In this document: positions 1-64,000 of the stretch, in pieces
How the letters are laid out: every line of letters starts with the position of its first letter
How positions within the stretch are numbered: position 1 is the stretch's first letter
Assembly: GCA_003660975.1 (NCBI GenBank)
Contig: QMVG01000004.1
Span: 12,595 to 76,594, forward strand
Direction: 5' to 3'
DNA: 64,000 bases
DNA from: Candidatus Micrarchaeota archaeon
Lineage (GTDB): Archaea > B1Sed10-29 > B47-G15
Made by a program: the position numbers and the translations under genes
Notes under the pieces: model-generated
What the model was told of the DNA's origin: nothing
The model's input: the letters and a program-made list of their open reading frames with translations, nothing else
Database searches by the model: none

Positions 1-181
1 TTATTTCAATATCAAGGGGTATTAACATACCTTCGTCGTTCTGGTCCACTGCAACAAGATATACTCTTGAATACGCTCTTTCCATGCCATTGCTTTGCAA
101 ATCTCCCAAAAGCAAATCAAAGCCCGTAAAACCTATGAGGATAAATGTCAGTGAGACCGAGAACAGAATTGATTTGTTCAT
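1..181 (-). CDS. hypothetical protein, N-terminal fragment (ORF runs off the left edge of the window)
   Basis: My own minus-strand translation from ATG 181..179 gives MNKSILFSVSLTFILIGFTGFDLLLGDLQSNGMERAYSRVYLVAVDQNDEGMLIPLDIEI with no stop before position 1. The hydrophobic N-terminus looks like a signal/anchor. It is not in the ORF track because it is truncated. Confidence 0.35.
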   Translation of the reverse strand, partial: MNKSILFSVSLTFILIGFTGFDLLLGDLQSNGMERAYSRVYLVAVDQNDEGMLIPLDIEI

Positions 182-193
182 AAAACCACCTTT

Positions 194-469
194 GTGGTGA
201 GTACGTCTTGGGGTGGCAGTGCCTGCAAATCCCCCAGCTACCCAGAACCTCACTCAGTCCTGCAACCCCACAAGCACCCAACCCGCTTGTTATGGCTGCT
301 CCGTTCCCGGCCTGACCAGGTTCCAAACGGGCCGAGTCCTGCGGGACAAGACGTCAGCGCTTGGTCCTGGACTGGAGGACGGCAAGCACCACGCCCCCAA
401 GACTTCGACCCCCCCGTAAGCGGATTTGGGGTTACAGGAGACCGCTGACCTCCCGGCCTAACTCACCAC
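194..469 (-). ncRNA. ffs: signal recognition particle RNA (7S/SRP RNA)
   Basis: GC-rich island of about 276 nt in AT-rich DNA. Read on the minus strand, the 5' end GUGGUGAGU (469..461) pairs with the 3' end ACUCACCAC (202..194), like archaeal SRP helix 1. The segment 320..294 reads CCUGGUCAGGCCGGGAACGGAGCAGCC, which is the conserved helix-8 motif (GGAA tetraloop closed by CCG/CGG, then AGCAGCC). The three ORF-track ORFs here are spurious. Confidence 0.75.
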
Positions 470-607
470 AAATATTATGCAAAGACCTGCTTAAAAAGAT
501 TTTTCACTGAAGATGTGTATTGTCAATTCACGTGTAAATTACTCACTTTTGCATTCTAAGATAACTATAAATATCAGAATAGCGTAATAAATACGAGGTG
601 ACTGCTT

Positions 608-1693
608 GTGGAATCAATAGTTAGGAATGCACTAAACGTTGACGCTAAACCAGTAGCAAAACCATCACTCGCCGAAGGCCCCAAGATAGTTGTGGCTGGT
701 TGCGGCGGGGCGGGCAACAATACGCTCAACAGGCTTGCTAGATTGGGTGTTAGTGGTGCCGAGCTTATTGCGATTAACACTGACAAACAGCACTTAACAT
801 TGATACATGATTCTGTTAAGAAGCTGCTTATAGGTCAGAGTGTCACGCGAGGTTTGGGAGCTGGAGGCTTCCCAGAGGTTGGAGCAAAAGCTGCAGAGGT
901 TTCAAGAGCCACAATTGCCCAAGCGTTGGAAGGTACTGACATGCTGTTTATCACAGCAGGAATGGGAGGAGGAACAGGAACAGGTGCGTCTCCTATTGTT
1001 GCTGACGTTGCAAAGGAACAGGGAGCAATAGTAATAGCCATGGTTACATATCCTTTCAGACTTGAAAGGGCAAGGCTTATCAAAGCAGACCAGGGAATTG
1101 AAAAGCTCAGGAAAGTGGCAGACACAGTTATAATAATTGACAACAACAGACTTGTTGAGTTGGTGCCAAACTTGCCCATTGAACAAGCATTTAGCGTGGC
1201 TGACGAGGTTATCGCGAGAGCTGTTAAGGGAATAACTGAGACAATCACAACACCTTCTCTGATTAACTTGGACTACGCGGATGTCAGAAGCGTGATGACA
1301 CAGGGCGGTGTTTCAGTAATCTCAGTAGGAGAGACAAGAGGAGGACATTCAAGGGTAGAGTCAGTGGTTGAAGACACTCTAAAGAATTCCTTGCTGGATG
1401 TGGATTACACAGGAGCAACAGGAGCGCTAATCCATATAACAGGAGGGCCAGACCTCACACTCGGAGAGGCAAACGAGATAGGTGAGAGGCTCACAGAAGC
1501 AATAGACCCATCAGCGACTGTGATATGGGGAGCTAGGATAGTTCCTGAATATGAGGGAAGGATAGAAGTAATAGCCATTATGACAGGGGTCAAATCACCA
1601 CACATAAGAGGGCCAATGGCAGCAGCATTGAGGTCTAGCGAATTTGAAGATTCAGACCTTGACAAGGCTCTCGGCATAAAGATGCTGAGATAA
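608..1693 (+). CDS. ftsZ: FtsZ/tubulin-family GTPase (paralog A)
   Basis: [14 protein letters not shown]-terminal nucleotide-binding segment and [15 protein letters not shown] tubulin signature. GTG start as in the ORF track. Confidence 0.9.
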
Positions 1694-1743
1694 ACCACCT
1701 ATTTTTTGATTTTTCACAAATGCTTAGCTTTATTCATGTCGCC

Positions 1744-3132
1744 TTACGTGAAATAAGGCAAAGCACCCAGCAGAAGTGCTGCTCCAGTTATTATTGAGAA
1801 TATCCAAACAACAATCTTCGCCTTTTTCTTCGCCTTTTTTACCTTGCCCTTTTTCATAAAGAAGTATGCAAGGTCTTCAAGTATGTGCGCACCGTCAAAT
1901 ATAGCAAAAGGCAGGTAGTTTATTATTGCGATAGTGAAGTTTAAAGTGAAAGTCCAGTACAATATTTCCATAATTATCTTCTTCACCCAGATGCTGATAT
2001 CGTAGCTGCCTTTTTTAATGACATAATAGTCAAAGCCCATCAGACCATTTGCCCCTCTCTTGACCCATAATGTTCTATTTTCAGTCACTATCTGAGCTAT
2101 GCTGCCCGGGATGCGCTTTTCAAATACCACATCTATGTTTTTTATGATCTCGCCCGGTCTTAAGGACGCATTGAACGCGTTTGACTTGTTTATTACGTGA
2201 ACAACTTTTAGCCCCTCGACATAATCATGGCCCCATGGGATGAATGAAGGGGAAATGCTCATTGGATCGTAAACAAAATTGTTGGCAGCTGTTAGATAGA
2301 AAAGCATGAAGAAGCAGAAAAACACGAAAGCTGTTATTATGTTTGCCATCGAGCCAGCGGCAAAGACCCTCATCCTCTTTCTGACAGGACTTCTCTTCAA
2401 TTCATCCTCATCAGGCTCTGTAAAAGCACCCATTGGGAATATGCCAACAGTTAGGATTCCTAAGGACTTAACTTTTATTTTTTCCCTTCTTGCTATAATG
2501 CCATGAGCAATTTCATGAACTACCACAAGTATTACCAGGGCAAATACAGCGTGAAGGGGAATGTAAATAGGAGAACCAGGAATTTCAACACCAGGAATAA
2601 CAGGTGTTATTGAGGGAGCTGGTTTTATACCCATTAAGTATGAAACAAGAATGTTTGCAGAAGCAATGAGAAGCAAGAGTAGGGTTGTGAATCCAAGACC
2701 GCCAAAGATACTAACAGTGAATACAAGATTTATGAATGGCATCATTACAGTTTTTCCAAAGCTTCTGAGGACGTTTGGTGTTAGTATCTCTAGTCCAAGC
2801 ACATTTGGAGCCATGAGCAGTGTTAATATGAAAAAGTTCGACAAGATTGAGAGAACGTAAAGCACCACATAATTAATTGCCTTCTCTTTTTTTTCAAGGC
2901 TTAAATATAAGGCTGCTATCAAGCCAAAGGAAAATATAATCGCCATATCTGAAAAGTAATCCCAGAACCTTGTTTTGGCCAAGCTATCCAGTAAGCGCAG
3001 GCCCCTCTTTGTCCTAAACAAGCAAAGAACAGCGCCTTTTACTTCCACATTTTTTCTCTTTTTTAGGAAATATGCTGGAAGTATTACTAAAAATATAATC
3101 AGTATAAAAAACAAGTACAGCATAAAAATCAC
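1744..3132 (-). CDS. site-2 protease family (M50) intramembrane metalloprotease
   Basis: Multi-pass membrane protein with HEIAHG (HExxH) and NYLPFAIFDGAHI (NxxPxxxxDG) motifs. Confidence 0.8.
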   Translation of the reverse strand: MIFMLYLFFILIIFLVILPAYFLKKRKNVEVKGAVLCLFRTKRGLRLLDSLAKTRFWDYFSDMAIIFSFGLIAALYLSLEKKEKAINYVVLYVLSILSNFFILTLLMAPNVLGLEILTPNVLRSFGKTVMMPFINLVFTVSIFGGLGFTTLLLLLIASANILVSYLMGIKPAPSITPVIPGVEIPGSPIYIPLHAVFALVILVVVHEIAHGIIARREKIKVKSLGILTVGIFPMGAFTEPDEDELKRSPVRKRMRVFAAGSMANIITAFVFFCFFMLFYLTAANNFVYDPMSISPSFIPWGHDYVEGLKVVHVINKSNAFNASLRPGEIIKNIDVVFEKRIPGSIAQIVTENRTLWVKRGANGLMGFDYYVIKKGSYDISIWVKKIIMEILYWTFTLNFTIAIINYLPFAIFDGAHILEDLAYFFMKKGKVKKAKKKAKIVVWIFSIITGAALLLGALPYFT

Positions 3133-3575
3133 TTTTTCTTTATTTTCACAATGTCTCCCAGCGTTAAGGCCCCTGTCTTCAACTTCGTTTCTATATGCTC
3201 TCTCTTTACTGTTTGCAGCAGTTCTATTTTCAAAAGCTTTTCAAGCTTCTTTGCGAGTTTTTCTGGTGGCTTCATCTTGCCCTGCTCTATTTTCTTTATC
3301 ACTGACAACTTCTCATTTACCTTTTTGGCTAAGTCCTCCTGCTCCATTCCAAACTCTTTTCTTGCCTTTCTGATGCGTTCATTGTAGTCCTCTACGACAT
3401 CTATTTCAGTTTCCTCCTCAATTTTACGGGCTTTTTTCTGAGCAGTTTTTTTAGCTCTGTATTTTGATATGAAAACCCCGTGATGCTTACATGCCCTACA
3501 CACAAGCATTTGCGTGCCTTCTACTGATATGACATATAAGTCGTCTGTCTTTCTACCACAGATTTCACACTCCAT
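3129..3575 (-). CDS. mbf1: multiprotein bridging factor 1 (MBF1)-like transcription cofactor
   Basis: N-terminal zinc ribbon (CEICGRK...CRAC) plus C-terminal Cro/C1-type HTH (GMEQEDLAKKVNEKLSVIKKIEQGK), which is the archaeal MBF1 layout. Confidence 0.8.
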   Translation of the reverse strand: MECEICGRKTDDLYVISVEGTQMLVCRACKHHGVFISKYRAKKTAQKKARKIEEETEIDVVEDYNERIRKARKEFGMEQEDLAKKVNEKLSVIKKIEQGKMKPPEKLAKKLEKLLKIELLQTVKREHIETKLKTGALTLGDIVKIKKK

Positions 3576-3581
3576 AGTGCA

Positions 3582-4166
3582 TCATTCTATCTCTATAATG
3601 TCATCATCCTTTCTTTTATTGCTTTTAAGTTTCTGTAGTTCCACTTCCAATATGCCGTTTTTATACGTTGCTTTTCTGTGGCTTCTCTTTACTTTGGCAG
3701 GTAATTCAACTTTTTTGTAGAATTTGCCAGGAACCTCTATGGTCAAATATTTGCCATCTTTTGACAGCCTAACTTCTATGTCCTTCTTGCTCACGCCTGG
3801 AAGCTCTGCCAAGACTGATATTGTTCTGTCTTTTTCAATAACATCTACAAGTGGTTCCCTTATAGCTATGCTGTCAGGCCCTTTTATGTGCCTCGTATTC
3901 CCAAATTCCTCCATCTTTATCTTTCCGTCAGGCCCTATTTTTATGGAAAAGCCCTTAACAACTTTTCTGGGCTTGCCTGGCTCAATAGACGACATTTCTC
4001 TCATCATCCTCTCCAAGTCCTCACTTATCTGCCTAAACATGTTGAAAAAGTCATCATCTGACAAGCCTATATTCATCACAGGTTTTATATCATCTTCAAA
4101 GAAATCGTCATCATCTTTTTTCTTCTTTTTTCTATTTTTCTTCTTATTGATCCATATGCGCATCAA
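3582..4166 (-). CDS. hsp20: small heat shock protein, Hsp20/alpha-crystallin family
   Basis: Alpha-crystallin domain DVIEKDRTISVLAELPGVSKKDIEVRL...ATYKNGILEVEL. Lys/Asp-rich N-terminal extension. Confidence 0.85.
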   Translation of the reverse strand: MMRIWINKKKNRKKKKKDDDDFFEDDIKPVMNIGLSDDDFFNMFRQISEDLERMMREMSSIEPGKPRKVVKGFSIKIGPDGKIKMEEFGNTRHIKGPDSIAIREPLVDVIEKDRTISVLAELPGVSKKDIEVRLSKDGKYLTIEVPGKFYKKVELPAKVKRSHRKATYKNGILEVELQKLKSNKRKDDDIIEIE

Positions 4167-4197
4167 ATCACCACTTTAATTATTGCTTACAACATTA

Positions 4198-5088
4198 TTA
4201 AAGCATTCTCATGGCGTTTTTCATGGACAGTATTGGGATTTTATACGACATAATATACTGCTCATAGTATGCATTTCTTGGCAAGACAACGACGCGAAAA
4301 TCTTTGCTAAGCCCTTCTCTTATTAGGTGGTTTCCAGATGTGAACTCATAACTGAATATGCCGCTCCCTTCGCTGACTGTTATGATATAAAAAAAGCAGG
4401 CGTCAGGCGAAATCACTGCTATGTGGCTGCCAATGGGCATTTCTTTTAATTTTGACAGCTTTTTGTGAATTTGCTCAGCAGCCTCTCTAATGCCAAGCGC
4501 TCTGATACTGTTAATCCTGGCTCTTTTTTTGGAATTTTTGGCCTTAATATAAATCCTATTGTCAATCACATCAAAGTATTTTGCAGAAAAGCCAGCCTTA
4601 TTTACAACCTCTTCTATGTTTAAGATGTCTCCTTTTTTCTCGTCAATGAACGGCACTGCAAAATCCATTGAGAAACTAATTAAAATCTCTTTTATCTGCT
4701 TTAAATTTTTCATTTGAATTAGGTGCTTCTTCCACGATGACAAGCTGTCCTGCAATATCACGGCCTTACTATATTTTATTTCCCTGTCCTCTTCACTTAT
4801 GGTTTCACTTATGAAACAGTGGGCTGTTCCTTCCCGTATCGTATGAAACAGATAAGCCAGCTCCTCCTTTGCGTATTCAAGAGCGCTGTAAAAGGTCTGT
4901 ATGTCATCATAGGGGGATACAATGGCTTTAACAGCTACTGGCAGGCCTTCCTCTCTTGCAGCGCCGGATATGTACAAAGCCAGAGGCAAAACATTATTTC
5001 CTATAACAAGTACAGCCTCCATTGGCTTTAGGTCAAGCAGCCTATAACTGTCCTCAAATACTGTCATATCTTTGTTTAAGTAGCTCAA
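4198..5088 (-). CDS. hypothetical protein
   Basis: Long uninterrupted ORF (296 aa) in a gene-dense context. No motif I recognise. Confidence 0.5.
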   Translation of the reverse strand: MSYLNKDMTVFEDSYRLLDLKPMEAVLVIGNNVLPLALYISGAAREEGLPVAVKAIVSPYDDIQTFYSALEYAKEELAYLFHTIREGTAHCFISETISEEDREIKYSKAVILQDSLSSWKKHLIQMKNLKQIKEILISFSMDFAVPFIDEKKGDILNIEEVVNKAGFSAKYFDVIDNRIYIKAKNSKKRARINSIRALGIREAAEQIHKKLSKLKEMPIGSHIAVISPDACFFYIITVSEGSGIFSYEFTSGNHLIREGLSKDFRVVVLPRNAYYEQYIMSYKIPILSMKNAMRML

Positions 5089-5182
5089 GTTATTAAGATT
5101 TCTGTCAGGTTAGCAGTAATTTGCACTTCCAATAGTTTTTTATATTAAAAATACATTTAGCATTTATGTTAAAGGTGCGTTT

Positions 5183-5419
5183 ATGGTTGTTAGGGTTTCT
5201 CAAATGTACGGTCTTGAAATCTACGACACAGATGGCTCTTACATAGGTAAGGCATATGATTTAATCCTCAATCTGGAGAAAGGAGAAGTTGTTAGAATAA
5301 CTACCGAGCCTTTGGGAAAGATAAAATCCCCAGAGAAAATAGAGGAAATTATAAAAAGAAAGAGCATACTCTTTTCTAGGGTTAGGAACATAAAAGACAT
5401 CATTGTAGTTAATAAATAA
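5183..5419 (+). CDS. PRC-barrel domain protein
   Basis: YGLEIYDTDGSYIGKAYDLILNLEKGEVVRI matches the PRC-barrel pattern (G..V.d..G..iG.v.D...d...g.v). Small 78-aa protein. Confidence 0.55.
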   Translation: MVVRVSQMYGLEIYDTDGSYIGKAYDLILNLEKGEVVRITTEPLGKIKSPEKIEEIIKRKSILFSRVRNIKDIIVVNK

Positions 5420-5441
5420 AAATATAGAAATAGTAAAAGGT

Positions 5442-6167
5442 TTATCTCTTCCTCTTTCTCTTGTACGTCTCTACCTTGCCAAACATGTCGTCAAAGAATG
5501 CCTGATGCTTTCTTGCTGCTGACGCTATGGCATCTTTAAGCCCATAGCCAAATGCCAGGGCAAGTCCAACTCCAAATGCTATAGCTGCTGCACCAAAGAA
5601 GAGCTCAAACGCTCTTGTTAGTATTGTCACGTCAACGCCTGGCAGTATCAAAGGCAATGCTAATACCAGTGCTATGTACGCGAAGAATATCTGTATTATC
5701 ACTGCGATCACGCCAGTGAATGGCAGTTCTTTTGTCTTGGTTATAAGAGCTCCTATGTAATCAGCCAGCAATATCGCCACTAGGATTACAAGCATTCCCT
5801 CAACAAGGCTTGGGATATAAGCTACTATTCCCACCAGTATCTCTGCCAGCACTGCTATTTGGACATAGTCCGCTGCTGCGCCTAAGAACGCTAGAATAAC
5901 AAAGACATTCACCAGGAATGTCACTAAGCGCGTGAACGTGAAGTCACCTATTATCCTCTTTATTCCGTGTGCTGCTAATAGCTGCTCCACTTTTAGTTCT
6001 TTGAACAGTTTCTCTATGATATAGTTTATGACCTTTGCCACTGCATATCCGACAATGAAAAACACTGCTACTACTAGGATTGCTACCAGTGCATCCACTG
6101 CATCTACTGCAAGGCTGTATAGTGGTTCAGGCAAACTTGCGAATATTGAGGCTCCCAAACTGGCCAT
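5442..6167 (-). CDS. integral membrane protein, function unknown
   Basis: 241-aa ORF with about 6 hydrophobic helices and a basic C-terminal tail (KRKRKR). Confidence 0.5.
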   Translation of the reverse strand: MASLGASIFASLPEPLYSLAVDAVDALVAILVVAVFFIVGYAVAKVINYIIEKLFKELKVEQLLAAHGIKRIIGDFTFTRLVTFLVNVFVILAFLGAAADYVQIAVLAEILVGIVAYIPSLVEGMLVILVAILLADYIGALITKTKELPFTGVIAVIIQIFFAYIALVLALPLILPGVDVTILTRAFELFFGAAAIAFGVGLALAFGYGLKDAIASAARKHQAFFDDMFGKVETYKRKRKR

Positions 6168-6300
6168 CTATTCACCTCCGAAATGAGAGAAATCAGAACT
6201 TATTTATAAATATTTCTAAAATGACTTACATTATTCCGTTATATGTCGTAATTTGCTAATCTTTTTATTATTCTCTTGTGTTAGATATGTGGTGATATTA

Positions 6301-6696
6301 ATGACAGAGGATAAGAGAAAAGCAACAGAGGATATGCATGAAAATACTGATGATGAGGAACTTGATAAGACGCTAAACCTTCCTTTTCCTAATGCAACAC
6401 TTGTAAGGTTAATGAAACAACACATATCTCCAAATAAAATGATAAAGAAAGAAGTGAAGATTGCCATGAATAGGTTTTTAGGTGATATAGTTAGAGAGGT
6501 TTCAGAGAAGATGAATGAATACCCATATGCAATGATTGATTACAGGATGTTTGAGGAGGCAATAAGACCATACAAGTTGGTGAAGGAAATGGACAGAGAA
6601 AAAGAGAGGCTTATGCACCATCTTGACACGATAGTACAAGACTGCCTTTCAATAAAGAGAGACTTAGATAATAAATTTGGTTCTTCAGAGCTGTGA
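6301..6696 (+). CDS. histone-fold-like protein with acidic N-terminal and helical C-terminal extensions
   Basis: LPFPNATLVRLMKQHISPNKMIKKEVKIAMNRFLGDIVREVSEKMNE follows the archaeal histone / NF-Y-like helix-strand-helix pattern (LP.A...R..K....IS.EA...L...L..I). Start moved to the internal ATG at 6301 because the first 16 codons of the ORF-track ORF are hydrophobic junk. Confidence 0.5.
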   Translation: MTEDKRKATEDMHENTDDEELDKTLNLPFPNATLVRLMKQHISPNKMIKKEVKIAMNRFLGDIVREVSEKMNEYPYAMIDYRMFEEAIRPYKLVKEMDREKERLMHHLDTIVQDCLSIKRDLDNKFGSSEL

Positions 6697-7161
6697 GCTG
6701 TGTAGTAAGCTCCTTTCCTTCTTGCTCAGTATGAGACCAGTTTCAGCACTTGCCTTAACAGTTAGTACTGCCAAAGCATCGCTTATAAAATTGAATGCCC
6801 AAATGTGAGTATCTTCCTCTATGCTTAGTGTTGCTATTAACTGATTGAAGCGCTTTGCAGGGATTTCAGCAAATGCCTTTTCAAACAGTTCTTCCTCCCA
6901 AAAACCAAGCTTTGAACTGTCTATGAAACCAGAAGGGCTTTTAATTGCTTCTGAGCCCTTGCTAAGCTCGACGCTGCCTTCATTTACTGAGCAGGCCACA
7001 ACCTCATTGGATTCAGGGTTGTAGTATGACAATATCCATTCGCTTGGGATAAAAGGAAGTTTTGATATGCCAACACAGGAGCTAAGTGCAAAACCCTCAG
7101 ACATAATCTTTCTCACAGCGTCTGAGTTTTCAGCTTTTTTTATCGCTTCTTTTGCGTTCAT
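6685..7161 (-). CDS. hypothetical protein
   Basis: 158-aa ORF with no recognisable motif. Confidence 0.45.
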   Translation of the reverse strand: MNAKEAIKKAENSDAVRKIMSEGFALSSCVGISKLPFIPSEWILSYYNPESNEVVACSVNEGSVELSKGSEAIKSPSGFIDSSKLGFWEEELFEKAFAEIPAKRFNQLIATLSIEEDTHIWAFNFISDALAVLTVKASAETGLILSKKERSLLHSSQL

Positions 7162-7186
7162 TTTCCCACCGAGGTGATATTTTTAT

Positions 7187-9067
7187 ATGCTTTCATCTAT
7201 TAATAAGCCCATGGTTGATAAAGAATTGGAAGAAGAGATAAAGGTAATAGGACTTACCAAATATCTAATAAACTTGCCTTCTCCAAAGCTGACAGTTTTC
7301 CTAATATTGGCTGTTTCCTTCATAGCTTCTCTTCTCGGCTACTGTGCTATGCTGGGCTGTTCTGATATTGTTGCCAATCTTCCGAATATCTTGTTTTTAG
7401 CTCTCCTTTACTTGGCCACACCCGCATTTTTTTCATCAATAATCAACACTATGGCCTCACGGTTCAGCAGAAAAGAGATAATACTCAAAAGGTCTCTTTT
7501 TCTCTCATTTTTTGGTTTGCTCATTGTTTCATCACTTTTTGTGATTGCCTGCCTGTTTTCCTCTTTCTTCAACGGAAAGTACTTCTATGATATAATGATA
7601 TTCGCATATACCATAGTACTTGCTGAGCAGGTCTTTATCATAATGGTAACACACCCCTACAATATGTTGCAGACAGTTATGGTTTCTCTTGTTTATCCCC
7701 TGATAGGCATACTGGTAATGAAGCCAGTTAAGTTCCTTTCATTGCTTCCTATGGAGATAGCAGCTGTAAATCCCATAACCATCCTGTTAAAATTCTCCAT
7801 AGCCACAACCGTTGTTCTTCTGGGCATATGGCTTTTCGTTTACGTGGTAAATGCCCCAATGAAAAGGAACTTCAATGTAAAGTCCATAGAAATGGCAAAG
7901 CTCTTCCTAGGCCATTGGTATGACTATTCAAGTGCTATAGAGGATAAACTCAAACAGATGGGAACAAAAGCAAAGACATGGATAGGCATACTCTCTTTTA
8001 AGAAAGGAAGTAAATTGAAAGTATTGCTCGTAACTCCCTACCTCCACCCAGGTCCCTTTGGAGAAGTTGGCGGCTCTAAGCTTAGCAAAATCTTTTCGGA
8101 CACTTTAGAGGAGGAGACAGGGGCGAATGTCATAGTCACTCATGGCACAGTAACCTTTGATCTGAATCCCCTAACTACTGATTCCCTGTATCATAGCTGT
8201 GAACAGGTTTTAGAGGAGATTCCTAAGATAAAATATAGTAAATCGGCGTCAGCAATGATACGGTGCAGAGACGGAGATCTACAGATGTCTGGCCAGCTTT
8301 TTGGTAATACTGTTTTTATGACATCAACGTTAAGTCCAAAACCCACAGAGGACATTGACTTTGCTGTTGGCGTAGCAGCTATGAATGAATTGAAGGAGAG
8401 CTTTCCAAATGCCATATATGCTGACTGCCACAATTGCTACCACAACGCAGGAGATTATGCCATCCTATCAGCCAACCCGAAGTTCTTCAACATCCTGAAT
8501 GCTGCTAGAAAGCTGGGCAAATTACTGAAAAGAGAGAAGAAAAGGAAAATAAAGGCAGGTTATGCGCATGACCCAATGAGCAATTACTCATTAGAAGAAG
8601 GGATAGGGCCAACAGGCTTAAGGGTTCTTGTACTTAGTGTTGGCGGTATCAAAAACGCTTACATAATTTTTGATGCCAACAACATGGAGGTTGGTTTAAG
8701 GGATCGGATTATAGAGGCAGTTAGGAAGCTCGGCATAGATGATGCAGAGGTTATGACAACAGATTCACATATAGTAAATAATCTCAGAGGTGTCGAGAAC
8801 CCTCTGGGCATGAAGATAGACACAGACGAGATTGTTAACCATGTTGTTGATACTGTTAGACGAGCATTGAATGACTTGGAAGAGGTTGAAGTTGGAGGCA
8901 AAACAGTAGAAGTTTCTGATATAGATGTTTTTGGTCCCCAAAAAGCAGCGGAGATTGTTGCCACCATAGACTCATTAGTTTCTGTGATGAAGATTGTGGG
9001 GCCCATTATTTTCATTTCTTCCTTATTTTTGGCATTTGTACTGCAGACATCTGTTATTGGGTGGTGA
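7187..9067 (+). CDS. large multi-pass membrane protein with C-terminal soluble domain (possibly the archaeal DUF2070-type family)
   Basis: 626 aa. The N-terminal ~230 aa are strongly hydrophobic, followed by a soluble region and a final TM helix. The family name is a recollection only. Confidence 0.6.
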   Translation: MLSSINKPMVDKELEEEIKVIGLTKYLINLPSPKLTVFLILAVSFIASLLGYCAMLGCSDIVANLPNILFLALLYLATPAFFSSIINTMASRFSRKEIILKRSLFLSFFGLLIVSSLFVIACLFSSFFNGKYFYDIMIFAYTIVLAEQVFIIMVTHPYNMLQTVMVSLVYPLIGILVMKPVKFLSLLPMEIAAVNPITILLKFSIATTVVLLGIWLFVYVVNAPMKRNFNVKSIEMAKLFLGHWYDYSSAIEDKLKQMGTKAKTWIGILSFKKGSKLKVLLVTPYLHPGPFGEVGGSKLSKIFSDTLEEETGANVIVTHGTVTFDLNPLTTDSLYHSCEQVLEEIPKIKYSKSASAMIRCRDGDLQMSGQLFGNTVFMTSTLSPKPTEDIDFAVGVAAMNELKESFPNAIYADCHNCYHNAGDYAILSANPKFFNILNAARKLGKLLKREKKRKIKAGYAHDPMSNYSLEEGIGPTGLRVLVLSVGGIKNAYIIFDANNMEVGLRDRIIEAVRKLGIDDAEVMTTDSHIVNNLRGVENPLGMKIDTDEIVNHVVDTVRRALNDLEEVEVGGKTVEVSDIDVFGPQKAAEIVATIDSLVSVMKIVGPIIFISSLFLAFVLQTSVIGW

Positions 9068-9068
9068 T

Positions 9069-10169
9069 ATGAGGATAGGTTTTTTCAGCGACACTTATTT
9101 CCCTGAGACAAACGGTGTTGTGATGAGCATAAATATCTTTGGCGGGGAATTGGTTAGAAGAGGCCATGAGGTTCATGTTATCTGTCCAAAGAGCGATAGG
9201 ACAGAGGAAAGAGGCATGAAGATTCATTCTAGAAATGGCATTCCTTTTCTGCCTTATCCAGGTTATATAATTGCATTCCCTTGGGGGCCTGTTCCTGACT
9301 TGGATATAGTCCACGCACACGGCCCATTTACCATGGGCATACATGCCGTGCATACTGCGCATAAACAAAAGATTCCCTTGGTGGCCACTTTCCACACTAT
9401 GCTTCCAGATTATGTCCATTACATAGCGCCTTATGGAAAGCGAATTATGTCCAGAGTAGCAGAAGCTTATTGCTATTGGCACTATTCATATTACGATAAG
9501 GTCATTGTTCCGAGCCATGTTATAAAGAGGAAGGTCAGCGCTTGGATAAAAAACGAGATAGAGGTAATACCAACAGGCACTGACACCAAGTTGTTTAGGC
9601 CCATAAGAAAGAGCATAGCCAGAAAGAAAATGAAGTTAGAAGCTTATGATAAGATTTATCTTTATCTTGGCAGGATAGGGATGGAGAAAAACATAGATGT
9701 GTTGCTGAAAGCTGCAAGGAAATTCCTAAAAAAGAACGACATACTTGTTATAGCAGGCAAGGGTCCGTGGGAAGCCGAAATGCACCGCCTCATCAAAAGA
9801 TTAGGCATAGAGAAGCATGTTAGGTACTTGGGTTTCCTAGAGCGGGATATGGTTCCTTACTGTTATGCAGCTGCTGATGTTTTTATAACAGCCAGCGAAA
9901 GCGAGACACAGGGATTGGTTTTAACTGAAGCAATGGCTTGTGGCACTCCTGTTGTAGCAGCGAACGCATTGGCAATTCCAGAGATAGTTAAGGACGGTGT
10001 AAATGGTTATCTATTTCCCGCAGGGGATTATGAGGCTCTTGCAGAGATAATCTTGAAAAAGGAGTTTACTAAGTCAATGATAAAAGAAGCGTATAAAACA
10101 GCAAACGAGTTTTCAGTTGATAGCAGCGTGAGTAAGTTAGAGGCTTTATATAACAGCTTAATAGAATAG
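9069..10169 (+). CDS. glycosyltransferase, GT4-like (GT-B fold)
   Basis: Starts MRIGFFSDTYFPETNGV at ATG 9069, 1 nt after the upstream stop. C-terminal ESETQGLVLTEAMACGTPVVA (E-x7-E) motif. Confidence 0.85.
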   Translation: MRIGFFSDTYFPETNGVVMSINIFGGELVRRGHEVHVICPKSDRTEERGMKIHSRNGIPFLPYPGYIIAFPWGPVPDLDIVHAHGPFTMGIHAVHTAHKQKIPLVATFHTMLPDYVHYIAPYGKRIMSRVAEAYCYWHYSYYDKVIVPSHVIKRKVSAWIKNEIEVIPTGTDTKLFRPIRKSIARKKMKLEAYDKIYLYLGRIGMEKNIDVLLKAARKFLKKNDILVIAGKGPWEAEMHRLIKRLGIEKHVRYLGFLERDMVPYCYAAADVFITASESETQGLVLTEAMACGTPVVAANALAIPEIVKDGVNGYLFPAGDYEALAEIILKKEFTKSMIKEAYKTANEFSVDSSVSKLEALYNSLIE

Positions 10170-11264
10170 TCAGCTCTTGTTCCTCAGCAACTCTTCATAT
10201 AACTTTATCAATTTTTTTGCTGTGTTCCTTATGTCTCTCTTCATGGCTTCTTTCTCTCCGTTTTTTACAACCTTTTTCCTGAAACTGTCGTCTTCCCATA
10301 GGTGTTTTAGCTTTGCCTTTAGCTCATCGTAGCTGTGGAAAGTATATCCTGTCTTCCCGTCTTTTATAAATTCCTTTATACAGGGTAGGTCAGTAGCTAT
10401 GACTGCATTTTCTGTAATCATGGCCTCCAAAGCTACCAGGCCTTCTGTCTCGTCCGTACTGGGAAGCACGAAGACCTTGGCAGCGTGATATGCGCTTCTT
10501 AGCTCTTCTCTGGACAGCCTTCCAACGAATGTTGCCTCTGGATATTTTTCCTTTAGCTCATCTAGCATCGGACCTGTGCTGCAAAGCACTGCCTTTATTC
10601 CCAACTCCTTGCAAGCTTTTAGGAAGAATTCTGGTCTCTTCTCAGGAGAAGCCCTTATAACAGACAAGGCGAAGTCCTCTTTAACACCATATTTGCTTCT
10701 AAATAAATTTGGGTCACTATCTCCAAGCCAAAATTCAGCGTCTATGCCCGCAGAAGCAATGGTGACCGGCCTGTCTAGGCCATGCTTCCTAAAACGCTCC
10801 TCTGTTGCATGGGTTTGGCAGACCACATGGTCAAACTTGTTCATAAACGATATCAAGTAAGACCAGCCTAAAGGCTCTAAGAAGTTTAGGTGATACATTG
10901 AAAAAAAATGAGATGGGGCAGTATGGCTGGTTATGACTGTTGGCTTATTTTTTACTTTGCCTCCTATGAGACCTGCCCAACCAGCAGGATAAACGGTGTG
11001 AGAGTGGAATATATCCAAATCCTTTCCAAAGCTTGTGGGAAATAGTATTTCATATTTTGGCGCAGGCGGAAATGGGATTCTTGGATAGTGGTATACTTTG
11101 AAATTAGCTGGCTTATCAGAAGAAAACTTTTTAGCCCTTCCGCTCCCTGTGAACACTGTTACGTCAACACCCTCATTTGACAGGTAATATGCCAGGTTAT
11201 GCACATGAACAGCCACGCCGTTCAATTGCGCATATGTGTCAGTAAACAACCCAACCCTCATCAC
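10170..11264 (-). CDS. glycosyltransferase, GT4-like
   Basis: MMRVGLFTDTYAQLNGVAVHV N-terminus and TDETEGLVALEAM E-x7-E motif. Confidence 0.85.
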   Translation of the reverse strand: MMRVGLFTDTYAQLNGVAVHVHNLAYYLSNEGVDVTVFTGSGRAKKFSSDKPANFKVYHYPRIPFPPAPKYEILFPTSFGKDLDIFHSHTVYPAGWAGLIGGKVKNKPTVITSHTAPSHFFSMYHLNFLEPLGWSYLISFMNKFDHVVCQTHATEERFRKHGLDRPVTIASAGIDAEFWLGDSDPNLFRSKYGVKEDFALSVIRASPEKRPEFFLKACKELGIKAVLCSTGPMLDELKEKYPEATFVGRLSREELRSAYHAAKVFVLPSTDETEGLVALEAMITENAVIATDLPCIKEFIKDGKTGYTFHSYDELKAKLKHLWEDDSFRKKVVKNGEKEAMKRDIRNTAKKLIKLYEELLRNKS

Positions 11265-12442
11265 AAAACACCCCTTAAATAATCAAAATAATACGACTCC
11301 ATTCTCTTTGTTATCTTTTCCCAGTCAAAATATCTCTCTGCCCTTTTTCTGCCTTTTTTGCCCTCTCTTCTCGCCAGTTTTTTGTCGCTGAAATATTTTA
11401 TCACCTCCTTTGCCACTGCTTTCTCGTTTTTTGGTGGTATTAGAGAACCAACCTCTCCAATAACTTCAGGAATTCCCCCAACAAATGTTCCTATGGGGAC
11501 AGTTTCGCAAGACATTGCCTCTGTGAAGACAAGGCCAAATGGCTCGTATAGGGAAGGGAGCACGAAAACATCTGCTGCTGAATAATAGGCTATTAGCTCT
11601 TTCTCACTTATGAAATGAGTGATAAATATGACCTTGTCCTCCATATTTAATTCCTTAACCCTTCTTTTCAGCATGTGCTCTTCAGGACCTCTTCCTATGA
11701 TAAGCGCCTTAAAATCTGGCTCTTCCTTTCTTATCTGTGGCAGTGAGTCAATTACATATTTTATTCCTTTTTGCGGCTGGAATCTAGCAACGGTTAGCAT
11801 AAGGTTCTCACAGCCCAGCTCTTCCTTCACCTTATTCCTGACTTTGCGATACTTCTTGGTGTCTATGCCATTGTACAAAACCCTTGTCCTTGATTCAGGA
11901 AAGCCTTCAGGCACTGTAATTTGCAGCGTATACTCGCTGTTGCCTATTATCATATCAGCTGATTTCATGACTATCTTGCCTATGCTTTCGTCAAATAGTT
12001 GGCCAAGAGTATCTGTTATGAAATCTATTCCCACAGGTCTTGCATTGTGGAGAGTCAGAAAAAGAGGTATCTTGTAAATCCTTTTCCAAAAGATAACAGA
12101 ATCATAGGACAGGAAGAACCTATTATGCAGGTGAATAAAGTCCGGCCTCTCTGATTTAAGTATTTTCCTTAACCTTCTCTGAAAGCCAAAAGGGATGTTG
12201 TATGGTGGAGGGAGAAAATATGGAAGTTTTCTTATCAGGAAGCTATTCAACCTATGGATATGGATGCCTTCAATCTCCTCTTCAAGAGGGTCATCTTCAT
12301 TCCACTTTGATGCAATTATGTGAACATCGTGCTTTCTTGCCAATCTCCTGCTCAGCTCATACAAATATTTTTCAATACCTCCCATAAAAGGGTAGACAAA
12401 AGGGTCCACCATTAGTAAGGTTAACCTCTCCATATGCATCAC
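11261..12442 (-). CDS. glycosyltransferase, GT4-like
   Basis: FMGGIEKYLYELS N-terminal segment and LYEPFGLVFTEAMSC E-x7-E motif. Overlaps neighbours by 4 nt on both sides (operon). Confidence 0.85.
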   Translation of the reverse strand: MMHMERLTLLMVDPFVYPFMGGIEKYLYELSRRLARKHDVHIIASKWNEDDPLEEEIEGIHIHRLNSFLIRKLPYFLPPPYNIPFGFQRRLRKILKSERPDFIHLHNRFFLSYDSVIFWKRIYKIPLFLTLHNARPVGIDFITDTLGQLFDESIGKIVMKSADMIIGNSEYTLQITVPEGFPESRTRVLYNGIDTKKYRKVRNKVKEELGCENLMLTVARFQPQKGIKYVIDSLPQIRKEEPDFKALIIGRGPEEHMLKRRVKELNMEDKVIFITHFISEKELIAYYSAADVFVLPSLYEPFGLVFTEAMSCETVPIGTFVGGIPEVIGEVGSLIPPKNEKAVAKEVIKYFSDKKLARREGKKGRKRAERYFDWEKITKRMESYYFDYLRGVL

Positions 12443-13497
12443 AGTTTGAACTCCTCGTTCTCTATCAATGTCTCAAGCCCCATCTTCAGCGTTACTATTG
12501 CTCCCACAAAAACTATTAACCAATAAGATATTAATCTAAATATCGTTGTAAAGAGCGTTCCATCCACCAAGCCCGCTCCCATGGACATAAAGGATATCGA
12601 CACTATTTCAAAAACACCTATGCCTCCTGGCAGTAAGCTGAGTAGGGAAGTCATCGTCACAGCGAGGTAGATAAACATGGCTGTGTAAACAGGAATGAAA
12701 ATGCCAGAAGCTAGCATCACCATGAAAAAAGCCATTGAGACAAAGAAGTGCTGGAAAGACATCAGCAGACCATTCACTATAATCTTTTTTTTGTGCAGCA
12801 ACGGGATTACTGAGGTGTGAAAGTTCAAAACAGTTTTGTCAGCCCATGCTCCAAGCAGCTCTGGTTTGAAATTCTCTTTCTTTGTTATATAATAAGCTAT
12901 CTTTGCTGCAAACCTAGCGCCTTTGACAACAAGTTTCCTGCACATGTTTAGGTCTACTATAAGGTAAATAATGATGAGAAGAGAAAAAGCAAACAGGGCA
13001 AAGAGCACCATTATTATTACAAGGAGTGTGAAGTCATAAGCTCCTTTTATTACTACTGACAGAATCACAGTTATGGCAAATATGCTAAAACCGAAAAACC
13101 ATGAAACTATCTGTGCCACGACTGTCGCAAATGCTTTTGAATACTCTACGCCTGCCTTTTCGTGCATCAAGTAAGCAATAGTAAATTCGCCGCCAGGGGC
13201 AATGTTTGGCAATACGTTGTCCACGAAAAAGCCAGCTAATGTTATCTTAAACATTTTTAGAAAGGAAATCTTTCCGCCTAAAAAATGAAGCAGCAGTTTA
13301 AGGTTTAGAGCGTATATATATGGAGACATAAACACAAAAAAAACCGCTGCTAGCAGGAAGAAGGGATTTAAGTGCTCTATTTTTAACAAGGCCTCTCTGG
13401 CTCCTGAGAGAGACATGAAAAGGACCAGTGCCAATAGCCACAGTGCGAACACTGCTGCCCACAGTTTCATTTTCTCTTTAAGCTTTCTTTCCTTCAT
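12439..13497 (-). CDS. flippase-like membrane protein (UPF0104 / LPG-synthase-TM-like)
   Basis: Eight or more TM helices and an LLPGGIGVFE motif near the C-terminus. First gene of the operon with three glycosyltransferases. Confidence 0.65.
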   Translation of the reverse strand: MKERKLKEKMKLWAAVFALWLLALVLFMSLSGAREALLKIEHLNPFFLLAAVFFVFMSPYIYALNLKLLLHFLGGKISFLKMFKITLAGFFVDNVLPNIAPGGEFTIAYLMHEKAGVEYSKAFATVVAQIVSWFFGFSIFAITVILSVVIKGAYDFTLLVIIMVLFALFAFSLLIIIYLIVDLNMCRKLVVKGARFAAKIAYYITKKENFKPELLGAWADKTVLNFHTSVIPLLHKKKIIVNGLLMSFQHFFVSMAFFMVMLASGIFIPVYTAMFIYLAVTMTSLLSLLPGGIGVFEIVSISFMSMGAGLVDGTLFTTIFRLISYWLIVFVGAIVTLKMGLETLIENEEFKL

Positions 13498-13556
13498 GCT
13501 TAAATAAAAAGTAAAAGAATATAAAAAACAATAAGCCTATAACATATGGGGTTTAC

Positions 13557-14432
13557 ATGCCAAGCTTAAAGTGGGCCATAATAATTACATTCTTTATACT
13601 GTCGCTTATGCTCTCAGCTATATTCTGGTTAGCCATGTTCTTCTTCAGAGTTACAGGGCCTACATTGGTGCTCTCTACGTTTGCCTTTGTGGCTTTTATG
13701 ATTTTCTTTCAGTGGCTCGTGGGGCCTTCAGTAATTAAGATGACAGCAAGGCTCAGGCCGTGTGAGGACAAAAAGATACTGCACATGGTTGAAAAGATTA
13801 GCAGGAAGACGGGAATTCCTATGCCAGATGTTTACATTGCTGACAGCAGAATACCAAATGCTTTTGCTTTTGGCAGGACCCAAAGCAGCTCTGCTATAGC
13901 TCTGCACAAGGGATTAATTGACAGCTTGAACGACAGCGAACTGGAAGCAGTTATAGCACATGAAATAGGACATATAAAGCACAGGGATGTAATTGTAATG
14001 ACTCTGGCCTCTGCTCTTCCGCTAATATTGTATTATTTGATCTACTTTGGCAGTCTTTTTGCTTCTTCTAGAGACAATAGGGGAACTGTGAACTATCTTG
14101 GAGCTTGGTTAGGAGCAAGTGTGGCTCACTTTTTAGGCACCCTCATAGTGCTTTACCTTTCCAGAGTGAGAGAGTATTATGCTGACGAGCATTCTGCTTT
14201 GGTGACAAAGAGGCCTGATAGTCTCATATCTGCCCTTAGGAAAATAAGTCAAGGCATAAGAAGTAGCCCAGTTCCGAGAAGAGCAGGGAGAGAGGACATA
14301 TTAAGAACATTCTACATAGAGAACCCTGCCATGGAGCTGTCTGGCTCCTCTCTCATGGAGTTGCTTATGACACATCCACCATTGGAAAAAAGGATAAAGG
14401 CATTGGAGAAGATAAAGAGAAAGCTTCTCTAA
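13557..14432 (+). CDS. htpX: HtpX-like M48 zinc metalloprotease
   Basis: HEIGHIKHRD zinc motif in a 4-TM protein. C-terminal THPPLEKRI is typical of the M48 family. Confidence 0.85.
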   Translation: MPSLKWAIIITFFILSLMLSAIFWLAMFFFRVTGPTLVLSTFAFVAFMIFFQWLVGPSVIKMTARLRPCEDKKILHMVEKISRKTGIPMPDVYIADSRIPNAFAFGRTQSSSAIALHKGLIDSLNDSELEAVIAHEIGHIKHRDVIVMTLASALPLILYYLIYFGSLFASSRDNRGTVNYLGAWLGASVAHFLGTLIVLYLSRVREYYADEHSALVTKRPDSLISALRKISQGIRSSPVPRRAGREDILRTFYIENPAMELSGSSLMELLMTHPPLEKRIKALEKIKRKLL

Positions 14433-15649
14433 TATGTTCTCAGCTCTCCTTCTATGAGCCTTTTGCTTACGCTTCTTATATTGTCTAATTCATCGTTCGC
14501 TATGTCAACAATCTCTTTTTCCAAGCTTTTGACCTTCACTCCTTCTTTCGGTGAGACTTTTACTGAAAGCTTTTTGGGTTGGTCTATGGGCCTTCCTATG
14601 CTTGACAATATGTCTACATATACCTCTTCTATGCCTTTTACTTCAGAGTATATTCTGTTTGAAAGCTCATCAGCCAAAACATTGTAGATTTTTCCAACGT
14701 GGTTTATTGGGTTTTTTCCACAAGCAGCCTCCAAGCTCATTGGCCTGTTCGGCGTTATCAAACCATTGCTTCTGTTGCCTCTTCCTACCATTCCGTCATC
14801 GCCCATCTCAGCACTCAGGCCAGTAACTGTGATATAGACACTGTCTGGATTGTCCTCATGGTCTGCAGTATTTATTGAAACCGATATGGAATCTGCCCTT
14901 TTCTTCTGCTCTTTATTTATTTCCTCACAGATGTTCAGCACATCTTCTTCTAGCTGTCTTTTCAGTGAAATGTATTCAGAAAGAGAAGAGACAAACTTGT
15001 CAACAAAAGCCACGCCCAAAGTAAATAAAAAGTCATTGCCATCTCTTAGTCCCATGACTTTTACGTCTTCTCCAATCCATGGGTGCTCTATCCTGTATTT
15101 CGGGCTATTAAGCGTTTCAGTTACTTTCAAAACCATTTCTTCAAGTCGGGAGTATGGAGCGTATCCAACACCAAAAGAGGTATCATTTGCCAAAGGAATA
15201 TCTTTTTTATTTCTCTCAAAACAGCTCACTAAGTCATTGGAACCGTGAGAGAGATATGACTCTATTTCTATGTTCTCTACTTTTAGGTTGAACATATTGT
15301 TCTGCAAGTAATTCCTGCATGCTTTTATGGCGATTTCATCAACAGGAATCTCTTCTCCCCTGTATTCGCTGCTTGCTCTCCCTATTAATATGATTTTTAT
15401 GGGTTTCATTATCTCTCCACCGCCAAACTCCGGTTTTGAGGCACCTGCAGCCAGTGCGATTTTGTCAACGTTGTGGTGCAGTACTTCACCAAAGCGTTTT
15501 ATGTATTCCTTTGAGAGGGCTTTGCTGATTTCCTCTGCGAGAGCATCGCATATGGTGTCTGGATGCCCTATGCCCTTTCTCTCCACCATTTCTATTTCGT
15601 AATCCTCTATTAGAGGCCTTCCTGAGTGCTCCACTGATATATTTCTCAT
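14429..15649 (-). CDS. mat: archaeal-type S-adenosylmethionine synthetase
   Basis: [20 protein letters not shown] near the N-terminus. About 400 aa, typical of the archaeal MAT family. Confidence 0.85.
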
Positions 15650-15761
15650 CTTAACACCTATATTCTAATTAGAATATTATCAGCTAACATTATAATGAAG
15701 AGAATAGAGATATTTTGAAAAAGCTCTTTTTTATACTTTTTGTGGTTCTAACAAAAACAAA

Positions 15762-16013
15762 TCAGGCCGTGTGAAAAGCAATCTCTATGCGAACTTTATA
15801 TCCTTTGGATTTTATTTCCTCTTCAATGCTGTTTTCTATGTAAGATTGCAGGTCCCTCATGTGGTGGGGCAAATGAATTAGCACATCTACAGCTTTTTCT
15901 TCCTCATTTACTTCTATTTGCTTTACTATTCCCAAGTCAACTATGTTCTTTCCGGTCTCTGGGTCCACTATCTCCCTAAGACAATCGGCAAATGCTTTTT
16001 CTTCCATAGTCAT
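15762..16013 (-). CDS. DUF59/MIP18-family Fe-S assembly-related protein
   Basis: IVDPETGKNIVDLGIVKQIEV motif. 83 aa. Confidence 0.7.
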   Translation of the reverse strand: MTMEEKAFADCLREIVDPETGKNIVDLGIVKQIEVNEEEKAVDVLIHLPHHMRDLQSYIENSIEEEIKSKGYKVRIEIAFHTA

Positions 16014-16038
16014 AAAAAAACAGCTGAGAATAAAAAGC

Positions 16039-17289
16039 TTAGAGGAAAAGCGTTATAATGCCAAGAACTATTGCAGCCCCAGCTAATAGGATTAATATCT
16101 TTATTACCTTTTCAGCCTCTTCTGTAGGAACTCCCAAGCCTCCCCCCAACTTGACCTTTGTTTTCTTTTCCTTCTTCTCCTTGCTTTCCTGCTTTATTCT
16201 TTTGAAGACTACCGGGGCCTCTCCTGTCTCTTTCTCTGCCTCCTTTTTCTTCGGAGCTTCCAGAGCTATGGCTTCCTCTTCTAAGTCCAAAGCCCTTTTT
16301 ATCGCAGCTGGAACAAATTTTACTCCTCTGAGAGTGTCAACTTGGGCAGATAGGCCCATTTCCTTTAAGCGTTCATACTCTTCGTCAGTAATTGCTATTA
16401 GCTTGCCTTCCTGCACTTTCTTTGCCACCTGCTTCTCATAGTCTTTCTTCAGCATTATTGCCCTTGGCTTTTCCTCTTTTTCTTCCTTTTTTTCCTCTGA
16501 AATTTCAGCTTTCTTCTTTTTAGCTTTGGAGCTGATCTTCATAGGTCTTATGGTTCCTTTATCTCTCATCAATGCCAGGACGTCATCATAATACGCTTTA
16601 CCCAGGGCCCTTTTTGAAGGTGGCAGTGGCAATCTTATTATGGCTTTGCTTCCAAGGGCTGTTTCTACCTCACCTTCGCTAACCTCAATGCCCTTTATCT
16701 CTTTGTGCTTCTCCAAGAACTCTCTGGCCTTTTCAGGTCTCACATACAGCTTTAAGTAGAGCTTCCCGTTTTTCTTGTATGCTATCTTGCTCGCAGCTCC
16801 CATCCAGTCCTCGCCCATAACGCTCTTTTTCAGCAGGTATCTGCTGTCCTCTGTTTCAAACTCCAACTTTGACCTTGACCTCTTTCTTGACCACTCCGAA
16901 GTACTTGACTTAAAGCGCTTGAACATGGCCCCAGTAGCATCTCCAAGGACGCCAAAGCGTTTTGCGATATCTCTTGTCGTGTATTTCCTTCCATCGCTTG
17001 TTTCAACCACTAGCATTTCATTTCCCTTTTCCTTGATTGTTTTGGCTGTCTTCTCATCTATTTCCACCATTTTCCTTTCCTTCACCAGTTTTTCTGTCCA
17101 CTTGTCAACTATTTTCTTTTTTTCTTCCTCTGAGGCTTTTTCAAACTTTTCTAAAAATCGCCCCAGCTCTGTCTTCTTTTCTTTTGCTTTGCTCTGCTTC
17201 CTGGCGGGATGTTTATCTGTGTTTCTTTCTTTCCTTTCTTCCATTATTTTATTTATTCCCTTGCCGAGAGCAGCTTTTTTAGGCATCAT
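16039..17289 (-). CDS. Lys/Glu-rich protein with C-terminal membrane anchor
   Basis: 416 aa, highly charged low-complexity K/E stretches. The C-terminus ILILLAGAAIVLGIITLFL is a single TM helix. Confidence 0.5.
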   Translation of the reverse strand: MMPKKAALGKGINKIMEERKERNTDKHPARKQSKAKEKKTELGRFLEKFEKASEEEKKKIVDKWTEKLVKERKMVEIDEKTAKTIKEKGNEMLVVETSDGRKYTTRDIAKRFGVLGDATGAMFKRFKSSTSEWSRKRSRSKLEFETEDSRYLLKKSVMGEDWMGAASKIAYKKNGKLYLKLYVRPEKAREFLEKHKEIKGIEVSEGEVETALGSKAIIRLPLPPSKRALGKAYYDDVLALMRDKGTIRPMKISSKAKKKKAEISEEKKEEKEEKPRAIMLKKDYEKQVAKKVQEGKLIAITDEEYERLKEMGLSAQVDTLRGVKFVPAAIKRALDLEEEAIALEAPKKKEAEKETGEAPVVFKRIKQESKEKKEKKTKVKLGGGLGVPTEEAEKVIKILILLAGAAIVLGIITLFL

Positions 17290-17428
17290 CTCACCTGAAA
17301 TATTATTGCAATCGCATATATATAAACATTCCTGAGACTAAAAAGGTTTGGGAAATATATAAAACTTGGCAAAGCGTCAGGAAAAGCTGATGAGTGAAAT
17401 AAAGCCCCAAGGTTATGGTCTTCAACCT

Positions 17429-17515
17429 AAGCTTTTTTCTGTGAAAACTATGGAAAAAGCTTAAGCAAAAAAAGCAAAAATAAGCTTTTTTCTGTGATAA
17501 CTGTGAAAAAAGCTT
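17429..17515. repeat. two copies of a 34-nt hairpin repeat (AAGCTTTTTTC-loop-GAAAAAGCTT), cluster A
   Basis: Unit 17429..17462 is AAGCTTTTTTCTGTGAAAACTATGGAAAAAGCTT and unit 17482..17515 is AAGCTTTTTTCTGTGATAACTGTGAAAAAAGCTT. They lie immediately 3' of tRNA-Ile (minus strand). Related units occur at 40495..40627 and 43905..44150. Confidence 0.6.
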
Positions 17516-17522
17516 GCAAAAA

Positions 17523-17597
17523 TGGGCCAGGAGGGATTTGAACCCTCGACCTCCCGGTTATCAGCCGGGTGCTCCAACCAGACTAAGCTACTGGCCC
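17523..17597 (-). tRNA. tRNA-Ile (anticodon GAU)
   Basis: The minus strand folds as GGGCCAG-TA-GCTT..GAGC-A-CCCGG-CTGATAA-CCGGG-AGGTC-GAGGG-TTCAAAT-CCCTC-CTGGCCC-A. This is a 75-nt clean cloverleaf with anticodon GAT. Confidence 0.95.
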
Positions 17598-17647
17598 TGA
17601 AAATATGGAAGATATTAGGCAGCAGTAGTTATTTAAACCTAACCCAA

Positions 17648-20600
17648 TCAAACAATGTTGAAATCATCGTCCCTTGGTGCTTTTTTCTTCTTGCCTATTT
17701 TATAAGAAAACAATGTTTTCTCTTCGTCTGCCTCGTACTCTGCTAAAACCTTTCCTGACTTTGTCCTTATTTTTGGGGCAGCCTTCCTTTTTCTCTTTGG
17801 CAGTTTTGGAAGTGAAAAGCTTTTGAAAGGTGATTTCGAGGAAGCCTTGCTTATAGGATACTTACTTCTACCAAAGAGAGCCTTGATTTTGTTCAAAAAT
17901 TCCTTTACGCTGTCAAGCACGTCCATTAGCAAGGCCCTCTTAAAGAAGTACAGCAGCACGATTACTACTGCAAACGAAGCAATGCCCCCAGCTGCAACGT
18001 ATATGGTGGAATCACCAGCTGCCTTTTCTTTCTGTGCAGGCGTGTAGCAGCTGCAGTCACTTATGTTTAACACCTGCTCTTCTGGACAGACGGTGTCCAG
18101 ACACTTAAAGACGCATTCGCAGTTTTCATTGACCTCGTATCCTTCTGGGCACTCCACGTCGCAAGCTGCTGTTGTCTCTTCAATGCTTTCCGTGGATACA
18201 ACAGAGGGTTGGCTTTCATCCATAAATTCATCCTTGTCTTCTACCAAGTTCACAGTGTAATTTACCTCTGCCTTTGATTTGGCTTTGACATCCAATGTCC
18301 ACTCCAGCACAGGGTCGGCTTCAATCACTGTTGGCACGTTGTTGTCAAAAACAATATAACTAACATTGGGAGCTATGTCTTTCGGCACAGTCTCGCGTAT
18401 CTTTGTTCTCTTTGTTGTGGAAAGAGGGTTGTAAACAGAGAGCGAGACGATTGTTTTATTGCTAGGAGTATCAAGGAAGTACCTTCTCACAGAAACCTTA
18501 TTGCTCGGGCGCGGTTTCTCCTTAACCTCTATTGTTATCTCCTTATCAAAGTATATCTTATCCTTGTTGTTATTTGCCCCCCTTATAATCACAGTGTAAT
18601 TGCCAGGTCTTGTGTATTCATCTGTCGTGTAATTAAATGAGTACTGCTTTACTTCTCCTCCGGATACAGAAACACTCCTTTTCCCTTGGAATACTTTTAT
18701 TATATTATAGTCCTGCTCAACAAAGATATAAACAGCCCTGCCTGTGCTTAGGGTGTTTTCTATTGTTAGAGAGATTGTCTTGTTTTTACCTGCTTCTGCC
18801 ACCACCTTGCTTACGCCAACAGCAGATATGCCAGGCACTTGCTCAGAACCGCTGCTTTCACTGCTGCCAGCAGAGCTAGAACTGCTACCTGTGTTGTCAT
18901 TCGTGCTTGACTCGCTTATGGTAAATTTATTTGTGAAGTTTTTGCTTCCAACAAGGCCCCAAACACCATCCACATCAACCATGGCATCATATGTTCCAGC
19001 ATCAGGTATCGAGCAGCTGGTGAGTGTCTTTGAAGAGCTGCCGCTTATGCTTCCCGCGCATGCACTGTAACCTATTTCATAATAAACAGTGACTGTGCCA
19101 TAGACATAAGCATTAACAGAGGAGCCATTGCAACTTATGTTATATCTTATCCCACTAACTGTCGTGCTAAAGCTTTCTCCCTCCGTGGCTGAAGCAGATG
19201 ACACGCTTCCTATGACAATATTGCTTTCCAATGTGCTGTTTCTGAGCACTGGAACCTTTGAGAGCTCGGTTATGCTTCCCTTCCTGCTCTGGTTATCTGT
19301 TAAGCTTATTGTAATATTATACAGGCCACCACCATTTACACCATTTACATCAAGCTGGCTTGCGTTAAACTCGCAGTACATGGACGTGCTGCTGTTGTCA
19401 AAAACTCTGCTTGTTATACTTTTCAATACTCCCTTTCTCCAGGACAGCGTGCAATTGCTCTTGTTGACCGTGTGCTGCAGGCTGCTCCATGAGATATATC
19501 CAAATGTCATGACCCTTGCCTTGAAGAAAACCTTTAACTTGGCATCTTTATCCCCAAGGTCCCCACTGTAGTATGTCTCTGTTATCTTTCCTGTGTCAGG
19601 CCCCACATAGCTTATATTCAGCATGGGCTCATAGAAGTATAAGATAACAGCATCTGAATAAGACTGGTTCTTTGATGACTTCACGCTTATGTTAACAGTT
19701 GTGTTCCCAGAATACGAGGATGAGACACTTATATTTACTGTGATGTTTTTACTTTCGCTTTTGTTTAACCGGATAGACACAGTGCTTGTGTTTGAGCTTA
19801 AACCAGCGCCAGGGCTTACTGACAGCGTATAGGAAGAAGCGTTATTTCCAACATTGCTCACAGTCAAAAGCACGGAAATATTTGCTTGGGGTATGCTGAA
19901 GTTTTTGTAGACCGTCTTGTTTGCAGAGACGCTAACATTGTACTCCTCCTTCATAGTAAGAGAAAATGAACTGCTGTTCGTGCTTGGATCGTAGCTTATT
20001 GGCAGCTTGTTAGAGCCACTCAAATAGCTGAAGTTCAGAAGCACGAGAGTGCTGTTTCCTCCGCCAATACTGCTGTTTAGGTGGCCATCCACGTAGAAAT
20101 ACCTTGAATTATGTGCCTGCAGTTCAAATGTTATACTGGTTCCCCAGCCACTGCTGTCGTTTAGGTAGATTGGCCAGTCATCCGTATTTCTTAACTCGAC
20201 CGTTACATTGTAATTGACATTGCCTGTATTGTTTATTAAAACAGGGTGGTGTAGGTAGCCCATTGGCACATTGGCATTGTTGGCAGTTATGCTGACATTT
20301 GATTGTGCTCTCACATATACATTGATAACGGTACTCGTTCCTTGGTGTTTGTAGCTGTCATTTGCCTTTACTGTTATGTTATAGTACCCTGGGTGCTCTT
20401 TTGAGGTGTCCCAGTCATATGAACATGTTAAGTTCCATATATGAACGTTGTGTGAACAGTCCTCACTGGCGTCTATTAATTGCCAGCCAGTACCAAAGTT
20501 AATCATTATCGTATCGTTAAGAAGATTATAATCACTCACTGTGAAGTTTACCTTGCTGCTTATGCCGGAGACATTGCTGCCATTGCCAGGTGCTGTTATG

Positions 20601-21799
20601 TTCACTGCTGGGGCATCATTGTCAATTGTGATGTTTGTTGTGTTGAACACTGGACCATTGCCTGCTTTGTCTTTTTTTACCCATATGCTTATATTGTAGC
20701 AGCCGTCGTCAAATTCAGTTGTGTCTATGGTTTTATAGAAAATATTGGCGCTGTCATTTGACATGTTAAGGTGAGAGCCGTAATTTGAGTAATAATATTG
20801 GTCGCTTGCATTATCGCATGGTGTTACATCCATCTGAACATTGTCTTCATTGCTTGGTAGCCCTGAGAGGTTTTCTGATATTCTCACAGTTACGTTATAT
20901 GTTCCATTTATGTGGCTGCCAGCAGTCGGCTGCTGGAAAATTATGATTGGGTCTTTGTTGTCAATGCCTATAAACCACGTTACGAATGCCCTATTGCTTG
21001 AAGCGTCCGTGACAGTTATATTAAAGTAATAACTGCCATCGCTAACACTCTGCGTGATTGGATATGCATTCCACTTTCCATTATTGTTGTCACCACTGTA
21101 CCTGTTCATCCCAAAGCTTTGCAGTTCATCTGCAGGATTGCTGCCATTTGCGATGTAAAGCACTGCAGAGCTTATGCCGTAGCCCACATCAGTCAGGCTC
21201 ACGTTTACCGTGACTCCGTCTGATATATACGTGAAATTATTATACCAAACAGTTAGGTTGTATAGGGTTTGAGCATATGTCATAAACAGCGTGCCTGTGT
21301 TTATCTCTGGAGCTTTGGTGTCAAGGACATCTATGCTGAAGTTCTTGAACACAGACGAACCGTTCGTATCATAGTCAAAGTAGCTAAGGTTATAGTCGTG
21401 GTGATATTCTCCTATGTAAACTTTGAACACCACTGTAACACTCTTATTTGGTGCCAATCCCAGCAAGGTGGTATTGCTGGATGCGTTTACAGTGCAGTTC
21501 ATAGCAGGCATATCCCTGAACATTCCAATATCGCAGCTGACATTTTCACTGCTTGGGCCAGCCAGAAATTCAGAAAAATTACACTCATTTGGATTGCTGA
21601 AATTCGCCAATGTAAGGTTAAACTTAGTTATGTTATCATCAGAGCTTGCGTTATTCTCAATAGTGATTTGCAAGGTGTGAAATCCTGTGTCGTTTACAGT
21701 GCTTTGGTTTAGGGTTACAATAGCAACATGTGAAGATACGGTGCTTTGGGCTATAAAAACAAAAAAGAGAGCTATAAGGAAAATATACTTAATTTTCAT
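17648..21799 (-). CDS. giant secreted/surface-anchored glycoprotein candidate (S-layer or adhesin-like)
   Basis: Signal peptide MKIKYIFLIALFFVFIAQS, very many N-x-S/T sequons, and a Ser-rich linker (GSSSSSAGSSESSGSE). There is also a Cys-rich module (CDVECPEGYEVNENCECVFKCLDTVCPEEQVLNISDCSCY), one TM helix (IYVAAGGIASFAVVIVLLYFF) and a Lys-rich tail. Confidence 0.7.
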   Translation of the reverse strand: MKIKYIFLIALFFVFIAQSTVSSHVAIVTLNQSTVNDTGFHTLQITIENNASSDDNITKFNLTLANFSNPNECNFSEFLAGPSSENVSCDIGMFRDMPAMNCTVNASSNTTLLGLAPNKSVTVVFKVYIGEYHHDYNLSYFDYDTNGSSVFKNFSIDVLDTKAPEINTGTLFMTYAQTLYNLTVWYNNFTYISDGVTVNVSLTDVGYGISSAVLYIANGSNPADELQSFGMNRYSGDNNNGKWNAYPITQSVSDGSYYFNITVTDASSNRAFVTWFIGIDNKDPIIIFQQPTAGSHINGTYNVTVRISENLSGLPSNEDNVQMDVTPCDNASDQYYYSNYGSHLNMSNDSANIFYKTIDTTEFDDGCYNISIWVKKDKAGNGPVFNTTNITIDNDAPAVNITAPGNGSNVSGISSKVNFTVSDYNLLNDTIMINFGTGWQLIDASEDCSHNVHIWNLTCSYDWDTSKEHPGYYNITVKANDSYKHQGTSTVINVYVRAQSNVSITANNANVPMGYLHHPVLINNTGNVNYNVTVELRNTDDWPIYLNDSSGWGTSITFELQAHNSRYFYVDGHLNSSIGGGNSTLVLLNFSYLSGSNKLPISYDPSTNSSSFSLTMKEEYNVSVSANKTVYKNFSIPQANISVLLTVSNVGNNASSYTLSVSPGAGLSSNTSTVSIRLNKSESKNITVNISVSSSYSGNTTVNISVKSSKNQSYSDAVILYFYEPMLNISYVGPDTGKITETYYSGDLGDKDAKLKVFFKARVMTFGYISWSSLQHTVNKSNCTLSWRKGVLKSITSRVFDNSSTSMYCEFNASQLDVNGVNGGGLYNITISLTDNQSRKGSITELSKVPVLRNSTLESNIVIGSVSSASATEGESFSTTVSGIRYNISCNGSSVNAYVYGTVTVYYEIGYSACAGSISGSSSKTLTSCSIPDAGTYDAMVDVDGVWGLVGSKNFTNKFTISESSTNDNTGSSSSSAGSSESSGSEQVPGISAVGVSKVVAEAGKNKTISLTIENTLSTGRAVYIFVEQDYNIIKVFQGKRSVSVSGGEVKQYSFNYTTDEYTRPGNYTVIIRGANNNKDKIYFDKEITIEVKEKPRPSNKVSVRRYFLDTPSNKTIVSLSVYNPLSTTKRTKIRETVPKDIAPNVSYIVFDNNVPTVIEADPVLEWTLDVKAKSKAEVNYTVNLVEDKDEFMDESQPSVVSTESIEETTAACDVECPEGYEVNENCECVFKCLDTVCPEEQVLNISDCSCYTPAQKEKAAGDSTIYVAAGGIASFAVVIVLLYFFKRALLMDVLDSVKEFLNKIKALFGRSKYPISKASSKSPFKSFSLPKLPKRKRKAAPKIRTKSGKVLAEYEADEEKTLFSYKIGKKKKAPRDDDFNIV

Positions 21800-21906
21800 A
21801 TATATCGCCTTTATATATGCTGTTCATTTATTTATAATTTTCTAAAATAGACTGCCAATATCTTTTTATTCACATACTGTTTTTATGAGCTGTGAGGGAT
21901 AGGTGA

Positions 21907-24900
21907 ATGACGAAATTAGAGAAGATTAAGCTAAAGAACTTCAAGTCCTTCCGAAATGTAAGCATACCTCTGGCCATGGGCCATACAACAATTGTTGGAC
22001 CCAATGGCTCTGGAAAAAGCAATATCCTTGATGCGATTTGCTTTGTTCTTGGAACTACTTCTATGAAAGCATTAAGGGCAACGCGCTTGACAGATTTAGT
22101 AAATCACAATTCTAAGGATGGCACAGCCGAGGTTACGATAAGCATAAGAGACGACGGGGGAGAGAGATTTGATATAACTCGCATCATAGACAAGGGAGGA
22201 AGTAGCATCTTCAAGGTTAACGGAAAGAGGACAACTATGAAAGATGTTGAAGAGTTGCTGTCAAGGATGGGCATACATCCTGATGGGCATAACATCATTA
22301 TGCAGGGAGATGTGACAAGGTTCATAAAGATGACCCCACTCCAGAGAAGGCAAATAATAGATGAAATAAGCGGTATAGCAGAATATGAGGAGAAAAAGCA
22401 GGAGGCTATGAAGGAGCTGGAGAAGGTTCAAACAAAGATAAAGGAAGCTGAAATAGTGTTAAGCGAAAGGAAATCGTACCTAAGAATCCTTGAGAGCGAG
22501 AGGCGGGAAGCCAAAAGGTATCAGGACTTGCAAGAGAAAAGAAAAGTGTACAAGGCCAGCATTTTGAGGATAGAAGTTGAAAAAGCTGAAAAAAGGTTTA
22601 AGAGAATTATAGAGAAAATCAGCAAGCTGGAGGGGGAGATTTCTGCCATAGATGAAAAGAAAAAAGCTTTAACTGAGAAGTTAAAGCAGTTAGAGGAGGA
22701 ATACAATAAGATAACAGACCAGATTTTTAAGGAGGGAGACAAGAGACAAGCAGATGTGTCAGCAGAAATAGAGCAGATAAAAGGCAGCATAGCAATGTTA
22801 GACGGCAGGATAAGAGCCATAAGGGAAAGCTTGGAAAATGAGCAGGCAAGGAAGGAGAAGCTTTTGTCTGAATATTCTTCTCTGGGAAACCAGCTGGCAG
22901 CTAAAGAGAAGGAAATTGAAAAGATAATATTAGAGATAGATGAAGTGACAAGGGACTTAAACGAGTGTAAAAAAGAGCTTGAAGAGTTGGGTGAAGCTGA
23001 AGATTTATCAAAGCTGATTGATAATGTTTACTCTGAGATTGACAAGCTTAATGCGGAGATAGAGAAGAAAAAAGAAGCCTTATATAAAACTGAGATAGCA
23101 GTGAAGACCATAACAGAGAGGATAAAGCTTAAAAAAGCTATTCTGGAAGATTATAACGCTAAGGACAGCAGAAAAAAACTGGCTGAAATTGAGGACAGGA
23201 TAAGAAAGTACTCAAAAACAAAGGAAGAATGTAAGAAAGACATTTTATCTTTTGAAAACAAATTAAAGGAGCTTTACAGCGAGGAGAAGGAGCTTGATAA
23301 GGAGCTTAAGCAAAAAGAAAGCAAGCTTTCAGAGCTAATACAAAAAAAGGCAGCTCTTGAGAGCAAGATATCTGTTCTTAAGAATATTAGCGGTCTCTCC
23401 CAGACAGCAGAGGAGATAAAAAAAGCAGGCTTAAAAGGCATATTGGGCACCATTGCAGAGTTGTGTAATTACGGCACTAAATACAGTAAGGCAATAGAAA
23501 CTGCGGCAGGGCCGAGAATGTTTTACATTGTCACGCAGAGCACAGAAGATGCAATAAATGCTGTTAAATACCTCAAATCAAAAAAATTGGGAAGGGCCAC
23601 CTTTATCCCTCTTGACAAAATAAAAGCAAGAGACATGCATTCTTCTGTTAAAAGCCTGCTCAAGCACCCAAAGGCCCTTGACCTGGCAGTCAAGCTTATT
23701 ACTTATGACAAAAAATATGAAAACGCAATGAAATATGTTTTTGGGGACACTCTTGTTGTTAAAGACATAGAGGCAGTTAAAGAGATCGGCCTGGGAAAGA
23801 TCCGCATGGTGACACTTGATGGAGACCTTGCGTCAGAGCAAGGAGTCATAAGCGGAGGCTTTAGCAAGGGCTTGGGTATCTCTGATGTGAAGCAGCTGGA
23901 TGATTTGAAGGCTCTGATAAAAGATTATGAAAATGCAAAGAAGCTTCTGATGAGGCGCTTGGAGGAGCTTAGGGAGAAGCAGTCAGAACTTCGCTCCAAA
24001 AAGAGCTCCTCTGAGTTAAAGATGAAGGAAGCTGACGTTATGCTGAAGGAGTGGCAGAGGCGCTTTAGCGAGCAGAGCAAGGTTCTCAAGTCAGGAGAAA
24101 GGCAAAGCATGAGCATTCTAAAAGAGCTTAAGGGCATGGAGGAGGCTTTAATTGAAAAGGAAAGGCAAAAAGGCGAGATTGAAAAAGAGTTAGACGAGCT
24201 TATTGAGAAAAGAAACGCTATGAAGCAGGAGCTCAGCTCGTACGAAAAGTCTGAGGAAGCAGAAAGAGTGAAGCAATTAAAACAAAGATATGAGGAATTA
24301 AAAAATAAGAAAACAGAACTTGAGCTGCAGAAAAAAAGCATTGAGACCGAAGCAGAAAGGGTGCTTTTGAAAAGCAGGGAGGAAGTCAAACTGCAGATCT
24401 CGGAGATAGATGAGAGGATAAAGAAAATGACAGAGGAATTGGAGAGAAACAGCAAAGAGCGCAATGACCTTATAAGAGTACAGAAGGAAAAGGAAATAAT
24501 CGCAAGGAAGCTTGCCAGCTCCATGACCGAGCTTTACGAAGCGAGGAGCAAGATTGAAACTGAGAGGTCTAAGCTAAATGAGGAGATGATAAGGTTAGAA
24601 AGCAAACGGGAGAGCTTATCTGAAAAGCTGAGCGAAGCTAAGGTCAATAAGGCAAACATTGAAACTGAGTACTTTAATCTTAAAAACCAGCTGTCTTCAT
24701 ATAAGGACGTAGAGTTTATCACAGACAAGAAAGAGGAGCAGCTGCAGAGACAGTTGATTGTCATTGAAAGGGAAATGTCCGAGATGGGCTATGTTAACAT
24801 GAAGGCAATTGAGAAGTACGAAGAGTACGCAAGAGAGGTTAAGGAGATAGAAGAAAAAGCGAAAAAATTGAGGGAGGAAAAAGACAGCATCTTAAAGCTG

Positions 24901-25422
24901 ATGAATGAGATAGAAAAGAGAAAGATTGATGCTTTCATGAAAGCCTTTGAAGCACTCAACAAGAATTTCAACAGGTACTTTAAGGAATTTTATCCAGAAA
25001 AAGGCTCATACGCAAGCATCGAGCTAGACAACAAGGAGAAGCCCTTGGAGAGCGGGCTGCTTCTCTCTGCATCCCCGGCTGGAAAGAAGATGAAGCACAT
25101 AGAGGCCATGAGTGGTGGGGAAAAGACAGTAACGGCGTTGGCATTTCTTTTTGCTATTCAGGCATATAACCCATCACCTTTCTATGTTCTGGACGAGGCA
25201 GACGCAGCACTGGACCCAGCCAACAGCCAGAGAGTGGCCAGGATGATAAAGAAATTCTCGCGTGAAACCCAGATAATAACAATAACACATAACAGGTACA
25301 TAATTGAAGAGGCCGACCAGATAATAGGCGTTCACATGAGCAAGGACGGCTCAAGTTTGATAGAGCTTGACATGAAAGCGTATGTAGGGGATGCTAAGGA
25401 GAAAAGCACTGAAGCAACATAA
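21907..25422 (+). CDS. smc: SMC chromosome segregation ATPase
   Basis: Walker A GPNGSGKSN, long coiled coils around a hinge, signature SGGEKT, Walker B FYVLDEADAALD. 1171 aa. Confidence 0.95.
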   Translation: MTKLEKIKLKNFKSFRNVSIPLAMGHTTIVGPNGSGKSNILDAICFVLGTTSMKALRATRLTDLVNHNSKDGTAEVTISIRDDGGERFDITRIIDKGGSSIFKVNGKRTTMKDVEELLSRMGIHPDGHNIIMQGDVTRFIKMTPLQRRQIIDEISGIAEYEEKKQEAMKELEKVQTKIKEAEIVLSERKSYLRILESERREAKRYQDLQEKRKVYKASILRIEVEKAEKRFKRIIEKISKLEGEISAIDEKKKALTEKLKQLEEEYNKITDQIFKEGDKRQADVSAEIEQIKGSIAMLDGRIRAIRESLENEQARKEKLLSEYSSLGNQLAAKEKEIEKIILEIDEVTRDLNECKKELEELGEAEDLSKLIDNVYSEIDKLNAEIEKKKEALYKTEIAVKTITERIKLKKAILEDYNAKDSRKKLAEIEDRIRKYSKTKEECKKDILSFENKLKELYSEEKELDKELKQKESKLSELIQKKAALESKISVLKNISGLSQTAEEIKKAGLKGILGTIAELCNYGTKYSKAIETAAGPRMFYIVTQSTEDAINAVKYLKSKKLGRATFIPLDKIKARDMHSSVKSLLKHPKALDLAVKLITYDKKYENAMKYVFGDTLVVKDIEAVKEIGLGKIRMVTLDGDLASEQGVISGGFSKGLGISDVKQLDDLKALIKDYENAKKLLMRRLEELREKQSELRSKKSSSELKMKEADVMLKEWQRRFSEQSKVLKSGERQSMSILKELKGMEEALIEKERQKGEIEKELDELIEKRNAMKQELSSYEKSEEAERVKQLKQRYEELKNKKTELELQKKSIETEAERVLLKSREEVKLQISEIDERIKKMTEELERNSKERNDLIRVQKEKEIIARKLASSMTELYEARSKIETERSKLNEEMIRLESKRESLSEKLSEAKVNKANIETEYFNLKNQLSSYKDVEFITDKKEEQLQRQLIVIEREMSEMGYVNMKAIEKYEEYAREVKEIEEKAKKLREEKDSILKLMNEIEKRKIDAFMKAFEALNKNFNRYFKEFYPEKGSYASIELDNKEKPLESGLLLSASPAGKKMKHIEAMSGGEKTVTALAFLFAIQAYNPSPFYVLDEADAALDPANSQRVARMIKKFSRETQIITITHNRYIIEEADQIIGVHMSKDGSSLIELDMKAYVGDAKEKSTEAT

Positions 25423-25462
25423 ATCTTAAATATGTATAACCTGTTATAGAAGTGGTGGTATC

Positions 25463-25942
25463 TTGCAGCTCTTTGATTTTGAAAGCAAATATGCATCTGA
25501 TGTTGCCGAGATGATAAACACAGCCAGGTGGAAGGAAAGGCTATTTACAAACCCGCAGTATCATGTTACTCCTGACAGCTTGGTAGAGTACATAAAAGAC
25601 AAGAAAAAGAACTGCAAGCAGTATTGGATGCTCATTGCCATAGAAAAAGGAAAGGTTATAGGCTACATTGACTTTGAAATTACAAATAATAACGAAGGCC
25701 TATTGAGAGGCATATATCTGAAGCACAACTACAGGAACAAAGGAATAGGCAGAAAGATGATTGCAGAGGCAGAGAGATTGCTGAAAAACAATGGTTGCAA
25801 TGTTATTTACGCTTATATCTTTGAGGATAATGCTGATGCCATACGCTTCCTGGAGAGGCAAGGCTATCTTTATCAGAAAGCAGAGAAACACAGCTCAAGG
25901 AATAAGAAATACATAGTTATGAAAAAAGAAATAATTTACTGA
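25463..25942 (+). CDS. GNAT-family N-acetyltransferase
   Basis: RNKGIGRKMIAEAERLLKNNGC acetyl-CoA-binding motif. The TTG start in the ORF track is uncertain. Confidence 0.75.
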   Translation: MQLFDFESKYASDVAEMINTARWKERLFTNPQYHVTPDSLVEYIKDKKKNCKQYWMLIAIEKGKVIGYIDFEITNNNEGLLRGIYLKHNYRNKGIGRKMIAEAERLLKNNGCNVIYAYIFEDNADAIRFLERQGYLYQKAEKHSSRNKKYIVMKKEIIY

Positions 25943-25951
25943 GGCGAGTTG

Positions 25952-27292
25952 ATGGACTACAATATTATTATAATAGGAGGAGGACCTGCTGGCATCACTA
26001 CTGCCCTCACAGCAAAACTGTACTACAAAGACAAAAGAATATTGCTCATAAAAAGCATTGAAAAGGGAGTAATTCCATGTGCAATTCCATACACATTTAA
26101 AACAATAAAGCCAGATGAAGATGCTCTTAGTACAGAAGGTCTTGAAAAAGAGGGAATAGATGTTCTGGTTGACGAGGTGGTTCATGTTGACCGTGAGAGG
26201 AAGGAAGTTATAACCAAGGCAGATAGGCATTTTACATATGACAAGCTTGTTCTTGCAACTGGCTCAAAGGCAGCGAAATTACCAATAGAGGGAATAGAGA
26301 AAGAAGGCATATTTACAATAAGAAAAGACATGGATTACCTTAAGATGCTCCGTGAGGAGGTATACAAGGCAAACGATGTAGTTATAATAGGTGGAGGTTT
26401 CATAGGCGTTGAGATGGCTGATGAGCTATCCCACCTAGATGGCTTAAACGTGACTATCGTAGAGCTGCTTCCTGAAATTTTGCCCCTTTCATTTGACTCA
26501 GAGTTTTCAAGAGTGGCGCATGAGATACTCAGCTCCCAGGGAGTAAACATAATAACAGGCAGCTCTGCAAAACGTTTCAATGGAGGAGAGAGGGTTGAGT
26601 CAGTGCTGCTTTCTGATGGCAGGGAGATTCCAGCACAGGTGGTTATCATAGGGGTTGGAGCTAGACCAAATGCAGATTTGGCCAAAGACATAGGACTCAA
26701 TGTAAACAAGGGCATAGTGGTGGACAAGTATATGAGAAGCTCTGATAAAGACATATTTGCCGTCGGAGACTGCGCAGAAAAAAAGGACTTTTTGACAGGA
26801 AAGACGCTGAACGTGCTTCTGGCGTCTACTGCCTGTGCAGAAGCCAGGATAGCTGCTGCTAACCTCTTTGCAGTAAAAGCTTTGAGAGAGAATAAAGGAA
26901 CTGTTGCTGCTTATTCGACAAAGATAGGAGACAAAACCTTTGCAGCTGCAGGCCTGATAGAGAAGCTTGCAGAGAAACAAAACATAGACATTGTTGTCGG
27001 GAAGGCAGAGGTTTTTAATAGGCATCCTTCCAAGTTGCCAGGCAGTTCAAAGACAGTGCTAAAACTTTTGTTCTCAAAGCAATCAGCTGACTTGCTGGGA
27101 GCAGAGCTTATGGGAGATTCAAGCGCAGCTGAATTAATAAACATCCTGAGCTTGGCAATACAAAGATCGGTTAAGCTATATGACCTAGAGAGAATGCAGT
27201 TTGCGACACATCCAAAGTTAACTGCCTCTCCAGTGGCTTATCCAATAGTGAAGGCCGCTCAAGACGCTTTGGCAAAGCTTAATAGTTCCTGA
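25952..27292 (+). CDS. FAD-dependent pyridine nucleotide-disulfide oxidoreductase (NADH oxidase / CoA-disulfide reductase-like)
   Basis: GGGPAG and GGGFIGVE dinucleotide-binding motifs, FAVGDCA, and a candidate redox Cys in VIPCAIPY. ATG at 25952 preferred over TTG at 25949. Confidence 0.85.
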   Translation: MDYNIIIIGGGPAGITTALTAKLYYKDKRILLIKSIEKGVIPCAIPYTFKTIKPDEDALSTEGLEKEGIDVLVDEVVHVDRERKEVITKADRHFTYDKLVLATGSKAAKLPIEGIEKEGIFTIRKDMDYLKMLREEVYKANDVVIIGGGFIGVEMADELSHLDGLNVTIVELLPEILPLSFDSEFSRVAHEILSSQGVNIITGSSAKRFNGGERVESVLLSDGREIPAQVVIIGVGARPNADLAKDIGLNVNKGIVVDKYMRSSDKDIFAVGDCAEKKDFLTGKTLNVLLASTACAEARIAAANLFAVKALRENKGTVAAYSTKIGDKTFAAAGLIEKLAEKQNIDIVVGKAEVFNRHPSKLPGSSKTVLKLLFSKQSADLLGAELMGDSSAAELINILSLAIQRSVKLYDLERMQFATHPKLTASPVAYPIVKAAQDALAKLNSS

Positions 27293-27608
27293 ACATCAGT
27301 TCAAATTTCTTTTCAATCCTTCTCTTTGTGATGCCAGAGACACCAAAGAGTGCAAACCCTCCGATTATAATCAATATGAAAACTAGCTTTATGCTTTCAT
27401 ATCCTCCGAGAGGCGTTTCAGTGCTGAAATTCGGTATGATGTCTATGAGAACAAAAAGAAAGAGCGAGCTTATAATCAGTATCAAGTAAGTGATTTCATT
27501 GCTTATCTCTTTTAAATACTCTACAAGAAGGTATTCGTAAGCTTCAACCTCTTTTACTTCTTTCTCAAGCTTTTGTATTTTGCTTTCTTTCTTAATAGCT
27601 CTCACCAT
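27279..27608 (-). CDS. small membrane protein, hypothetical
   Basis: 109-aa ORF with two hydrophobic helices. Weak support. Confidence 0.4.
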   Translation of the reverse strand: MVRAIKKESKIQKLEKEVKEVEAYEYLLVEYLKEISNEITYLILIISSLFLFVLIDIIPNFSTETPLGGYESIKLVFILIIIGGFALFGVSGITKRRIEKKFELMFRNY

Positions 27609-27647
27609 ACACTTAGCTAAGGCGCTACGGATATAAAAATGTGGGGG

Positions 27648-27950
27648 TTAGCCGAAGAGGCTTGCAAGACCCCCTGCTGCTTCCTCTTCAGTTTTTTCCT
27701 CTTTCTTTTCCTCTTTCTTCTCAGCTTTGCTCTCTGCTGGGCTTGCAGGAGCTGCTGCAGGAGCGCTTGCCACTGGCACTCCTTTTTCTATTGCCTCGTC
27801 TATGTTTACTCCCTCAAGAGCAGCTATGAGTGCTTTGACTCTTGCCTCGTCAACTTTTATTCCCGCGCCTTCCAAAACCTTCTTAACATTTTCTTCTGTT
27901 ATGTCTTTTTTCGCAGAGTGCAAAAGCAATGCTGCATACACATACTCCAT
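27648..27950 (-). CDS. rpl12: ribosomal stalk protein P1 (aL12)
   Basis: [15 protein letters not shown]... with the acidic tail [26 protein letters not shown] lies 8 nt upstream of the internal ATG at 27950. Confidence 0.9.
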
Positions 27951-27970
27951 TTCAAATACCTCCGTTAACA

Positions 27971-28846
27971 TTATTTTCCATATCCTTTGCTCTCAAGCAG
28001 GCTCATCAGCGCCTTTCCCCTGCTGCCGTATTTACTGAGTATTGCTTCCATACTCTGTTTGGTAAATATCTCTGCGTTTATGGCTAATGAGAGCGCTTTG
28101 CTGTGGGCCTGTGTGAGCATAATCTCAACAACATCTTTTGTTGGATATCCTATGTTAAATGCCAAGCTGAGTGCCTCTTTATATGCTTTTGTTACATCAT
28201 TGAAGAGTTTTTCCTCATCTATATCCAGCACCTCAGCTGGATAAACAACGCCATCTTGATAAAAGGCCTTAACATGTAACCATATTTCGACAGGCTTTAT
28301 TCCCAGCTTATTTAGCGCGTTTGCCACCTCTTTGCTTATAACATCACCTGCCTTTGCTACAGTGCTGTCTTTTGTTATCACTATCTTTCCTTTGTCAAGC
28401 TTTACATCTATTTTTGCCATCTTTAGCTCTGTTAGTGCTGGTCCAGCAGGTATGTCTGTTTCGCCAGCAGGCACCACTATGTCCTTCTCTGCTATCATGC
28501 CTTCCTTAGCAGATGCCCTGCTCTTGTTTTCTTTGAGGGACCTAGACAACTTAAACGGGTCCTCGGAAGAAAAGATCAGGCCAACAGGGCCCTCCACATA
28601 TCTCTCAAATTCCTTGTTTTTGTCAATCCCACTCTCTTCAATTGCTCTTTGAATAATGCTTTTTTTAGTAACAACTATCTCTGCCTTGCCTCTGAGCTTC
28701 TTTCTTATCTCCTGAAACTGCTGGCTGGGCAATTTTTTTATGTCAATTATTCCAACAACAGGGCTGTTTCTTATTTTTTCCGCTATCTCTTTCACCTTAT
28801 CTTTCTTCCACTGCTTTACGTGGTCATCTCCATCTCTTTTAACCAT
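27971..28846 (-). CDS. rplP0: ribosomal protein uL10 (P0)
   Basis: N-terminal uL10 domain ([36 protein letters not shown]). Sits in the L11-L1-L10-L12 order. No acidic C-terminal tail is visible. Confidence 0.85.
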
Positions 28847-29482
28847 TTACTCCACCTTCACGCTTGGTCCCATGCTGGTTTTTACATATATGCTTCTTAT
28901 GTTTCCCTCTTTATTCGGAAGTTTTTCTTTTATTGCGTTTATCACAGTCATAGCATTCTCGCCCAAATCCTCATCAGACATCTCCTCGCTTCCTATGACT
29001 GTATGAATAGTAGGCAAGTATTTGCCTTTGCTTTTTATTCTAACAGTTTTTCTCATCCTTTCAATTATCCCCTCTAACTTTGCATTTGGAGGCACTGGCT
29101 TGGGCATCTTGTTTCTCGGTCCTAAAACCTGCCCTAAGCTCCTGCCCACAAGAGGCATCAGCTTTGCAGAAGCAATAAAGAATTTATACTTACTGGCAAG
29201 CTTTTTTGCCTCTCTTTTGTTTTTGCCCAATTTCTCCAGCTCTGCCTGAGTTATCACTTTATCTGCATGCTTTTTTGCTTCAGGCAATAAGTCATCGTCA
29301 GCGATTACCACACCCTCAACTTTCTTGCCCAAGCCCTTTGGCAACACTATTTCCAGGTTCAACCTGTTTTCAACCTTACTGAAGTCTATGCCCTTAAAGT
29401 TTATTATCAAGTCTATGGACTGAACGAAGTTTCTTTTCTTAGACTTCTCTTTCGCCTCTTTAATTGCTTTGATAATATCCAT
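28847..29482 (-). CDS. rpl1: ribosomal protein uL1
   Basis: MDIIKAIKEAKEKSKKRNFVQSIDLIINFKGID... AGGAGG lies upstream of the internal ATG at 29482, so the longer ORF-track start is rejected. Confidence 0.9.
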   Translation of the reverse strand: MDIIKAIKEAKEKSKKRNFVQSIDLIINFKGIDFSKVENRLNLEIVLPKGLGKKVEGVVIADDDLLPEAKKHADKVITQAELEKLGKNKREAKKLASKYKFFIASAKLMPLVGRSLGQVLGPRNKMPKPVPPNAKLEGIIERMRKTVRIKSKGKYLPTIHTVIGSEEMSDEDLGENAMTVINAIKEKLPNKEGNIRSIYVKTSMGPSVKVE

Positions 29483-29564
29483 AAAAGCCCCTCCTACCAA
29501 GGTGCGATGCACCCAGGTAGTGCTTGGGAGATGTAAATATTCTCCTTCAGCTCATATTTAAACT

Positions 29565-30158
29565 TTACCTCTTTTTCTTCTTTTCCTTTTTTTCCTCTGC
29601 TTCCTCTTTCTTTTCTTTTACATACTTAGACATCCTTGCCTTTTTCTCCTCTTCACTCAGCTCTTTTAGAGCTTCTTTTCCCTCTAATTTTGCATCATAC
29701 TTGCCTTCATCAACTTCCTTCTGCACCTCTCTTGGGTCTTTTCCGTCTACTAAGATTCCCATCGTAACGCAGGTTCCTATCACTTCCTTGAGCCTCGCCC
29801 TTGCGCTTTTCCCGTGAAGCGCGTCTTTTTTCATGAAGCTTATCTTTATCAGCTCGTCAATGCTTATGTCTCCAACCTTTTCATCCTTTGCTTTTCCAGA
29901 GCCTTTTTCTATGCCAAGCTCTTTCTTTATGAGGGCACTTGTTGGAGGCGTTCCAACCTCAATTCGGAATGTTTTTTTCACAGTGTCAACAATAATCTTG
30001 ACAGGCACCGTAACACCTGCGAAGCTCGCAGTTTTTTTATTTATTTCCGCAACTACCTCGCCTGCATTTATGCCTAACGGGCCTAATGCAGGTCCTATTG
30101 GTGGTCCTGCACTTGCCTTGCCTCCTTCAATAAGTGCATTTATTATCTTTTCAGTCAT
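29565..30158 (-). CDS. rpl11: ribosomal protein uL11 with Lys/Glu-rich C-terminal extension
   Basis: AGPPIGPALGPLGIN motif. About 35 extra K/E-rich residues at the C-terminus. Confidence 0.9.
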   Translation of the reverse strand: MTEKIINALIEGGKASAGPPIGPALGPLGINAGEVVAEINKKTASFAGVTVPVKIIVDTVKKTFRIEVGTPPTSALIKKELGIEKGSGKAKDEKVGDISIDELIKISFMKKDALHGKSARARLKEVIGTCVTMGILVDGKDPREVQKEVDEGKYDAKLEGKEALKELSEEEKKARMSKYVKEKKEEAEEKKEKKKKR

Positions 30159-30610
30159 TTTTCCTCCTCCTTTTCAGAACTCGCTATTAGCCTCACATTT
30201 GAAGCATCAACCGTTATTGGGATAGGCACAGCTGCTTCTATTATCTCAACAGTAACTTTTTCCTTTCCTTCATCAACGCGTATTACCTTTGCCTTTTCAC
30301 CTTTGAAAGCGCCTGATGTTAGTTCTACAATGTCTCCCCTTTCAATGCCTTTGGTAAGTGATTTTGTTTCAAAGAAATGCTCTAATTCCTCTGACTTTAT
30401 TGCTCCTGCGATTACCCCCTTTATGTGAGGCACCCTGTATGTCAATTTTCTGACCTCTGCTTCATTGGCAGCCTCGACAATTATATATCCCCTAAGGCCG
30501 TCTATAATGCTTATTGAGTAAATGTCCTCCTTTTCCTTTTTCATCTTCGTTTTTAGCGCTTCTGCTACTACCTTCTCCTGCCCTATTGTTACTCTAACAC
30601 CAAATAACAT
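30155..30610 (-). CDS. spt5: transcription elongation factor Spt5 (NusG)
   Basis: NGN domain plus KOW motif GDIVELTSGAFKGEKAKVIRVD. GAGGAG lies upstream of the ATG at 30610, 11 nt after the secE stop. Confidence 0.85.
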   Translation of the reverse strand: MLFGVRVTIGQEKVVAEALKTKMKKEKEDIYSISIIDGLRGYIIVEAANEAEVRKLTYRVPHIKGVIAGAIKSEELEHFFETKSLTKGIERGDIVELTSGAFKGEKAKVIRVDEGKEKVTVEIIEAAVPIPITVDASNVRLIASSEKEEEK

Positions 30611-30620
30611 GGCTCTCCTC

Positions 30621-30809
30621 TCACATGAATACTTTAATGGACTGTATGATGTACCCAATTATTCCCAGAAGGATTATTCCAAGACCCGTTACCTTGGCTA
30701 CAAACCAGTACTCCTCTTTCTTTGGTTTTTTTAGCAATCTCAATAATCTAAGCACATCATTGATGAAAGCTTTTACCTTAAAACTAAAACGAGACGCGCT
30801 AAATTTCAT
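30621..30809 (-). CDS. secE: preprotein translocase subunit SecE (Sec61-gamma)
   Basis: 62 aa with a single C-terminal TM (KPKKEEYWFVAKVTGLGIILLGIIGYII). Conserved position upstream of spt5. Confidence 0.8.
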   Translation of the reverse strand: MKFSASRFSFKVKAFINDVLRLLRLLKKPKKEEYWFVAKVTGLGIILLGIIGYIIQSIKVFM

Positions 30810-30815
30810 CTGCTA

Positions 30816-31967
30816 TCACTTTTTGATGTATTTTATATCTAAGTCAGGCCCTTCTCCTTCTGCATAGTTTGCTTCTAAGTAAGGAATATGCCCTCCGGAT
30901 ATTAATATCATTGCTTGTATGCTGTTTTTAGGTAGTTCTTCGTTTATCATTGCCCCCCAAATTATGTGCGCATTTTTGTGTATCTTGCTGGCAACAGCTT
31001 CACAGATGATTTCAGCTTCTTTCAATGTCATGTCAGGGCCACCAACAACGTTGACCAATGCCCTTTTTGCCTCTGAGATATCCACATCAAGCAGCGGAGA
31101 GTTCAAAGCCTCCTCTACTGCCTCCAAAGCTCTTGCCTCACCTGTGCTGCCGCTCTCTGATTCTCCAAGGCCTATCATAGCTGCACCGCCGTTTGAGAGT
31201 ATTGTCCTCACATCTGCAAAGTCAAGGTTCACAAGACCTGGCTTTGTTATCATTTCTGTTATCCCCTTAACTGCGTTTGTTAGCACCTCATCCGCTACCT
31301 TGAAAGCAGCGTTCAGTGGAAGCTCTGGCACTATTTCAAGTAATTTGTCATTAGGGATTACTATAACTGTGTCTGCCTCTTTCTTCAAGCTCTGCAGGCC
31401 CTCAAGTGCGTTTTCCATCCTCTGTCTTCCCTCAACAGAGAATGGAAGCGTGACAACACCAACCGTTAAGGCACCGTTTTCCTTTGCTATTTGCGCAATC
31501 ACAGGAGCGCTTCCTGTGCCAGTTCCGCCTCCTAGACCGCATGTGATAAACACCATATTGCTTCCTCTGACTATCTCCTCTATATCCTCTGTGCTCTCCT
31601 TAGCAGCTGCCTCTCCTATCTGTGGATCGCTGCCAGCTCCCAAGCCCTTTGTCAACTGCTTTCCTATTAACAGTTTTTTGTCAGCTTTTGTTATTAGCAA
31701 GTGCTGTGCATCAGTGTTTACAGCAATAAGTTCAGCGCCTTGTATGCCTACCTCGCTCATCCGCTGCAGCGTGTTGTTTCCAGAACCGCCAGTTCCTATC
31801 ACCTTTATTTTTGCCTGGCCTTCCTTAAGCATTTCCATTAGCTCTTCATCAGTCATTATGCCTTTCTTTCCTTTTAGGTTTATGAAGCCTGCATCACTAT
31901 TGGTTTTCTTTATTTGCTTTTTTTCTTTGCTCATGTTTTCGAGTGATTTCTTTACTATGGTCTTCAA
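30816..31967 (-). CDS. ftsZ: cell division GTPase FtsZ (paralog B)
   Basis: GTGGSGNNTLQRM and GLGGGTGTGSAPVIA signatures. Heads the ftsZ-secE-spt5-rpl11 block. Confidence 0.95.
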   Translation of the reverse strand: MKTIVKKSLENMSKEKKQIKKTNSDAGFINLKGKKGIMTDEELMEMLKEGQAKIKVIGTGGSGNNTLQRMSEVGIQGAELIAVNTDAQHLLITKADKKLLIGKQLTKGLGAGSDPQIGEAAAKESTEDIEEIVRGSNMVFITCGLGGGTGTGSAPVIAQIAKENGALTVGVVTLPFSVEGRQRMENALEGLQSLKKEADTVIVIPNDKLLEIVPELPLNAAFKVADEVLTNAVKGITEMITKPGLVNLDFADVRTILSNGGAAMIGLGESESGSTGEARALEAVEEALNSPLLDVDISEAKRALVNVVGGPDMTLKEAEIICEAVASKIHKNAHIIWGAMINEELPKNSIQAMILISGGHIPYLEANYAEGEGPDLDIKYIKK

Positions 31968-32094
31968 ACAAAAGCCCCCTAAAATTTAGTAAAAACGCTG
32001 CTTATTATGTAATTTTTATAGTATATAAATACTACGCTGTTCTAAAGAGCAACGTTTAAAATAATATGTGCAGAAAGATATAAATATATATGAA

Positions 32095-32176
32095 GCTGGA
32101 GTGGCAGAGTGGCAATGCGCTGGTCTCGAAAACCAGTGCCCTTCGGGGCTTGTGGGTTCGAATCCCACCTCCAGCG
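32095..32176 (+). tRNA. tRNA-Ser (anticodon CGA)
   Basis: GCTGGAG acceptor pairs with CTCCAGC. Anticodon arm CTGGT-CTCGAAA-ACCAG, long variable arm GCCC-TTCG-GGGC, T arm GTGGG-TTCGAAT-CCCAC, discriminator G. Confidence 0.9.
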
Positions 32177-32178
32177 CT

Positions 32179-33030
32179 ATGCGCAGAAAACACTCGCTCA
32201 GAAGAGCAGAACTCTTTGAGGAGCTGCAGGCAATCAAGAAGCTGAAAAAGATAGAAGATGCTGAGAGAAAAAAGGCAAAGTCAGAGTGGAGAAAAAAGTG
32301 GGACAGAAAATCAAGAGGCAAGAAGAAAAAGATATTTGTTCTCGTTTTCCCGCTGATGCACTCTGGGAAGCACAGCAGGGCTGAAAGAGATTGGATGAGA
32401 AAAGTCTATGAGAGCGATGTCAAAAAAGTGCTTAATGACAAGAATGCGCGTTTGCTGCTTTTAGTTGAACCAGAAAACTTGAAGCAGTTTTCTGGCAAAA
32501 GCAAGCGAATGCTTTTGGAATTAGAAAAAGAAGGGAGGTTATTTTTCCTGCGTGAACCGCTGCCAAAAGATTTGATGGAGGGGGACAGGAAGCTGATAGT
32601 TAGGGGCGAAAGGGCAGATTTATGCGCACCAAACATTGCAGGGCACTTGACCAGGAGGCTTGGTCTTAAGCTGGAGGATGTCAGGATAGAATTGGAAGAC
32701 AGCTTCCTATTTGACGAGTCAAGGAAAGACCACAAGGTAACTATTGACTCAGATACTGCTCTCTCATCCTTTTTAGAGGGTTACAGGCCAGGTAAATATA
32801 TCTTTGGGTATAATGAGGAAAAGGACAAAGCATTATATGCTGCTCATTATGACAAGAGGGCAAAGAGGAGGTTTTTGAGATTTAACTTTGTTTTAAGGGA
32901 AGAGCTTGACAAGGACGTTAAGGAATTAAGGCCACTGTGGCGCAAGATTTTTAAGTTGTCAAAAGAGAAGAAGCGCTTGAAAATGGAAGAGCATAAAGAA
33001 AAGCTCTGGGAAGCAAGCGAGAAGCAATAA
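32179..33030 (+). CDS. hypothetical basic protein
   Basis: The ORF-track ORF starts inside tRNA-Ser. The first ATG after the tRNA is 32179, and the true start may be later still. No recognised domain. Confidence 0.45.
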   Translation: MRRKHSLRRAELFEELQAIKKLKKIEDAERKKAKSEWRKKWDRKSRGKKKKIFVLVFPLMHSGKHSRAERDWMRKVYESDVKKVLNDKNARLLLLVEPENLKQFSGKSKRMLLELEKEGRLFFLREPLPKDLMEGDRKLIVRGERADLCAPNIAGHLTRRLGLKLEDVRIELEDSFLFDESRKDHKVTIDSDTALSSFLEGYRPGKYIFGYNEEKDKALYAAHYDKRAKRRFLRFNFVLREELDKDVKELRPLWRKIFKLSKEKKRLKMEEHKEKLWEASEKQ

Positions 33031-33064
33031 TCATATTAAAGTAGAAGGCTTTTTAGAATGGGGT

Positions 33065-33637
33065 GTGTCTGTGGGCAGGGTTCTAGAGCTGGGAATCTTT
33101 GCAATAGTTGTGGTGGTGGTTGCGCTCTTCACTTCATTTGTATTTATAACCATGCCTGAGAAAAATGTCAGCAGCTCTGGCAGGACTCTTTACATGTCTC
33201 CATATAAGTACAGCATAAATTACCCAAAGCGCTGGCAAGTGGTAAACAAATCCCTTGCTAATTTGACAGGAGGAGAAATAGAACTGCTTCTGGCCCCAAA
33301 AAACAGCTCCAATATCTTTCTCTGCCTGTTCAGGCCAAAAGCAGCAAACGGCGTTAAAGCAGTTGAATACCTGATGGGCTTCGAGAAGGAGAGATATAAG
33401 GCAGACCCCTTTTTTACTGCAATGATATACAAGAGCCTTTTCTCTGAAGACGAGGAAGCTGAGGAGATGTTCTACAAGACATATTCCACTGCTTTATCAA
33501 CAGACATATATCACAAAAAGGTGGTGATAATAAAAAATGATACGCTTTATGAAATGGAATATTTTGCCCCTTCTGACAAGTATAGGTTATTTGAGACGGA
33601 TGCCGATTCTATCTTCACCTCCTTTAAAAAGGAATAA
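33065..33637 (+). CDS. hypothetical protein with N-terminal TM anchor
   Basis: 190 aa with the N-terminal hydrophobic helix LELGIFAIVVVVVALFTSFVFI. Confidence 0.5.
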   Translation: MSVGRVLELGIFAIVVVVVALFTSFVFITMPEKNVSSSGRTLYMSPYKYSINYPKRWQVVNKSLANLTGGEIELLLAPKNSSNIFLCLFRPKAANGVKAVEYLMGFEKERYKADPFFTAMIYKSLFSEDEEAEEMFYKTYSTALSTDIYHKKVVIIKNDTLYEMEYFAPSDKYRLFETDADSIFTSFKKE

Positions 33638-33698
33638 GCTTTTCACTAAATAGTGTAAGATATCGCAAAAAAGCGACAATCATTAAATTTTTATAAGA

Positions 33699-33868
33699 GC
33701 TTGCACAGAAGTATTAACGCGGAGGATGGCGGCGCGTCCAGCGTCAACCATCGTGCCTAGCGCACCACGGGTTCCCGGTAGTAGCTCGCCTTGTGCAGCG
33801 AAGCGGGATAAGAATTTCTCCGAGAAGGAGAAATCACCCGTGCTCGCCCTTTCTTTTTTGTTTTTGTT
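33699..33868. ncRNA. unassigned GC-rich structured element (candidate small RNA)
   Basis: GC-rich island between two convergent genes. A closing helix is formed by GCTTGCACAG (33699..) and CTTGTGCAGCGAAGC (..33804). Internal hairpins are GGATGG-C-GGCGC-GTCCA-GCGTC-AA-CCATC and GTGC-CTAGC-GCAC. A further hairpin ATTTCTCC-GAGA-AGGAGAAAT (about 33815..33835) is followed by the T-tract 33850..33868. Strand and identity are unknown. Confidence 0.3.
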
Positions 33869-33885
33869 GCTCTGTCTTAGGCCTT

Positions 33886-35547
33886 TCACTTGTTTCTTGC
33901 TTGAAGGCAGGCTTTCACGAAAGCATCAAAAATAGGGCTTGGTTTTAAAGGCCTGCTCGTGAACTCTGGATGAAATTGAGTTGCTAAGAAAAAGGGATGG
34001 TCAGTCCTTTCCAAAATTTGCATAATCCTTTTTCCAGGAGCATAACCTGAGAATATTAATCCTTTTTCCTGCAGCCTATCTACAAAGTCAGGATTGCATT
34101 CGTACCTATGCCTAAACCTTTCCCTCACCTTTTCCTTTTTGTATATCTCGTATGCTTTTGTCCCTTTTTCTATTATCACATCTTGACCGCCCAGCCTCAT
34201 AGTTCCTCCTGCGTCTTTTATTCTCTTTTGCTCAGGCAATAAGTCAATGACAGGAAACTCTGTATAAGGATCTACTTCTGTTGTATGCGCTGATTTCATT
34301 CCTAATAAATGCCTTGCATGTTCTATGACTGCCATTTGAAAGCCATAACATAGGCCCAAAAATGGGATTTTCTTCTCTCTCGCGTGCTTCACTGCCTCTA
34401 TCTTTCCCTCAACGCCTCTTGAGCCAAATCCACCAGGCACTATCAAACCATCTACGCCTTCTAACTGTTTTTCAACCCCCTCAACCTGCGTTGTCTCAAT
34501 CCACTTAAGCCTAACCTTGCAGTTATTCTTGGCAGATGCATGGCTTAGCGCTTCTATTATGCTTGCGTATGAATCATGGAGCTGCGTGTATTTCCCTGCC
34601 ATGCCAACTGTTACTTCTTTACCTGCATTTACTATTTTGCTGACAAAGTTACGCCACGCTTCTAGGTCTATTTTTTTCGTTTTTAATCCAAAGTGCTGCA
34701 ACACTATTTCATCAACATTTTGGCTTTTTAGGTTCAAGACCAATTCATATATTGTCTTCACATTGTGCGCATCTATCACGTTTTTCAGAGGCACATTGGC
34801 TGCAATGCTTATTTTCTGCTTGACCTTTTCCTCTATTATGTCCTCTGCCCTGCACACTATTATATTTGGCCTCAATCCCATCCCCATAAGCGTCCTTATG
34901 CCCAGCTGCGCTGCTTTGCTTTTCTGCTCCCCCAGGGTTGAGGGTTTCATGATATAAACCAGTGCAACTACCATTATGTTTTCCATGCCTTCCTCGTACT
35001 GCATTTGCCTTATAGCTTCTATAAAGTAAGAGTTTTCAATGTCTCCTATTGTTCCACCAACCTCAACCATCACTATGTCAGCATCTGTTTTCATGCCCAA
35101 GTCCCTAAGCAGGTATTTTATTTCACCTGTCACGTGCGGTATGAACTGGACATCTCTTCCAAGGTACTCCCCTTTTCTCTCTTTTTCCAATATCTTCTTG
35201 AACAGCTTTCCAGCTGTCAGGTAATTTATTGAAGACAGGTTTTCGTCCAGGAATCTCTCATAAGTTCCTAAGTCCATATCGCACTCTGTTCCGTCATCAA
35301 GGACAAAAACCTCCCCGTGCCTGAAAGGATTCAGCGTTCCTGCGTCTACATTCAAATAGCCGTCAAACTTTATGGGGCTCACCTTGAAGCCGTTCTCTTT
35401 CAGCAATCTCGCGAGAGCAGCCATAGCTACGCCCTTGCCAAGACCAGAGATAACAGTGCCAACAAAGACGATGTATTTTATCTTGCCTGGCTTGTAGCCT
35501 TTTGGGGCAGAGGTAAAAAACTCGCCACCAGACCTGTTTGCAAACAT
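33886..35547 (-). CDS. pyrG: CTP synthase
   Basis: GTVISGLGKGVAMAAL, DVQFIPHVTGEIK, the GATase nucleophile in LGLCYGFQ, and FHPEF. Start moved to the internal ATG at 35547 (MFANRSGG...). The 84-codon hydrophobic N-terminal extension of the ORF-track ORF overlaps the divergent gene and looks spurious. Confidence 0.9.
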   Translation of the reverse strand: MFANRSGGEFFTSAPKGYKPGKIKYIVFVGTVISGLGKGVAMAALARLLKENGFKVSPIKFDGYLNVDAGTLNPFRHGEVFVLDDGTECDMDLGTYERFLDENLSSINYLTAGKLFKKILEKERKGEYLGRDVQFIPHVTGEIKYLLRDLGMKTDADIVMVEVGGTIGDIENSYFIEAIRQMQYEEGMENIMVVALVYIMKPSTLGEQKSKAAQLGIRTLMGMGLRPNIIVCRAEDIIEEKVKQKISIAANVPLKNVIDAHNVKTIYELVLNLKSQNVDEIVLQHFGLKTKKIDLEAWRNFVSKIVNAGKEVTVGMAGKYTQLHDSYASIIEALSHASAKNNCKVRLKWIETTQVEGVEKQLEGVDGLIVPGGFGSRGVEGKIEAVKHAREKKIPFLGLCYGFQMAVIEHARHLLGMKSAHTTEVDPYTEFPVIDLLPEQKRIKDAGGTMRLGGQDVIIEKGTKAYEIYKKEKVRERFRHRYECNPDFVDRLQEKGLIFSGYAPGKRIMQILERTDHPFFLATQFHPEFTSRPLKPSPIFDAFVKACLQARNK

Positions 35548-35658
35548 GTCAAAATAGTTTCTGCTCACCTTACCACCCTGCCTGACGCAGTAATAAAGAG
35601 CTTTCATTTTAATAAAGCTTACTACAAGCTTTAATATCTTGAAAATACTAATAATAGC

Positions 35659-36369
35659 ATGGCAAATCTGCTCGATTTTTTTGAAGACTATGAAAGGAAA
35701 TACAGGGACAAAGGCATGAAGGACTTTCACAAGTTGAAGGCAGTTTATGACAAGAGCAGTGAAAAAAAAGATTACTCTGAGATGGAGTTTCAGCTTCACT
35801 GCATCATGAAGTTCTGCGAGGCCTTTAAGCCAAAGGCCATGCAGGTAAGCATAGAGGAGAGCTATATCCTACCAAAGGAGCTTGAGTTTAACCCAACACT
35901 TTCTTGGCCAAACATAGAGATGAAGGACTATCTGGGAAGAGAGTATAGTATATGGTACAAGCCAAGGATATACGCCCCTTCACAGGACGGCGTAAGGGAG
36001 CTGCTGCCTGATTTTATAGTTATGAGAGGCCATTACGACTCTCCTTACAAGCTGGACCCTGCTTTTCTTGACAAGATAAAGAAAGAGCCTTTTCTAAACA
36101 AGGTTTTGCTGAGGGAGTTCAGCCTTGGCCTTCTGGCAAGGCTGAGGCCTGTCCAGTTCCTAATAATTGCCAGGAGGAAGATTATGAAGTCATACATAAA
36201 CGAGATAAAGCATATGCAGTTTTACCTGAAGCCGAGCAAGACACTTGTTATATCGCAGTCCACACTGGACAATGAGATAAAGCTAAACCTTCCTGTTGGG
36301 GCTCAGTTCATAGAGAATGTTGATATAAATCTTTCAAAGGTTTCAGATGAAATAAAAAAGATGATTTAG
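35659..36369 (+). CDS. hypothetical protein
   Basis: 236-aa ORF. The LLPDFIVMRG segment is faintly reminiscent of PD-(D/E)xK nucleases, but this is not supported further. Confidence 0.5.
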   Translation: MANLLDFFEDYERKYRDKGMKDFHKLKAVYDKSSEKKDYSEMEFQLHCIMKFCEAFKPKAMQVSIEESYILPKELEFNPTLSWPNIEMKDYLGREYSIWYKPRIYAPSQDGVRELLPDFIVMRGHYDSPYKLDPAFLDKIKKEPFLNKVLLREFSLGLLARLRPVQFLIIARRKIMKSYINEIKHMQFYLKPSKTLVISQSTLDNEIKLNLPVGAQFIENVDINLSKVSDEIKKMI

Positions 36370-37076
36370 CCCTGAATGAATTCCTTCTCCAACCTGTTTC
36401 TTATCTCGTCAAGGGAGAGTATTGTGGAGACAATAGGGATTTTTTCTATTTCACTTATCTTTAACGCGAGCTTGTCAATGTCAAGAAGGTTGTGCATTAC
36501 CACTAAGTTTGGCTTTAGCTTGGTTACTCTTATTGCCACCATTGGGCTTCTGCCCATTGAAACATGCGTGAATATCAGAGCTCTCTGGGTGGTAGCTCCG
36601 TATATCTTTATGAAATCGTCAGCAGGTATCTCTAACATTGCGCGCACTGAATCTATTATCGTATAACCGTAAAGCTTTCCTGCCTCAATAAGCTCTTTAT
36701 TCGTGATCACCTTTGCCTCTATCTTCTTGCAGAACTCCTTGCTGCTTATGGGCTTTCCAAATTCGATGACTTCAAATATCTTATCCATGTCCTTATTTAC
36801 CTGCAGTTTTTTCAGCACCCATCCTCCTTTTCTCTGGTCTATCTCGCATATTGCCCTCGTAAATCTCTTTACGATATTTACCCCTGGGCTTTTTCTTCTG
36901 TTTGCCTCGTAATCGCTTATGGTAGAAGGCGTGACCTTTAGGTATCTGGCCAGTTCTGTTTGGGTTATTCCAAAAATCTCTCTCCATTTCTTTAAGCTTG
37001 CCCCTGGGTTATCGCTTAATGCTATTTCCCCTGCTATTTTTTCCATTAGTTCCTTCATCATAAGGTATTTGTGCAA
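36366..37076 (-). CDS. XRE-family HTH transcriptional regulator with C-terminal domain
   Basis: LKKWREIFGITQTELARYLKVTPSTISDYEANRRKS is a Cro/C1-type HTH. Confidence 0.7.
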   Translation of the reverse strand: MHKYLMMKELMEKIAGEIALSDNPGASLKKWREIFGITQTELARYLKVTPSTISDYEANRRKSPGVNIVKRFTRAICEIDQRKGGWVLKKLQVNKDMDKIFEVIEFGKPISSKEFCKKIEAKVITNKELIEAGKLYGYTIIDSVRAMLEIPADDFIKIYGATTQRALIFTHVSMGRSPMVAIRVTKLKPNLVVMHNLLDIDKLALKISEIEKIPIVSTILSLDEIRNRLEKEFIQG

Positions 37077-37111
37077 TTAACTTTAAAAACTTAACGATTG
37101 TCGTAATAATT

Positions 37112-38245
37112 TTAGTCAGACCACGTTGAGCCCTCTAGGTACGCTCTAGTGCTGTCGTTTGTTGATGGGTAATGCCTTTGCAGCGTGAAGAGCACCGAGC
37201 CTTTTTTCTCCACGATTTCCTTCACAGTTACTCTTGCTCCCAGGTGGTTTAGGTGCTCTACAAAAGCCTCTCCAAAAGCCCTGTCAGGCACCACTATCTC
37301 AAATTCCTCAACAGCTTCCTTTCCATTGTCAATATCCCTTATTGTCTCTATAATTGGCTTCAATATGCTTCTTCCAAGCTCTGAGGATGCTTTTTCAATG
37401 TCTAATTCTCTTTCATAGCACTGAAAAGCTTCTCTTATAAGCCTTCTGAAAAAGAAGGCCTGCCCGTAGTCCGACCAGAATTTAAATGCATATCTTAAAT
37501 CATTGTTGGTGCTTTTATTGCCAGTGTATTTCAGCACAGTTTTCATGTCCAGGGACTTTATAACAATGCCTTCCCTGCTTTCCTGCTCCAGCTTTTCAAT
37601 AATTTTCATCACCTTTTCGCTATCATCTGCTGAAAATTCCCCCAATTCCCTAACAGAAGGCAGGTGATATTCGCTTAGGAGCTTTCTCTTTTCCTCTATA
37701 GTCAATGGCAAAGCGTCTCTTTTTCTCCTTATGTCAAAAACATAATAACCAAAATCTTTTGATTCAGGATATCCTTTCTCCTGGTAGGGGTTCCTGAGAC
37801 CTATAACCTCACCGCACAACATCAGTTCTTCATGCTCATCAAAAAAGCTGTTGCTTCCAATAATCTTTTCTATTCTATATGTGGTGTATGGGCATACTAT
37901 GCCTCCTCTTGTTACTGCCACTAAATTGCCCCAGACCTTGGCAACCCTGACGTTATAGCCGTCTAGCTTCTCCTCAACTACAAAGCGTGAGCTTAGATTT
38001 TTCTTAATGCCTTGCTTCAGCATGAGTATTCTTTTTATCTTCGGGTAGCCAGCCATTAATTCCGTTTGATCTCCTTTCAGGAAAACAACGGTTCCCTTCT
38101 CAAAGCCCAGCTCTTTGTGCCTAAACCTGTAATAGGGATAAAGAAAACTGCCAACCTTGTGAATGCTGTCTTTATCAACAGCTTTTTTGAATGCTTCCTT
38201 TTTGACGCCCAGGGCCCTTGCAACTAGCGATAGCTCTTCTTCCAT
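37112..38245 (-). CDS. ATP-dependent RNA ligase (archaeal Pab1020/Rnl3-like)
   Basis: Nucleotidyl-transferase motif I in VVEEKLDGYNVRVAK. About 380 aa, typical of the archaeal RNA ligase family as I recall it. Confidence 0.7.
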   Translation of the reverse strand: MEEELSLVARALGVKKEAFKKAVDKDSIHKVGSFLYPYYRFRHKELGFEKGTVVFLKGDQTELMAGYPKIKRILMLKQGIKKNLSSRFVVEEKLDGYNVRVAKVWGNLVAVTRGGIVCPYTTYRIEKIIGSNSFFDEHEELMLCGEVIGLRNPYQEKGYPESKDFGYYVFDIRRKRDALPLTIEEKRKLLSEYHLPSVRELGEFSADDSEKVMKIIEKLEQESREGIVIKSLDMKTVLKYTGNKSTNNDLRYAFKFWSDYGQAFFFRRLIREAFQCYERELDIEKASSELGRSILKPIIETIRDIDNGKEAVEEFEIVVPDRAFGEAFVEHLNHLGARVTVKEIVEKKGSVLFTLQRHYPSTNDSTRAYLEGSTWSD

Positions 38246-38412
38246 CTTTTACCTCCCCTAGATGCACATAAACTGCACAGCCCTGTTTTGCTGTCGTAAT
38301 GCTCAGCGCAAACCCTTGCTCCACAGCGCCAGCAAGTATATAAAGTTAGAGATGGCTTATTACATATACTGCAAATGCCCACAAGGCCATCCATGGTGTT
38401 ATTAGTGTCCAT
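38224..38412 (-). CDS. small zinc-ribbon protein
   Basis: 62 aa with CSICNK...CWRCG...CAEH...CSLC cysteine pairs. Overlaps the RNA ligase start. Confidence 0.5.
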   Translation of the reverse strand: MDTNNTMDGLVGICSICNKPSLTLYTCWRCGARVCAEHYDSKTGLCSLCASRGGKRWKKSYR

Positions 38413-39460
38413 GTCCTATAAAATATTGAGCATAAAGGGAATAGATATAGAGCTGCACCTGTTTTTCATAATATTCATTTTGAGCCTTCTTATCTTAGAC
38501 CCACTTACATCCTTTTTTCTGATAATTATTTTCGTTTTTGTTGCTTTGCATGAGTTAAGCCACTCTTTAGTTGCCATGAGAAATGGGATAAAGGTTAAGA
38601 AAATAGTTCTCCTGCCCATAGGCGGAGTTGCCATGATAGACAATGTGGAGATGAAGCCCCTTTCTGAAATAAAGATGGCATTGGCAGGGCCGCTCTTTAA
38701 TTTTCTGGTTGTTTATCTGCTCTTATTCCTTGCCTATATCTTCCAGCTGCCTCTTGTTGAGTGGATAAAAGCTTTTTCATCAGGAAACATTTCCCTGCTC
38801 CAGATGTTATATGTCTATGTTTTGTATGCTAACCTAATACTTGGCGCTTTTAACCTCTTTGTGCCTGCATTTCCCCTTGATGGCGGGAGGATACTAAGGG
38901 CAGTTTTGGCATTGAAAATGGATTACTTGAAGGCCACTGATTACGCGAGAAAGATAAGCCTTATAATAGCTGCTATAATGTTTGTTCTGGCCTTCCACTT
39001 TGGAGACCTTTGGATAATGATAATAACCTTTTTCATAGCTCTTGGTGCAGTCGGAGAGTATGAGGCAACGCTTATTCAGCACTCCTTGAAAAGCAGGAAA
39101 GTTTCAGAGCTGCTGACTAGTGATTTTATCTTGTTGAAAGCGTCAGACCCTGTAGCCACTGCTCTTTATTACATGATAATGAGAGACAAGAAGAGCTGCC
39201 TTGTCAGGTATTACAACAGGTTTTTTGTGCTTGAGATAAAGGATGTGCTTAGGGTTCCAAGAAGCAGGTGGCTCTCAACAGCTGTTGTGAACGTGGCAAA
39301 GCCTGCATTTATTTTGTACGAAAAAAGCAGTTTTGAGGAGTCATTGAGGCATTTCAAGAAAACAGGGCTCTCTATGTTGCCTGTTCTTAGGGATGATGGA
39401 AGCTTGTCTGCACTTTATTTTAGTGACTTACAGTCGTCTCTGGAGAAGGTGAAGGGATGA
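38411..39460 (+). CDS. site-2 protease family (M50) metalloprotease with C-terminal CBS-like region
   Basis: HELSHSLVAM (HExxH) and FPLDGGRILRA motifs, with a soluble C-terminal ~130 aa. Start set at ATG 38411. Confidence 0.8.
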   Translation: MSYKILSIKGIDIELHLFFIIFILSLLILDPLTSFFLIIIFVFVALHELSHSLVAMRNGIKVKKIVLLPIGGVAMIDNVEMKPLSEIKMALAGPLFNFLVVYLLLFLAYIFQLPLVEWIKAFSSGNISLLQMLYVYVLYANLILGAFNLFVPAFPLDGGRILRAVLALKMDYLKATDYARKISLIIAAIMFVLAFHFGDLWIMIITFFIALGAVGEYEATLIQHSLKSRKVSELLTSDFILLKASDPVATALYYMIMRDKKSCLVRYYNRFFVLEIKDVLRVPRSRWLSTAVVNVAKPAFILYEKSSFEESLRHFKKTGLSMLPVLRDDGSLSALYFSDLQSSLEKVKG

Positions 39461-39858
39461 GCTCAAAATTCAGCTTTGAATATGCACCAGATGTTCAGGT
39501 CTTGGTTGAAAGGCTGATAAGGGTTTTGGAGCTTGACTACATAAAAAAGGAAAATGTTATTTGCATGAGGTCTTATGGAAGCACAGCAAATGCCTATGCG
39601 AGGATATGGGAGCTGCCCTCTATATGGCAAAAGGCCCTCAACATAGAGCCTCATTACGTCATAGAGGTCTTGTCTCAGCACTACGACAAGCTGCCACAGG
39701 AGGAAAAAGAAAAAACTTTAATACACGAACTGCTTCATATTCCGAAAAGCTTCAGCGGTGCTACTGTCCCCCACAAGAACTTTGACAGGCGGATAGACGC
39801 GAGGACTGTTAACAGGCTTTACAAGAGATACAAGGAGAGGTTGATGGATTATGGATGA
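39457..39858 (+). CDS. predicted zinc metallopeptidase (HExxH, SprT-like)
   Basis: LIHELLHIPKSF motif in a 133-aa protein. 4-nt overlap with the upstream gene. Confidence 0.55.
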   Translation: MSSKFSFEYAPDVQVLVERLIRVLELDYIKKENVICMRSYGSTANAYARIWELPSIWQKALNIEPHYVIEVLSQHYDKLPQEEKEKTLIHELLHIPKSFSGATVPHKNFDRRIDARTVNRLYKRYKERLMDYG

Positions 39859-40360
39859 TTTCTGGGATGAGGATGAGGAGTTCCTGCAGCGCAGCGATGG
39901 AAAATATAGAAAACTGGTTAGCTGTATTGTTTACTGGGGCAATGCAGAGCAGTTTCTCTTGCTTCACAGGAAACTCAGGTGGCATGGTTATGAGTTTCCA
40001 AAAGGGGGGATAAAGAAAGGAGAGAGTTTGGAGGAAGCAGCCAGAAGAGAGCTGAGAGAGGAAGCAGGCATAGAAGACATAATTTCAATAAAAGACACGG
40101 GGATTGAGATTAAATACAAGTGGCCTCCTGAAATCGTGAAGCACCCAGGCAATAAGAACAAATACGATGGTGCAATACAACACTTTATGCTGGTAAAAGT
40201 TCCGTACAAAAAAGCAGAGGTAAAGAGCGATGAGCACGATGGCCTTCTCTGGGCAAGAGCAAATGTTGTGGATGAGTACCTTGCTTTTGAAAACCTGAGA
40301 CAGGCCTTTAGAAAAGCATTAAAAATGATAGCAGAGGTAAAAGATAATAGGCCCCAGTAG
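39851..40360 (+). CDS. NUDIX hydrolase
   Basis: Nudix box GGIKKGESLEEAARRELREEAGI. The last 10 nt, including the stop, overlap the 5' end of tRNA-Thr. Confidence 0.85.
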   Translation: MDDFWDEDEEFLQRSDGKYRKLVSCIVYWGNAEQFLLLHRKLRWHGYEFPKGGIKKGESLEEAARRELREEAGIEDIISIKDTGIEIKYKWPPEIVKHPGNKNKYDGAIQHFMLVKVPYKKAEVKSDEHDGLLWARANVVDEYLAFENLRQAFRKALKMIAEVKDNRPQ

Positions 40361-40465
40361 CTCAATGGCAGAGCGCTCGCCTCGTAGGCCTTTCAATGAT
40401 GACTGCTAAAAAGCGCTGAGAGCCGAGAAAGCGAGAGGTTGAGGGTTCAAATCCCTCCTGGGGCT
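40351..40465 (+). tRNA. tRNA-Thr (anticodon CGU) with a 43-nt canonical 37/38 intron (40387..40429)
   Basis: Exons give GCCCCAG-TA-GCTC-AATGGCA-GAGC-G-CTCGC-CTCGTA|A-GCGAG-AGGTT-GAGGG-TTCAAAT-CCCTC-CTGGGGC-T. The splice sites sit in a bulge-helix-bulge: a central helix CUCG(32-35)/CGAG(40424..40427) flanked by 3-nt bulges UAG and AAA. Confidence 0.8.
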
Positions 40466-40494
40466 TTTATGGCCGTGAGCCAGAGGTTCTGCTT

Positions 40495-40627
40495 CGCTTA
40501 ATCTTCCACATCTATCCCAGAAAAAGGCTTTTTCCTTTTTGCTTAGCTTTTTCCACAGCTTTCCCAGAAAAAGGCATATTTTTATTTTCGCTTAAGCCTT
40601 TTCCACATCTATCCCAGAAAAAGGCTT
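40495..40627. repeat. three tandem copies of the tRNA-associated hairpin repeat, cluster B
   Basis: Units are CGCTTAATCTTCCACATCTATCCCAGAAAAAGGCTT (40495..40530), GCTTAGCTTTTTCCACAGCTTTCCCAGAAAAAGGC (about 40541..40575) and CGCTTAAGCCTTTTCCACATCTATCCCAGAAAAAGGCTT (40589..40627). The arms AAGCCTTTT/AAAAGGCTT are inverted repeats. The orientation is reverse-complement relative to cluster A units. Confidence 0.55.
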
Positions 40628-41795
40628 ACTTTCCAATTCTTCTGATTGTGCTTCCGTAGTGTTTTATCACGTATATCAAAAGCGCAGGGCTAATCAGAGT
40701 TGCAAGCACGGATGATGAGACAATCGCAGTAAAGAGTATTGAGTCTATGATTTTGTTGACGAAGAGGAATTGGGCAACAGCAAGCTCGGTAGAGAACCTT
40801 ATGGACAGGGCTATGCCTGCAAAGAGGCCTCCAATGTCCTTGAACCTCTTTTTCATAAACGCCCAGCTGACAGCCACCTTTGTGGCCATAGGTATGACAT
40901 AGAATGCTATCGTAAGCATTGGGAATATCAGTATTGAATGAATGTCTAAGCTCATCCCAACCCATGCAAAGAACAAAGGGCCAAAGAGAGAGTAGCCAAC
41001 GCTTCTTATGCCATAGTCTGCCATTTTTAATTCATTTGATGGAACTAGGTTTCTTAAAGCGATTCCTGCCAAGATTGCCCCAATGCCCTCTGCTTTTGCA
41101 AAGTCACCCAAGGCCAGGAAAACGAAGAATATAGCAAAGCCAGCCAGCATCAGCTGTTCAATCTCAGGGAACCTGAACAGCCTTCTCTTGACCTTTTTTG
41201 TTTTTACAAAAATAAGCGTTGTAATAACCATAAGCCCTATTATTACAAAAGACGCTAGAATGTTAAAGAGCGAAGAAAAGCCAACCTTTGTTACTATCAA
41301 ACCAGCAATAAGCAGCGCGGCCACCTCAAAAACATCATCCAAGACTCCAATACCTATGACAGCAGCCCCTATCTTTGTGTTCAGCAGCTTGAACTCATCA
41401 AGGATTGGCACTAAGACCGCCTCCCCTACACAGTGTGCGGTTAGGCCTATCACAAGAGCAACAGAGAAGGGATAGCCAAAAGCCATTAATACTAATGTCC
41501 ACACAGCTGTTGACAAAACCTGGATGCCTAAGGTTGTTTTCACCACAACATCTGATATCTCTCTTAGCTTCTCCGTGCTCAGGTTAAAGCCAACCAGAAA
41601 AAGCATAAAGTACATGCCAAGACTGCCTAACAGCTCATAGTCAGAAAAACCAGAAAAAGATTCATTAAGCCCTAGGAGATTAAACGCTATCCCAACGAGC
41701 AGAGCAGCGAACAGCCATGGAATCCTGAGCTTTTCAAATAAGTGCCCTAAAATCAGCGTCACTAAGAATATAATTGCTATAATGTACAGTAGCAT
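40626..41795 (-). CDS. cation:proton antiporter (CPA family, Na+/H+ exchanger-like)
   Basis: 389 aa and about 12 TM helices, with the overall pattern of the Na+/H+ exchanger family. Confidence 0.75.
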   Translation of the reverse strand: MLLYIIAIIFLVTLILGHLFEKLRIPWLFAALLVGIAFNLLGLNESFSGFSDYELLGSLGMYFMLFLVGFNLSTEKLREISDVVVKTTLGIQVLSTAVWTLVLMAFGYPFSVALVIGLTAHCVGEAVLVPILDEFKLLNTKIGAAVIGIGVLDDVFEVAALLIAGLIVTKVGFSSLFNILASFVIIGLMVITTLIFVKTKKVKRRLFRFPEIEQLMLAGFAIFFVFLALGDFAKAEGIGAILAGIALRNLVPSNELKMADYGIRSVGYSLFGPLFFAWVGMSLDIHSILIFPMLTIAFYVIPMATKVAVSWAFMKKRFKDIGGLFAGIALSIRFSTELAVAQFLFVNKIIDSILFTAIVSSSVLATLISPALLIYVIKHYGSTIRRIGK

Positions 41796-41827
41796 ATTGC
41801 CTATTAAGGAATTGTTATATTAAATGT

Positions 41828-42070
41828 TTATTCCTTATAGACCCTCACGTTTTCGTGAACCTTCTGCTCAACCTTCATGCCTATGTCATCGCCTGGCTTT
41901 GCCTCTTCTATGTTTTCATGCTCTATCTGCATTGACTCAACCTTTTGGCTGAAATCAACATTCGCTCCCTTGAAGTGGACAGTGTCTCCTACTTTTATGT
42001 TTCCTGTTACCTTTATTACTGCTACTCCTATCTTATTGAAGTAATGAGTGACAACTCCAACCTCTTCCAT
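41828..42070 (-). CDS. small beta-barrel protein (EF-Tu domain 2-like), hypothetical
   Basis: 80 aa. VGVVTHYFNKIGVAVIKVTGNIKVGDTVHFKG resembles translation-factor domain II barrels. Confidence 0.45.
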   Translation of the reverse strand: MEEVGVVTHYFNKIGVAVIKVTGNIKVGDTVHFKGANVDFSQKVESMQIEHENIEEAKPGDDIGMKVEQKVHENVRVYKE

Positions 42071-42102
42071 GTTAAAAATTGCTGCGTAAATAGAATATAA
42101 AT

Positions 42103-42300
42103 TTAATGTATTGATAGGGATGATATTATGTCATCTATTTCCTCTAAATGCTCTGTTTTCTGCTGCCATAAAAACTTAAACTCCCTAATTATATTTTCCT
42201 CTATACAGTCGTTTATTATTCTTTCATAGCCTTGCTTTACCTCTTCCTCAGATCTCCTTATTTTCTCCATTAGCTCAAGCAGCTCAGAAGACATGCGCAT
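42103..42300 (-). CDS. small helical hypothetical protein
   Basis: The ORF-track ORF 42103..42375 overlaps the upstream ORF by 92 nt. An internal ATG (42300 or 42294) gives a compact tandem arrangement. Weak support. Confidence 0.35.
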   Translation of the reverse strand: MRMSSELLELMEKIRRSEEEVKQGYERIINDCIEENIIREFKFLWQQKTEHLEEIDDIISSLSIH

Positions 42301-42526
42301 CACTCTTTTCAATAGCTTCCAGAACCTTCTCCAACCTGTCCTTGTGCTCTTCTGCCTCCTTTCCCATTTGGACAAGCAGCACGAAGACTCTCTTTCCAGA
42401 GTCAGAGCCGTCTGACCTTATTATTTCAGATGCCTGCTGGTAGAGGTCTCGCAGCGCTTCTTCATCTTTTATTAGTTTCTCTATCTCCCTGCCCAGGGCC
42501 TGCTTTTCCATGCTGTGATAAGGCAT
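42284..42526 (-). CDS. small helical hypothetical protein
   Basis: 80-aa charged helical ORF with no recognised motif. Confidence 0.4.
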   Translation of the reverse strand: MPYHSMEKQALGREIEKLIKDEEALRDLYQQASEIIRSDGSDSGKRVFVLLVQMGKEAEEHKDRLEKVLEAIEKSDAHVF

Positions 42527-42618
42527 TACTCATATAAAACAGTGCTTTCGTCTATTGCCTGCAAAAAGTTTATATATTAGTTTATTAACTTTAATATGCC
42601 ACGCAAAGAGGGAGTTAT

Positions 42619-42732
42619 ATGCAAATACCAGAAGAGGAGTTCCCTGACGAGGACTGGGACTGGGACGATGAGGATGACTTGGACATCCCTTGGGACGAGG
42701 ATGACGAGTTCCTGGAGGATGAGGAGGAATAA
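42619..42732 (+). CDS. 37-aa hyper-acidic micro-protein (candidate)
   Basis: ATG preceded by AGAGGGAG (SD-like). The product is MQIPEEEFPDEDWDWDDEDDLDIPWDEDDEFLEDEEE, with 23 of 37 residues D/E and no basic residue. It is below the ORF-track length cutoff. Confidence 0.3.
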   Translation: MQIPEEEFPDEDWDWDDEDDLDIPWDEDDEFLEDEEE

Positions 42733-43710
42733 TTAAAGCACTGCCTTACTGCTCAGGAAGAGCAGGTATAAGGCAAGTAGGAAGATAAAGCTTATTGCTT
42801 CCCATTTTTCAAACCTGTTTCTTATGATGCTTATTGTCATCAAGATCGAGAACGCAAGCATTATGTAAAAGTCAAGAACGTTTTTAGCAAATGAGAGAGG
42901 CAGGGCTTTTAACATTGAGGCAGTGCCAAGCACTAATAAAATATTGCTTACATTGCTTCCTATTATGGTTCCTACTGAAACATCTCCGTAATTCTTTTTA
43001 AAGGCTGTTAATATAGTTGTAAACTCAGGAAGGCTTGTCCCAAAAGCCACTATGCCTGCACTCATTGCCCACTTGCTTATGCCAAGCAGGTAAAAAATGC
43101 TCACAACAGCATATATCACTAATCTTGCTCCAAAGTATAGGGAAAAAAGGGCAATAACCACCAATGCCACGTCCTTTACGTTTAGCTTTTCCCTTTTCAC
43201 TACGTTATTAGACCTGAATATCTTTTCTTCCTTGTACAGCGTTTTTAGGTATATAAAATACAGAAGCACCATGAAGAAGCCAATTATTGATGGAATGTAT
43301 CCATAAAAGCCGAGCGCGAATAGCATCAAAGCGCTTACTAACAGCCAAACAGCGTCCCTGTCAAGCACCTTTTTTTCAAAGACCCTATATTTTTTTGCTA
43401 TAAGGCCTGCAGCTATTATGAAAATGCTTATGTTGAAAATATTGCTTCCAACGATGTTTCCAACGCTTATGCTGGCCTCTGCTTGCCAGCTTGCCAAACT
43501 GCTGACAGCCAGCTCTGGCAAGCTTGTGCCGATTGCCATTACTGTTAGCCCAATAAAGAGCCTGCTTATGCCCAAAGCCTTTGCAATCCTGACAGCTGCG
43601 TCTACCCCGTAATCAGCGCCTTTTGCGAGCAAAGCTATTCCGATAAGCAATGTTAAAAACTCTAAAAGCATCCAATCTCCTTGGCCACTGTCTCTCAGCT
43701 TACAGCTCAT
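42733..43710 (-). CDS. Ca2+/cation antiporter (CaCA family, YrbG-like)
   Basis: Two alpha-repeats, GTSLPELAVS and GTSLPEFTT. About 10 TM helices. Confidence 0.85.
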   Translation of the reverse strand: MSCKLRDSGQGDWMLLEFLTLLIGIALLAKGADYGVDAAVRIAKALGISRLFIGLTVMAIGTSLPELAVSSLASWQAEASISVGNIVGSNIFNISIFIIAAGLIAKKYRVFEKKVLDRDAVWLLVSALMLFALGFYGYIPSIIGFFMVLLYFIYLKTLYKEEKIFRSNNVVKREKLNVKDVALVVIALFSLYFGARLVIYAVVSIFYLLGISKWAMSAGIVAFGTSLPEFTTILTAFKKNYGDVSVGTIIGSNVSNILLVLGTASMLKALPLSFAKNVLDFYIMLAFSILMTISIIRNRFEKWEAISFIFLLALYLLFLSSKAVL

Positions 43711-43783
43711 TTTTAGCAGCTATTCTTATAAATAGCTTTCTATCAAATCTTTTTATACCTGTAAGCAGATAAAAAACAACATC

Positions 43784-43867
43784 GCAGGGGTGCCGGAGTG
43801 GCCAAACGGGATGGACTCAAGATCCATTGGCTTAGTGCCTTCGAGGGTTCGAATCCCTCCCCCTGCA
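43784..43867 (+). tRNA. tRNA-Leu (anticodon CAA)
   Basis: GCAGGGG acceptor pairs with CCCCTGC. Anticodon arm ATGGA-CTCAAGA-TCCAT, variable arm GGC-TTAGT-GCC, T arm GAGGG-TTCGAAT-CCCTC, discriminator A. Confidence 0.9.
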
Positions 43868-44165
43868 CTAGGGACCGAAGGTCCCTATTGGGGGCTTCAG
43901 TTTCGCTTAAGCCTTTAACATCGGAATAACAGGAAAGGCTTAAATCCCTCCCCCTGCACTAAGCTTTTTCCTATGAAAACTGTGGAAAAAGCTTAAGCAA
44001 AAAAGAGGGGGAGGGAAGTTTTGATGAAACTTTTGCTAAAAGTTTCAATCCCTCCCCCTGCATTGCAACGCAGCTCGTTGCATCCGCAGGCGATCTTCGA
44101 TCGCCTTTGCTTAAGCCTTTGACACAGAAAGGATAGGAAAGGCTTAAATCCCTGTGCTGTTAAAA
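43868..44165. repeat. structured intergenic region: duplicated tRNA-Leu 3' ends plus hairpin repeats (cluster C)
   Basis: AATCCCTCCCCCTGCACTA (native, 43852..43870) recurs at 43943..43961 (19/19 nt). A 16-nt copy is at 44047..44062 and a 7-nt remnant at 44147..44153. An inverted copy, GAGGGGGAGGGA, lies near 44005..44016. Three units of the hairpin family AAGCYTTT-loop-AAARGCTT are present, along with extra hairpins (AGGGACC-GAA-GGTCCCT, TGCAACG-CAGCT-CGTTGCA, GGCGATC-TTC-GATCGCC). Confidence 0.6.
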
Positions 44166-44186
44166 TACCAGTGAAGAGGTCAAGGC

Positions 44187-44447
44187 ATGAGGATTGAGAA
44201 GAAAATATGGCCGGAGTATTTTCAGAAAATAATTGATGGAGTCAAAACCTTTGAGTTAAGGCTGGCAGATTTTGAGTGCAGGCCTGGTGACATACTGGTT
44301 TTGAGGGAATGGGACCCAAGAACAAAAGAGTACACGGGCAGAGTTATTGAAAAGAAGGTCACTTACGTGGCCAAAAGCAAAGACATGAGGTCCTGGCCTG
44401 ACGAGGACATAAGGAAATATGGGTTTCTGGTTATTGGGTTTAAATGA
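44187..44447 (+). CDS. ASCH/PUA-like small protein (DUF3850-like)
   Basis: KIWPEYFQKIIDGVKTFELRLADFECRPGDILVLREWDP matches my recollection of the DUF3850/ASCH pattern. 86 aa. Confidence 0.55.
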   Translation: MRIEKKIWPEYFQKIIDGVKTFELRLADFECRPGDILVLREWDPRTKEYTGRVIEKKVTYVAKSKDMRSWPDEDIRKYGFLVIGFK

Positions 44448-44510
44448 GCGGCGGTTGATATGTTTTCAATGGTGGCCATATGATTAGATAATCGACAAAC
44501 ATGCGAATCC

Positions 44511-44519
44511 TTTTTATAT
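44511..44519 (+). promoter_or_regulatory. TATA-box-like element upstream of the effector gene
   Basis: TTTTTATAT is centred about 26 nt upstream of ATG 44541, the spacing expected for an archaeal promoter driving a leaderless mRNA. Confidence 0.3.
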
Positions 44520-44540
44520 GTGAAAACAAGAAATAAAACG

Positions 44541-46301
44541 ATGCCATCCGAAACATACATTACGAAAACCTTGTCATTAAAACTCATTCCATCAGATGAA
44601 GAAAAGCAGGCGTTAGAAAACTATTTTATAACATTCCAGAGGGCCGTGAATTTTGCTATAGATAGAATAGTAGATATAAGAAGCTCCTTTAGATATCTAA
44701 ACAAAAATGAACAATTTCCAGCCGTGTGTGATTGCTGTGGTAAGAAAGAAAAGATAATGTATGTGAATATATCCAATAAAACCTTTAAGTTTAAACCATC
44801 AAGAAATCAGAAGGATAGATACACGAAGGACATTTATACAATCAAGCCCAATGCCCACATATGTAAGACATGCTACAGTGGCGTTGCAGGAAATATGTTT
44901 ATACGCAAACAAATGTATCCGAACGATAAAGAAGGGTGGAAAGTTTCGCGTTCATACAATATCAAAGTTAATGCCCCTGGACTGACTGGAACCGAATATG
45001 CTATGGCCATACGGAAGGCAATAAGTATATTAAGATCTTTTGAAAAGCGACGAAGAAATGCTGAAAGAAGAATCATAGAGTATGAAAAGTCCAAAAAAGA
45101 GTATTTAGAATTGATTGATGATGTTGAAAAAGGAAAGACAAATAAAATAGTGGTTCTTGAGAAAGAAGGCCATCAGCGAGTGAAAAGATATAAACACAAG
45201 AATTGGCCTGAGAAATGGCAAGGTATTTCTTTAAATAAAGCAAAAAGTAAGGTTAAAGATATTGAGAAAAGAATAAAAAAGCTCAAGGAGTGGAAACACC
45301 CTACACTAAATCGACCATATGTCGAGTTACACAAAAATAATGTTAGGATAGTGGGTTATGAAACAGTGGAACTTAAATTAGGAAACAAAATGTACACCAT
45401 ACATTTTGCTAGCATATCTAATTTACGAAAACCATTTAGAAAACAAAAGAAAAAGTCCATAGAATATCTGAAACATCTCCTAACCCTAGCGTTAAAAAGA
45501 AATCTTGAAACATACCCCAGCATAATAAAAAGAGGTAAGAATTTCTTTTTGCAGTATCCTGTGCGAGTGACAGTTAAAGTGCCTAAGCTGACAAAAAATT
45601 TTAAAGCTTTTGGCATCGATAGAGGCGTAAATAGGCTTGCAGTAGGTTGTATAATCTCAAAAGATGGAAAACTTACCAATAAAAATATTTTTTTCTTCCA
45701 TGGAAAGGAAGCGTGGGCCAAGGAAAACAGATACAAGAAGATTAGGGACAGATTATACGCTATGGCCAAGAAGTTGAGAGGAGATAAAACCAAGAAAATA
45801 AGGCTTTATCATGAGATTAGGAAGAAATTTAGACATAAAGTCAAATATTTCAGGAGAAACTATCTGCATAATATCTCTAAGCAAATTGTTGAGATTGCAA
45901 AGGAAAATACACCGACTGTCATCGTATTAGAAGATTTACGGTACTTGAGAGAAAGGACATATAGAGGAAAAGGAAGAAGCAAAAAGGCGAAAAAAACAAA
46001 TTATAAATTAAATACTTTTACTTACAGAATGCTTATAGATATGATAAAATACAAGGCAGAAGAAGCGGGAGTTCCTGTAATGATTATTGACCCAAGAAAC
46101 ACATCACGAAAATGTTCTAAGTGTGGTTATGTTGACGAAAATAATAGAAAACAAGCCTCGTTTAAGTGCCTTAAGTGTGGTTATAGTCTTAATGCAGACT
46201 TAAATGCAGCTGTCAATATAGCAAAAGCTTTTTATGAATGCCCCACGTTTAGATGGGAAGAAAAATTGCATGCATATGTTTGTTCAGAGCCCGATAAATA
46301 G
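44541..46301 (+). CDS. cas12f: miniature type V CRISPR effector candidate (TnpB-like RuvC nuclease; Cas12f/Cas14-like)
   Basis: 586 aa from ATG 44541 (593 aa from GTG 44520). Split RuvC: FGIDRGVN (Asp codon 45618..45620), TVIVLEDL (Glu codon 45930..45932) and NADLNAAVNIA (Asp codon 46197..46199). A CSKCGY...CLKCGY zinc ribbon sits between RuvC-II and RuvC-III. The N-terminal half has a second Cys cluster (CDCCGKK...CKTC) and a Lys-rich helical region. There is no HNH domain. The gene lies 342 bp upstream of a CRISPR array with cas1-cas2-cas4 beyond. Confidence 0.85.
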   Translation: MPSETYITKTLSLKLIPSDEEKQALENYFITFQRAVNFAIDRIVDIRSSFRYLNKNEQFPAVCDCCGKKEKIMYVNISNKTFKFKPSRNQKDRYTKDIYTIKPNAHICKTCYSGVAGNMFIRKQMYPNDKEGWKVSRSYNIKVNAPGLTGTEYAMAIRKAISILRSFEKRRRNAERRIIEYEKSKKEYLELIDDVEKGKTNKIVVLEKEGHQRVKRYKHKNWPEKWQGISLNKAKSKVKDIEKRIKKLKEWKHPTLNRPYVELHKNNVRIVGYETVELKLGNKMYTIHFASISNLRKPFRKQKKKSIEYLKHLLTLALKRNLETYPSIIKRGKNFFLQYPVRVTVKVPKLTKNFKAFGIDRGVNRLAVGCIISKDGKLTNKNIFFFHGKEAWAKENRYKKIRDRLYAMAKKLRGDKTKKIRLYHEIRKKFRHKVKYFRRNYLHNISKQIVEIAKENTPTVIVLEDLRYLRERTYRGKGRSKKAKKTNYKLNTFTYRMLIDMIKYKAEEAGVPVMIIDPRNTSRKCSKCGYVDENNRKQASFKCLKCGYSLNADLNAAVNIAKAFYECPTFRWEEKLHAYVCSEPDK

Positions 46302-46343
46302 CAAATTTACTTATTCGGAGCCTGTTTAAGCCATTAGAAAAAG

Positions 46344-46353
46344 ATAAATATTA
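46344..46353 (+). promoter_or_regulatory. TATA-box-like element upstream of the candidate tracrRNA
   Basis: ATAAATATTA, preceded by an A-rich BRE-like AAAAAG, lies about 25-30 nt before the start of the structured region. Confidence 0.3.
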
Positions 46354-46379
46354 AGAAGCACATAATTTATTTTGGTTAC

Positions 46380-46556
46380 ATATCACTGGATAATGAGAAC
46401 AGCTGTAGATTAAGCTGTTTGATGTATTGTATTATGCTCCACTTTAATAAGTGGTGCCTTCCAAAGCTATATGCTGAGGGAGGATGGGCGCTGTTGCAGC
46501 GTCTGCCCACCTCAGAGTGGGTATCCTTACCTATTTTGAAAGGTTCTGTAAGTGTT
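46380..46556 (+). ncRNA. candidate tracrRNA
   Basis: Anti-repeat ATCCTTACCTATTTTGAAAGGTTCTGTAA (46523..46551) pairs with repeat positions 18-32 (13 bp with two 1-nt bulges) and 2-11 (10 bp including one G-U). Upstream hairpins are CCACTT-TAAT-AAGTGG (46439..46454) and CTGAGG..TGGGC-GCTG-TTG-CAGC-GTCT-GCCCA-CCTCAG (46474..46515). The ends are approximate, and the strand is inferred from array polarity. Confidence 0.6.
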
Positions 46557-46643
46557 TATAAATCCGATTGCAATTTTGCAACTTACCTATTTTTAAGTTT
46601 CAGATATCTCGATAGACGCAGCAATACTCAAAAATTGTCTGCC

Positions 46644-47742
46644 ATTGCAGAACCCAAAGTAATAGGTCAAGGAATGCAACTGACTAAACAAAGTTTCGCT
46701 AAACTAGAAGAACAGGCCAATTGCAGAACCCAAAGTAATAGGTCAAGGAATGCAACTCAATATCAGACGCTTTATTCACTCTAGGAGCTACCCTTATTGC
46801 AGAACCCAAAGTAATAGGTCAAGGAATGCAACATTATATTTATTGTTATGTTATCATATCTCCCAAACAAAAGTATTGCAGAACCCAAAGTAATAGGTCA
46901 AGGAATGCAACTAGGTGTTGTTAAGCGACACGGTTAGAAGGTAATCTTGATTATTGCAGAACCCAAAGTAATAGGTCAAGGAATGCAACTCGGCCTTTTT
47001 CCAGCCAAGGGCTTTTACTATTGCCCTATTGCAGAACCCAAAGTAATAGGTCAAGGAATGCAACCAAGCGAAAAGTATTTATATAACATAGGTTTGTTTC
47101 ATTGCAGAACCCAAAGTAATAGGTCAAGGAATGCAACTATTCTTCCAAATTCAACACCTCCAAAATATTTATAATTGCAGAACCCAAAGTAATAGGTCAA
47201 GGAATGCAACTTGACAGCCAAGCTAGAAAGTTGTTAAACAGCTTTAATTGCAGAACCCAAAGTAATAGGTCAAGGAATGCAACTATGTTAAAATCGCTAT
47301 CGGGCGTGGAAGGGGGTAGCGAATTGCAGAACCCAAAGTAATAGGTCAAGGAATGCAACCATAGTATCCCTGCGTTTGCTCTGCAACCGCAGGTTGTCTA
47401 TTGCAGAACCCAAAGTAATAGGTCAAGGAATGCAACTCTGGATATCTGGTCCCTCCACGAAACCATCACCATCATTGCAGAACCCAAAGTAATAGGTCAA
47501 GGAATGCAACCACCTTTTGGTATAGCCCAGAAGCATCAAAAACATGTGAAAAATTGCAGAACCCAAAGTAATAGGTCAAGGAATGCAACTCTTTTTAGCT
47601 TTTCTCGGCAGTTTATACCACATATCCTTATTGCAGAACCCAAAGTAATAGGTCAAGGAATGCAACGGTAATGTCAGCCCATCTGACGCAACGGCATTTG
47701 AGACAATTGCAGAACCCAAAGTAATAGGTCAAGGAATGCATG
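46644..47742 (+). CRISPR. CRISPR array: 15 x 37-bp repeats, 14 spacers
   Basis: The repeat is ATTGCAGAACCCAAAGTAATAGGTCAAGGAATGCAAC. Copies start at 46644, 46720, 46796, 46875, 46953, 47028, 47101, 47174, 47247, 47323, 47400, 47474, 47553, 47630 and 47706. The first 14 are identical by eye; the last diverges in its final 2 nt (..GCATG). Spacer lengths are 39,39,42,41,38,36,36,36,39,40,37,42,40,39 and all spacers are different. Confidence 0.97.
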
Positions 47743-47784
47743 AGAACCACATAATTTTTAAATTGCAGGTACTTATCATTTTTT

Positions 47785-48774
47785 ATGATTTTAGTGATAA
47801 ACGATTTTTCAACATTCCTGGGGAAGAAAGGGGACCGTTTTGTAATTAAAAAGGAAAATAAGCGTGAAGAATTTTCTACAAATAACGTTGAACAAATCAT
47901 AATTGCTGCAGTCTCATCTATCTCCTATGGAGCTATTCGATTGGCAATTAAACACTCTATTGATGTGGTTTTTTTAAGCAGAGGAGGTACTCCTTTAGGC
48001 AGGATATACCCCTGTAAACTCGGTGGAACAACCTTAACGAGAAAAAAACAATTAGAGGCTTATTATTCAACAGTTGGTACAAACATCGTAAAAAATCTCG
48101 TTAAAGCAAAGATTATGAACCAAGCCTATTTTTTGAAGTCTTTAGAAAAAACAAGAAAAGATATTAATTTCACTTCTGAAATTAACAGCATTGTTAATAT
48201 TGCTAAAAAGATTCCAGGTCTCACAGGTCTAATAGATGATATACGGGGAACTTTATTGGGATATGAAGGCATTGCAGCCAACAAATATTTTAGTTCCTTG
48301 TCTAACATACTACCATTTAAAGGAAGGGACAGAACAAGTAATGATTACGTAAATATTGTATTGAATTATGGATATGGTGTTCTGTACACGGAAGCAGAGA
48401 AAGCGTGTATTCTAGCAGGTCTTGATCCATATTTCGGTTTTTTGCACAAAGATAGGTACAACAAACCTTCAATGGTATTGGACCTTGTGGAAATATTTAG
48501 ACCAATCATAGTGGACAGGGCAGTTGTTACTTTGTTTTCCCAAAAACAGATAAATTCGAAGTGTTTTGAGAAAGAAACATATGGGGATGTTTTTTTAAGT
48601 AAAGAGGGTAGGGAAAAAATCTTATCTGCTCTTCTATCTCGCCTCAATCAGCAGATACGCTTTAAAGGTAAGAAAACAAGCTTTAAAAACATCATATTAG
48701 GAGAAAGCCGTTCTATAGCTCAATATGTTCTTGGTAATATACCAGAATATGAGCCGTTTGTTTATAGGTGGTAA
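47785..48774 (+). CDS. cas1: CRISPR-associated integrase Cas1
   Basis: NIVLNYGYGVLYTEAEKACILAGLDPYFGFLHKDRYNKPSMVLDLVEIFRPIIVDR is the Cas1 C-terminal catalytic domain pattern (E...H...D/E). Starts 42 nt after the last repeat. Confidence 0.95.
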   Translation: MILVINDFSTFLGKKGDRFVIKKENKREEFSTNNVEQIIIAAVSSISYGAIRLAIKHSIDVVFLSRGGTPLGRIYPCKLGGTTLTRKKQLEAYYSTVGTNIVKNLVKAKIMNQAYFLKSLEKTRKDINFTSEINSIVNIAKKIPGLTGLIDDIRGTLLGYEGIAANKYFSSLSNILPFKGRDRTSNDYVNIVLNYGYGVLYTEAEKACILAGLDPYFGFLHKDRYNKPSMVLDLVEIFRPIIVDRAVVTLFSQKQINSKCFEKETYGDVFLSKEGREKILSALLSRLNQQIRFKGKKTSFKNIILGESRSIAQYVLGNIPEYEPFVYRW

Positions 48775-48776
48775 TT

Positions 48777-49061
48777 ATGATATATTGGGTGATTTATGAC
48801 ATCACAGACAATAAAGTTAGAAGCAAGGTTGCCGAGGAGTGCAAGAACTTGGGGTTACATCGAGTCCAAAAAAGTTCTTTTATTGGCATTCTCTCTAGAA
48901 ATACAGCCGAGATGTTATATATTAAAATAGGGGATTTAATTGATAAAAGAGATTGTGTGTTCTTTATTCCACAATGTAACAAATGTTTTGCAGACAAACT
49001 TATTCTTGGCGATTTTGATGAAAGGACTGTAGAAGCAAAAGATTTCATCGTGGTGCAATGA
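48777..49061 (+). CDS. cas2: CRISPR-associated protein Cas2
   Basis: MIYWVIYDITDNKVRSKVAEECKNLGLHRVQKSSF is the Cas2 N-terminal beta-strand with the conserved Asp (YDI). The ATG is 2 nt after the cas1 stop (the ORF-track GTG at 48768 overlaps cas1). Confidence 0.85.
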   Translation: MIYWVIYDITDNKVRSKVAEECKNLGLHRVQKSSFIGILSRNTAEMLYIKIGDLIDKRDCVFFIPQCNKCFADKLILGDFDERTVEAKDFIVVQ

Positions 49062-49651
49062 CAACGATGGATGGTTATTTAACTGCTAAGGATTTAATGA
49101 ACTTTCATTATTGTAAAAGATTAATATATTTTGAGAATGTATTGAAAATTAAACAAGCTACAACCACCAAAGAACTAAAAGGTCGCGCATTACACAACAG
49201 TTTTTCTGTATCATCAAAGAGAACCAAGATAATAAAGGAGTTTCCATATTGGCCTAAGATATATAATCTTAGATTAAAATCAGATTTTTTGCACCTTATA
49301 ACTACATTAGACTGCTTGATTATAAACCAAACAGATAATGAGGCATTTCCGCTGGAATACAAATATTCCAAAAAACCACGCAAGATTTATAAAACCATGA
49401 AATTGCAACTGTCTCTTCAAGCCCTTCTCGTAAATGAACTTTTACATTATAGTGTGAAGTTTGGTTTCATAAAGTTTTCCAAAGACAATTCTTTGGCCAA
49501 AGTAAGCATAACAGATAGAGATTTAGAAGAAGTGAGAACGACTATATCTGAGGTTAATACAATAGTAGAGAAGGAGATTTTACCTCCACCCACCGAATAT
49601 AAAAAAAGATGTATTGACTGTTGCTATTTCAATATATGCAAAGGAATCTAA
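49058..49651 (+). CDS. cas4: CRISPR-associated exonuclease Cas4
   Basis: N-terminal Cys (FHYCKRLIYF), RecB-type D...ExK (LDCLI...PLEYKYSK), a QxxxL/Y helix (KLQLSLQALLV) and a C-terminal Fe-S Cys cluster CIDCCYFNIC. ATGA overlap with the cas2 stop. Confidence 0.85.
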   Translation: MTTMDGYLTAKDLMNFHYCKRLIYFENVLKIKQATTTKELKGRALHNSFSVSSKRTKIIKEFPYWPKIYNLRLKSDFLHLITTLDCLIINQTDNEAFPLEYKYSKKPRKIYKTMKLQLSLQALLVNELLHYSVKFGFIKFSKDNSLAKVSITDRDLEEVRTTISEVNTIVEKEILPPPTEYKKRCIDCCYFNICKGI

Positions 49652-49659
49652 ACACCCTC

Positions 49660-51414
49660 TCACTTCACAGTCACACTCTTGGCCAGGTTTCTGGGCCTGT
49701 CGGGGTCTAGGCCTTTGAGGACGGCCAGTTGGTAGGCCAGTATCTGGATTGGGATGATTTGGAGGATTGGGCCGAGCTCCTCGCTTTCAGGCGTTTTTAT
49801 CCAGTAGTCAAAAATATCGTAATTTTTGTGAGAGACTCCGATGACATAGGCCCCTCTTGTTTTTACCTCATTTGCGTTTGCTATGATGTCTTTGTCATCC
49901 TTGGAAACAAAGACAATAACAGGGCTTCCTTTTTTTATCAGAGCCAGGGGGCCATGCTTTAGCTCTCCTCCTGCAAAGGCCTCTGCGTGTATGTATGACA
50001 CCTCCTTGATCTTTAGGGCAGCCTCCAGTGCTGTTGGATACTGCAGGGACCTTCCTAGCACGTATATGTGTTCCTCATTTAAGAGGCGTTTGGCTAATGC
50101 CCTGAGCCTGTCTCTCATGTTCCTAGACGTCAGGTTGTATATATCCATGTAAAGCTTTTTCAATTTTGCCATGCCCTCATCGTATCTTCCAGCGATTGTG
50201 TAGGCCAGCATTGCCATTAATGCCACCTGCGACGTGTATGTCTTGGTTGAGAGCACTGACAGTTCTGGCCCTGCGTTCATGAGAAGAGATTCGTGGCTCT
50301 CTCTTGTCAGAGATGAAGCAGCCCTGTTTACTATGCTTATAATCTTACTCTGCTTTTCCTTAGCTGCTCTGACTGCCTCCAAAACATCAGCTGTTTCGCC
50401 TGACTGTGAGATAGCGATTATCATGCTTTCTTTCTTCAGGAAGTGCTTGTAATTCTTGAACTCAGAAGCCAAGACAGGGTTAACGTGCATTTTAGCTACT
50501 TTTGAAAATAAGTAACTGCCTGTCAAGCATGCGTGGTAGCTTGAGCCGCAGCCTATCAAGAAAACACCTCTAGCCTCTTTGAGCTGTTTTGCTATCCTCT
50601 CAACAAGCTCTCTTTTTTGCTGTATGGCTCTTCTTATTGTGTCGCTCTGCTCAACAATCTCCTTTAACATGTAGTGCTCAAAGCCATCCTTTTTTATCTG
50701 CTCAGCTTTCCACTCAACGCTGTCTATTGGCCTTGAAACAAAGCCGTCCTTGAGATTGTATATCTTTATCTCTTTTCCTGCCTCAACCACATCGTAGTCA
50801 TGTAGGTAAATCACCTTTTTGGTCCAGTCAATAAATGAAGGTATGTCTGATGAAAAGAAAAAGGCATCACTAGAAACCCCAACTACTAAAGGAGAGCCTT
50901 TCCTAGCTGCCATGACCTTATTGCTCTTAGCCTCTATTGCTAACACAGCATAGCTTCCTTTGAGCTTTGATATTGCCTTTATGAAAGCTTTATCAAAAGG
51001 CAAATCTTTCATTTCCTCTTCAATTAAGTGAGCTATGACCTCTGAATCTGTTTCTGATTTGAAGCTATGGCCTTTCAGTTCCTTTTTAAGCTCTTCAAAG
51101 TTTTCTATTATGCCATTGTGCACCACTGCTATATTGCCAGAGCAGTCAAGGTGGGGGTGGGCGTTTACATCGTTTACCTTTCCGTGAGTGGCCCACCTGT
51201 TATGAGCTATGCCTATGTTGCCTTCAATGCTTGGGAAATCTACCTTTTTATTTATCTCTTCAACCTTGCCAGCCCCTTTCTTGCAGATTATCCTCCCGCT
51301 GTCAATTACAGCCATGCCTGCAGAGTCATAGCCCCTGTACTCAAGGCTCTTTAATCCCTTTAGAAGAATGCCTGACGCACGCTCTGGTCCAATATATCCT
51401 ATTATGCCGCACAT
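49660..51414 (-). CDS. glmS: glutamine--fructose-6-phosphate aminotransferase
   Basis: MCGIIGY N-terminal Cys nucleophile (start set at the third Met codon), two SIS domains, and C-terminal PRNLAKSVTVK. Confidence 0.95.
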   Translation of the reverse strand: MCGIIGYIGPERASGILLKGLKSLEYRGYDSAGMAVIDSGRIICKKGAGKVEEINKKVDFPSIEGNIGIAHNRWATHGKVNDVNAHPHLDCSGNIAVVHNGIIENFEELKKELKGHSFKSETDSEVIAHLIEEEMKDLPFDKAFIKAISKLKGSYAVLAIEAKSNKVMAARKGSPLVVGVSSDAFFFSSDIPSFIDWTKKVIYLHDYDVVEAGKEIKIYNLKDGFVSRPIDSVEWKAEQIKKDGFEHYMLKEIVEQSDTIRRAIQQKRELVERIAKQLKEARGVFLIGCGSSYHACLTGSYLFSKVAKMHVNPVLASEFKNYKHFLKKESMIIAISQSGETADVLEAVRAAKEKQSKIISIVNRAASSLTRESHESLLMNAGPELSVLSTKTYTSQVALMAMLAYTIAGRYDEGMAKLKKLYMDIYNLTSRNMRDRLRALAKRLLNEEHIYVLGRSLQYPTALEAALKIKEVSYIHAEAFAGGELKHGPLALIKKGSPVIVFVSKDDKDIIANANEVKTRGAYVIGVSHKNYDIFDYWIKTPESEELGPILQIIPIQILAYQLAVLKGLDPDRPRNLAKSVTVK

Positions 51415-51435
51415 AAGCAAAACTTCCGAAATCCT

Positions 51436-51789
51436 TTATTTTGTTATGATAGAGTCAGACGTAGATAGGGGAGGAGCTGCTATTATCAGAACCTTCATCC
51501 TGCCAACAGCCTTATGCCTTACCCTTGGCGGGATAACAACTAGATCAGAAGCTTCTACATCTATTTTATTGCCGTCTAAGTATACAGATCCTTTCCCCTC
51601 TAATATGTAATAATATTCTTTAGAGTTGTTGTGGTAATGCTCCTCTGCCTCTTCAATATCAACAATGTCAATGCTTATTCTCTCATCATCCAAAACATCG
51701 CGCACTTTACCGCAATGGCCTTCTCTCTGTCTAATTTTTTCTGTTTTTATCAAAAAGTTTTTCATTACAGCACCAATTATATTTAGCAA
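51436..51789 (-). CDS. cupin-domain protein
   Basis: HYHNNSKEYYYILEGKG...VVIPPRVRHK matches the cupin motifs. Confidence 0.7.
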   Translation of the reverse strand: MLNIIGAVMKNFLIKTEKIRQREGHCGKVRDVLDDERISIDIVDIEEAEEHYHNNSKEYYYILEGKGSVYLDGNKIDVEASDLVVIPPRVRHKAVGRMKVLIIAAPPLSTSDSIITK

Positions 51790-51818
51790 TCTTTTTATTT
51801 AACCCTTGTGTAAAGATA

Positions 51819-52907
51819 ATGGTTTGCATGGAAAAGGTTTCTATTATACAAGTTGGTTTCGGAAATGCTGCCAGGATTCACAGGGAAGCCTTCAAGAGAC
51901 AGGGCATTCCAGTGGAAAATATAATTGTCATCGAAAAAGACCCAGCAAAGATTATAGAAGCCAAGAAGCAGGGCTTTAGAGTGTTTAAAAGCCTTAATGA
52001 GCTCAACCCAAGGCTTCTTAAGAAAAGCATACTGGATATTTGTGTCCCCACCGCTGAGCATTACAGCGTTCTGAAAGAAGCTGTTAAATTGGGAGCAAAG
52101 AAGATTCTAGTAGAAAAACCTATGGTGTCCCCAGAAGACGTAAATAAGGTTAGAAAATTATTAAGGGAGTTTGATGGTCGTATTGTTGTAAATGAAAACT
52201 ACAAATCATCTGTTGTTACAAAAGAAATAAAAAAACAGCTCAGGGGAAAGCTACCCGAGATTGTTGTTACCGAATTTTCTAAAAACAGAAGGCCTGATAT
52301 AGAGCGCGGGCGTTTTATAGATAAAAAGTTGGGAGCAGCGGGTTATGAAGGGCCACACCAGGTCGTTGTTGCTTCTGAGCTTGCTGGCGCACCTATTGAA
52401 ATTAAAGAGGTTAAATTTGAAGACATGCGATTGTCAGATGGCACTATATTACCTATGCAGGCCAGCGTTGAAATAGAGTACAGGAGCAAAAGAACGGACA
52501 ATACAAAGCTTCTGTCCTCCATGGTGGGCGAGATTAAGCACCCCACAAAACCATTTAAAGTGATGACTGCCTTAAACGATGTTAAAGACCCAAGACATAG
52601 ATACAGGATTTTACATGTCAAAGCTGACAAAGGTATAGAGGTGATAGGCATATACGAGCCAATACCTGGGCAACCAAGGAGCAGGGCAAGCGTGTGGAAA
52701 TTTGTTAAAGGGATTGCGGAGATCAGAGACAGGAGGCTGATAGATGACTCAATGGGGGCCCACCTGCGGGAGTCTATTAAATTCCTGGCAGGGGAGAAGA
52801 AGAGAAACCCATATAACCCTGAGAAGGCGCTAAAAAATGTAGAGCTGCTTTACAGTGCTGTTAAGAAGGCACGTGAGTCAAGGCAGAGAGTCAGAAGGCG
52901 CAGGTAA
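51819..52907 (+). CDS. Gfo/Idh/MocA-like NAD(P)-dependent oxidoreductase
   Basis: N-terminal Rossmann segment VSIIQVGFGNAARIH. About 360 aa. Confidence 0.65.
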   Translation: MVCMEKVSIIQVGFGNAARIHREAFKRQGIPVENIIVIEKDPAKIIEAKKQGFRVFKSLNELNPRLLKKSILDICVPTAEHYSVLKEAVKLGAKKILVEKPMVSPEDVNKVRKLLREFDGRIVVNENYKSSVVTKEIKKQLRGKLPEIVVTEFSKNRRPDIERGRFIDKKLGAAGYEGPHQVVVASELAGAPIEIKEVKFEDMRLSDGTILPMQASVEIEYRSKRTDNTKLLSSMVGEIKHPTKPFKVMTALNDVKDPRHRYRILHVKADKGIEVIGIYEPIPGQPRSRASVWKFVKGIAEIRDRRLIDDSMGAHLRESIKFLAGEKKRNPYNPEKALKNVELLYSAVKKARESRQRVRRRR

Positions 52908-53204
52908 TCTTTTACATTACTTTTTATAAAGTGCATGCTATGATGACAGCCAGACCAGTTGCTTGACTCCTGAGACATTAAAAACAATATAAAAACAATA
53001 AAATGAAAGTGTATGGCGACAGTGAGAAATATGGGGGTGGCCAAGCACCACTGGTGAGACACGTGGATGAGACGAGGCAAGGAGATACCTTAGAAAACAT
53101 ATTTTATGATATGGTATCTGGGAGTTGAACCCATAGTTAATAGAAGCAACAGTTAATAGAAGCAACATAGGGTACATTGTGCTGACAGCATAAGCAGGAA
53201 ATAA

Positions 53205-53828
53205 CTATTCCTTAACTGCGAAGACGTTTATCCAGGTGTGTTTCTTGTTTTTCTCCTTTTCGACTATGAGCTTTAAAATTCTGAAATCACAAGCTTCAAG
53301 CAATTTTTTGATTTCATCTTTAGTGTAGAATGCGAAGAACCTTGCCTTTCCTTTGTATGCCTTTTTTTCAACCATCTTTTCGCCAGAGCCTTCCATAACA
53401 GATAGGTAAAGTAGCCCAGAAGGTTTCAGTACTTTTCTGAAACCCCACAAAGTTCTTTTCGCATCTTCTTTTGGGATGTGCAAAAAAGAGGCAGAGGCCC
53501 AAATGCCATCAAAAAAATTTTCCGGAAAATTGAGAGCCCTAATGTCCATTTGCACAAACCTGGCATTTGGCACATTTTGGGAGGCCACCTTTATGAAATT
53601 AGAGGCCAAGTCAATGCCGATTACTTCCAGGCCCTTATCTGTAAAATATCTTGCGTCCCTTCCTGGCCCACAGCCAGCATCTAAAACTCTCTTGCCCTTT
53701 AAATTCCGAACAAAGAAATCCGCAAAATTCTCTATTTTCTCAAGGTCATCAAAATGCCTTTTGCGATACTCTTCTGCAAATTCCTCATAGGTTTTTATTG
53801 TTTTTGTAACCACGTCGTCTGTGTTCAC
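53205..53828 (-). CDS. class I SAM-dependent methyltransferase
   Basis: Motif I VLDAGCGPGRDARYF and motif post-I EVIGIDLA. Confidence 0.85.
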   Translation of the reverse strand: MNTDDVVTKTIKTYEEFAEEYRKRHFDDLEKIENFADFFVRNLKGKRVLDAGCGPGRDARYFTDKGLEVIGIDLASNFIKVASQNVPNARFVQMDIRALNFPENFFDGIWASASFLHIPKEDAKRTLWGFRKVLKPSGLLYLSVMEGSGEKMVEKKAYKGKARFFAFYTKDEIKKLLEACDFRILKLIVEKEKNKKHTWINVFAVKE

Positions 53829-53898
53829 GGACCTCCACCCTTCAGAGCGTTAATATTGTCTGTAATTCTATTTATATAAAAAAAGCTTTATTTTGCTT

Positions 53899-54876
53899 AT
53901 GAAGGTGGAGATACTTTCCATTGTTCTTATTACAATCCTGTTTTCTGCTTGCATCAGTAACCGCGAGCCATACAGAGAGACAGCCATGGAGCATAAGGCC
54001 CCTGAGCTTCAGACAAAGGTTTTCAGGCCGATCTATGATGACAGCCAGGCCTGGTGGCCTGATTTGAACATCACATATCCCATGCTTTTGGAGAATCCCA
54101 GGTGGTACAGGATGCCGATTCCATACCACTTCGTTGTTCCAAATGACAGCAAGTTTATTGACAAGGACATGGAGATAGCAAGGTGGGCCATGAGGAAGTG
54201 GGAGGAAAGCACAGGTGGCCTGATATCATTTGTGGAGAGCAATGACAGCAAAGGACTTTCAATAACCTGGTTTGACGTTCACTCAAAGAATTACGTTATA
54301 ACTGCCACTGGCGAGGGAGGGCCAAGCAGGTATATCAGCATAGGCCCCTATTCTCTGATATTGGAGGGGAAAGCGAGGATAGCCACCCTGAGGTCTTCTT
54401 TAAGCAATGGTTTTGGATACACGAACCACACGGCCTTGCACGAGCTGGGCCATGCCATAGGTCTAGGCCATGCATCCAGCAGCAGGGATGTAATGTTTCC
54501 AAAGTCATATGGTGAGGCACACGAAAGGCAGATGAAAATAAGCGAAGCTTCTGTTAAAAACCTGACAAAAATTTACTCATTTCCAGCAAAAGCAGAGTTG
54601 ATGTTTACTGACTACTCTGCGAAGCAGTACGGCCAGAGCGTTTTCATTGAGGTTGTGATAGGAAACCTCGGCTTGAAGAAGAGCAGTGACTTTGAGCTTG
54701 ATGTCAAGTTTGGAGAATACCGCGAGATTAAGCACATAGCTGCCTTAGGCCCAGGAGAATATCAGAAATACGCCTGGCATGGAACTGTGAACTACAATAT
54801 ATCCAAAATAGAGATGAGGATAAAAAGCGAAGACAAGGAGTACTCAAAGGAAAATAACATACTGCTACTTACTTGA
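53899..54876 (+). CDS. secreted/lipid-anchored metzincin-type zinc protease (matrixin-like)
   Basis: HELGHAIGLGH (HExxHxxGxxH). N-terminal hydrophobic segment ending in FSAC (lipobox-like). ATG at 53899 preferred over TTG at 53893. Confidence 0.75.
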   Translation: MKVEILSIVLITILFSACISNREPYRETAMEHKAPELQTKVFRPIYDDSQAWWPDLNITYPMLLENPRWYRMPIPYHFVVPNDSKFIDKDMEIARWAMRKWEESTGGLISFVESNDSKGLSITWFDVHSKNYVITATGEGGPSRYISIGPYSLILEGKARIATLRSSLSNGFGYTNHTALHELGHAIGLGHASSSRDVMFPKSYGEAHERQMKISEASVKNLTKIYSFPAKAELMFTDYSAKQYGQSVFIEVVIGNLGLKKSSDFELDVKFGEYREIKHIAALGPGEYQKYAWHGTVNYNISKIEMRIKSEDKEYSKENNILLLT

Positions 54877-55681
54877 TGCCTAGCTTTTCTGCAAACGTTG
54901 GCTTTTTAACCTGATAGAAAATGCCCATGGCTATCTTTGATTTCGGGTCTAATGAATAATCCCACTCAGCAGCTATCTTATAAGCTTCCTCAAAGCTCTG
55001 CTTATTGTTTCCCTCTACCCAGTACAAGTGCTGCTTAATGAAATCTCTTGTGTCATGGAAGGTCAGGCAAGGCTGCATTACCTCTACGACAGAAGCGCCC
55101 TCGTGCTTTACTGCTTCTTTGAGTATCTCTTTTGTTTTCTGGATGTCAAGAGCATACGTCCTGGCCACGAAGGTAGCGCCTGATGACAATGCCAACGTCA
55201 GAGGGTTTATTGGATTCTCGTAGTTGCCTTGCGGCGTTGTTTTTCCCTTAAATCCTCTCTCTGTTGTGGGCGTTGCCTGGCCTGTTGTCAAAGCAAAGAC
55301 CTGGTTGTCGTGGATTACCATGGTCATGTCAGTGTTGTGCCTGCAAGCGTATATGTAGTGAGACACCCCTTCTGCCAAGGCGTCTCCGTCTCCAGCAAAG
55401 ACAATTGGCTTCAGCTTTGGGTTCGCTATTCTAAGGCCAACACCAATGGGAATTGCCCTGCCGTGCAGGGAGTAAAAGCCGTTAATGTTTAGGTAATCAA
55501 AGATTTTAGCATGACATCCTATGCCAGTGACCTGCACTATGTTCTTTCTCTCAACAGCCTTTTCATTCACAAGCTCTGCAATGGCCTGCTTGGTGGCTGT
55601 CAGGATAGCGAAATTTGTGCAACCAGGACACCAAGTTATTGGCTCTTTTGTTGAAAGCTCATTAACAGTAAGTTCAGGCAT
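54869..55681 (-). CDS. 2-oxoacid:ferredoxin oxidoreductase, beta (TPP-binding) subunit
   Basis: WCPGCTNF and GDGDALAEG TPP-binding motifs. 8-nt overlap with the alpha subunit gene. Confidence 0.9.
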   Translation of the reverse strand: MPELTVNELSTKEPITWCPGCTNFAILTATKQAIAELVNEKAVERKNIVQVTGIGCHAKIFDYLNINGFYSLHGRAIPIGVGLRIANPKLKPIVFAGDGDALAEGVSHYIYACRHNTDMTMVIHDNQVFALTTGQATPTTERGFKGKTTPQGNYENPINPLTLALSSGATFVARTYALDIQKTKEILKEAVKHEGASVVEVMQPCLTFHDTRDFIKQHLYWVEGNNKQSFEEAYKIAAEWDYSLDPKSKIAMGIFYQVKKPTFAEKLGIK

Positions 55682-57281
55682 GTTTTACTCCCTCCACAAT
55701 CTCCTTGGCAGAGAAAGGCCTTGCATCGTATTTCAAAACCTTCTTCTTTACGATTATCCCTGTTTTCTCAGCTATGATGTCTGCTAGCTGGCCTGTCACA
55801 TTGTTCTCTACATCTACAATCTCATCTGCCTTCTCCAATACTTCCTTAACCACCTTAGACGGGAACGGCGACAGGTATCTTATTTGAAGGTATGAGTATC
55901 CATCAAGTTCTCTCAAGGCATCTAATATTGCCCCTTTGGTAGAGCCCCATCCAACTATGACCTTACTCCCATTTCCATACATCTTTACAGGCTCTAATTG
56001 CATTACCTCTTTTTCCAAAGTCTTCATCTTCCTCATTCTCTTGTCGTTCATCTTGACAGTCATCTCTGGGTCTTCTGTAGTGTTCGAATACTCGTCGTGC
56101 TCATAGCTAGTTGCCTTAACCACCACATTGTCATCTTCACCTGGTATTGCTCTTGGGCTCAAGCCGTCTTCAGTAATTTTGTAGTGAGCGTAATTTTTAT
56201 CTGCCTTAATGATAAACTTTTCTGGTTTTCTCTTTGGCTTTACAAACTCTTCAATAGTGAACTGGCTTTCCGCAACGTGCTTGTCTGTTAGAATGATAGC
56301 CAATGTCCTGTATTTGTATGCCAAGTAAAACGCTTCCTGAGTCAATTCGTATATCTCATCAGGCAGGCCTGGAGCAACAACTATTCTCGGAAATTCTCCA
56401 TGCCCTATGTTCAGAGCCATCTTCAGGTCAGCCTGAGCTGTATACGTAGGCAGGCCAGTTGCAGGCCCTGTTCTCTGGGCCAGGTTTATCACCAGAGGAG
56501 TTTCAGATATGCCTGCCAAGGAACAAGCTTCTCCCATGAGCGCTAAACCACCGCTGCTCGTAGCTGCCATTGCCATCTTACCAGCGTATGAGGCAGCAAT
56601 AACCCCGTGCACTACTGCTATCTCATTTTCCATCTGCACTGCCTTCAGCTTTTCATTTTGATGAGCTGCTATGTAATGAAAAACAGGAGTCGCAGGCGTC
56701 ATTGGATATCCTATGAACCTCTCAAGGCCAGCATCTATGGCTGCCTTGCCAAGCGTTTGGCTTCCGCTTATTATGAAGGCATTAAGCTCTTTTCCATTGT
56801 CTATGCTAAACACGGTTTCAGCAGCATCATAGCCTCTTGAAGCTATCTCAAGCTGCTTCTCTCCAAGGCTCTCCTTTACTACAGACAGAATTACCTCTTT
56901 CTTCATTCCGATTGTCTTTGCAAGCACGCCCACAAAGAAGCTGTTTTTTGAGATAGGAGGTAAGTTGAGCTCTTTTATTGCCTCGTCTGCCTGGGGATAA
57001 TCCTTATACAAGATAACTATGCCACCACTTTTCAAATGGCTCTTGTGCTTTTCAGCTGTCTCATCGTTGAGGGCAAGTATAACATCATATTCCCACTCGT
57101 TTGAGAATACTTTTTCCTTTGAGAAGCTTATCACGTTGAAATTGTGCCCTCCTCTTATCAGGGATTGGTAATCCCTATAGTTGAAGGAGTAATAACCTAT
57201 TCTCCTCAAAGCTTCTGTTACTATTTCAGAAGCCTTTTCAACGCCTTGGCCTGCTTGGCCTCCAATCAGAATTGATTTCAT
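55674..57281 (-). CDS. 2-oxoacid:ferredoxin oxidoreductase, fused gamma-alpha subunit
   Basis: The N-terminal IGGQAGQGVEKASEI region is gamma-like, followed by the alpha-type GYPMTPATPVFHY and a transketolase-like domain. Confidence 0.85.
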   Translation of the reverse strand: MKSILIGGQAGQGVEKASEIVTEALRRIGYYSFNYRDYQSLIRGGHNFNVISFSKEKVFSNEWEYDVILALNDETAEKHKSHLKSGGIVILYKDYPQADEAIKELNLPPISKNSFFVGVLAKTIGMKKEVILSVVKESLGEKQLEIASRGYDAAETVFSIDNGKELNAFIISGSQTLGKAAIDAGLERFIGYPMTPATPVFHYIAAHQNEKLKAVQMENEIAVVHGVIAASYAGKMAMAATSSGGLALMGEACSLAGISETPLVINLAQRTGPATGLPTYTAQADLKMALNIGHGEFPRIVVAPGLPDEIYELTQEAFYLAYKYRTLAIILTDKHVAESQFTIEEFVKPKRKPEKFIIKADKNYAHYKITEDGLSPRAIPGEDDNVVVKATSYEHDEYSNTTEDPEMTVKMNDKRMRKMKTLEKEVMQLEPVKMYGNGSKVIVGWGSTKGAILDALRELDGYSYLQIRYLSPFPSKVVKEVLEKADEIVDVENNVTGQLADIIAEKTGIIVKKKVLKYDARPFSAKEIVEGVKHA

Positions 57282-57412
57282 ACATATCCTCATTTTAATA
57301 GAAGCAATTGAAGGTAATTTAAGTTTTTACACCTTAATAAATCTTTCAGAAGCATTTTTGCACCAAAATATTTATATGCTTCAAGTTCATATTCTACTAC
57401 GACGGTGATCTG

Positions 57413-58228
57413 ATGTCAGTGATTATCGCAGGCCTCATGGTTCTATCCAGCATACTCATTCTATTGCTCGTTATGTACCGAAAGATGACCCAGCTGACAG
57501 TTGAGATGATACCTCAGGCAGAGCCAGAGGCAGAGCTAGAGGATGAAGAGGAGATCAGAAGGTTAAACGAGTTGATAGCTGAGTACATAAGGCAGAGGAA
57601 CAGCGAGGAAGCCAAGAAGATTGAGGAAACGATAAAGGCAGAGGCCGATAAAGAGCTTGAGAAGCTGGGCATCATAGAAAAGCCAAAGAAAAAGGCAGTG
57701 GCAGTTGCCACGACTAAGGGGAGTGCCTCAGTGTCTGCGGATTCATCGCCCAAGAGAGTAAAAGCAAAAAGCGTTAAGGTCAAGGCTCCCAAGAGAGTGG
57801 CAAAGAAGACAAGGAAGAAGAGCAGCGTTAAGAAAGCAAAGCCTAAAAAAGCAGCGAAAGGCAAGAAATCTGCCAAAAAAGCTGTTAAGAAGAGCAAGGC
57901 CAAAAAAGAGTTTCACCTGAGCGATGTTCTGCTTCCCGTGGACAAGGCCTTTTACTTTAAGCACCCTGAAACAGGAGTCACCATGTACGCCCGCTCTCTT
58001 GACGAGTTCCTTTACGCTCTTCAGAATTTGCCGCAGGAAAGCTTTGACTTTCACCTGAGGGAGGACCAGAACGATTTTGCTAATTGGCTGAAGCACGTGC
58101 TTCACGAACACAAATTAGCAAATGAAATAGAGAAGATAAAGATGAAGCACGGTGCTGACAGGGAGAAAATCATAAAAGCAGTGGAGAACAGGGTTTCCCA
58201 GATAAGGAAAGTAGACTTCATACACTAA
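57413..58228 (+). CDS. membrane-anchored Lys-rich protein, hypothetical
   Basis: N-terminal TM (VIIAGLMVLSSILILLLVMY), a central K/A-rich low-complexity segment, and a conserved-looking C-terminal ~110 aa of unknown function. Confidence 0.5.
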   Translation: MSVIIAGLMVLSSILILLLVMYRKMTQLTVEMIPQAEPEAELEDEEEIRRLNELIAEYIRQRNSEEAKKIEETIKAEADKELEKLGIIEKPKKKAVAVATTKGSASVSADSSPKRVKAKSVKVKAPKRVAKKTRKKSSVKKAKPKKAAKGKKSAKKAVKKSKAKKEFHLSDVLLPVDKAFYFKHPETGVTMYARSLDEFLYALQNLPQESFDFHLREDQNDFANWLKHVLHEHKLANEIEKIKMKHGADREKIIKAVENRVSQIRKVDFIH

Positions 58229-58426
58229 TTATATTTTTACAAAGCCAAATATTACTAAAAATGCTGCAATGCCAACAGCAGCTATGAAATACTTATTGTT
58301 GCTGTATGCCTTAGCAATCATCACAATTATCAGCACTGCTGCCAGGTTCATCAAAATGCCTATGTACTCAAAGCCAGGTATGTGCTTGGCTATAAACCTC
58401 TTCACAAACCACTCGCTCAGGCCCAT
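58229..58426 (-). CDS. small membrane protein, hypothetical
   Basis: 65 aa with two hydrophobic helices. Weak support. Confidence 0.35.
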   Translation of the reverse strand: MGLSEWFVKRFIAKHIPGFEYIGILMNLAAVLIIVMIAKAYSNNKYFIAAVGIAAFLVIFGFVKI

Positions 58427-58519
58427 ATTCTTCTTAGAAAGAGCTAGTTTTAAAACCTAACGCTTTTAAAAATAAATTTAACAAAAGGAAGCTTGCGCTT
58501 CCTTTCTTGGTTTCTGGGC

Positions 58520-59134
58520 CTATGGGAATATTGTTTCGTATAGACCTGTGTACGCGCTTGGCGTTGATGTTGGTATTGTCTCTGGTATTCCCTTCTGCGG
58601 CACAATGCTTATTGTGAACTGCGTTGATGGTGGCAATCCATTTGCAGTTCCCAGCTTGTACCATATCTCTATCGTCTCATCTGCATCCACCGAAGCCCTG
58701 TTTGTGTTGGAGTAATCGCTTGGCTTACCTAGGAAAACTGCAGAGTAGGTCTTTCCTGGCAATGTTGACTGCTTTGCGCTTGTTACTGTGTTTGAAGCAG
58801 ACATGTTGTAGTATATTCCAGAGACCTGGGTGTTCTTGGCTGTAAAGCCAAGGAGCGTCTCGTTGAGGTCTATGCTGTCACTTCCAGGAGCCAGTCTTGC
58901 TGTTATCCTCAAATACGTTATGTTGGATGGGTTGCTGGCATCGTTTGTTTCTCCTGTTATTGACATGATTCTCAGCTTTGATGAGACCTCTGCTGTTGAT
59001 TCCTTTCCCGTTTGCAGTGCCTGCCCTTCTAGTGAACCGACTGTCTGCAGGAGTACCATTGCCGCCACTGCTGCCACTAGTATCATGGCAATGAATATTA
59101 TCAGTACTCCTATACCGGATATACCTCTCTTCAT
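58520..59134 (-). CDS. archaellin / archaeal type IV pilin-like protein
   Basis: Class III signal peptide and conserved N-terminus MKRGISGIGVLIIFIAMILVAAVAAMVLLQT...TGKESTAEVSS, as in archaellins. Confidence 0.8.
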   Translation of the reverse strand: MKRGISGIGVLIIFIAMILVAAVAAMVLLQTVGSLEGQALQTGKESTAEVSSKLRIMSITGETNDASNPSNITYLRITARLAPGSDSIDLNETLLGFTAKNTQVSGIYYNMSASNTVTSAKQSTLPGKTYSAVFLGKPSDYSNTNRASVDADETIEIWYKLGTANGLPPSTQFTISIVPQKGIPETIPTSTPSAYTGLYETIFP

Positions 59135-59210
59135 TAAACTTCACCTCATAAGTATTCCACTAAATAAGCTAATAATGAGCTTTGGATTTATAAATCATTA
59201 GGTTTGAAAA

Positions 59211-59543
59211 CTAGAGTTCCTTTAAGTATCCTTTGCTTTTTAGCCAGCTCACTTCTGCCTCTCTGTACTTCCAAATTATATCTCCTTTTTTTTCAGATTC
59301 CACTTCCCAAGGCTTCACGATAACGTAATCATCCAGTCTCACCCAGACCCTTTTCATCCTTCCAGGTATCCTGCACATTCTCACTCTCCCGTCCGAGCAC
59401 TTCACTGACATCCTCTTTCCGCCGTGCAGCGCGTCAACCCTGCCAAATAGCTCACCGTTCTTTGGCAATCTGACTCTAAACTCCTCTCCCTCGTTTTTAA
59501 TCATCTTTTTCTGAGTTTTTCTGTGGCTTGAATACTTTCTCAT
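59211..59543 (-). CDS. eif1a: translation initiation factor aIF-1A
   Basis: S1-like OB fold ELFGRVDALHGGKRMSVKCSDGRVRMCRIPGRMKRVWVRLDDYVIVKPW. Confidence 0.9.
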   Translation of the reverse strand: MRKYSSHRKTQKKMIKNEGEEFRVRLPKNGELFGRVDALHGGKRMSVKCSDGRVRMCRIPGRMKRVWVRLDDYVIVKPWEVESEKKGDIIWKYREAEVSWLKSKGYLKEL

Positions 59544-59552
59544 AATTATCCT

Positions 59553-59828
59553 CTATATCTTTATTATAATAGCATACGGCACGGCTTCAATGCTCTTCGT
59601 GGCCTTTACCAATCCTTCCTCAACAGCAATTCTAACTGCCTCTTTCCCTATGATGTTTATGTTGTCGCTCTCTCTCAGCAATTCCCTGAAGCCTGATTCG
59701 TCAACCAATTCTTCCGCATAGAACGACTTCTTAACCTGCATACATAACTCGCCTTCTTCAAAGATTTCATCTAATATGCTCTCGTCACAAGCTGCTAACA
59801 CTTCACCGTGCTTTTTTACCCATATCAT
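59553..59828 (-). CDS. conserved archaeal small protein (DUF424-like)
   Basis: MIWVKKHGEVLAACDESILDEIFEEGE... Start set at the internal ATG 59828, just after the aIF-2-beta stop. The family name is a recollection. Confidence 0.5.
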   Translation of the reverse strand: MIWVKKHGEVLAACDESILDEIFEEGELCMQVKKSFYAEELVDESGFRELLRESDNINIIGKEAVRIAVEEGLVKATKSIEAVPYAIIIKI

Positions 59829-59832
59829 GATA

Positions 59833-60237
59833 TCACAGCTTTTTGACAGGAGACCTGGCACCGCAGACCTCGCACCTCTTGTAAGGCGCTCCCTCAAATG
59901 TTATCAGCGTTGTGTCCGGCTTGTGGCACTCAGTGCACAGCACGTACTCTTTTATGTATGAGCTCAATCTTGCGTTTAGCTGCTTGTCCGTAAACCTGCC
60001 TTGCAGTATTATCCTTCCGTTGTCGTAATTTCCAGACGTGGCCAGCTCTTTTATGAAAAACTTCATTATGTGCTGGACATCTCTTCTGAGCTTGTTTGCG
60101 ATTTCGTTTGCGTTCCTTATTACTGTCTGGTTCCCCTGCTGGTAGGACTCCACAACAGGAGGCTCCCATCTCTCCTTGGCATGAACCTTGTCAGGTATTG
60201 ATTTGTATGCCTTTTCCAACAGCGTTTCGTAGTCCAT
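59833..60237 (-). CDS. eif2b: translation initiation factor aIF-2 beta subunit
   Basis: C-terminal zinc ribbon CTECHKPDT...CEVCG and the conserved central domain (GRFTDKQLNARLSSYIKEYVLC). Confidence 0.9.
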   Translation of the reverse strand: MDYETLLEKAYKSIPDKVHAKERWEPPVVESYQQGNQTVIRNANEIANKLRRDVQHIMKFFIKELATSGNYDNGRIILQGRFTDKQLNARLSSYIKEYVLCTECHKPDTTLITFEGAPYKRCEVCGARSPVKKL

Positions 60238-60243
60238 AAGAAG

Positions 60244-60600
60244 TCAACCTTCATTGCACTTGATTTCCAATTGCCGCAATACCTGATATTTGGGGTTATA
60301 TACCTTTTTAATGATTTCTCCAACCAGCTCGTCTCCCTCAACCTTTCCTATGACTATGGCGAGGTCTCCTTCTTTTATCTCCTTTGCCATCAGCCGAGTC
60401 CAGCCAGTAAACTTGGCCTTCACAGAAGCGGACTCGTCCTCTAAGCTTATGCCAACAATATCGTCTCCCTCTATGCTTCTGACCTTGCCTAGAACATTTA
60501 CTCGAGAATGTCTCTTTACGTCAGCGAGCCTGCACTTCACTGCTGCCTCTCTCATCATAATCATTTTATCCTTTAAGTCATTAAATAACTTTATGCGCAT
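60244..60600 (-). CDS. OB-fold-like small protein, hypothetical
   Basis: 118 aa. The RVNVLGKVRSIE...AIVIGKVE pattern resembles nucleic-acid-binding OB folds. Weak support. Confidence 0.45.
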   Translation of the reverse strand: MRIKLFNDLKDKMIMMREAAVKCRLADVKRHSRVNVLGKVRSIEGDDIVGISLEDESASVKAKFTGWTRLMAKEIKEGDLAIVIGKVEGDELVGEIIKKVYNPKYQVLRQLEIKCNEG

Positions 60601-60601
60601 T

Positions 60602-61180
60602 ATGGAATTGTATAACTATTTATTCTCTCTTTTGGGAAGGCAGGCCTGGTGGCCTGCGGATAGCCCTTTTGAGGTTGCTGTTGGAGCAGTCCTGACCCAG
60701 AACGTCTCCTGGAAGAATGTTGAGAAGTCAATTGAAACTTTGAAGAGGAAAAGAATGATGAGCCCGCAGGCCATAGCAAAGGCCAAGCTTTCTCATTTAG
60801 AGAGCTTGATAAAAGCTTCTGGCTTTTACAGGAGGAAAGCCAGGACATTAAAAGAGCTTTCCAAGCTTTTTATCTCGTCAGGAGGCGTTGGGGAGTTTTT
60901 TGAAGGAGAAACAGCAGAGCTAAGGAAGAAATTGCTCTCAATAAAAGGCATAGGGCCAGAAACAGCAGATTCGATACTGCTTTATGCAGGTGGGCATCTC
61001 ATCTTTCCTGTGGACAACTACACGAGAAGGCTCTCCAAAAAATTTGGCATATGCAGTTCTCAAAATTACGAAGCAATCAGGCAGTGCTTTGAGATGGAGC
61101 TTCCGAAAGACGTTGAGGTCTACAAAGAGATGCACGCTTTGATAGTTGAGTTTTGCAAGCGCTTCAAATCAGAGTGCTGA
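60602..61180 (+). CDS. HhH-GPD superfamily DNA glycosylase (endonuclease III-like)
   Basis: FEVAVGAVLTQNVSW, the helix-hairpin-helix LLSIKGIGPETADSILLYA and a downstream Asp (FPVDNY). Start set at ATG 60602; the ORF-track N-terminal 104 codons are antisense to the neighbouring gene. Confidence 0.8.
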   Translation: MELYNYLFSLLGRQAWWPADSPFEVAVGAVLTQNVSWKNVEKSIETLKRKRMMSPQAIAKAKLSHLESLIKASGFYRRKARTLKELSKLFISSGGVGEFFEGETAELRKKLLSIKGIGPETADSILLYAGGHLIFPVDNYTRRLSKKFGICSSQNYEAIRQCFEMELPKDVEVYKEMHALIVEFCKRFKSEC

Positions 61181-61991
61181 TTAAAAGCCCAAGGCAGGCA
61201 GCTGCTGATATTGGAGGCAGGGCAGGAAGCGCTTTTCCCTTTTTTCCCATAACAAACTCAAACAGCAGAAGCAGGCCAAAAAGGGAAAACACCATGACAA
61301 AGTACGCTGCTTTTGGGCCGTAATGTATTAATGAAGACACTGCCAGCGTTAAAGGCACTACCAGGTCTCCCCCTCCCAATTGGTAAGCATACGCTTTTCT
61401 CTTTCCCTTTCCCACAGCAGTTGGAAGGGAAGCTGTGAAAGCAGTTGGCCTTTCAGTCATTGCCTTTGCCATATAAACCATGTGCTTGGTGTAGAACACT
61501 GAGATAAAGTCATAGGCAGACAAAAGGAGCATGAAAAACACTATTGCCAGGGGCGAGAAAGAAATGCCTATAATGGCTCCTGCCCCTGCTGTTGAGAAGA
61601 TAAGGGCAGTGTTTTGCGTTAAGATATTTGGTTTCAGCATCTTGGCAGCCGTTAGCAGTATTGCCATCACTGTTCCAATGGGGATAACGTTAAAAACCAC
61701 AAAGGGAAATAGGAGCTCAAAAACAATATCGCTCATGAAAAACACGGCAAGTGCCTCCAAGAGCAAGAGCATTTTCTTGAAGAGCTTTATCGTGATTATG
61801 ATTATGAGGGTAACAGCCAAGATATAAATGAAAAGCTCAATGACTGTTGATATGTCCGAGCCTCCTGTTATGGGGCTTTCCAGGCTGCCCTTCTCAATTG
61901 AAGCAATGTATCTGACAGCTGTTGCTATCCCTATTAACTGCACGCTAACAAAGAGGATTATAATCGTAATTCTTAACATCTGCTTGTTCAT
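61164..61991 (-). CDS. presenilin/signal-peptide-peptidase-family intramembrane aspartyl protease
   Basis: YD (SAYDFISVF), GxGD (LGGGDLV) and PAL (LPALPP) motifs in a ~9-TM protein. Confidence 0.8.
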   Translation of the reverse strand: MNKQMLRITIIILFVSVQLIGIATAVRYIASIEKGSLESPITGGSDISTVIELFIYILAVTLIIIITIKLFKKMLLLLEALAVFFMSDIVFELLFPFVVFNVIPIGTVMAILLTAAKMLKPNILTQNTALIFSTAGAGAIIGISFSPLAIVFFMLLLSAYDFISVFYTKHMVYMAKAMTERPTAFTASLPTAVGKGKRKAYAYQLGGGDLVVPLTLAVSSLIHYGPKAAYFVMVFSLFGLLLLFEFVMGKKGKALPALPPISAAACLGLLISTLI

Positions 61992-61995
61992 GCTC

Positions 61996-64000
61996 TCACT
62001 TCATTTCTGTTGTCCTGTAGACGTCGTGCTTTGGCGAATAGATGTCTCCCCTCTTCTTGAGATTGTGGAGAATCTCCTGCAATTCCTCTGCGTCTATTCT
62101 TATCTTCTCTGCTTCCTCAACCAGCATCTCATGGTTTACTTCGTCATATTCCTTCTCCAGCCGTTTTATCAGGTTGTAGATGCTCCTTATCTTGTCTGAC
62201 TTTGACTTTGGCTGCCCTATTGCTATGATGTCTATGTCATACTTGCCTGTCTCTGGGTCTATTCCTATTTTCTTCAGGCAGAAGGTAATGAGCCTTATAG
62301 CCCTTTCGGCATCTTCTATCTCAACTGTTTCGCTCAATCTCACCTTGGCAGAGGCTTCAGCCAGCCTCACTATGGCCTCTAGCTGCCTTGCTGTTATAGG
62401 TATGCTTCCTTGGTTTTCCCCTATGCTCCTCAGGTTGACGTAAAAGTCCCTTATCTTTTCTATGGCTTCTTGGGATAGCACAGGCATTACGTGCTTCCTG
62501 CTGTAAGCGATGTACTTTTGAAGGAATTCTGGTTCTAAAGCAGGAGCTACCTTTTCCTCGCTCTCCTCTCCCTTTACACTCTGCGCAGCATACCTATGCG
62601 TCTTTAGAATGTACTCAGCCATCTCTGCATCTCTTTTCTTGTCAAGCACGTCCCTTACAGGGAAGATTAGGTCAAAGCGAGAGATTATTGTAGGGGGTAT
62701 GTCAAACTGTTCAGCAGGCGCTGTGTTTGGGTCAAACCTTCCGTATTTCGGGTTGGCTGCTGCTAATATCGCTGTGTTGGCCTTGAATGTTGTTATTATG
62801 CCTGCCTTAGCCACGTGTATCTCCTGCGTTTCCATTGCCTCGTGCATTGCAGCCCTGTCCTCTGGAGACATCTTGTCAAACTCATCTATCATTGCCATGC
62901 CGCCAGCTGCCAGCACAAGAGCGCCTGCTTTCAGCACCCATGTGCCTTCCCCAAATTCCTCCTTTTCAGCAGTGGCAGTTAAACCAGCAGCACTTGAGCT
63001 TTTTCCAGAAACATATATGCCTTTCGGAGCAAGTGAGTTAACATATTGAAGCAGCCTTGATTTAGCAGTGCCTGGGTCACCTATGAGAAGTATGTGCATA
63101 TCAGGCCTTATTCTCATGCCATCAGGAGTCATCTTTCCAGGCGTTCCTCCAAATAGCTGTAATGCAATAGCCTCCTTTATCTCATCATGGCCGTATATGG
63201 AAGGCGCTATGCTCTTTACGATTTTCTTATAAACGTCAGGGTCTTGGGAGAGCTGTTTTATCTTTTGCATGTCCTCTGCACTCAATTCAATTTCCTCAAA
63301 CTCTTTCTCCTTCTTCACAAAGTTGTTGACGTCTATAAACTTGTTGAATATGCTCCCCTTCCTTTTTGGAGCTTCCAGCCTCAGCACTCCTATTACCTCT
63401 ATCTTGTCTCCTGGCACCAATCTGTTCGTCAAGTCATCTTCTAGCCACAGCGTGATGGTTTTTACCTGCTCTCCTCCTCTAAGCACTTCAAGAGGTTCCT
63501 GGATCTCTGCCTTTTGAGTGTCTATGAACTTTGACTCTTCAAGAATAAGCTCAAAACTCTTTCCTCCGCAAACACAAACAGTTGGCTCTGTTAGTTTCTC
63601 GCTCTGCTCCTCCTGCTTTACAGAGATTCTCCTCAAGCAGTTCTTGCACTCAAAAACAGCCTCAACTATCTTGGGCTTTACTTCTGTTACCTTTGTCACG
63701 ACACCGTCCACGCTTATGAACTTATTTATGTGCTGGCTGCTGAGGTTTCTTAACAGCACCTTGTTTTCAGGTGGCAGGTTGTAGAATCTCACATGTGGCT
63801 TGAACTCCTCTCCTGTGCCTGAGAGTAAGCCCATTTGGATTATGGCGTCTCTTGCTGCTCTTATCGTCTGATATGGCTTCTCTATAACGTCATCAGCCAA
63901 TTTTATATCATATTTGTCTAGCTCTTGATAGTCTATCTCAACACTTCTTTTTTCAGGAAATAACTGGGCTATCCTTGTAATCTCGTCTTTATATTTCTCA
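61996..64000 (-). CDS. mcm: MCM replicative helicase (N-terminus beyond the right edge of the window)
   Basis: Zn motif CKNC...CVCG, Walker A GDPGTAKS, Walker B MIDEFDKM, arginine finger SRFDLIF. My translation upstream of the ORF-track TTG start stays open to position 64000 (...LFPEKRSVEIDYQELDKYDIKLADDVIEKPY). Confidence 0.95.
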   Translation of the reverse strand, partial: EKYKDEITRIAQLFPEKRSVEIDYQELDKYDIKLADDVIEKPYQTIRAARDAIIQMGLLSGTGEEFKPHVRFYNLPPENKVLLRNLSSQHINKFISVDGVVTKVTEVKPKIVEAVFECKNCLRRISVKQEEQSEKLTEPTVCVCGGKSFELILEESKFIDTQKAEIQEPLEVLRGGEQVKTITLWLEDDLTNRLVPGDKIEVIGVLRLEAPKRKGSIFNKFIDVNNFVKKEKEFEEIELSAEDMQKIKQLSQDPDVYKKIVKSIAPSIYGHDEIKEAIALQLFGGTPGKMTPDGMRIRPDMHILLIGDPGTAKSRLLQYVNSLAPKGIYVSGKSSSAAGLTATAEKEEFGEGTWVLKAGALVLAAGGMAMIDEFDKMSPEDRAAMHEAMETQEIHVAKAGIITTFKANTAILAAANPKYGRFDPNTAPAEQFDIPPTIISRFDLIFPVRDVLDKKRDAEMAEYILKTHRYAAQSVKGEESEEKVAPALEPEFLQKYIAYSRKHVMPVLSQEAIEKIRDFYVNLRSIGENQGSIPITARQLEAIVRLAEASAKVRLSETVEIEDAERAIRLITFCLKKIGIDPETGKYDIDIIAIGQPKSKSDKIRSIYNLIKRLEKEYDEVNHEMLVEEAEKIRIDAEELQEILHNLKKRGDIYSPKHDVYRTTEMK

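Follow-up and report, generated by a model that had tools for sequence, protein, structure and literature searches.

A type V-F2 CRISPR-Cas locus of Candidatus Micrarchaeota with the effector published as Mi2Cas12f2 (Cas14b17)

The locus raises the question whether a RuvC nuclease of fewer than 600 residues, encoded beside a CRISPR array and adaptation genes, is a new miniature effector or one that is already known. A preliminary description of the window, i.e. the whole stretch of 64,000 nt that was analysed, had read the locus as a functional miniature type V (Cas14/Cas12f-like) system that combines a tracrRNA, an array and the adaptation genes cas1-cas2-cas4 in an archaeal genome, and had proposed that the effector was a larger relative of Cas14a and possibly a distinct variant. 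The core of that reading holds, for a type V-F system in an archaeon of DPANN type; the two proposals on the effector do not. With great confidence, we identify the locus as a V-F2 CRISPR-Cas system that belongs to a Candidatus Micrarchaeota archaeon and has the published Mi2Cas12f2 (Cas14b17) as its effector. The archaeal origin is borne out by an SRP RNA of archaeal type at positions 195-468 of the window. The features of the locus are listed in Table 1.

Table 1. Position of the features of the V-F2 locus in the window
Feature	Position	Strand	Description	Evidence
cas12f2 (Mi2Cas12f2 / Cas14b17)	44541..46301	+	586 aa, 69.4 kDa	ORF list, NCBIfam, Pfam, published match
Intergenic region: putative tracrRNA, then array leader	46302..46643	+	342 bp	Folding; part of published minimal locus
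Conserved tracrRNA hairpin	46485..46504	+	GGCGCUG-UUG-CAGCGUC	Comparative, 7 intergenic regions
Bipartite anti-repeat	46524..46552	+		RNAduplex, cofold
CRISPR array	46644..47742	+	15 repeats of 37 nt (ATTGCAGAACCCAAAGTAATAGGTCAAGGAATGCAAC), 14 spacers	
cas1	47785..48774	+		Pfam PF01867 (Cas_Cas1) 2.3e-77; TIGR00287 4.4e-82
cas2	48777..49061	+	94 aa from ATG 48777	Pfam PF09827 (CRISPR_Cas2) 5.7e-19; TIGR01573 2.8e-13
cas4	49058..49651	+	PD-(D/E)xK nuclease, C-terminal cysteines	Pfam PF01930 1.1e-17; TIGR00372 4.7e-26

The effector ORF ends at 46301 on the + strand and can start at GTG 44520 (593 aa) or at ATG 44541 (586 aa). The ATG is preferred, because the published Mi2Cas12f2 begins there, the N-termini of homologues align there and a TTTTTATA box lies at 44511, about 27 nt upstream, a spacing that would fit a leaderless archaeal transcript. 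The three RuvC codons claimed earlier are in frame and encode D360 (GAT, 45618-45620, within GIDRG), E464 (GAA, 45930-45932, within VIVLED) and D553 (GAC, 46197-46199, within NADLNAAVN). Between RuvC-II and RuvC-III lies the expected zinc ribbon, CSKC (525) and CLKC (543), formed by C525/C528/C543/C546, and no HNH domain was present in the Pfam or NCBIfam results. The preliminary description had missed an N-terminal zinc finger, CDCC (63) and CKTC (108), with C63/C66/C108/C111. In an alignment of 18 sequences the catalytic and zinc residues were invariant or nearly so; only one other sequence (P0003) shares the extra stretch of about 25 aa that is inserted in the N-terminal finger of the effector.

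Residues 1-399 of the effector, the part of the 586 that could be compared, agree without exception with the Mi2Cas12f2 sequence printed in Data S1 of PMC7229846, and its length of 586 aa and mass of 69.4 kDa equal the values in Table S1 of the same paper (Karvelis et al. 2020). Mi2Cas12f2, formerly Cas14b17, has the accession RLG21245.1 and comes from scaffold QMVG01000004.1 of a Candidatus Micrarchaeota archaeon. No difference was detected in these residues, size, mass, type of organism or spacer length. Judged from its sequence, the effector is thus the published protein, with the last 187 residues matched by length and mass only. Karvelis et al. used E. coli to express this cas12f gene together with the putative tracrRNA region and an array that had been retargeted, and the lysate cleaved dsDNA in a guide-dependent manner after protospacer position 21, with 5'-TTR as the PAM (PMC7229846). 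The function predicted by the preliminary description was therefore already on record, as was the PAM assay that it had suggested, carried out in lysate with the native tracrRNA region and the retargeted array. Reconstitution of the purified RNP and RuvC point mutants were reported for Un1Cas12f1 only (PMC7229846).

The genes are arranged in the order cas12f2, 342-bp intergenic region, array and cas1-cas2-cas4, all on the + strand; this order is unusual. Fourteen of the 15 repeats are identical and the last (47706) has two mismatches at its own 3' end. This degenerate repeat marks the distal end of the array, so that the leader lies on the side of the tracrRNA. None of the 14 spacers occurs twice; their lengths range from 36 to 42 nt, with a mean of 38.9 nt that agrees with the 39-nt spacers used for Mi2Cas12f2 in the published work (PMC7229846). 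The coupled gene junctions described earlier were recovered: cas4 starts within cas2, 4 nt before its end, and cas1 and cas2 are separated by 2 nt with the ATG start of cas2 or overlap by 7 nt with an alternative GTG start at 48768, which gives 97 aa (on the source contig the gene was called with 94 aa).

A genuine V-F2 system could nevertheless be weak or inactive in dsDNA defence in vivo, acting mainly on ssDNA, acting under host conditions only, or decaying. Plasmid interference in E. coli was found for no Cas14-family effector, Mi2Cas12f2 included (PMC7229846), and no natural protospacers were found for five spacers (four tried in viral contigs, one in metagenome contigs). The failure in E. 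coli could, however, stem from the heterologous host, and few viruses of DPANN archaea are present in the databases. Against such a defect stand the PAM-dependent dsDNA cleavage in lysate, the intact catalytic and zinc residues, the intact cas1, cas2 and cas4, and 14 identical repeats with 14 different spacers. We consider a weak or inactive system unlikely.

The profile and structure comparisons that the preliminary description had proposed place the effector among the Cas12f proteins. NCBIfam model NF049972 (CRISPR_Cas12f2) matched residues 18-575 of the 593-aa ORF over model positions 2-523 of 524 with 501.6 bits (cutoff 450 bits), and Pfam Cas12f1-like_TNB matched at 4.2e-23. An AF2 model of the effector (pLDDT 86.2) had Cas12f structures as its best Foldseek matches (8j12, E 3.4e-16, TM (target) 0.61; 7c7l, E 2.3e-10). 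AsCas12f1 (V-U3 / Cas12f1; PDB 8J12, 8DZJ, 7WJU) is the best match by sequence (E 8e-20) as well as by fold, but it is a bacterial protein of 422 aa that is 18% identical, belongs to the V-U3 group without adaptation genes and, unlike Mi2Cas12f2, gave interference in E. coli (PMC7229846).

The N-terminal ~380 residues, including the CxxC...CxxC zinc finger, are colinear with Mi1Cas12f2 (Cas14b4), the V-F2 prototype (E 8e-14, 24% identity). Mi1Cas12f2 likewise has a 5' T-rich PAM, cuts after position 21 and comes from a locus with cas1, cas2 and cas4; it differs in its length (544 aa), its divergent sequence, its PAM (TTAT instead of TTR) and the lack of the ~25-aa zinc-finger insertion. Since the Cas12f2 model was passed over its full length and the N-terminus is colinear with Cas14b4 but not with Cas14a1, the effector belongs by sequence to the Cas14b = Cas12f2 group, subtype V-F2, and not to Cas14a; the present data point to a position inside the Cas14b/Cas12f2 clade.

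The earlier proposal was that of a distinct and larger form within the Cas14a / Cas12f1 (V-F1) lineage. The preliminary description had also noted a match of the repeat 3' end to the Cas14a repeat, and the resemblance is real. The printed repeat of Un1Cas12f1 (Cas14a1; PDB 7C7L, 7L48), GUUGCAGAACCCGAAUAGACGAAUGAAGGAAUGCAAC, shares 27 of 37 positions, the final 12 among them, with the repeat of the window, so that both end in AAGGAAUGCAAC. The components of the locus are also the same, with the tracrRNA encoded between effector gene and array, and the RuvC and zinc-ribbon (TNB) region resembles that of Cas14a1 (7c7l, E 4.3e-8). However, the N-terminal 399 aa do not match Cas14a1 significantly (best E 0.16), Un1Cas12f1 cuts after position 24 instead of 21 and belongs to a different curated family, and the protein was itself published as Cas12f2/Cas14b17. 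That the effector is a variant of the V-F1 lineage is very improbable.

An exhaustive HMMER search gave 19 cluster representatives at E<=1e-30, the top one with 39% identity. About 17 aligned relatives, mostly full-length, keep D360, E464, D553 and the zinc cysteines. Six full-length relatives are accompanied by repeats of 36-37 nt that end in GGAATGCAAC, as does the repeat of the window; these repeats lie downstream and start at a distance of ~250-440 bp from the effector gene. In one of them (L003) only two partial repeat copies were present and no cas genes were found within 6 kb; in the other five, cas genes are located directly upstream (full cas1-cas2-cas4 in three, at least cas4, at a contig edge, in two).

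For Mi2Cas12f2, the ends and structure of the tracrRNA were left undefined by Karvelis et al. (PMC7229846). The minimal locus with which they obtained guide-dependent cleavage contained the same intergenic region, labelled 'putative tracrRNA'. As the preliminary description had stated, this region is structured and contains an anti-repeat. Positions 46380-46600 fold at -70.5 kcal/mol (z = -4.16, 200 shuffles). The two parts of the anti-repeat pair with repeat nt 18-29 (46525-46535) and nt 2-11 (46542-46551), with a duplex energy of -30.7 kcal/mol (shuffle mean -18.6, sd 2.5); as tiles of 342 nt elsewhere in the window give values down to -30.0 kcal/mol, duplex energy alone discriminates weakly. 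Between loci, the anti-repeat covaries with the repeat, and in five of six loci the repeat finds its best pairing partner in the intergenic region of its own locus. In all six, 91-107 nt separate the end of the anti-repeat from the array.

The conserved hairpin upstream of the anti-repeat presents an apical GUUGCA (46493-46498) that is complementary to the invariant repeat 3' end, UGCAAC. Each of the seven V-F2 intergenic regions contains GTTGCA exactly once. Across these seven sequences, a small set, 92.9% of the cells of the 6-bp stem are paired and three of six pairs show compensatory changes, values reached by 0 of 500 shuffles and far above those of slid controls. A GGCUG/CAGCC hairpin can be drawn in the Un1Cas12f1 sgRNA, by our own reading of its sequence, with a loop that contains UUGCAU, complementary to the repeat 3' end. 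As a guide-RNA pseudoknot architecture is reported to be conserved between TnpB and Cas12 (PMC10097598), the GUUGCA is a candidate pseudoknot partner of the repeat 3' end.

That the effector is instead a transposon-borne TnpB, i.e. the accessory nuclease of an IS200/IS605 element that uses an omega RNA and happens to lie beside an unrelated array, can be dismissed as almost certainly wrong. The broad NCBIfam subfamily model guided_TnpB does give 135 bits (cutoff 100), OrfB_IS605 of Pfam matches weakly and slightly under its cutoff, and thousands of TnpB proteins match the C-terminal third. However, the Pfam-annotated genes up to 10 kb to each side include neither TnpA nor another transposase, the neighbours being housekeeping genes; relatives in six different lineages keep the repeat type downstream, five of them with cas genes directly upstream; the anti-repeat covaries with the repeat; and the published cleavage used array-derived guides (PMC7229846). 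IS200/IS605 TnpB proteins such as ISDra2 TnpB (PDB 8H1J) share the RuvC and zinc-ribbon core (E 4.9e-10) and are RNA-guided; they differ in being carried by transposons and in using a single omega RNA from the end of their own locus, without array, tracrRNA or cas1-cas2-cas4. None of these transposon features was seen in the locus.

For the V-F2 system, the following course of action can be proposed. Cas1, Cas2 and Cas4 would insert spacers of 36-42 nt at the leader end, beside the tracrRNA region, as general CRISPR knowledge and the degenerate distal repeat suggest. The array and the tracrRNA from the 342-bp intergenic region would both be transcribed on the + strand, and the tracrRNA is predicted to pair with the repeat through the bipartite anti-repeat, on computed and comparative grounds. 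The GUUGCA of the hairpin probably also pairs with the invariant repeat 3' end next to the guide, in a putative pseudoknot. The 586-aa protein would then bind the guide, recognise a 5'-TTR PAM on dsDNA and cut after protospacer position 21, as in E. coli lysate (Karvelis et al. 2020), presumably with the single RuvC site D360/E464/D553. By analogy with solved Cas12f1 complexes, two copies of the protein probably work together as a dimer with a single guide RNA.

As the nuclease has already been published and biochemically tested, the locus is not a new discovery. To what is known of this V-F2 system, the present work adds that none of the PDB matches to the effector is a solved V-F2 structure, that the gene order is unusual, and that the tracrRNA region holds a conserved hairpin and an anti-repeat covarying with the repeat.

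Karvelis et al. 2020 (Nucleic Acids Res 48:5016; PMC7229846) equated Cas12f2 with Cas14b and described Mi2Cas12f2 (formerly Cas14b17) as a protein of 586 aa and 69.4 kDa (RLG21245.1) from Candidatus Micrarchaeota archaeon, scaffold QMVG01000004.1. The open reading frame in the window, read from the ATG at 44541, was identical to Mi2Cas12f2 at all 399 residues compared in Data S1 of that paper (PMC7229846). The window protein also has the published length and mass (586 aa, computed mass 69.4 kDa), the last 187 residues being matched by these two values only. In the same study 39-nt spacers, picked from the native average, were used for Mi2Cas12f2 (PMC7229846), and the mean spacer length of the array in the window, 38.9 nt, agrees with this. 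As far as the residues in Data S1 and the published values go, we identify the effector as the exact protein Mi2Cas12f2/Cas14b17, named and tested in 2020, and its nuclease was already known. The hit is thus a rediscovery and not a new one, and the suggestion in the preliminary description that it might be a distinct variant is not upheld.

For the published assays, a minimal locus was synthesised from the cas12f gene, a retargeted array and, as putative tracrRNA, the region that separates the gene from the repeats (PMC7229846). That of Mi2Cas12f2 was expressed in E. coli, and the lysate was combined with a randomised PAM library; cleavage occurred just after protospacer position 21, with a strong 5'-TTR bias (PMC7229846). 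The PAM and dsDNA cleavage test proposed in the preliminary description is therefore already in the literature for Mi2Cas12f2, in lysate, and its general reading of a functional miniature type V-F CRISPR-Cas system in a DPANN archaeon stands, RNA-guided, PAM-dependent cleavage having been published (PMC7229846). In plasmid transformation of E. coli none of the Cas14-family effectors, Mi2Cas12f2 included, gave interference, and Un1Cas12f1 was the only one for which the study described RuvC point mutants and reconstitution of a purified RNP (PMC7229846).

An 88,760-bp ENA/NCBI metagenome contig encodes the same effector protein; over 21.8 kb, contig and window disagree at a single base. The differing base is at 39341 in the window and at position 4801 of this contig (L001; ENA ERZ650341 NODE_50, 21,761 aligned bases). 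The protein is also present on a 2.4-kb contig of a different run, SRR14699971.

The reading frame, the three in-frame catalytic codons, the zinc ribbon between RuvC-II and RuvC-III and the absence of HNH were all confirmed by reading the ORF and its codons and by Pfam search. The effector has one split RuvC domain with a D/E/D triad and a zinc ribbon (C525/C528/C543/C546); Pfam gave a match to Cas12f1-like_TNB and none to an HNH domain. Its 586 aa lie inside the miniature range of roughly 400-700 aa. The coordinates of these and other features are listed in the table.

Features of the CRISPR-Cas locus and its surroundings in the window
Feature	Position	Strand	Remarks
Archaeal SRP RNA	195-468	-	Rfam RF01857, 163 bits
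cas12f2 ORF	44520 (GTG) or 44541 (ATG)..46301	+	593 or 586 aa
N-terminal zinc finger			CDCC (63) and CKTC (108); absent from the preliminary description
RuvC-I Asp D360	codon 45618-45620	+	in frame, within GIDRG
RuvC-II Glu E464	codon 45930-45932	+	in frame, within VIVLED
C-terminal zinc motifs			CSKC (525) and CLKC (543), between RuvC-II and RuvC-III
RuvC-III Asp D553	codon 46197-46199	+	in frame, within NADLNAAVN
Putative anti-repeat	46524-46552	+	UCCUUACCUAUUUUGAAAGGUUCUGUAAG; two blocks pairing repeat nt 18-29 and 2-11
CRISPR array	46644-47742		15 repeats of 37 nt, ending GGAATGCAAC; 14 identical, last degenerate
cas1	47785-48774		passes curated profile cutoffs
cas2	48777-49061		passes curated profile cutoffs
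cas4	49058-49651		passes curated profile cutoffs

In an alignment of the effector with 17 relatives, most of them full-length, D360, E464, D553, C525, C543 and C546 were invariant, and C63, C108, C111 and C528 nearly so. The N-terminal zinc finger carries an insertion of ~25 aa between its two CxxC pairs (effector residues ~75-105, window 44760-44860). Of the aligned homologues only P0003, the closest one (39% identity), shares this insertion; the 16 others lack it. For the start of cas12f2, the ATG at 44541 is preferred over the GTG at 44520, because both the published start and the N-termini of the homologues align there. A TTTTTATA box is present at 44511, ~27 nt upstream of this ATG, a position that would fit a leaderless archaeal mRNA.

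The profile and predicted-structure comparison that had been proposed was run; the Cas12f2 model was passed and the best folds were Cas12f. With NCBIfam NF049972 (Cas12f2; cutoff 450) the score was 501.6 bits, over residues 18-575 of the 593-aa ORF and positions 2-523 of the 524 in the model. The N-terminal 399 aa of Cas14b4 were colinear with the effector over ~380 residues, including the zinc finger (24% identity, E 8e-14), whereas the N-terminal 399 aa of Cas14a1 gave nothing significant (best E 0.16). The effector is a member of the Cas12f2 (Cas14b) group, subtype V-F2. An AlphaFold2 model built on the alignment of the relatives had a mean pLDDT of 86.2 and a pTM of 0.74, the pLDDT falling to 74-80 at the zinc-finger insertion. 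Its top fold matches in the PDB were Cas12f complexes, with AsCas12f (8j12) first (E 3.4e-16, TM 0.61 on the target), followed by CnCas12f1, SpCas12f1 and OsCas12f. The PDB copy searched held no close V-F2 homologue, and no fold match exceeded 22% identity.

The preliminary description compared the effector with Cas14a1 and raised the possibility of a distinct variant because of its larger size. The repeats of the two systems are indeed related: 27 of their 37 positions agree, the last 12 nt (AAGGAATGCAAC) being the same. Cas14a1 (7c7l) is also among the fold matches (2.3e-10). The N-terminal half of the effector has no detectable sequence similarity to Cas14a1. By sequence, solved structures matched only the C-terminal RuvC and zinc ribbon, AsCas12f with an E-value of ~1e-19 and Cas14a1 with 4e-8 (7c7l, residues 347-569 of the 593-aa ORF, E 4.3e-8). 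Homology to V-F1 effectors (Cas12f1, i.e. Cas14a/V-U3) over the full length, N-terminal half included, was not found; only the C-terminal RuvC/TNB part matches. The variant proposal was dropped: the N-terminal half is colinear with Cas14b4 and not with Cas14a1, and the larger size therefore reflects membership of Cas14b/Cas12f2.

Exhaustive HMMER searching of 1.84 billion representatives gave 19 clusters at E<=1e-30, the best with 39% identity. Word-index searches, with the single protein or with an 18-sequence profile, returned almost nothing past the query among the matches listed; the family surfaced by exhaustive HMMER. Beyond the 19 clusters HMMER found thousands of TnpB-like proteins, matching the C-terminal third of the effector only, and ISDra2 TnpB was among the fold matches (4.9e-10). 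A transposon-borne TnpB of the IS200/IS605 kind is nevertheless very unlikely, because the Pfam-annotated genes up to 10 kb away in both directions include no transposase and the neighbours are housekeeping genes; an array, a tracrRNA region and cas genes are present instead.

The structured 342-bp region, the 15-repeat array and cas1-cas2-cas4 reported downstream of this Cas12f2 gene are all present. The array holds 14 unique spacers of 36-42 nt. Its degenerate repeat lies at the cas1 end, which puts the putative leader at the opposite end, towards the tracrRNA, an arrangement shared with relatives. Six full-length relatives (26-31% identity) were found in GTDB genomes labelled Woykebacteria, 'Gammaproteobacteria' (a MAG), Pacearchaeota (two), Nanoarchaeota and Hadarchaeales (a MAG). 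All six have 36-37-nt repeats ending GGAATGCAAC that share the orientation of the effector gene and start ~250-440 bp downstream of it. Where the contig allows, their order is cas1-cas2-cas4-cas12f2-tracr-array (including loci L004, L005 and L008), whereas in the window it is cas12f2-tracr-array-cas1-cas2-cas4, with the adaptation module on the opposite side of the array. Judged by this comparison, the gene order in the window is a rearrangement of the usual one.

Two of these full-length Cas12f2 relatives come from MAGs that carry bacterial labels, the Woykebacteria locus L003 (MHCP01000019.1) and the 'Gammaproteobacteria' locus L004 (CAZXEC010000001.1). At L003 only two incomplete copies of the repeat are present, and none of cas1, cas2 and cas4 lies within 6 kb; it may be a degenerate or minimal locus.

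The intergenic region after cas12f2 measures 342 bp, and its part 46380-46600 folds with a z-score of -4.16. No Rfam family was found in it at gathering thresholds. The putative anti-repeat and the repeat form a duplex of -30.7 kcal/mol, where shuffled sequences average -18.6 (sd 2.5). Other tiles of the window reach -30.0 kcal/mol; duplex energy by itself was therefore rejected as proof of an anti-repeat, and covariation across loci was used. In five of six loci the intergenic region paired best with the variable 29 nt of its own repeat, and in all six loci compared the anti-repeat ended 91-107 nt before the array. The anti-repeat thus covaries with the repeat across loci, which is stronger evidence than the energy.

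In each of seven intergenic regions GTTGCA occurred just once, where it formed the apex of a hairpin (46485-46504 in the window). The hairpins were compared by anchoring on this unique motif, as alignment of the whole region with MAFFT misplaced the hairpin of the window. In the 6-bp stem 92.9% of cells were paired and three pairs showed compensatory changes (n = 7 sequences); values as high as these arose in none of 500 shuffles, and slid controls scored much lower (n = 7 sequences). In the RNA the apex, GUUGCA, is the exact complement of UGCAAC, the invariant 3' end of the repeat that adjoins the guide. A conserved pseudoknot is reported for the guide RNAs of TnpB and Cas12, where the bases immediately 5' of the guide pair with a remote element (PMC10097598). 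By our own reading, the Cas14a1 sgRNA can likewise be drawn with a GGCUG/CAGCC hairpin whose loop, UUGCAU, is complementary to AUGCAA of the repeat.

In the guide model that we propose, the repeat-derived 5' handle of the crRNA would end ...GGAAUGCAAC, followed by the spacer, and the GUUGCA apex would be the pseudoknot partner of UGCAAC at the repeat 3' end. Hairpin and pseudoknot would compete for two base pairs. Cofolding offered 46427-46433 (UUGUAUU, with G-U pairs) as another possible partner of the repeat 3' end; GUUGCA, the better and conserved complement, was preferred. The hairpin lies 31 nt from the anti-repeat in the window, against 94-127 nt in five relatives, so the predicted tracrRNA of the window appears to be without an internal module. 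Tentatively, and with rather less than even confidence, we regard it as an undescribed, shortened V-F2 guide scaffold in which the apex GUUGCA may form a guide-proximal pseudoknot; with its rearranged gene order and no solved V-F2 structure among the PDB matches, it could be a useful model of a minimal Cas12f2 RNP.

Protospacers were searched with exact spacer cores of 24-28 nt; none was found in viral contigs for spacers 1, 2, 9 and 4, nor in metagenome contigs for spacer 14. Elsewhere in the window no spacer had a match at <=8 mismatches. A sigma-70 promoter and terminator scan gave 22 sites (19.3 expected) and is uninformative for an archaeon.

The G + C content over the CRISPR-Cas locus (window 44001-50000) was 0.36-0.38, against 0.41-0.46 on both sides. 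This low-GC block begins just past a tRNA-Leu (43784-43868), stops at a convergent glmS-like gene (49660-51420), and looks like a horizontally acquired island. Inside it, directly upstream of cas12f2, lies a DUF3850/ASCH-domain gene (44187-44447, + strand, 86 aa, Pfam 5.7e-19). The window itself is archaeal, as it carries an archaeal SRP RNA and a tRNA with a presumed intron. The latter is a 115-nt tRNA at 40351-40465 (+ strand; Rfam 61 bits) that was missed by ARAGORN and presumably carries an archaeal intron; straight after it, at 40504-40627, are 2.6 tandem copies of a ~50-nt unit with TTCCACATCTATCCCAGAAAAAGGC. Further upstream, a gene for a 1382-aa protein (17648-21799, - strand; weak fn3_6 match, no Pfam domain above cutoff) is divergent from one for a 1171-aa SMC protein (21907-25422, + strand; SMC_N 3.4e-46, hinge 4e-31), and the context of these two large genes looks chromosomal.

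The PAM and cut site of Mi2Cas12f2 were published in 2020, and its rediscovery contributes no new biology. What is added here is a comparative description of the V-F2 tracrRNA and an unusual gene order, for a subtype with no solved structure among the PDB matches. Two features, the anti-repeat that covaries with the repeat and the conserved hairpin with an apex complementary to the repeat 3' end, offer modest starting points for guide-RNA design. Miniature Cas12f nucleases fit size-limited delivery vectors, and they record the path from transposon TnpB to CRISPR effector.

Follow-up and report, generated by a model that had tools for sequence, protein, structure and literature searches.

The 342-nt gap between the stop codon of the effector gene (46301) and the first CRISPR repeat (46644) in the 64-kb stretch of DNA analysed here (the window) very probably encodes, on the + strand, the tracrRNA of a type V-F2 system, which would pair with the repeat in three places and serve as the scaffold of the nuclease Mi2Cas12f2. 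The gap is complementary to the repeat, this complementarity covaries with the repeat across related loci, and a structured core is conserved among them. Judged from sequence, the candidate carries the marks of a type V-F tracrRNA, that is, adjacency to a cas12f gene and to the array, location on the + strand, a long bulged duplex with the repeat and a short guide-proximal duplex. We infer that the region is transcribed, that the RNA is processed to the ends discussed below, that it forms a pseudoknot with the repeat in three dimensions, and that the effector requires it.

A tracrRNA between effector and array was already proposed in the preliminary description of this DNA. The proposal is supported, since the gap covaries with the repeat in related loci, a covariance model built independently of the window finds it, and the region has been used experimentally as a putative tracrRNA (PMC7229846). 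The finding itself is not new, because the locus and this region were published and put to functional use in 2020, and it is therefore a rediscovery of small discovery value, the kind of RNA being well understood from Cas12f1 structures. What is added here is a covariation-backed, nucleotide-level model of a never-mapped RNA, with its conserved core, probable ends and three pairing sites, one of them a predicted pseudoknot contact that had been missed, and a comparative alignment for the Cas12f2 branch. The model may be useful for reconstituting or shortening the Mi2Cas12f2 guide RNA.

Organization of the locus and identity of the effector

The window has a compact type V CRISPR locus on its + strand. 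A small ASCH/DUF3850 ORF (44187-44447) is followed by the effector gene (44541..46301), which encodes the 586-aa Mi2Cas12f2 (Cas14b17) and matches the Pfam models Cas12f1-like_TNB (PF07282) and OrfB_IS605 (PF01385). The gap separates this gene from the CRISPR array (46644..47742), which is built by 15 repeats of 37 nt (ATTGCAGAACCCAAAGTAATAGGTCAAGGAATGCAAC) and 14 spacers of 36-42 nt. The adaptation genes cas1 (47785-48774, Cas_Cas1), cas2 (48768-49061, CRISPR_Cas2) and cas4 (49058-49651, Cas_Cas4) come next on the same strand and end at 49651. The array is read as transcribed on the + strand, because its last, 3′ terminal repeat copy is degenerate and the guide-proximal end of the repeat is conserved. 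A search of IMG/VR with the leading 20 nt of spacers 1, 4 and 14 found zero exact protospacer matches and so did not confirm PAM or orientation. The ORF at 46419-46784, which had been called spurious, starts with TTG and reads across the leader and two repeats, and we would read it in the same way.

The N-terminal peptide of the effector, MPSETYITKTL, is present as Mi2Cas12f2 in the supplement of Karvelis et al. 2020 (Nucleic Acids Res 48:5016, PMC7229846). Both proteins have 586 aa, and the residues printed there (the first 399 aa) are identical to those of the window effector at 399/399 positions. The same work gives the earlier name Cas14b17 and the entry RLG21245.1 (586 aa, Candidatus Micrarchaeota archaeon, scaffold QMVG01000004.1), and labels the stretch between nuclease and repeats as encoding a “putative tracrRNA”. 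Expression of the Mi2Cas12f2 gene together with this region and the array sufficed for PAM-dependent double-strand DNA cleavage in E. coli lysate. Cleavage of a PAM library in such lysates fell after protospacer position 21 and depended on a T-rich PAM, and plasmid interference in E. coli was absent for Cas14-family members (PMC7229846). For the Mi2 RNA, the paper reports neither ends nor an anti-repeat, a structure or a single-guide design, and it describes no deletion of the region. Among the papers searched, PMC7229846 alone mentions Mi2Cas12f2, and no detailed account of any Cas12f2 tracrRNA was found.

A word-indexed protein search with the effector returned almost no relatives. An exhaustive HMMER search returned a small effector family with 30-39% identity, the best relative having 39% at the protein level, and the RuvC residues D360, E464 and D553 are invariant in the family alignment.

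Long anti-repeat

The + strand segment 46523-46551 (ATCCTTACCTATTTTGAAAGGTTCTGTAA) is complementary to the 37-nt repeat in two blocks. Block 1 (46523..46535, ATCCTTACCTATT) reproduces the reverse complement of repeat nt 18-32 (ATTCCTTGACCTATT) but for two missing bases, and forms 13 bp with two 1-nt bulges. Block 2 (46542..46551, GGTTCTGTAA) has a single C>T difference from the reverse complement of repeat nt 2-11, which yields one G-U pair among its 10 bp. The two helices flank an internal loop of 6 x 6 nt and, with the short helix described in the next section, the total is 29 bp covering 30 of the 37 repeat bases. The sequence, coordinates and pair counts of the two blocks agree with the preliminary description, and RNAcofold of the tracrRNA with a crRNA predicts the same two intermolecular helices.

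The site ranks first in an RNAduplex scan of 41,872 windows on both strands (128 kb searched, array excluded), at -30.2 kcal/mol (background mean -11.8, sd 3.7). The observed duplex was matched by 0/300 dinucleotide shuffles of the intergenic region (z = -4.2), and the duplex-energy profile along the gap has a single sharp minimum, at 46507-46566. Duplex energy alone is insufficient, because the unrelated site 56038-56085 pairs with the repeat at -30.0 kcal/mol in the same scan, and the question is decided by where the site lies and by the comparison with related loci. Site 56038-56085 was rejected as a second anti-repeat, being antisense within a pyruvate:ferredoxin oxidoreductase gene. A tracrRNA on the minus strand was also rejected, since the minus strand of the gap has no comparable repeat duplex and its best one reaches -17.1 kcal/mol.

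Repeat-derived debris is also present in the gap: 46582-46596 repeats block 1 as a short direct copy, and a fused repeat-end palindrome lies at 46568-46583. The direct copy was rejected as a second anti-repeat, its pairing of -13.7 kcal/mol being at background and equalled by 29% of windows.

Short anti-repeat hairpin and predicted pseudoknot

A third contact with the repeat, overlooked in the preliminary description and the most conserved of all, is predicted at the loop of a + strand hairpin at 46486..46504. The hairpin has a 4-bp core, GCGC/GCGU (46488-46491 with 46499-46502), which is extendable to 46486/46504, and presents the loop U-GUUGCA. The hexamer GUUGCA (46493..46498) is complementary to repeat nt 32-37 (UGCAAC), the guide-adjacent end of the repeat, and may form a pseudoknot with it.

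The hairpin is found in 17 loci with a 7-nt loop, YGUUGCA. The loop hexamer exactly complements the last six repeat bases and does not vary among 11 loci with a known repeat end. The loop:repeat helix varies in one locus only, L168, where the loop GUCGCA stands opposite the repeat end UGCGAC, a compensatory change. The L163-type and L167-type loops are GUCGCA and GUUUCA, for which repeat ends of UGCGAC and UGAAAC are predicted. When the hairpins of 16 loci are aligned in one frame, compensatory changes are found in 4/4 stem pairs (stems GCGC/GCGU, ACUG/CAGU, GCGU/ACGC, GCGG/CCGC, GCUU/AAGC, GCCC/GGGC and CCAC/GUGG) and 100% of cells pair, a percentage that is inflated because the script chose hairpins by pairing around the hexamer, which leaves the compensatory changes unaffected. 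The covariation score of this alignment is reached by 0/500 shuffles, and slid controls collapse.

The minimum-energy fold predicted for the free RNA leaves GUUGCA partly inaccessible (3-nt loop) and pairs block 1 with 46514-46522, so binding of the repeat would require refolding.

Comparison with related loci

Full-length relatives come from a scan of GTDB genomes and from exact look-up of the exhaustive HMMER matches in public assemblies; a metagenome scan with a generic TnpB motif returned C-terminal TnpB-like matches only. The distinct loci compared are L001-L004, L006, L009, L161-L165, L167-L170 and L174, and L166 has no downstream sequence, its contig ending at the effector stop codon. 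These loci belong to DPANN-type archaea and to several bacterial MAGs. Wherever the contig continues, the array is found 300-440 nt downstream of the effector, like in the window, and almost all the repeats end in GGAAUGCAAC.

The long anti-repeat follows the repeat of its own locus. In an 11 x 11 comparison of repeats (nt 1-31) with gaps, the mean is -26.6 kcal/mol for cognate pairs as opposed to -16.9 +/- 3.9 for non-cognate ones, and in these 11 loci the long anti-repeat is always located just upstream of the leader. In L162, the repeat start CUUGCACACGGC has GCCGUGUGCAA in the gap, in L170 AGCUCCGCAA is opposite UUGCAGAGCU, and in L164 the anti-repeat is almost continuous.

The conserved core, which is formed by the loop-presenting hairpin and by stem 1 just 5′ of it, was described by a covariance model, R1, built from three near-identical bacterial loci, with the window excluded. 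Its structure was given by hand, since MAFFT with RNAalifold recovered the hairpin only and misaligned the 3′ strand of stem 1. The best R1 match in the 64-kb window is 46458-46502 on the + strand (15.1 bits), which taken alone is marginal, with E = 0.064 for the window and 0.68 for all sources. Over 89 sources, the best ten matches are all on the + strand and downstream of Cas12f2-type genes, and none of these ten falls within the roughly 75 TnpB-type control loci.

The window RNA is atypical in having about 30 nt from the loop to the anti-repeat, against roughly 60-125 nt in the relatives. Cas12f2 (Cas14b) enzymes of DPANN archaea and bacterial MAGs (CPR and others) could have a tracrRNA core of their own, the UAUAU-loop stem 1 plus the GUUGCA hairpin, of which Mi2 would have a naturally shortened version, with one 18-nt hairpin between the pseudoknot hairpin and the anti-repeat in place of the 60-125 nt of stems in the relatives; this is a tentative proposal, which may well turn out otherwise. 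No description of a conserved core for the Cas12f2 branch was found in the literature searched. If the proposal is true, joining about 46439-46551 to the repeat would give a compact, ready-made single guide for a branch of Cas12f enzymes not yet engineered. For the 5′ part of the window RNA, no relative closer than 39% protein identity is at hand for a comparison of conservation.

Fold and boundaries of the candidate RNA

The candidate tracrRNA, of about 180 nt, is placed at 46375..46556 on the + strand, where it holds all hairpins and anti-repeats, with ends predicted from sequence features. These 182 nt have a predicted folding energy of -64.9 kcal/mol (z = -4.66 relative to shuffles). No curated RNA family was matched in the locus, an Rfam scan of 44000-48000 with E up to 10 giving noise only.

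Hairpin A (46397..46420, + strand, GAACAGCT-GTAGATTA-AGCTGTTT) could belong to the tracrRNA as its 5′ hairpin or else to the cas12f2 mRNA as a terminator-like end. Stem 0 (46439..46454, + strand, CCACTT-TAAT-AAGTGG), which the preliminary description had listed as a strong hairpin, is present in the sequence and in the minimum-energy fold, and similar hairpins just 5′ of stem 1 are found in the independent folds of L170, L003, L004, L174 and L162. Stem 1 (46457..46483, + strand, CCUUCC-AA-AGC-UAUAU-GCU-GA-GGGAGG), which has a UAUAU loop, is given by the minimum-energy folds and by the R1 alignment. A UAUAU-loop stem 1 with a different basal helix is present in L001, L002, L003, L004, L162, L164, L170 and L174. 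It is located just 5′ of the loop-presenting hairpin in most loci, and stem 0 precedes it in archaeal relatives. The linker hairpin (46505..46522, + strand, GCCCAC-CUCAGA-GUGGGU) belongs to the minimum-energy fold of 46455-46522 and competes with the pairing of block 1 in the full-length fold.

A second strong hairpin had been proposed at 46474..46515, a 42-nt stem-loop. Its inverted repeat CTGAGG...CCTCAG is present, but it is probably not the functional fold and was rejected as such, since it shares 46474-46483 with the family-conserved stem 1. Forcing the stem-loop costs 5.5 kcal/mol (-28.0 vs -33.5); it is unused in the minimum-energy fold and unsupported by the family.

Upstream of the candidate, the TATA-like box ATAAATATTA (46344..46353), correctly located by the preliminary description, is preceded by the purine-rich AGAAAAAG (both within 46337-46353, + strand) and is a candidate archaeal promoter of the tracrRNA. 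Archaeal relatives have TTTAAATA or TTTAAAAA near the beginning of this intergenic region. A search for sigma-70-type promoters found none. On the other side, the box TTTATAAA (46556..46563, + strand) comes directly after the anti-repeat and is a candidate TATA promoter of the CRISPR leader. L003, L162 and L165 have the same box about 80-90 nt ahead of their first repeat, L004, L009, L161 and L170 have a near-identical one, and bacterial relatives have TTGACA at this position. The 5′ end of the RNA is expected within 46374-46438, with a predicted start near 46375-46380, and the RNA would end no earlier than 46551.

The main live alternative concerns these boundaries and not the nature of the element. 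The same tracrRNA could start at about 46421-46438, past a hairpin A that would be the end of the cas12f2 mRNA, or it could be excised from a read-through transcript, coming from cas12f2 or continuing into the array, and have no promoter or terminator of its own. Hairpin A with its T-rich tail fits a terminator-like pattern, and in bacterial relatives no more than about 35-40 nt separate the stop codon from stem 1, which puts the beginning of the conserved core at stem 1. The leader TATA box adjoins the anti-repeat, five consecutive T are not reached until 46591-46595, and the assignment of the promoter is made by motif. Against such ends, the purine-rich element and TATA-like box at 46337-46353 are good, archaeal relatives have an early TATA box too, and the position of stem 0 (46439-46454) is conserved among archaeal relatives, therefore the start should be upstream of 46439. 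L161 and L170 also appear, by eye, to have a hairpin upstream of stem 0 at a place similar to that of hairpin A. On balance, boundaries of this other kind are rather unlikely.

The gap could also act only in cis, as the 3′ UTR or terminator of cas12f2 followed by the array leader and its promoter, with the anti-repeat being a decayed inverted copy of the repeat and the effector working with crRNA alone. Repeat-derived debris does exist in the gap (46582-46596 and 46568-46583), and Cas12a and some other type V effectors do not need a tracrRNA (PMC11246509). Such debris, however, would not track the repeat of each of 11 loci, nor would it keep a compensatory hairpin stem with a repeat-matched loop, including the double change of L168. 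The debris-like 46582-46596 pairs at background energy (-13.7 kcal/mol), and the characterized Cas12f1 enzymes rely exclusively on a tracrRNA, which makes a purely cis-acting gap very improbable. Chance complementarity in an AT-rich intergenic region deserves almost no weight: the coding-region site 56038-56085 pairs equally by energy (-30.0 kcal/mol), but 0/300 intergenic shuffles reach the observed value, the top site of 128 kb searched falls in the 342-nt gap on the right strand, and the comparative evidence (11-locus matrix, R1 and hairpin covariation) contradicts it.

Proposed guide RNA scaffold

For the tracrRNA with its own promoter, transcription would start about 25 nt past the TATA-like box at 46344-46353, and the RNA would pass up to four hairpins (A, stem 0, stem 1 and the loop-presenting hairpin) before ending in or just past the anti-repeat, which abuts the promoter of the array leader. 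The loop GUUGCA (46493-46498) would pair with the last six repeat bases of the pre-crRNA, adjacent to the guide, to form the short repeat:anti-repeat pseudoknot. Segments 46523-46535, with repeat nt 18-32, and 46542-46551, with nt 2-11, would form one long bulged repeat:anti-repeat stem. Mi2Cas12f2 would bind this dual RNA as a scaffold and so locate and cut DNA beside a T-rich PAM. In general, archaea are not known to have the RNase III that bacteria use for processing.

Comparison with known systems

Un1Cas12f1 (Cas14a1; 7C7L, 7L48 and 7L49), whose effector is distantly related to that of the window (E = 6e-9 to 7L48, C-terminal half only), has an RNA of the same three-part logic. Harrington et al. 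are said to have located in 2018 the Cas14a1 tracrRNA gene between the nuclease gene and the array, as in the window. The Un1Cas12f1 repeat also ends in GGAAUGCAAC, and its sgRNA has the hairpin GGCUG-CUUGCAU-CAGCC, whose loop complements the AUGCAA of a repeat ending AUGCAAC and matches the logic of the GUUGCA loop, with the register shifted by one base (UGCAAC in the window, AUGCAA in Un1Cas12f1). Its anti-repeat, at the 3′ end, contacts the remaining repeat bases through two blocks that flank an internal loop. Repeat:anti-repeat 1 is the pseudoknot of the Un1Cas12f1 structure, and repeat:anti-repeat 2 is its stem 5 (PMC10097598). Unlike in Un1Cas12f1, the window RNA has, immediately 5′ of the loop hairpin, a stem 1 with a UAUAU loop, and one small hairpin instead of the long stem 4 between this hairpin and the anti-repeat.

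The preliminary description suggested a loose resemblance of the 5′ part to the start of the Cas14a1 tracrRNA. The likeness is real (TCACTGGATAA-TGAGAACAGCT vs TCACTGATAAAGTGGAGAACCGCT, sharing TCACTG(G)ATAA..GAGAAC.GCT) but weak, being matched by 59/1000 shuffles for the whole candidate (p ~0.06) and by 12/2000 for the 5′ parts alone (p 0.006). Overall sequence similarity is not significant, and the clearest likeness to the Cas14a1 RNA that was seen is the loop-presenting hairpin. In an informal look, the Cas14a1-like 5′ sequence was not noticed in the Cas12f2 relatives.

The best matches of the effector among solved structures are AsCas12f1, SpCas12f1 and CnCas12f1 (type V-F1, formerly V-U3; for example 8J12 and 8J3R), with E about 1e-19 in the RuvC/TNB part. 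The conserved core of Cas12f1 RNAs is formed by stem 1, the pseudoknot and stem 2. These three systems have bacterial hosts, different repeats and tracrRNA sequences and no adjacent cas1-cas2-cas4, and their RNA ends were mapped experimentally, whereas those of the window RNA are inferred from sequence.

TnpB omegaRNA (reRNA) has a guide-proximal pseudoknot followed by a stem, structurally equivalent to the Cas12f pseudoknot and stem 5 (PMC10097598), and the window effector is linked to TnpB by its OrfB_IS605 and TNB domains. In the omegaRNA, a single molecule overlaps the 3′ end of tnpB and takes a fixed guide from the transposon flank, with no CRISPR array. In contrast, the window RNA is separate and would pair in trans with the repeats of an adaptive array adjoining cas1, cas2 and cas4. 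Assignment as a TnpB omegaRNA was rejected, the conserved core being >130 nt past the stop codon and the guides coming from a 15-repeat array. The scoutRNA of Cas12c and Cas12d, attributed to Harrington et al. 2020, is reportedly a short non-coding RNA with a few nt of repeat complementarity. Assignment to this class was rejected as well, since the window RNA has 29 bp over 30/37 repeat bases and its effector is a Cas12f2.

TracrRNA core and putative leader promoter in bacteria and archaea

The bacterial loci compared with the archaeal ones were L001, from a Woykebacteria MAG, L002, which is the same locus as L172 and comes from a 'Gammaproteobacteria' MAG, L164 and L169. The tracrRNA core, formed by stem 1 with its UAUAU loop and the GUUGCA hairpin, is common to bacterial and DPANN archaeal MAGs, and the repeat end is identical in them. 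The putative leader promoter is exchanged to suit the host, being TTGACA in bacteria and TTTATAAA in archaea.

Variants of the short anti-repeat are found in three related loci. In L168, the variant loop GUCGCA (at 2121) matches the end of its own repeat, UGCGAC (repeats from 2301). L163 has the same GUCGCA loop at about 4751 and L167 has the loop GUUUCA at about 4815, and both sequences stop before the array; the loops predict repeat ends UGCGAC for L163 and UGAAAC for L167.

The gene order of the family is not uniform. In the window (44541-49651) and in L170, the effector is followed by the tracrRNA, the array and cas1-cas2-cas4, while in L161, L164 and L172 cas1-cas2-cas4 come first, followed by the effector, the tracrRNA and the array. 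L166 begins as the latter three, with cas1-cas2-cas4 and then the effector, and its contig stops at the effector stop codon.

Repeat-like sequences around the anti-repeat

A direct copy of anti-repeat block 1, CTTACCTATTTTTAA, is located at 46582-46596 and agrees with 46526-46540 at 14 of 15 positions. It lies 56 nt downstream of block 1, where the pre-crRNA leader is predicted to start, and pairs with the repeat at -13.7 kcal/mol, which is only the background pairing energy. Because ACTTACYT occurs at the matching position in the relatives L161, L162 and L165, this copy may belong to the leader or mark a start site, as a motif of that kind and not as a second anti-repeat. Upstream of the predicted leader start and downstream of the leader TATA box, ATTGCAATTTTGCAAC (46568-46583) resembles a fusion of both repeat ends (ATTGCA...TGCAAC); the corresponding site in archaeal relatives reads TGCAAA(A).

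In a sub-group of the related loci, the 3' half of the anti-repeat is contained in a perfect hairpin, such as GTTCTGATTC-AAAA-GAATCAGAAC at about 5773-5796 of L003. Equivalent sites are present in L004, L009 and L174, and in all four the hairpin immediately precedes the leader TATA box. Such a hairpin could act as a terminator, or it could be a form in which the anti-repeat masks itself.

Elsewhere in the window, positions 56038-56085 (+) pair with the CRISPR repeat at -30.0 kcal/mol, by energy equal to the real anti-repeat. This segment is antisense, within the pyruvate:ferredoxin oxidoreductase gene (55674-57293, minus strand), and its complementarity is treated as chance.

Upstream neighbourhood of the effector gene

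The gene that immediately precedes the effector gene, at 44187-44447 and likewise on the + strand, encodes an ASCH/DUF3850 protein of 86 aa. It probably has no connection with the CRISPR locus, because no such gene was seen adjoining the effector in the relatives examined. Upstream of this ORF, in the region of 44006-44061 and 44108-44160, a long inverted repeat rich in GC, AGAGGGGGAGGGAAGTTT...TCCCTCCCCCT, has only spurious, microRNA-like matches in Rfam. The motif GCTTAAGCCTT is repeated near the inverted repeat and again at 40504-40627, where it is part of a 50-nt tandem repeat; the inverted repeat and the copies of this motif may represent terminators or small mobile elements.
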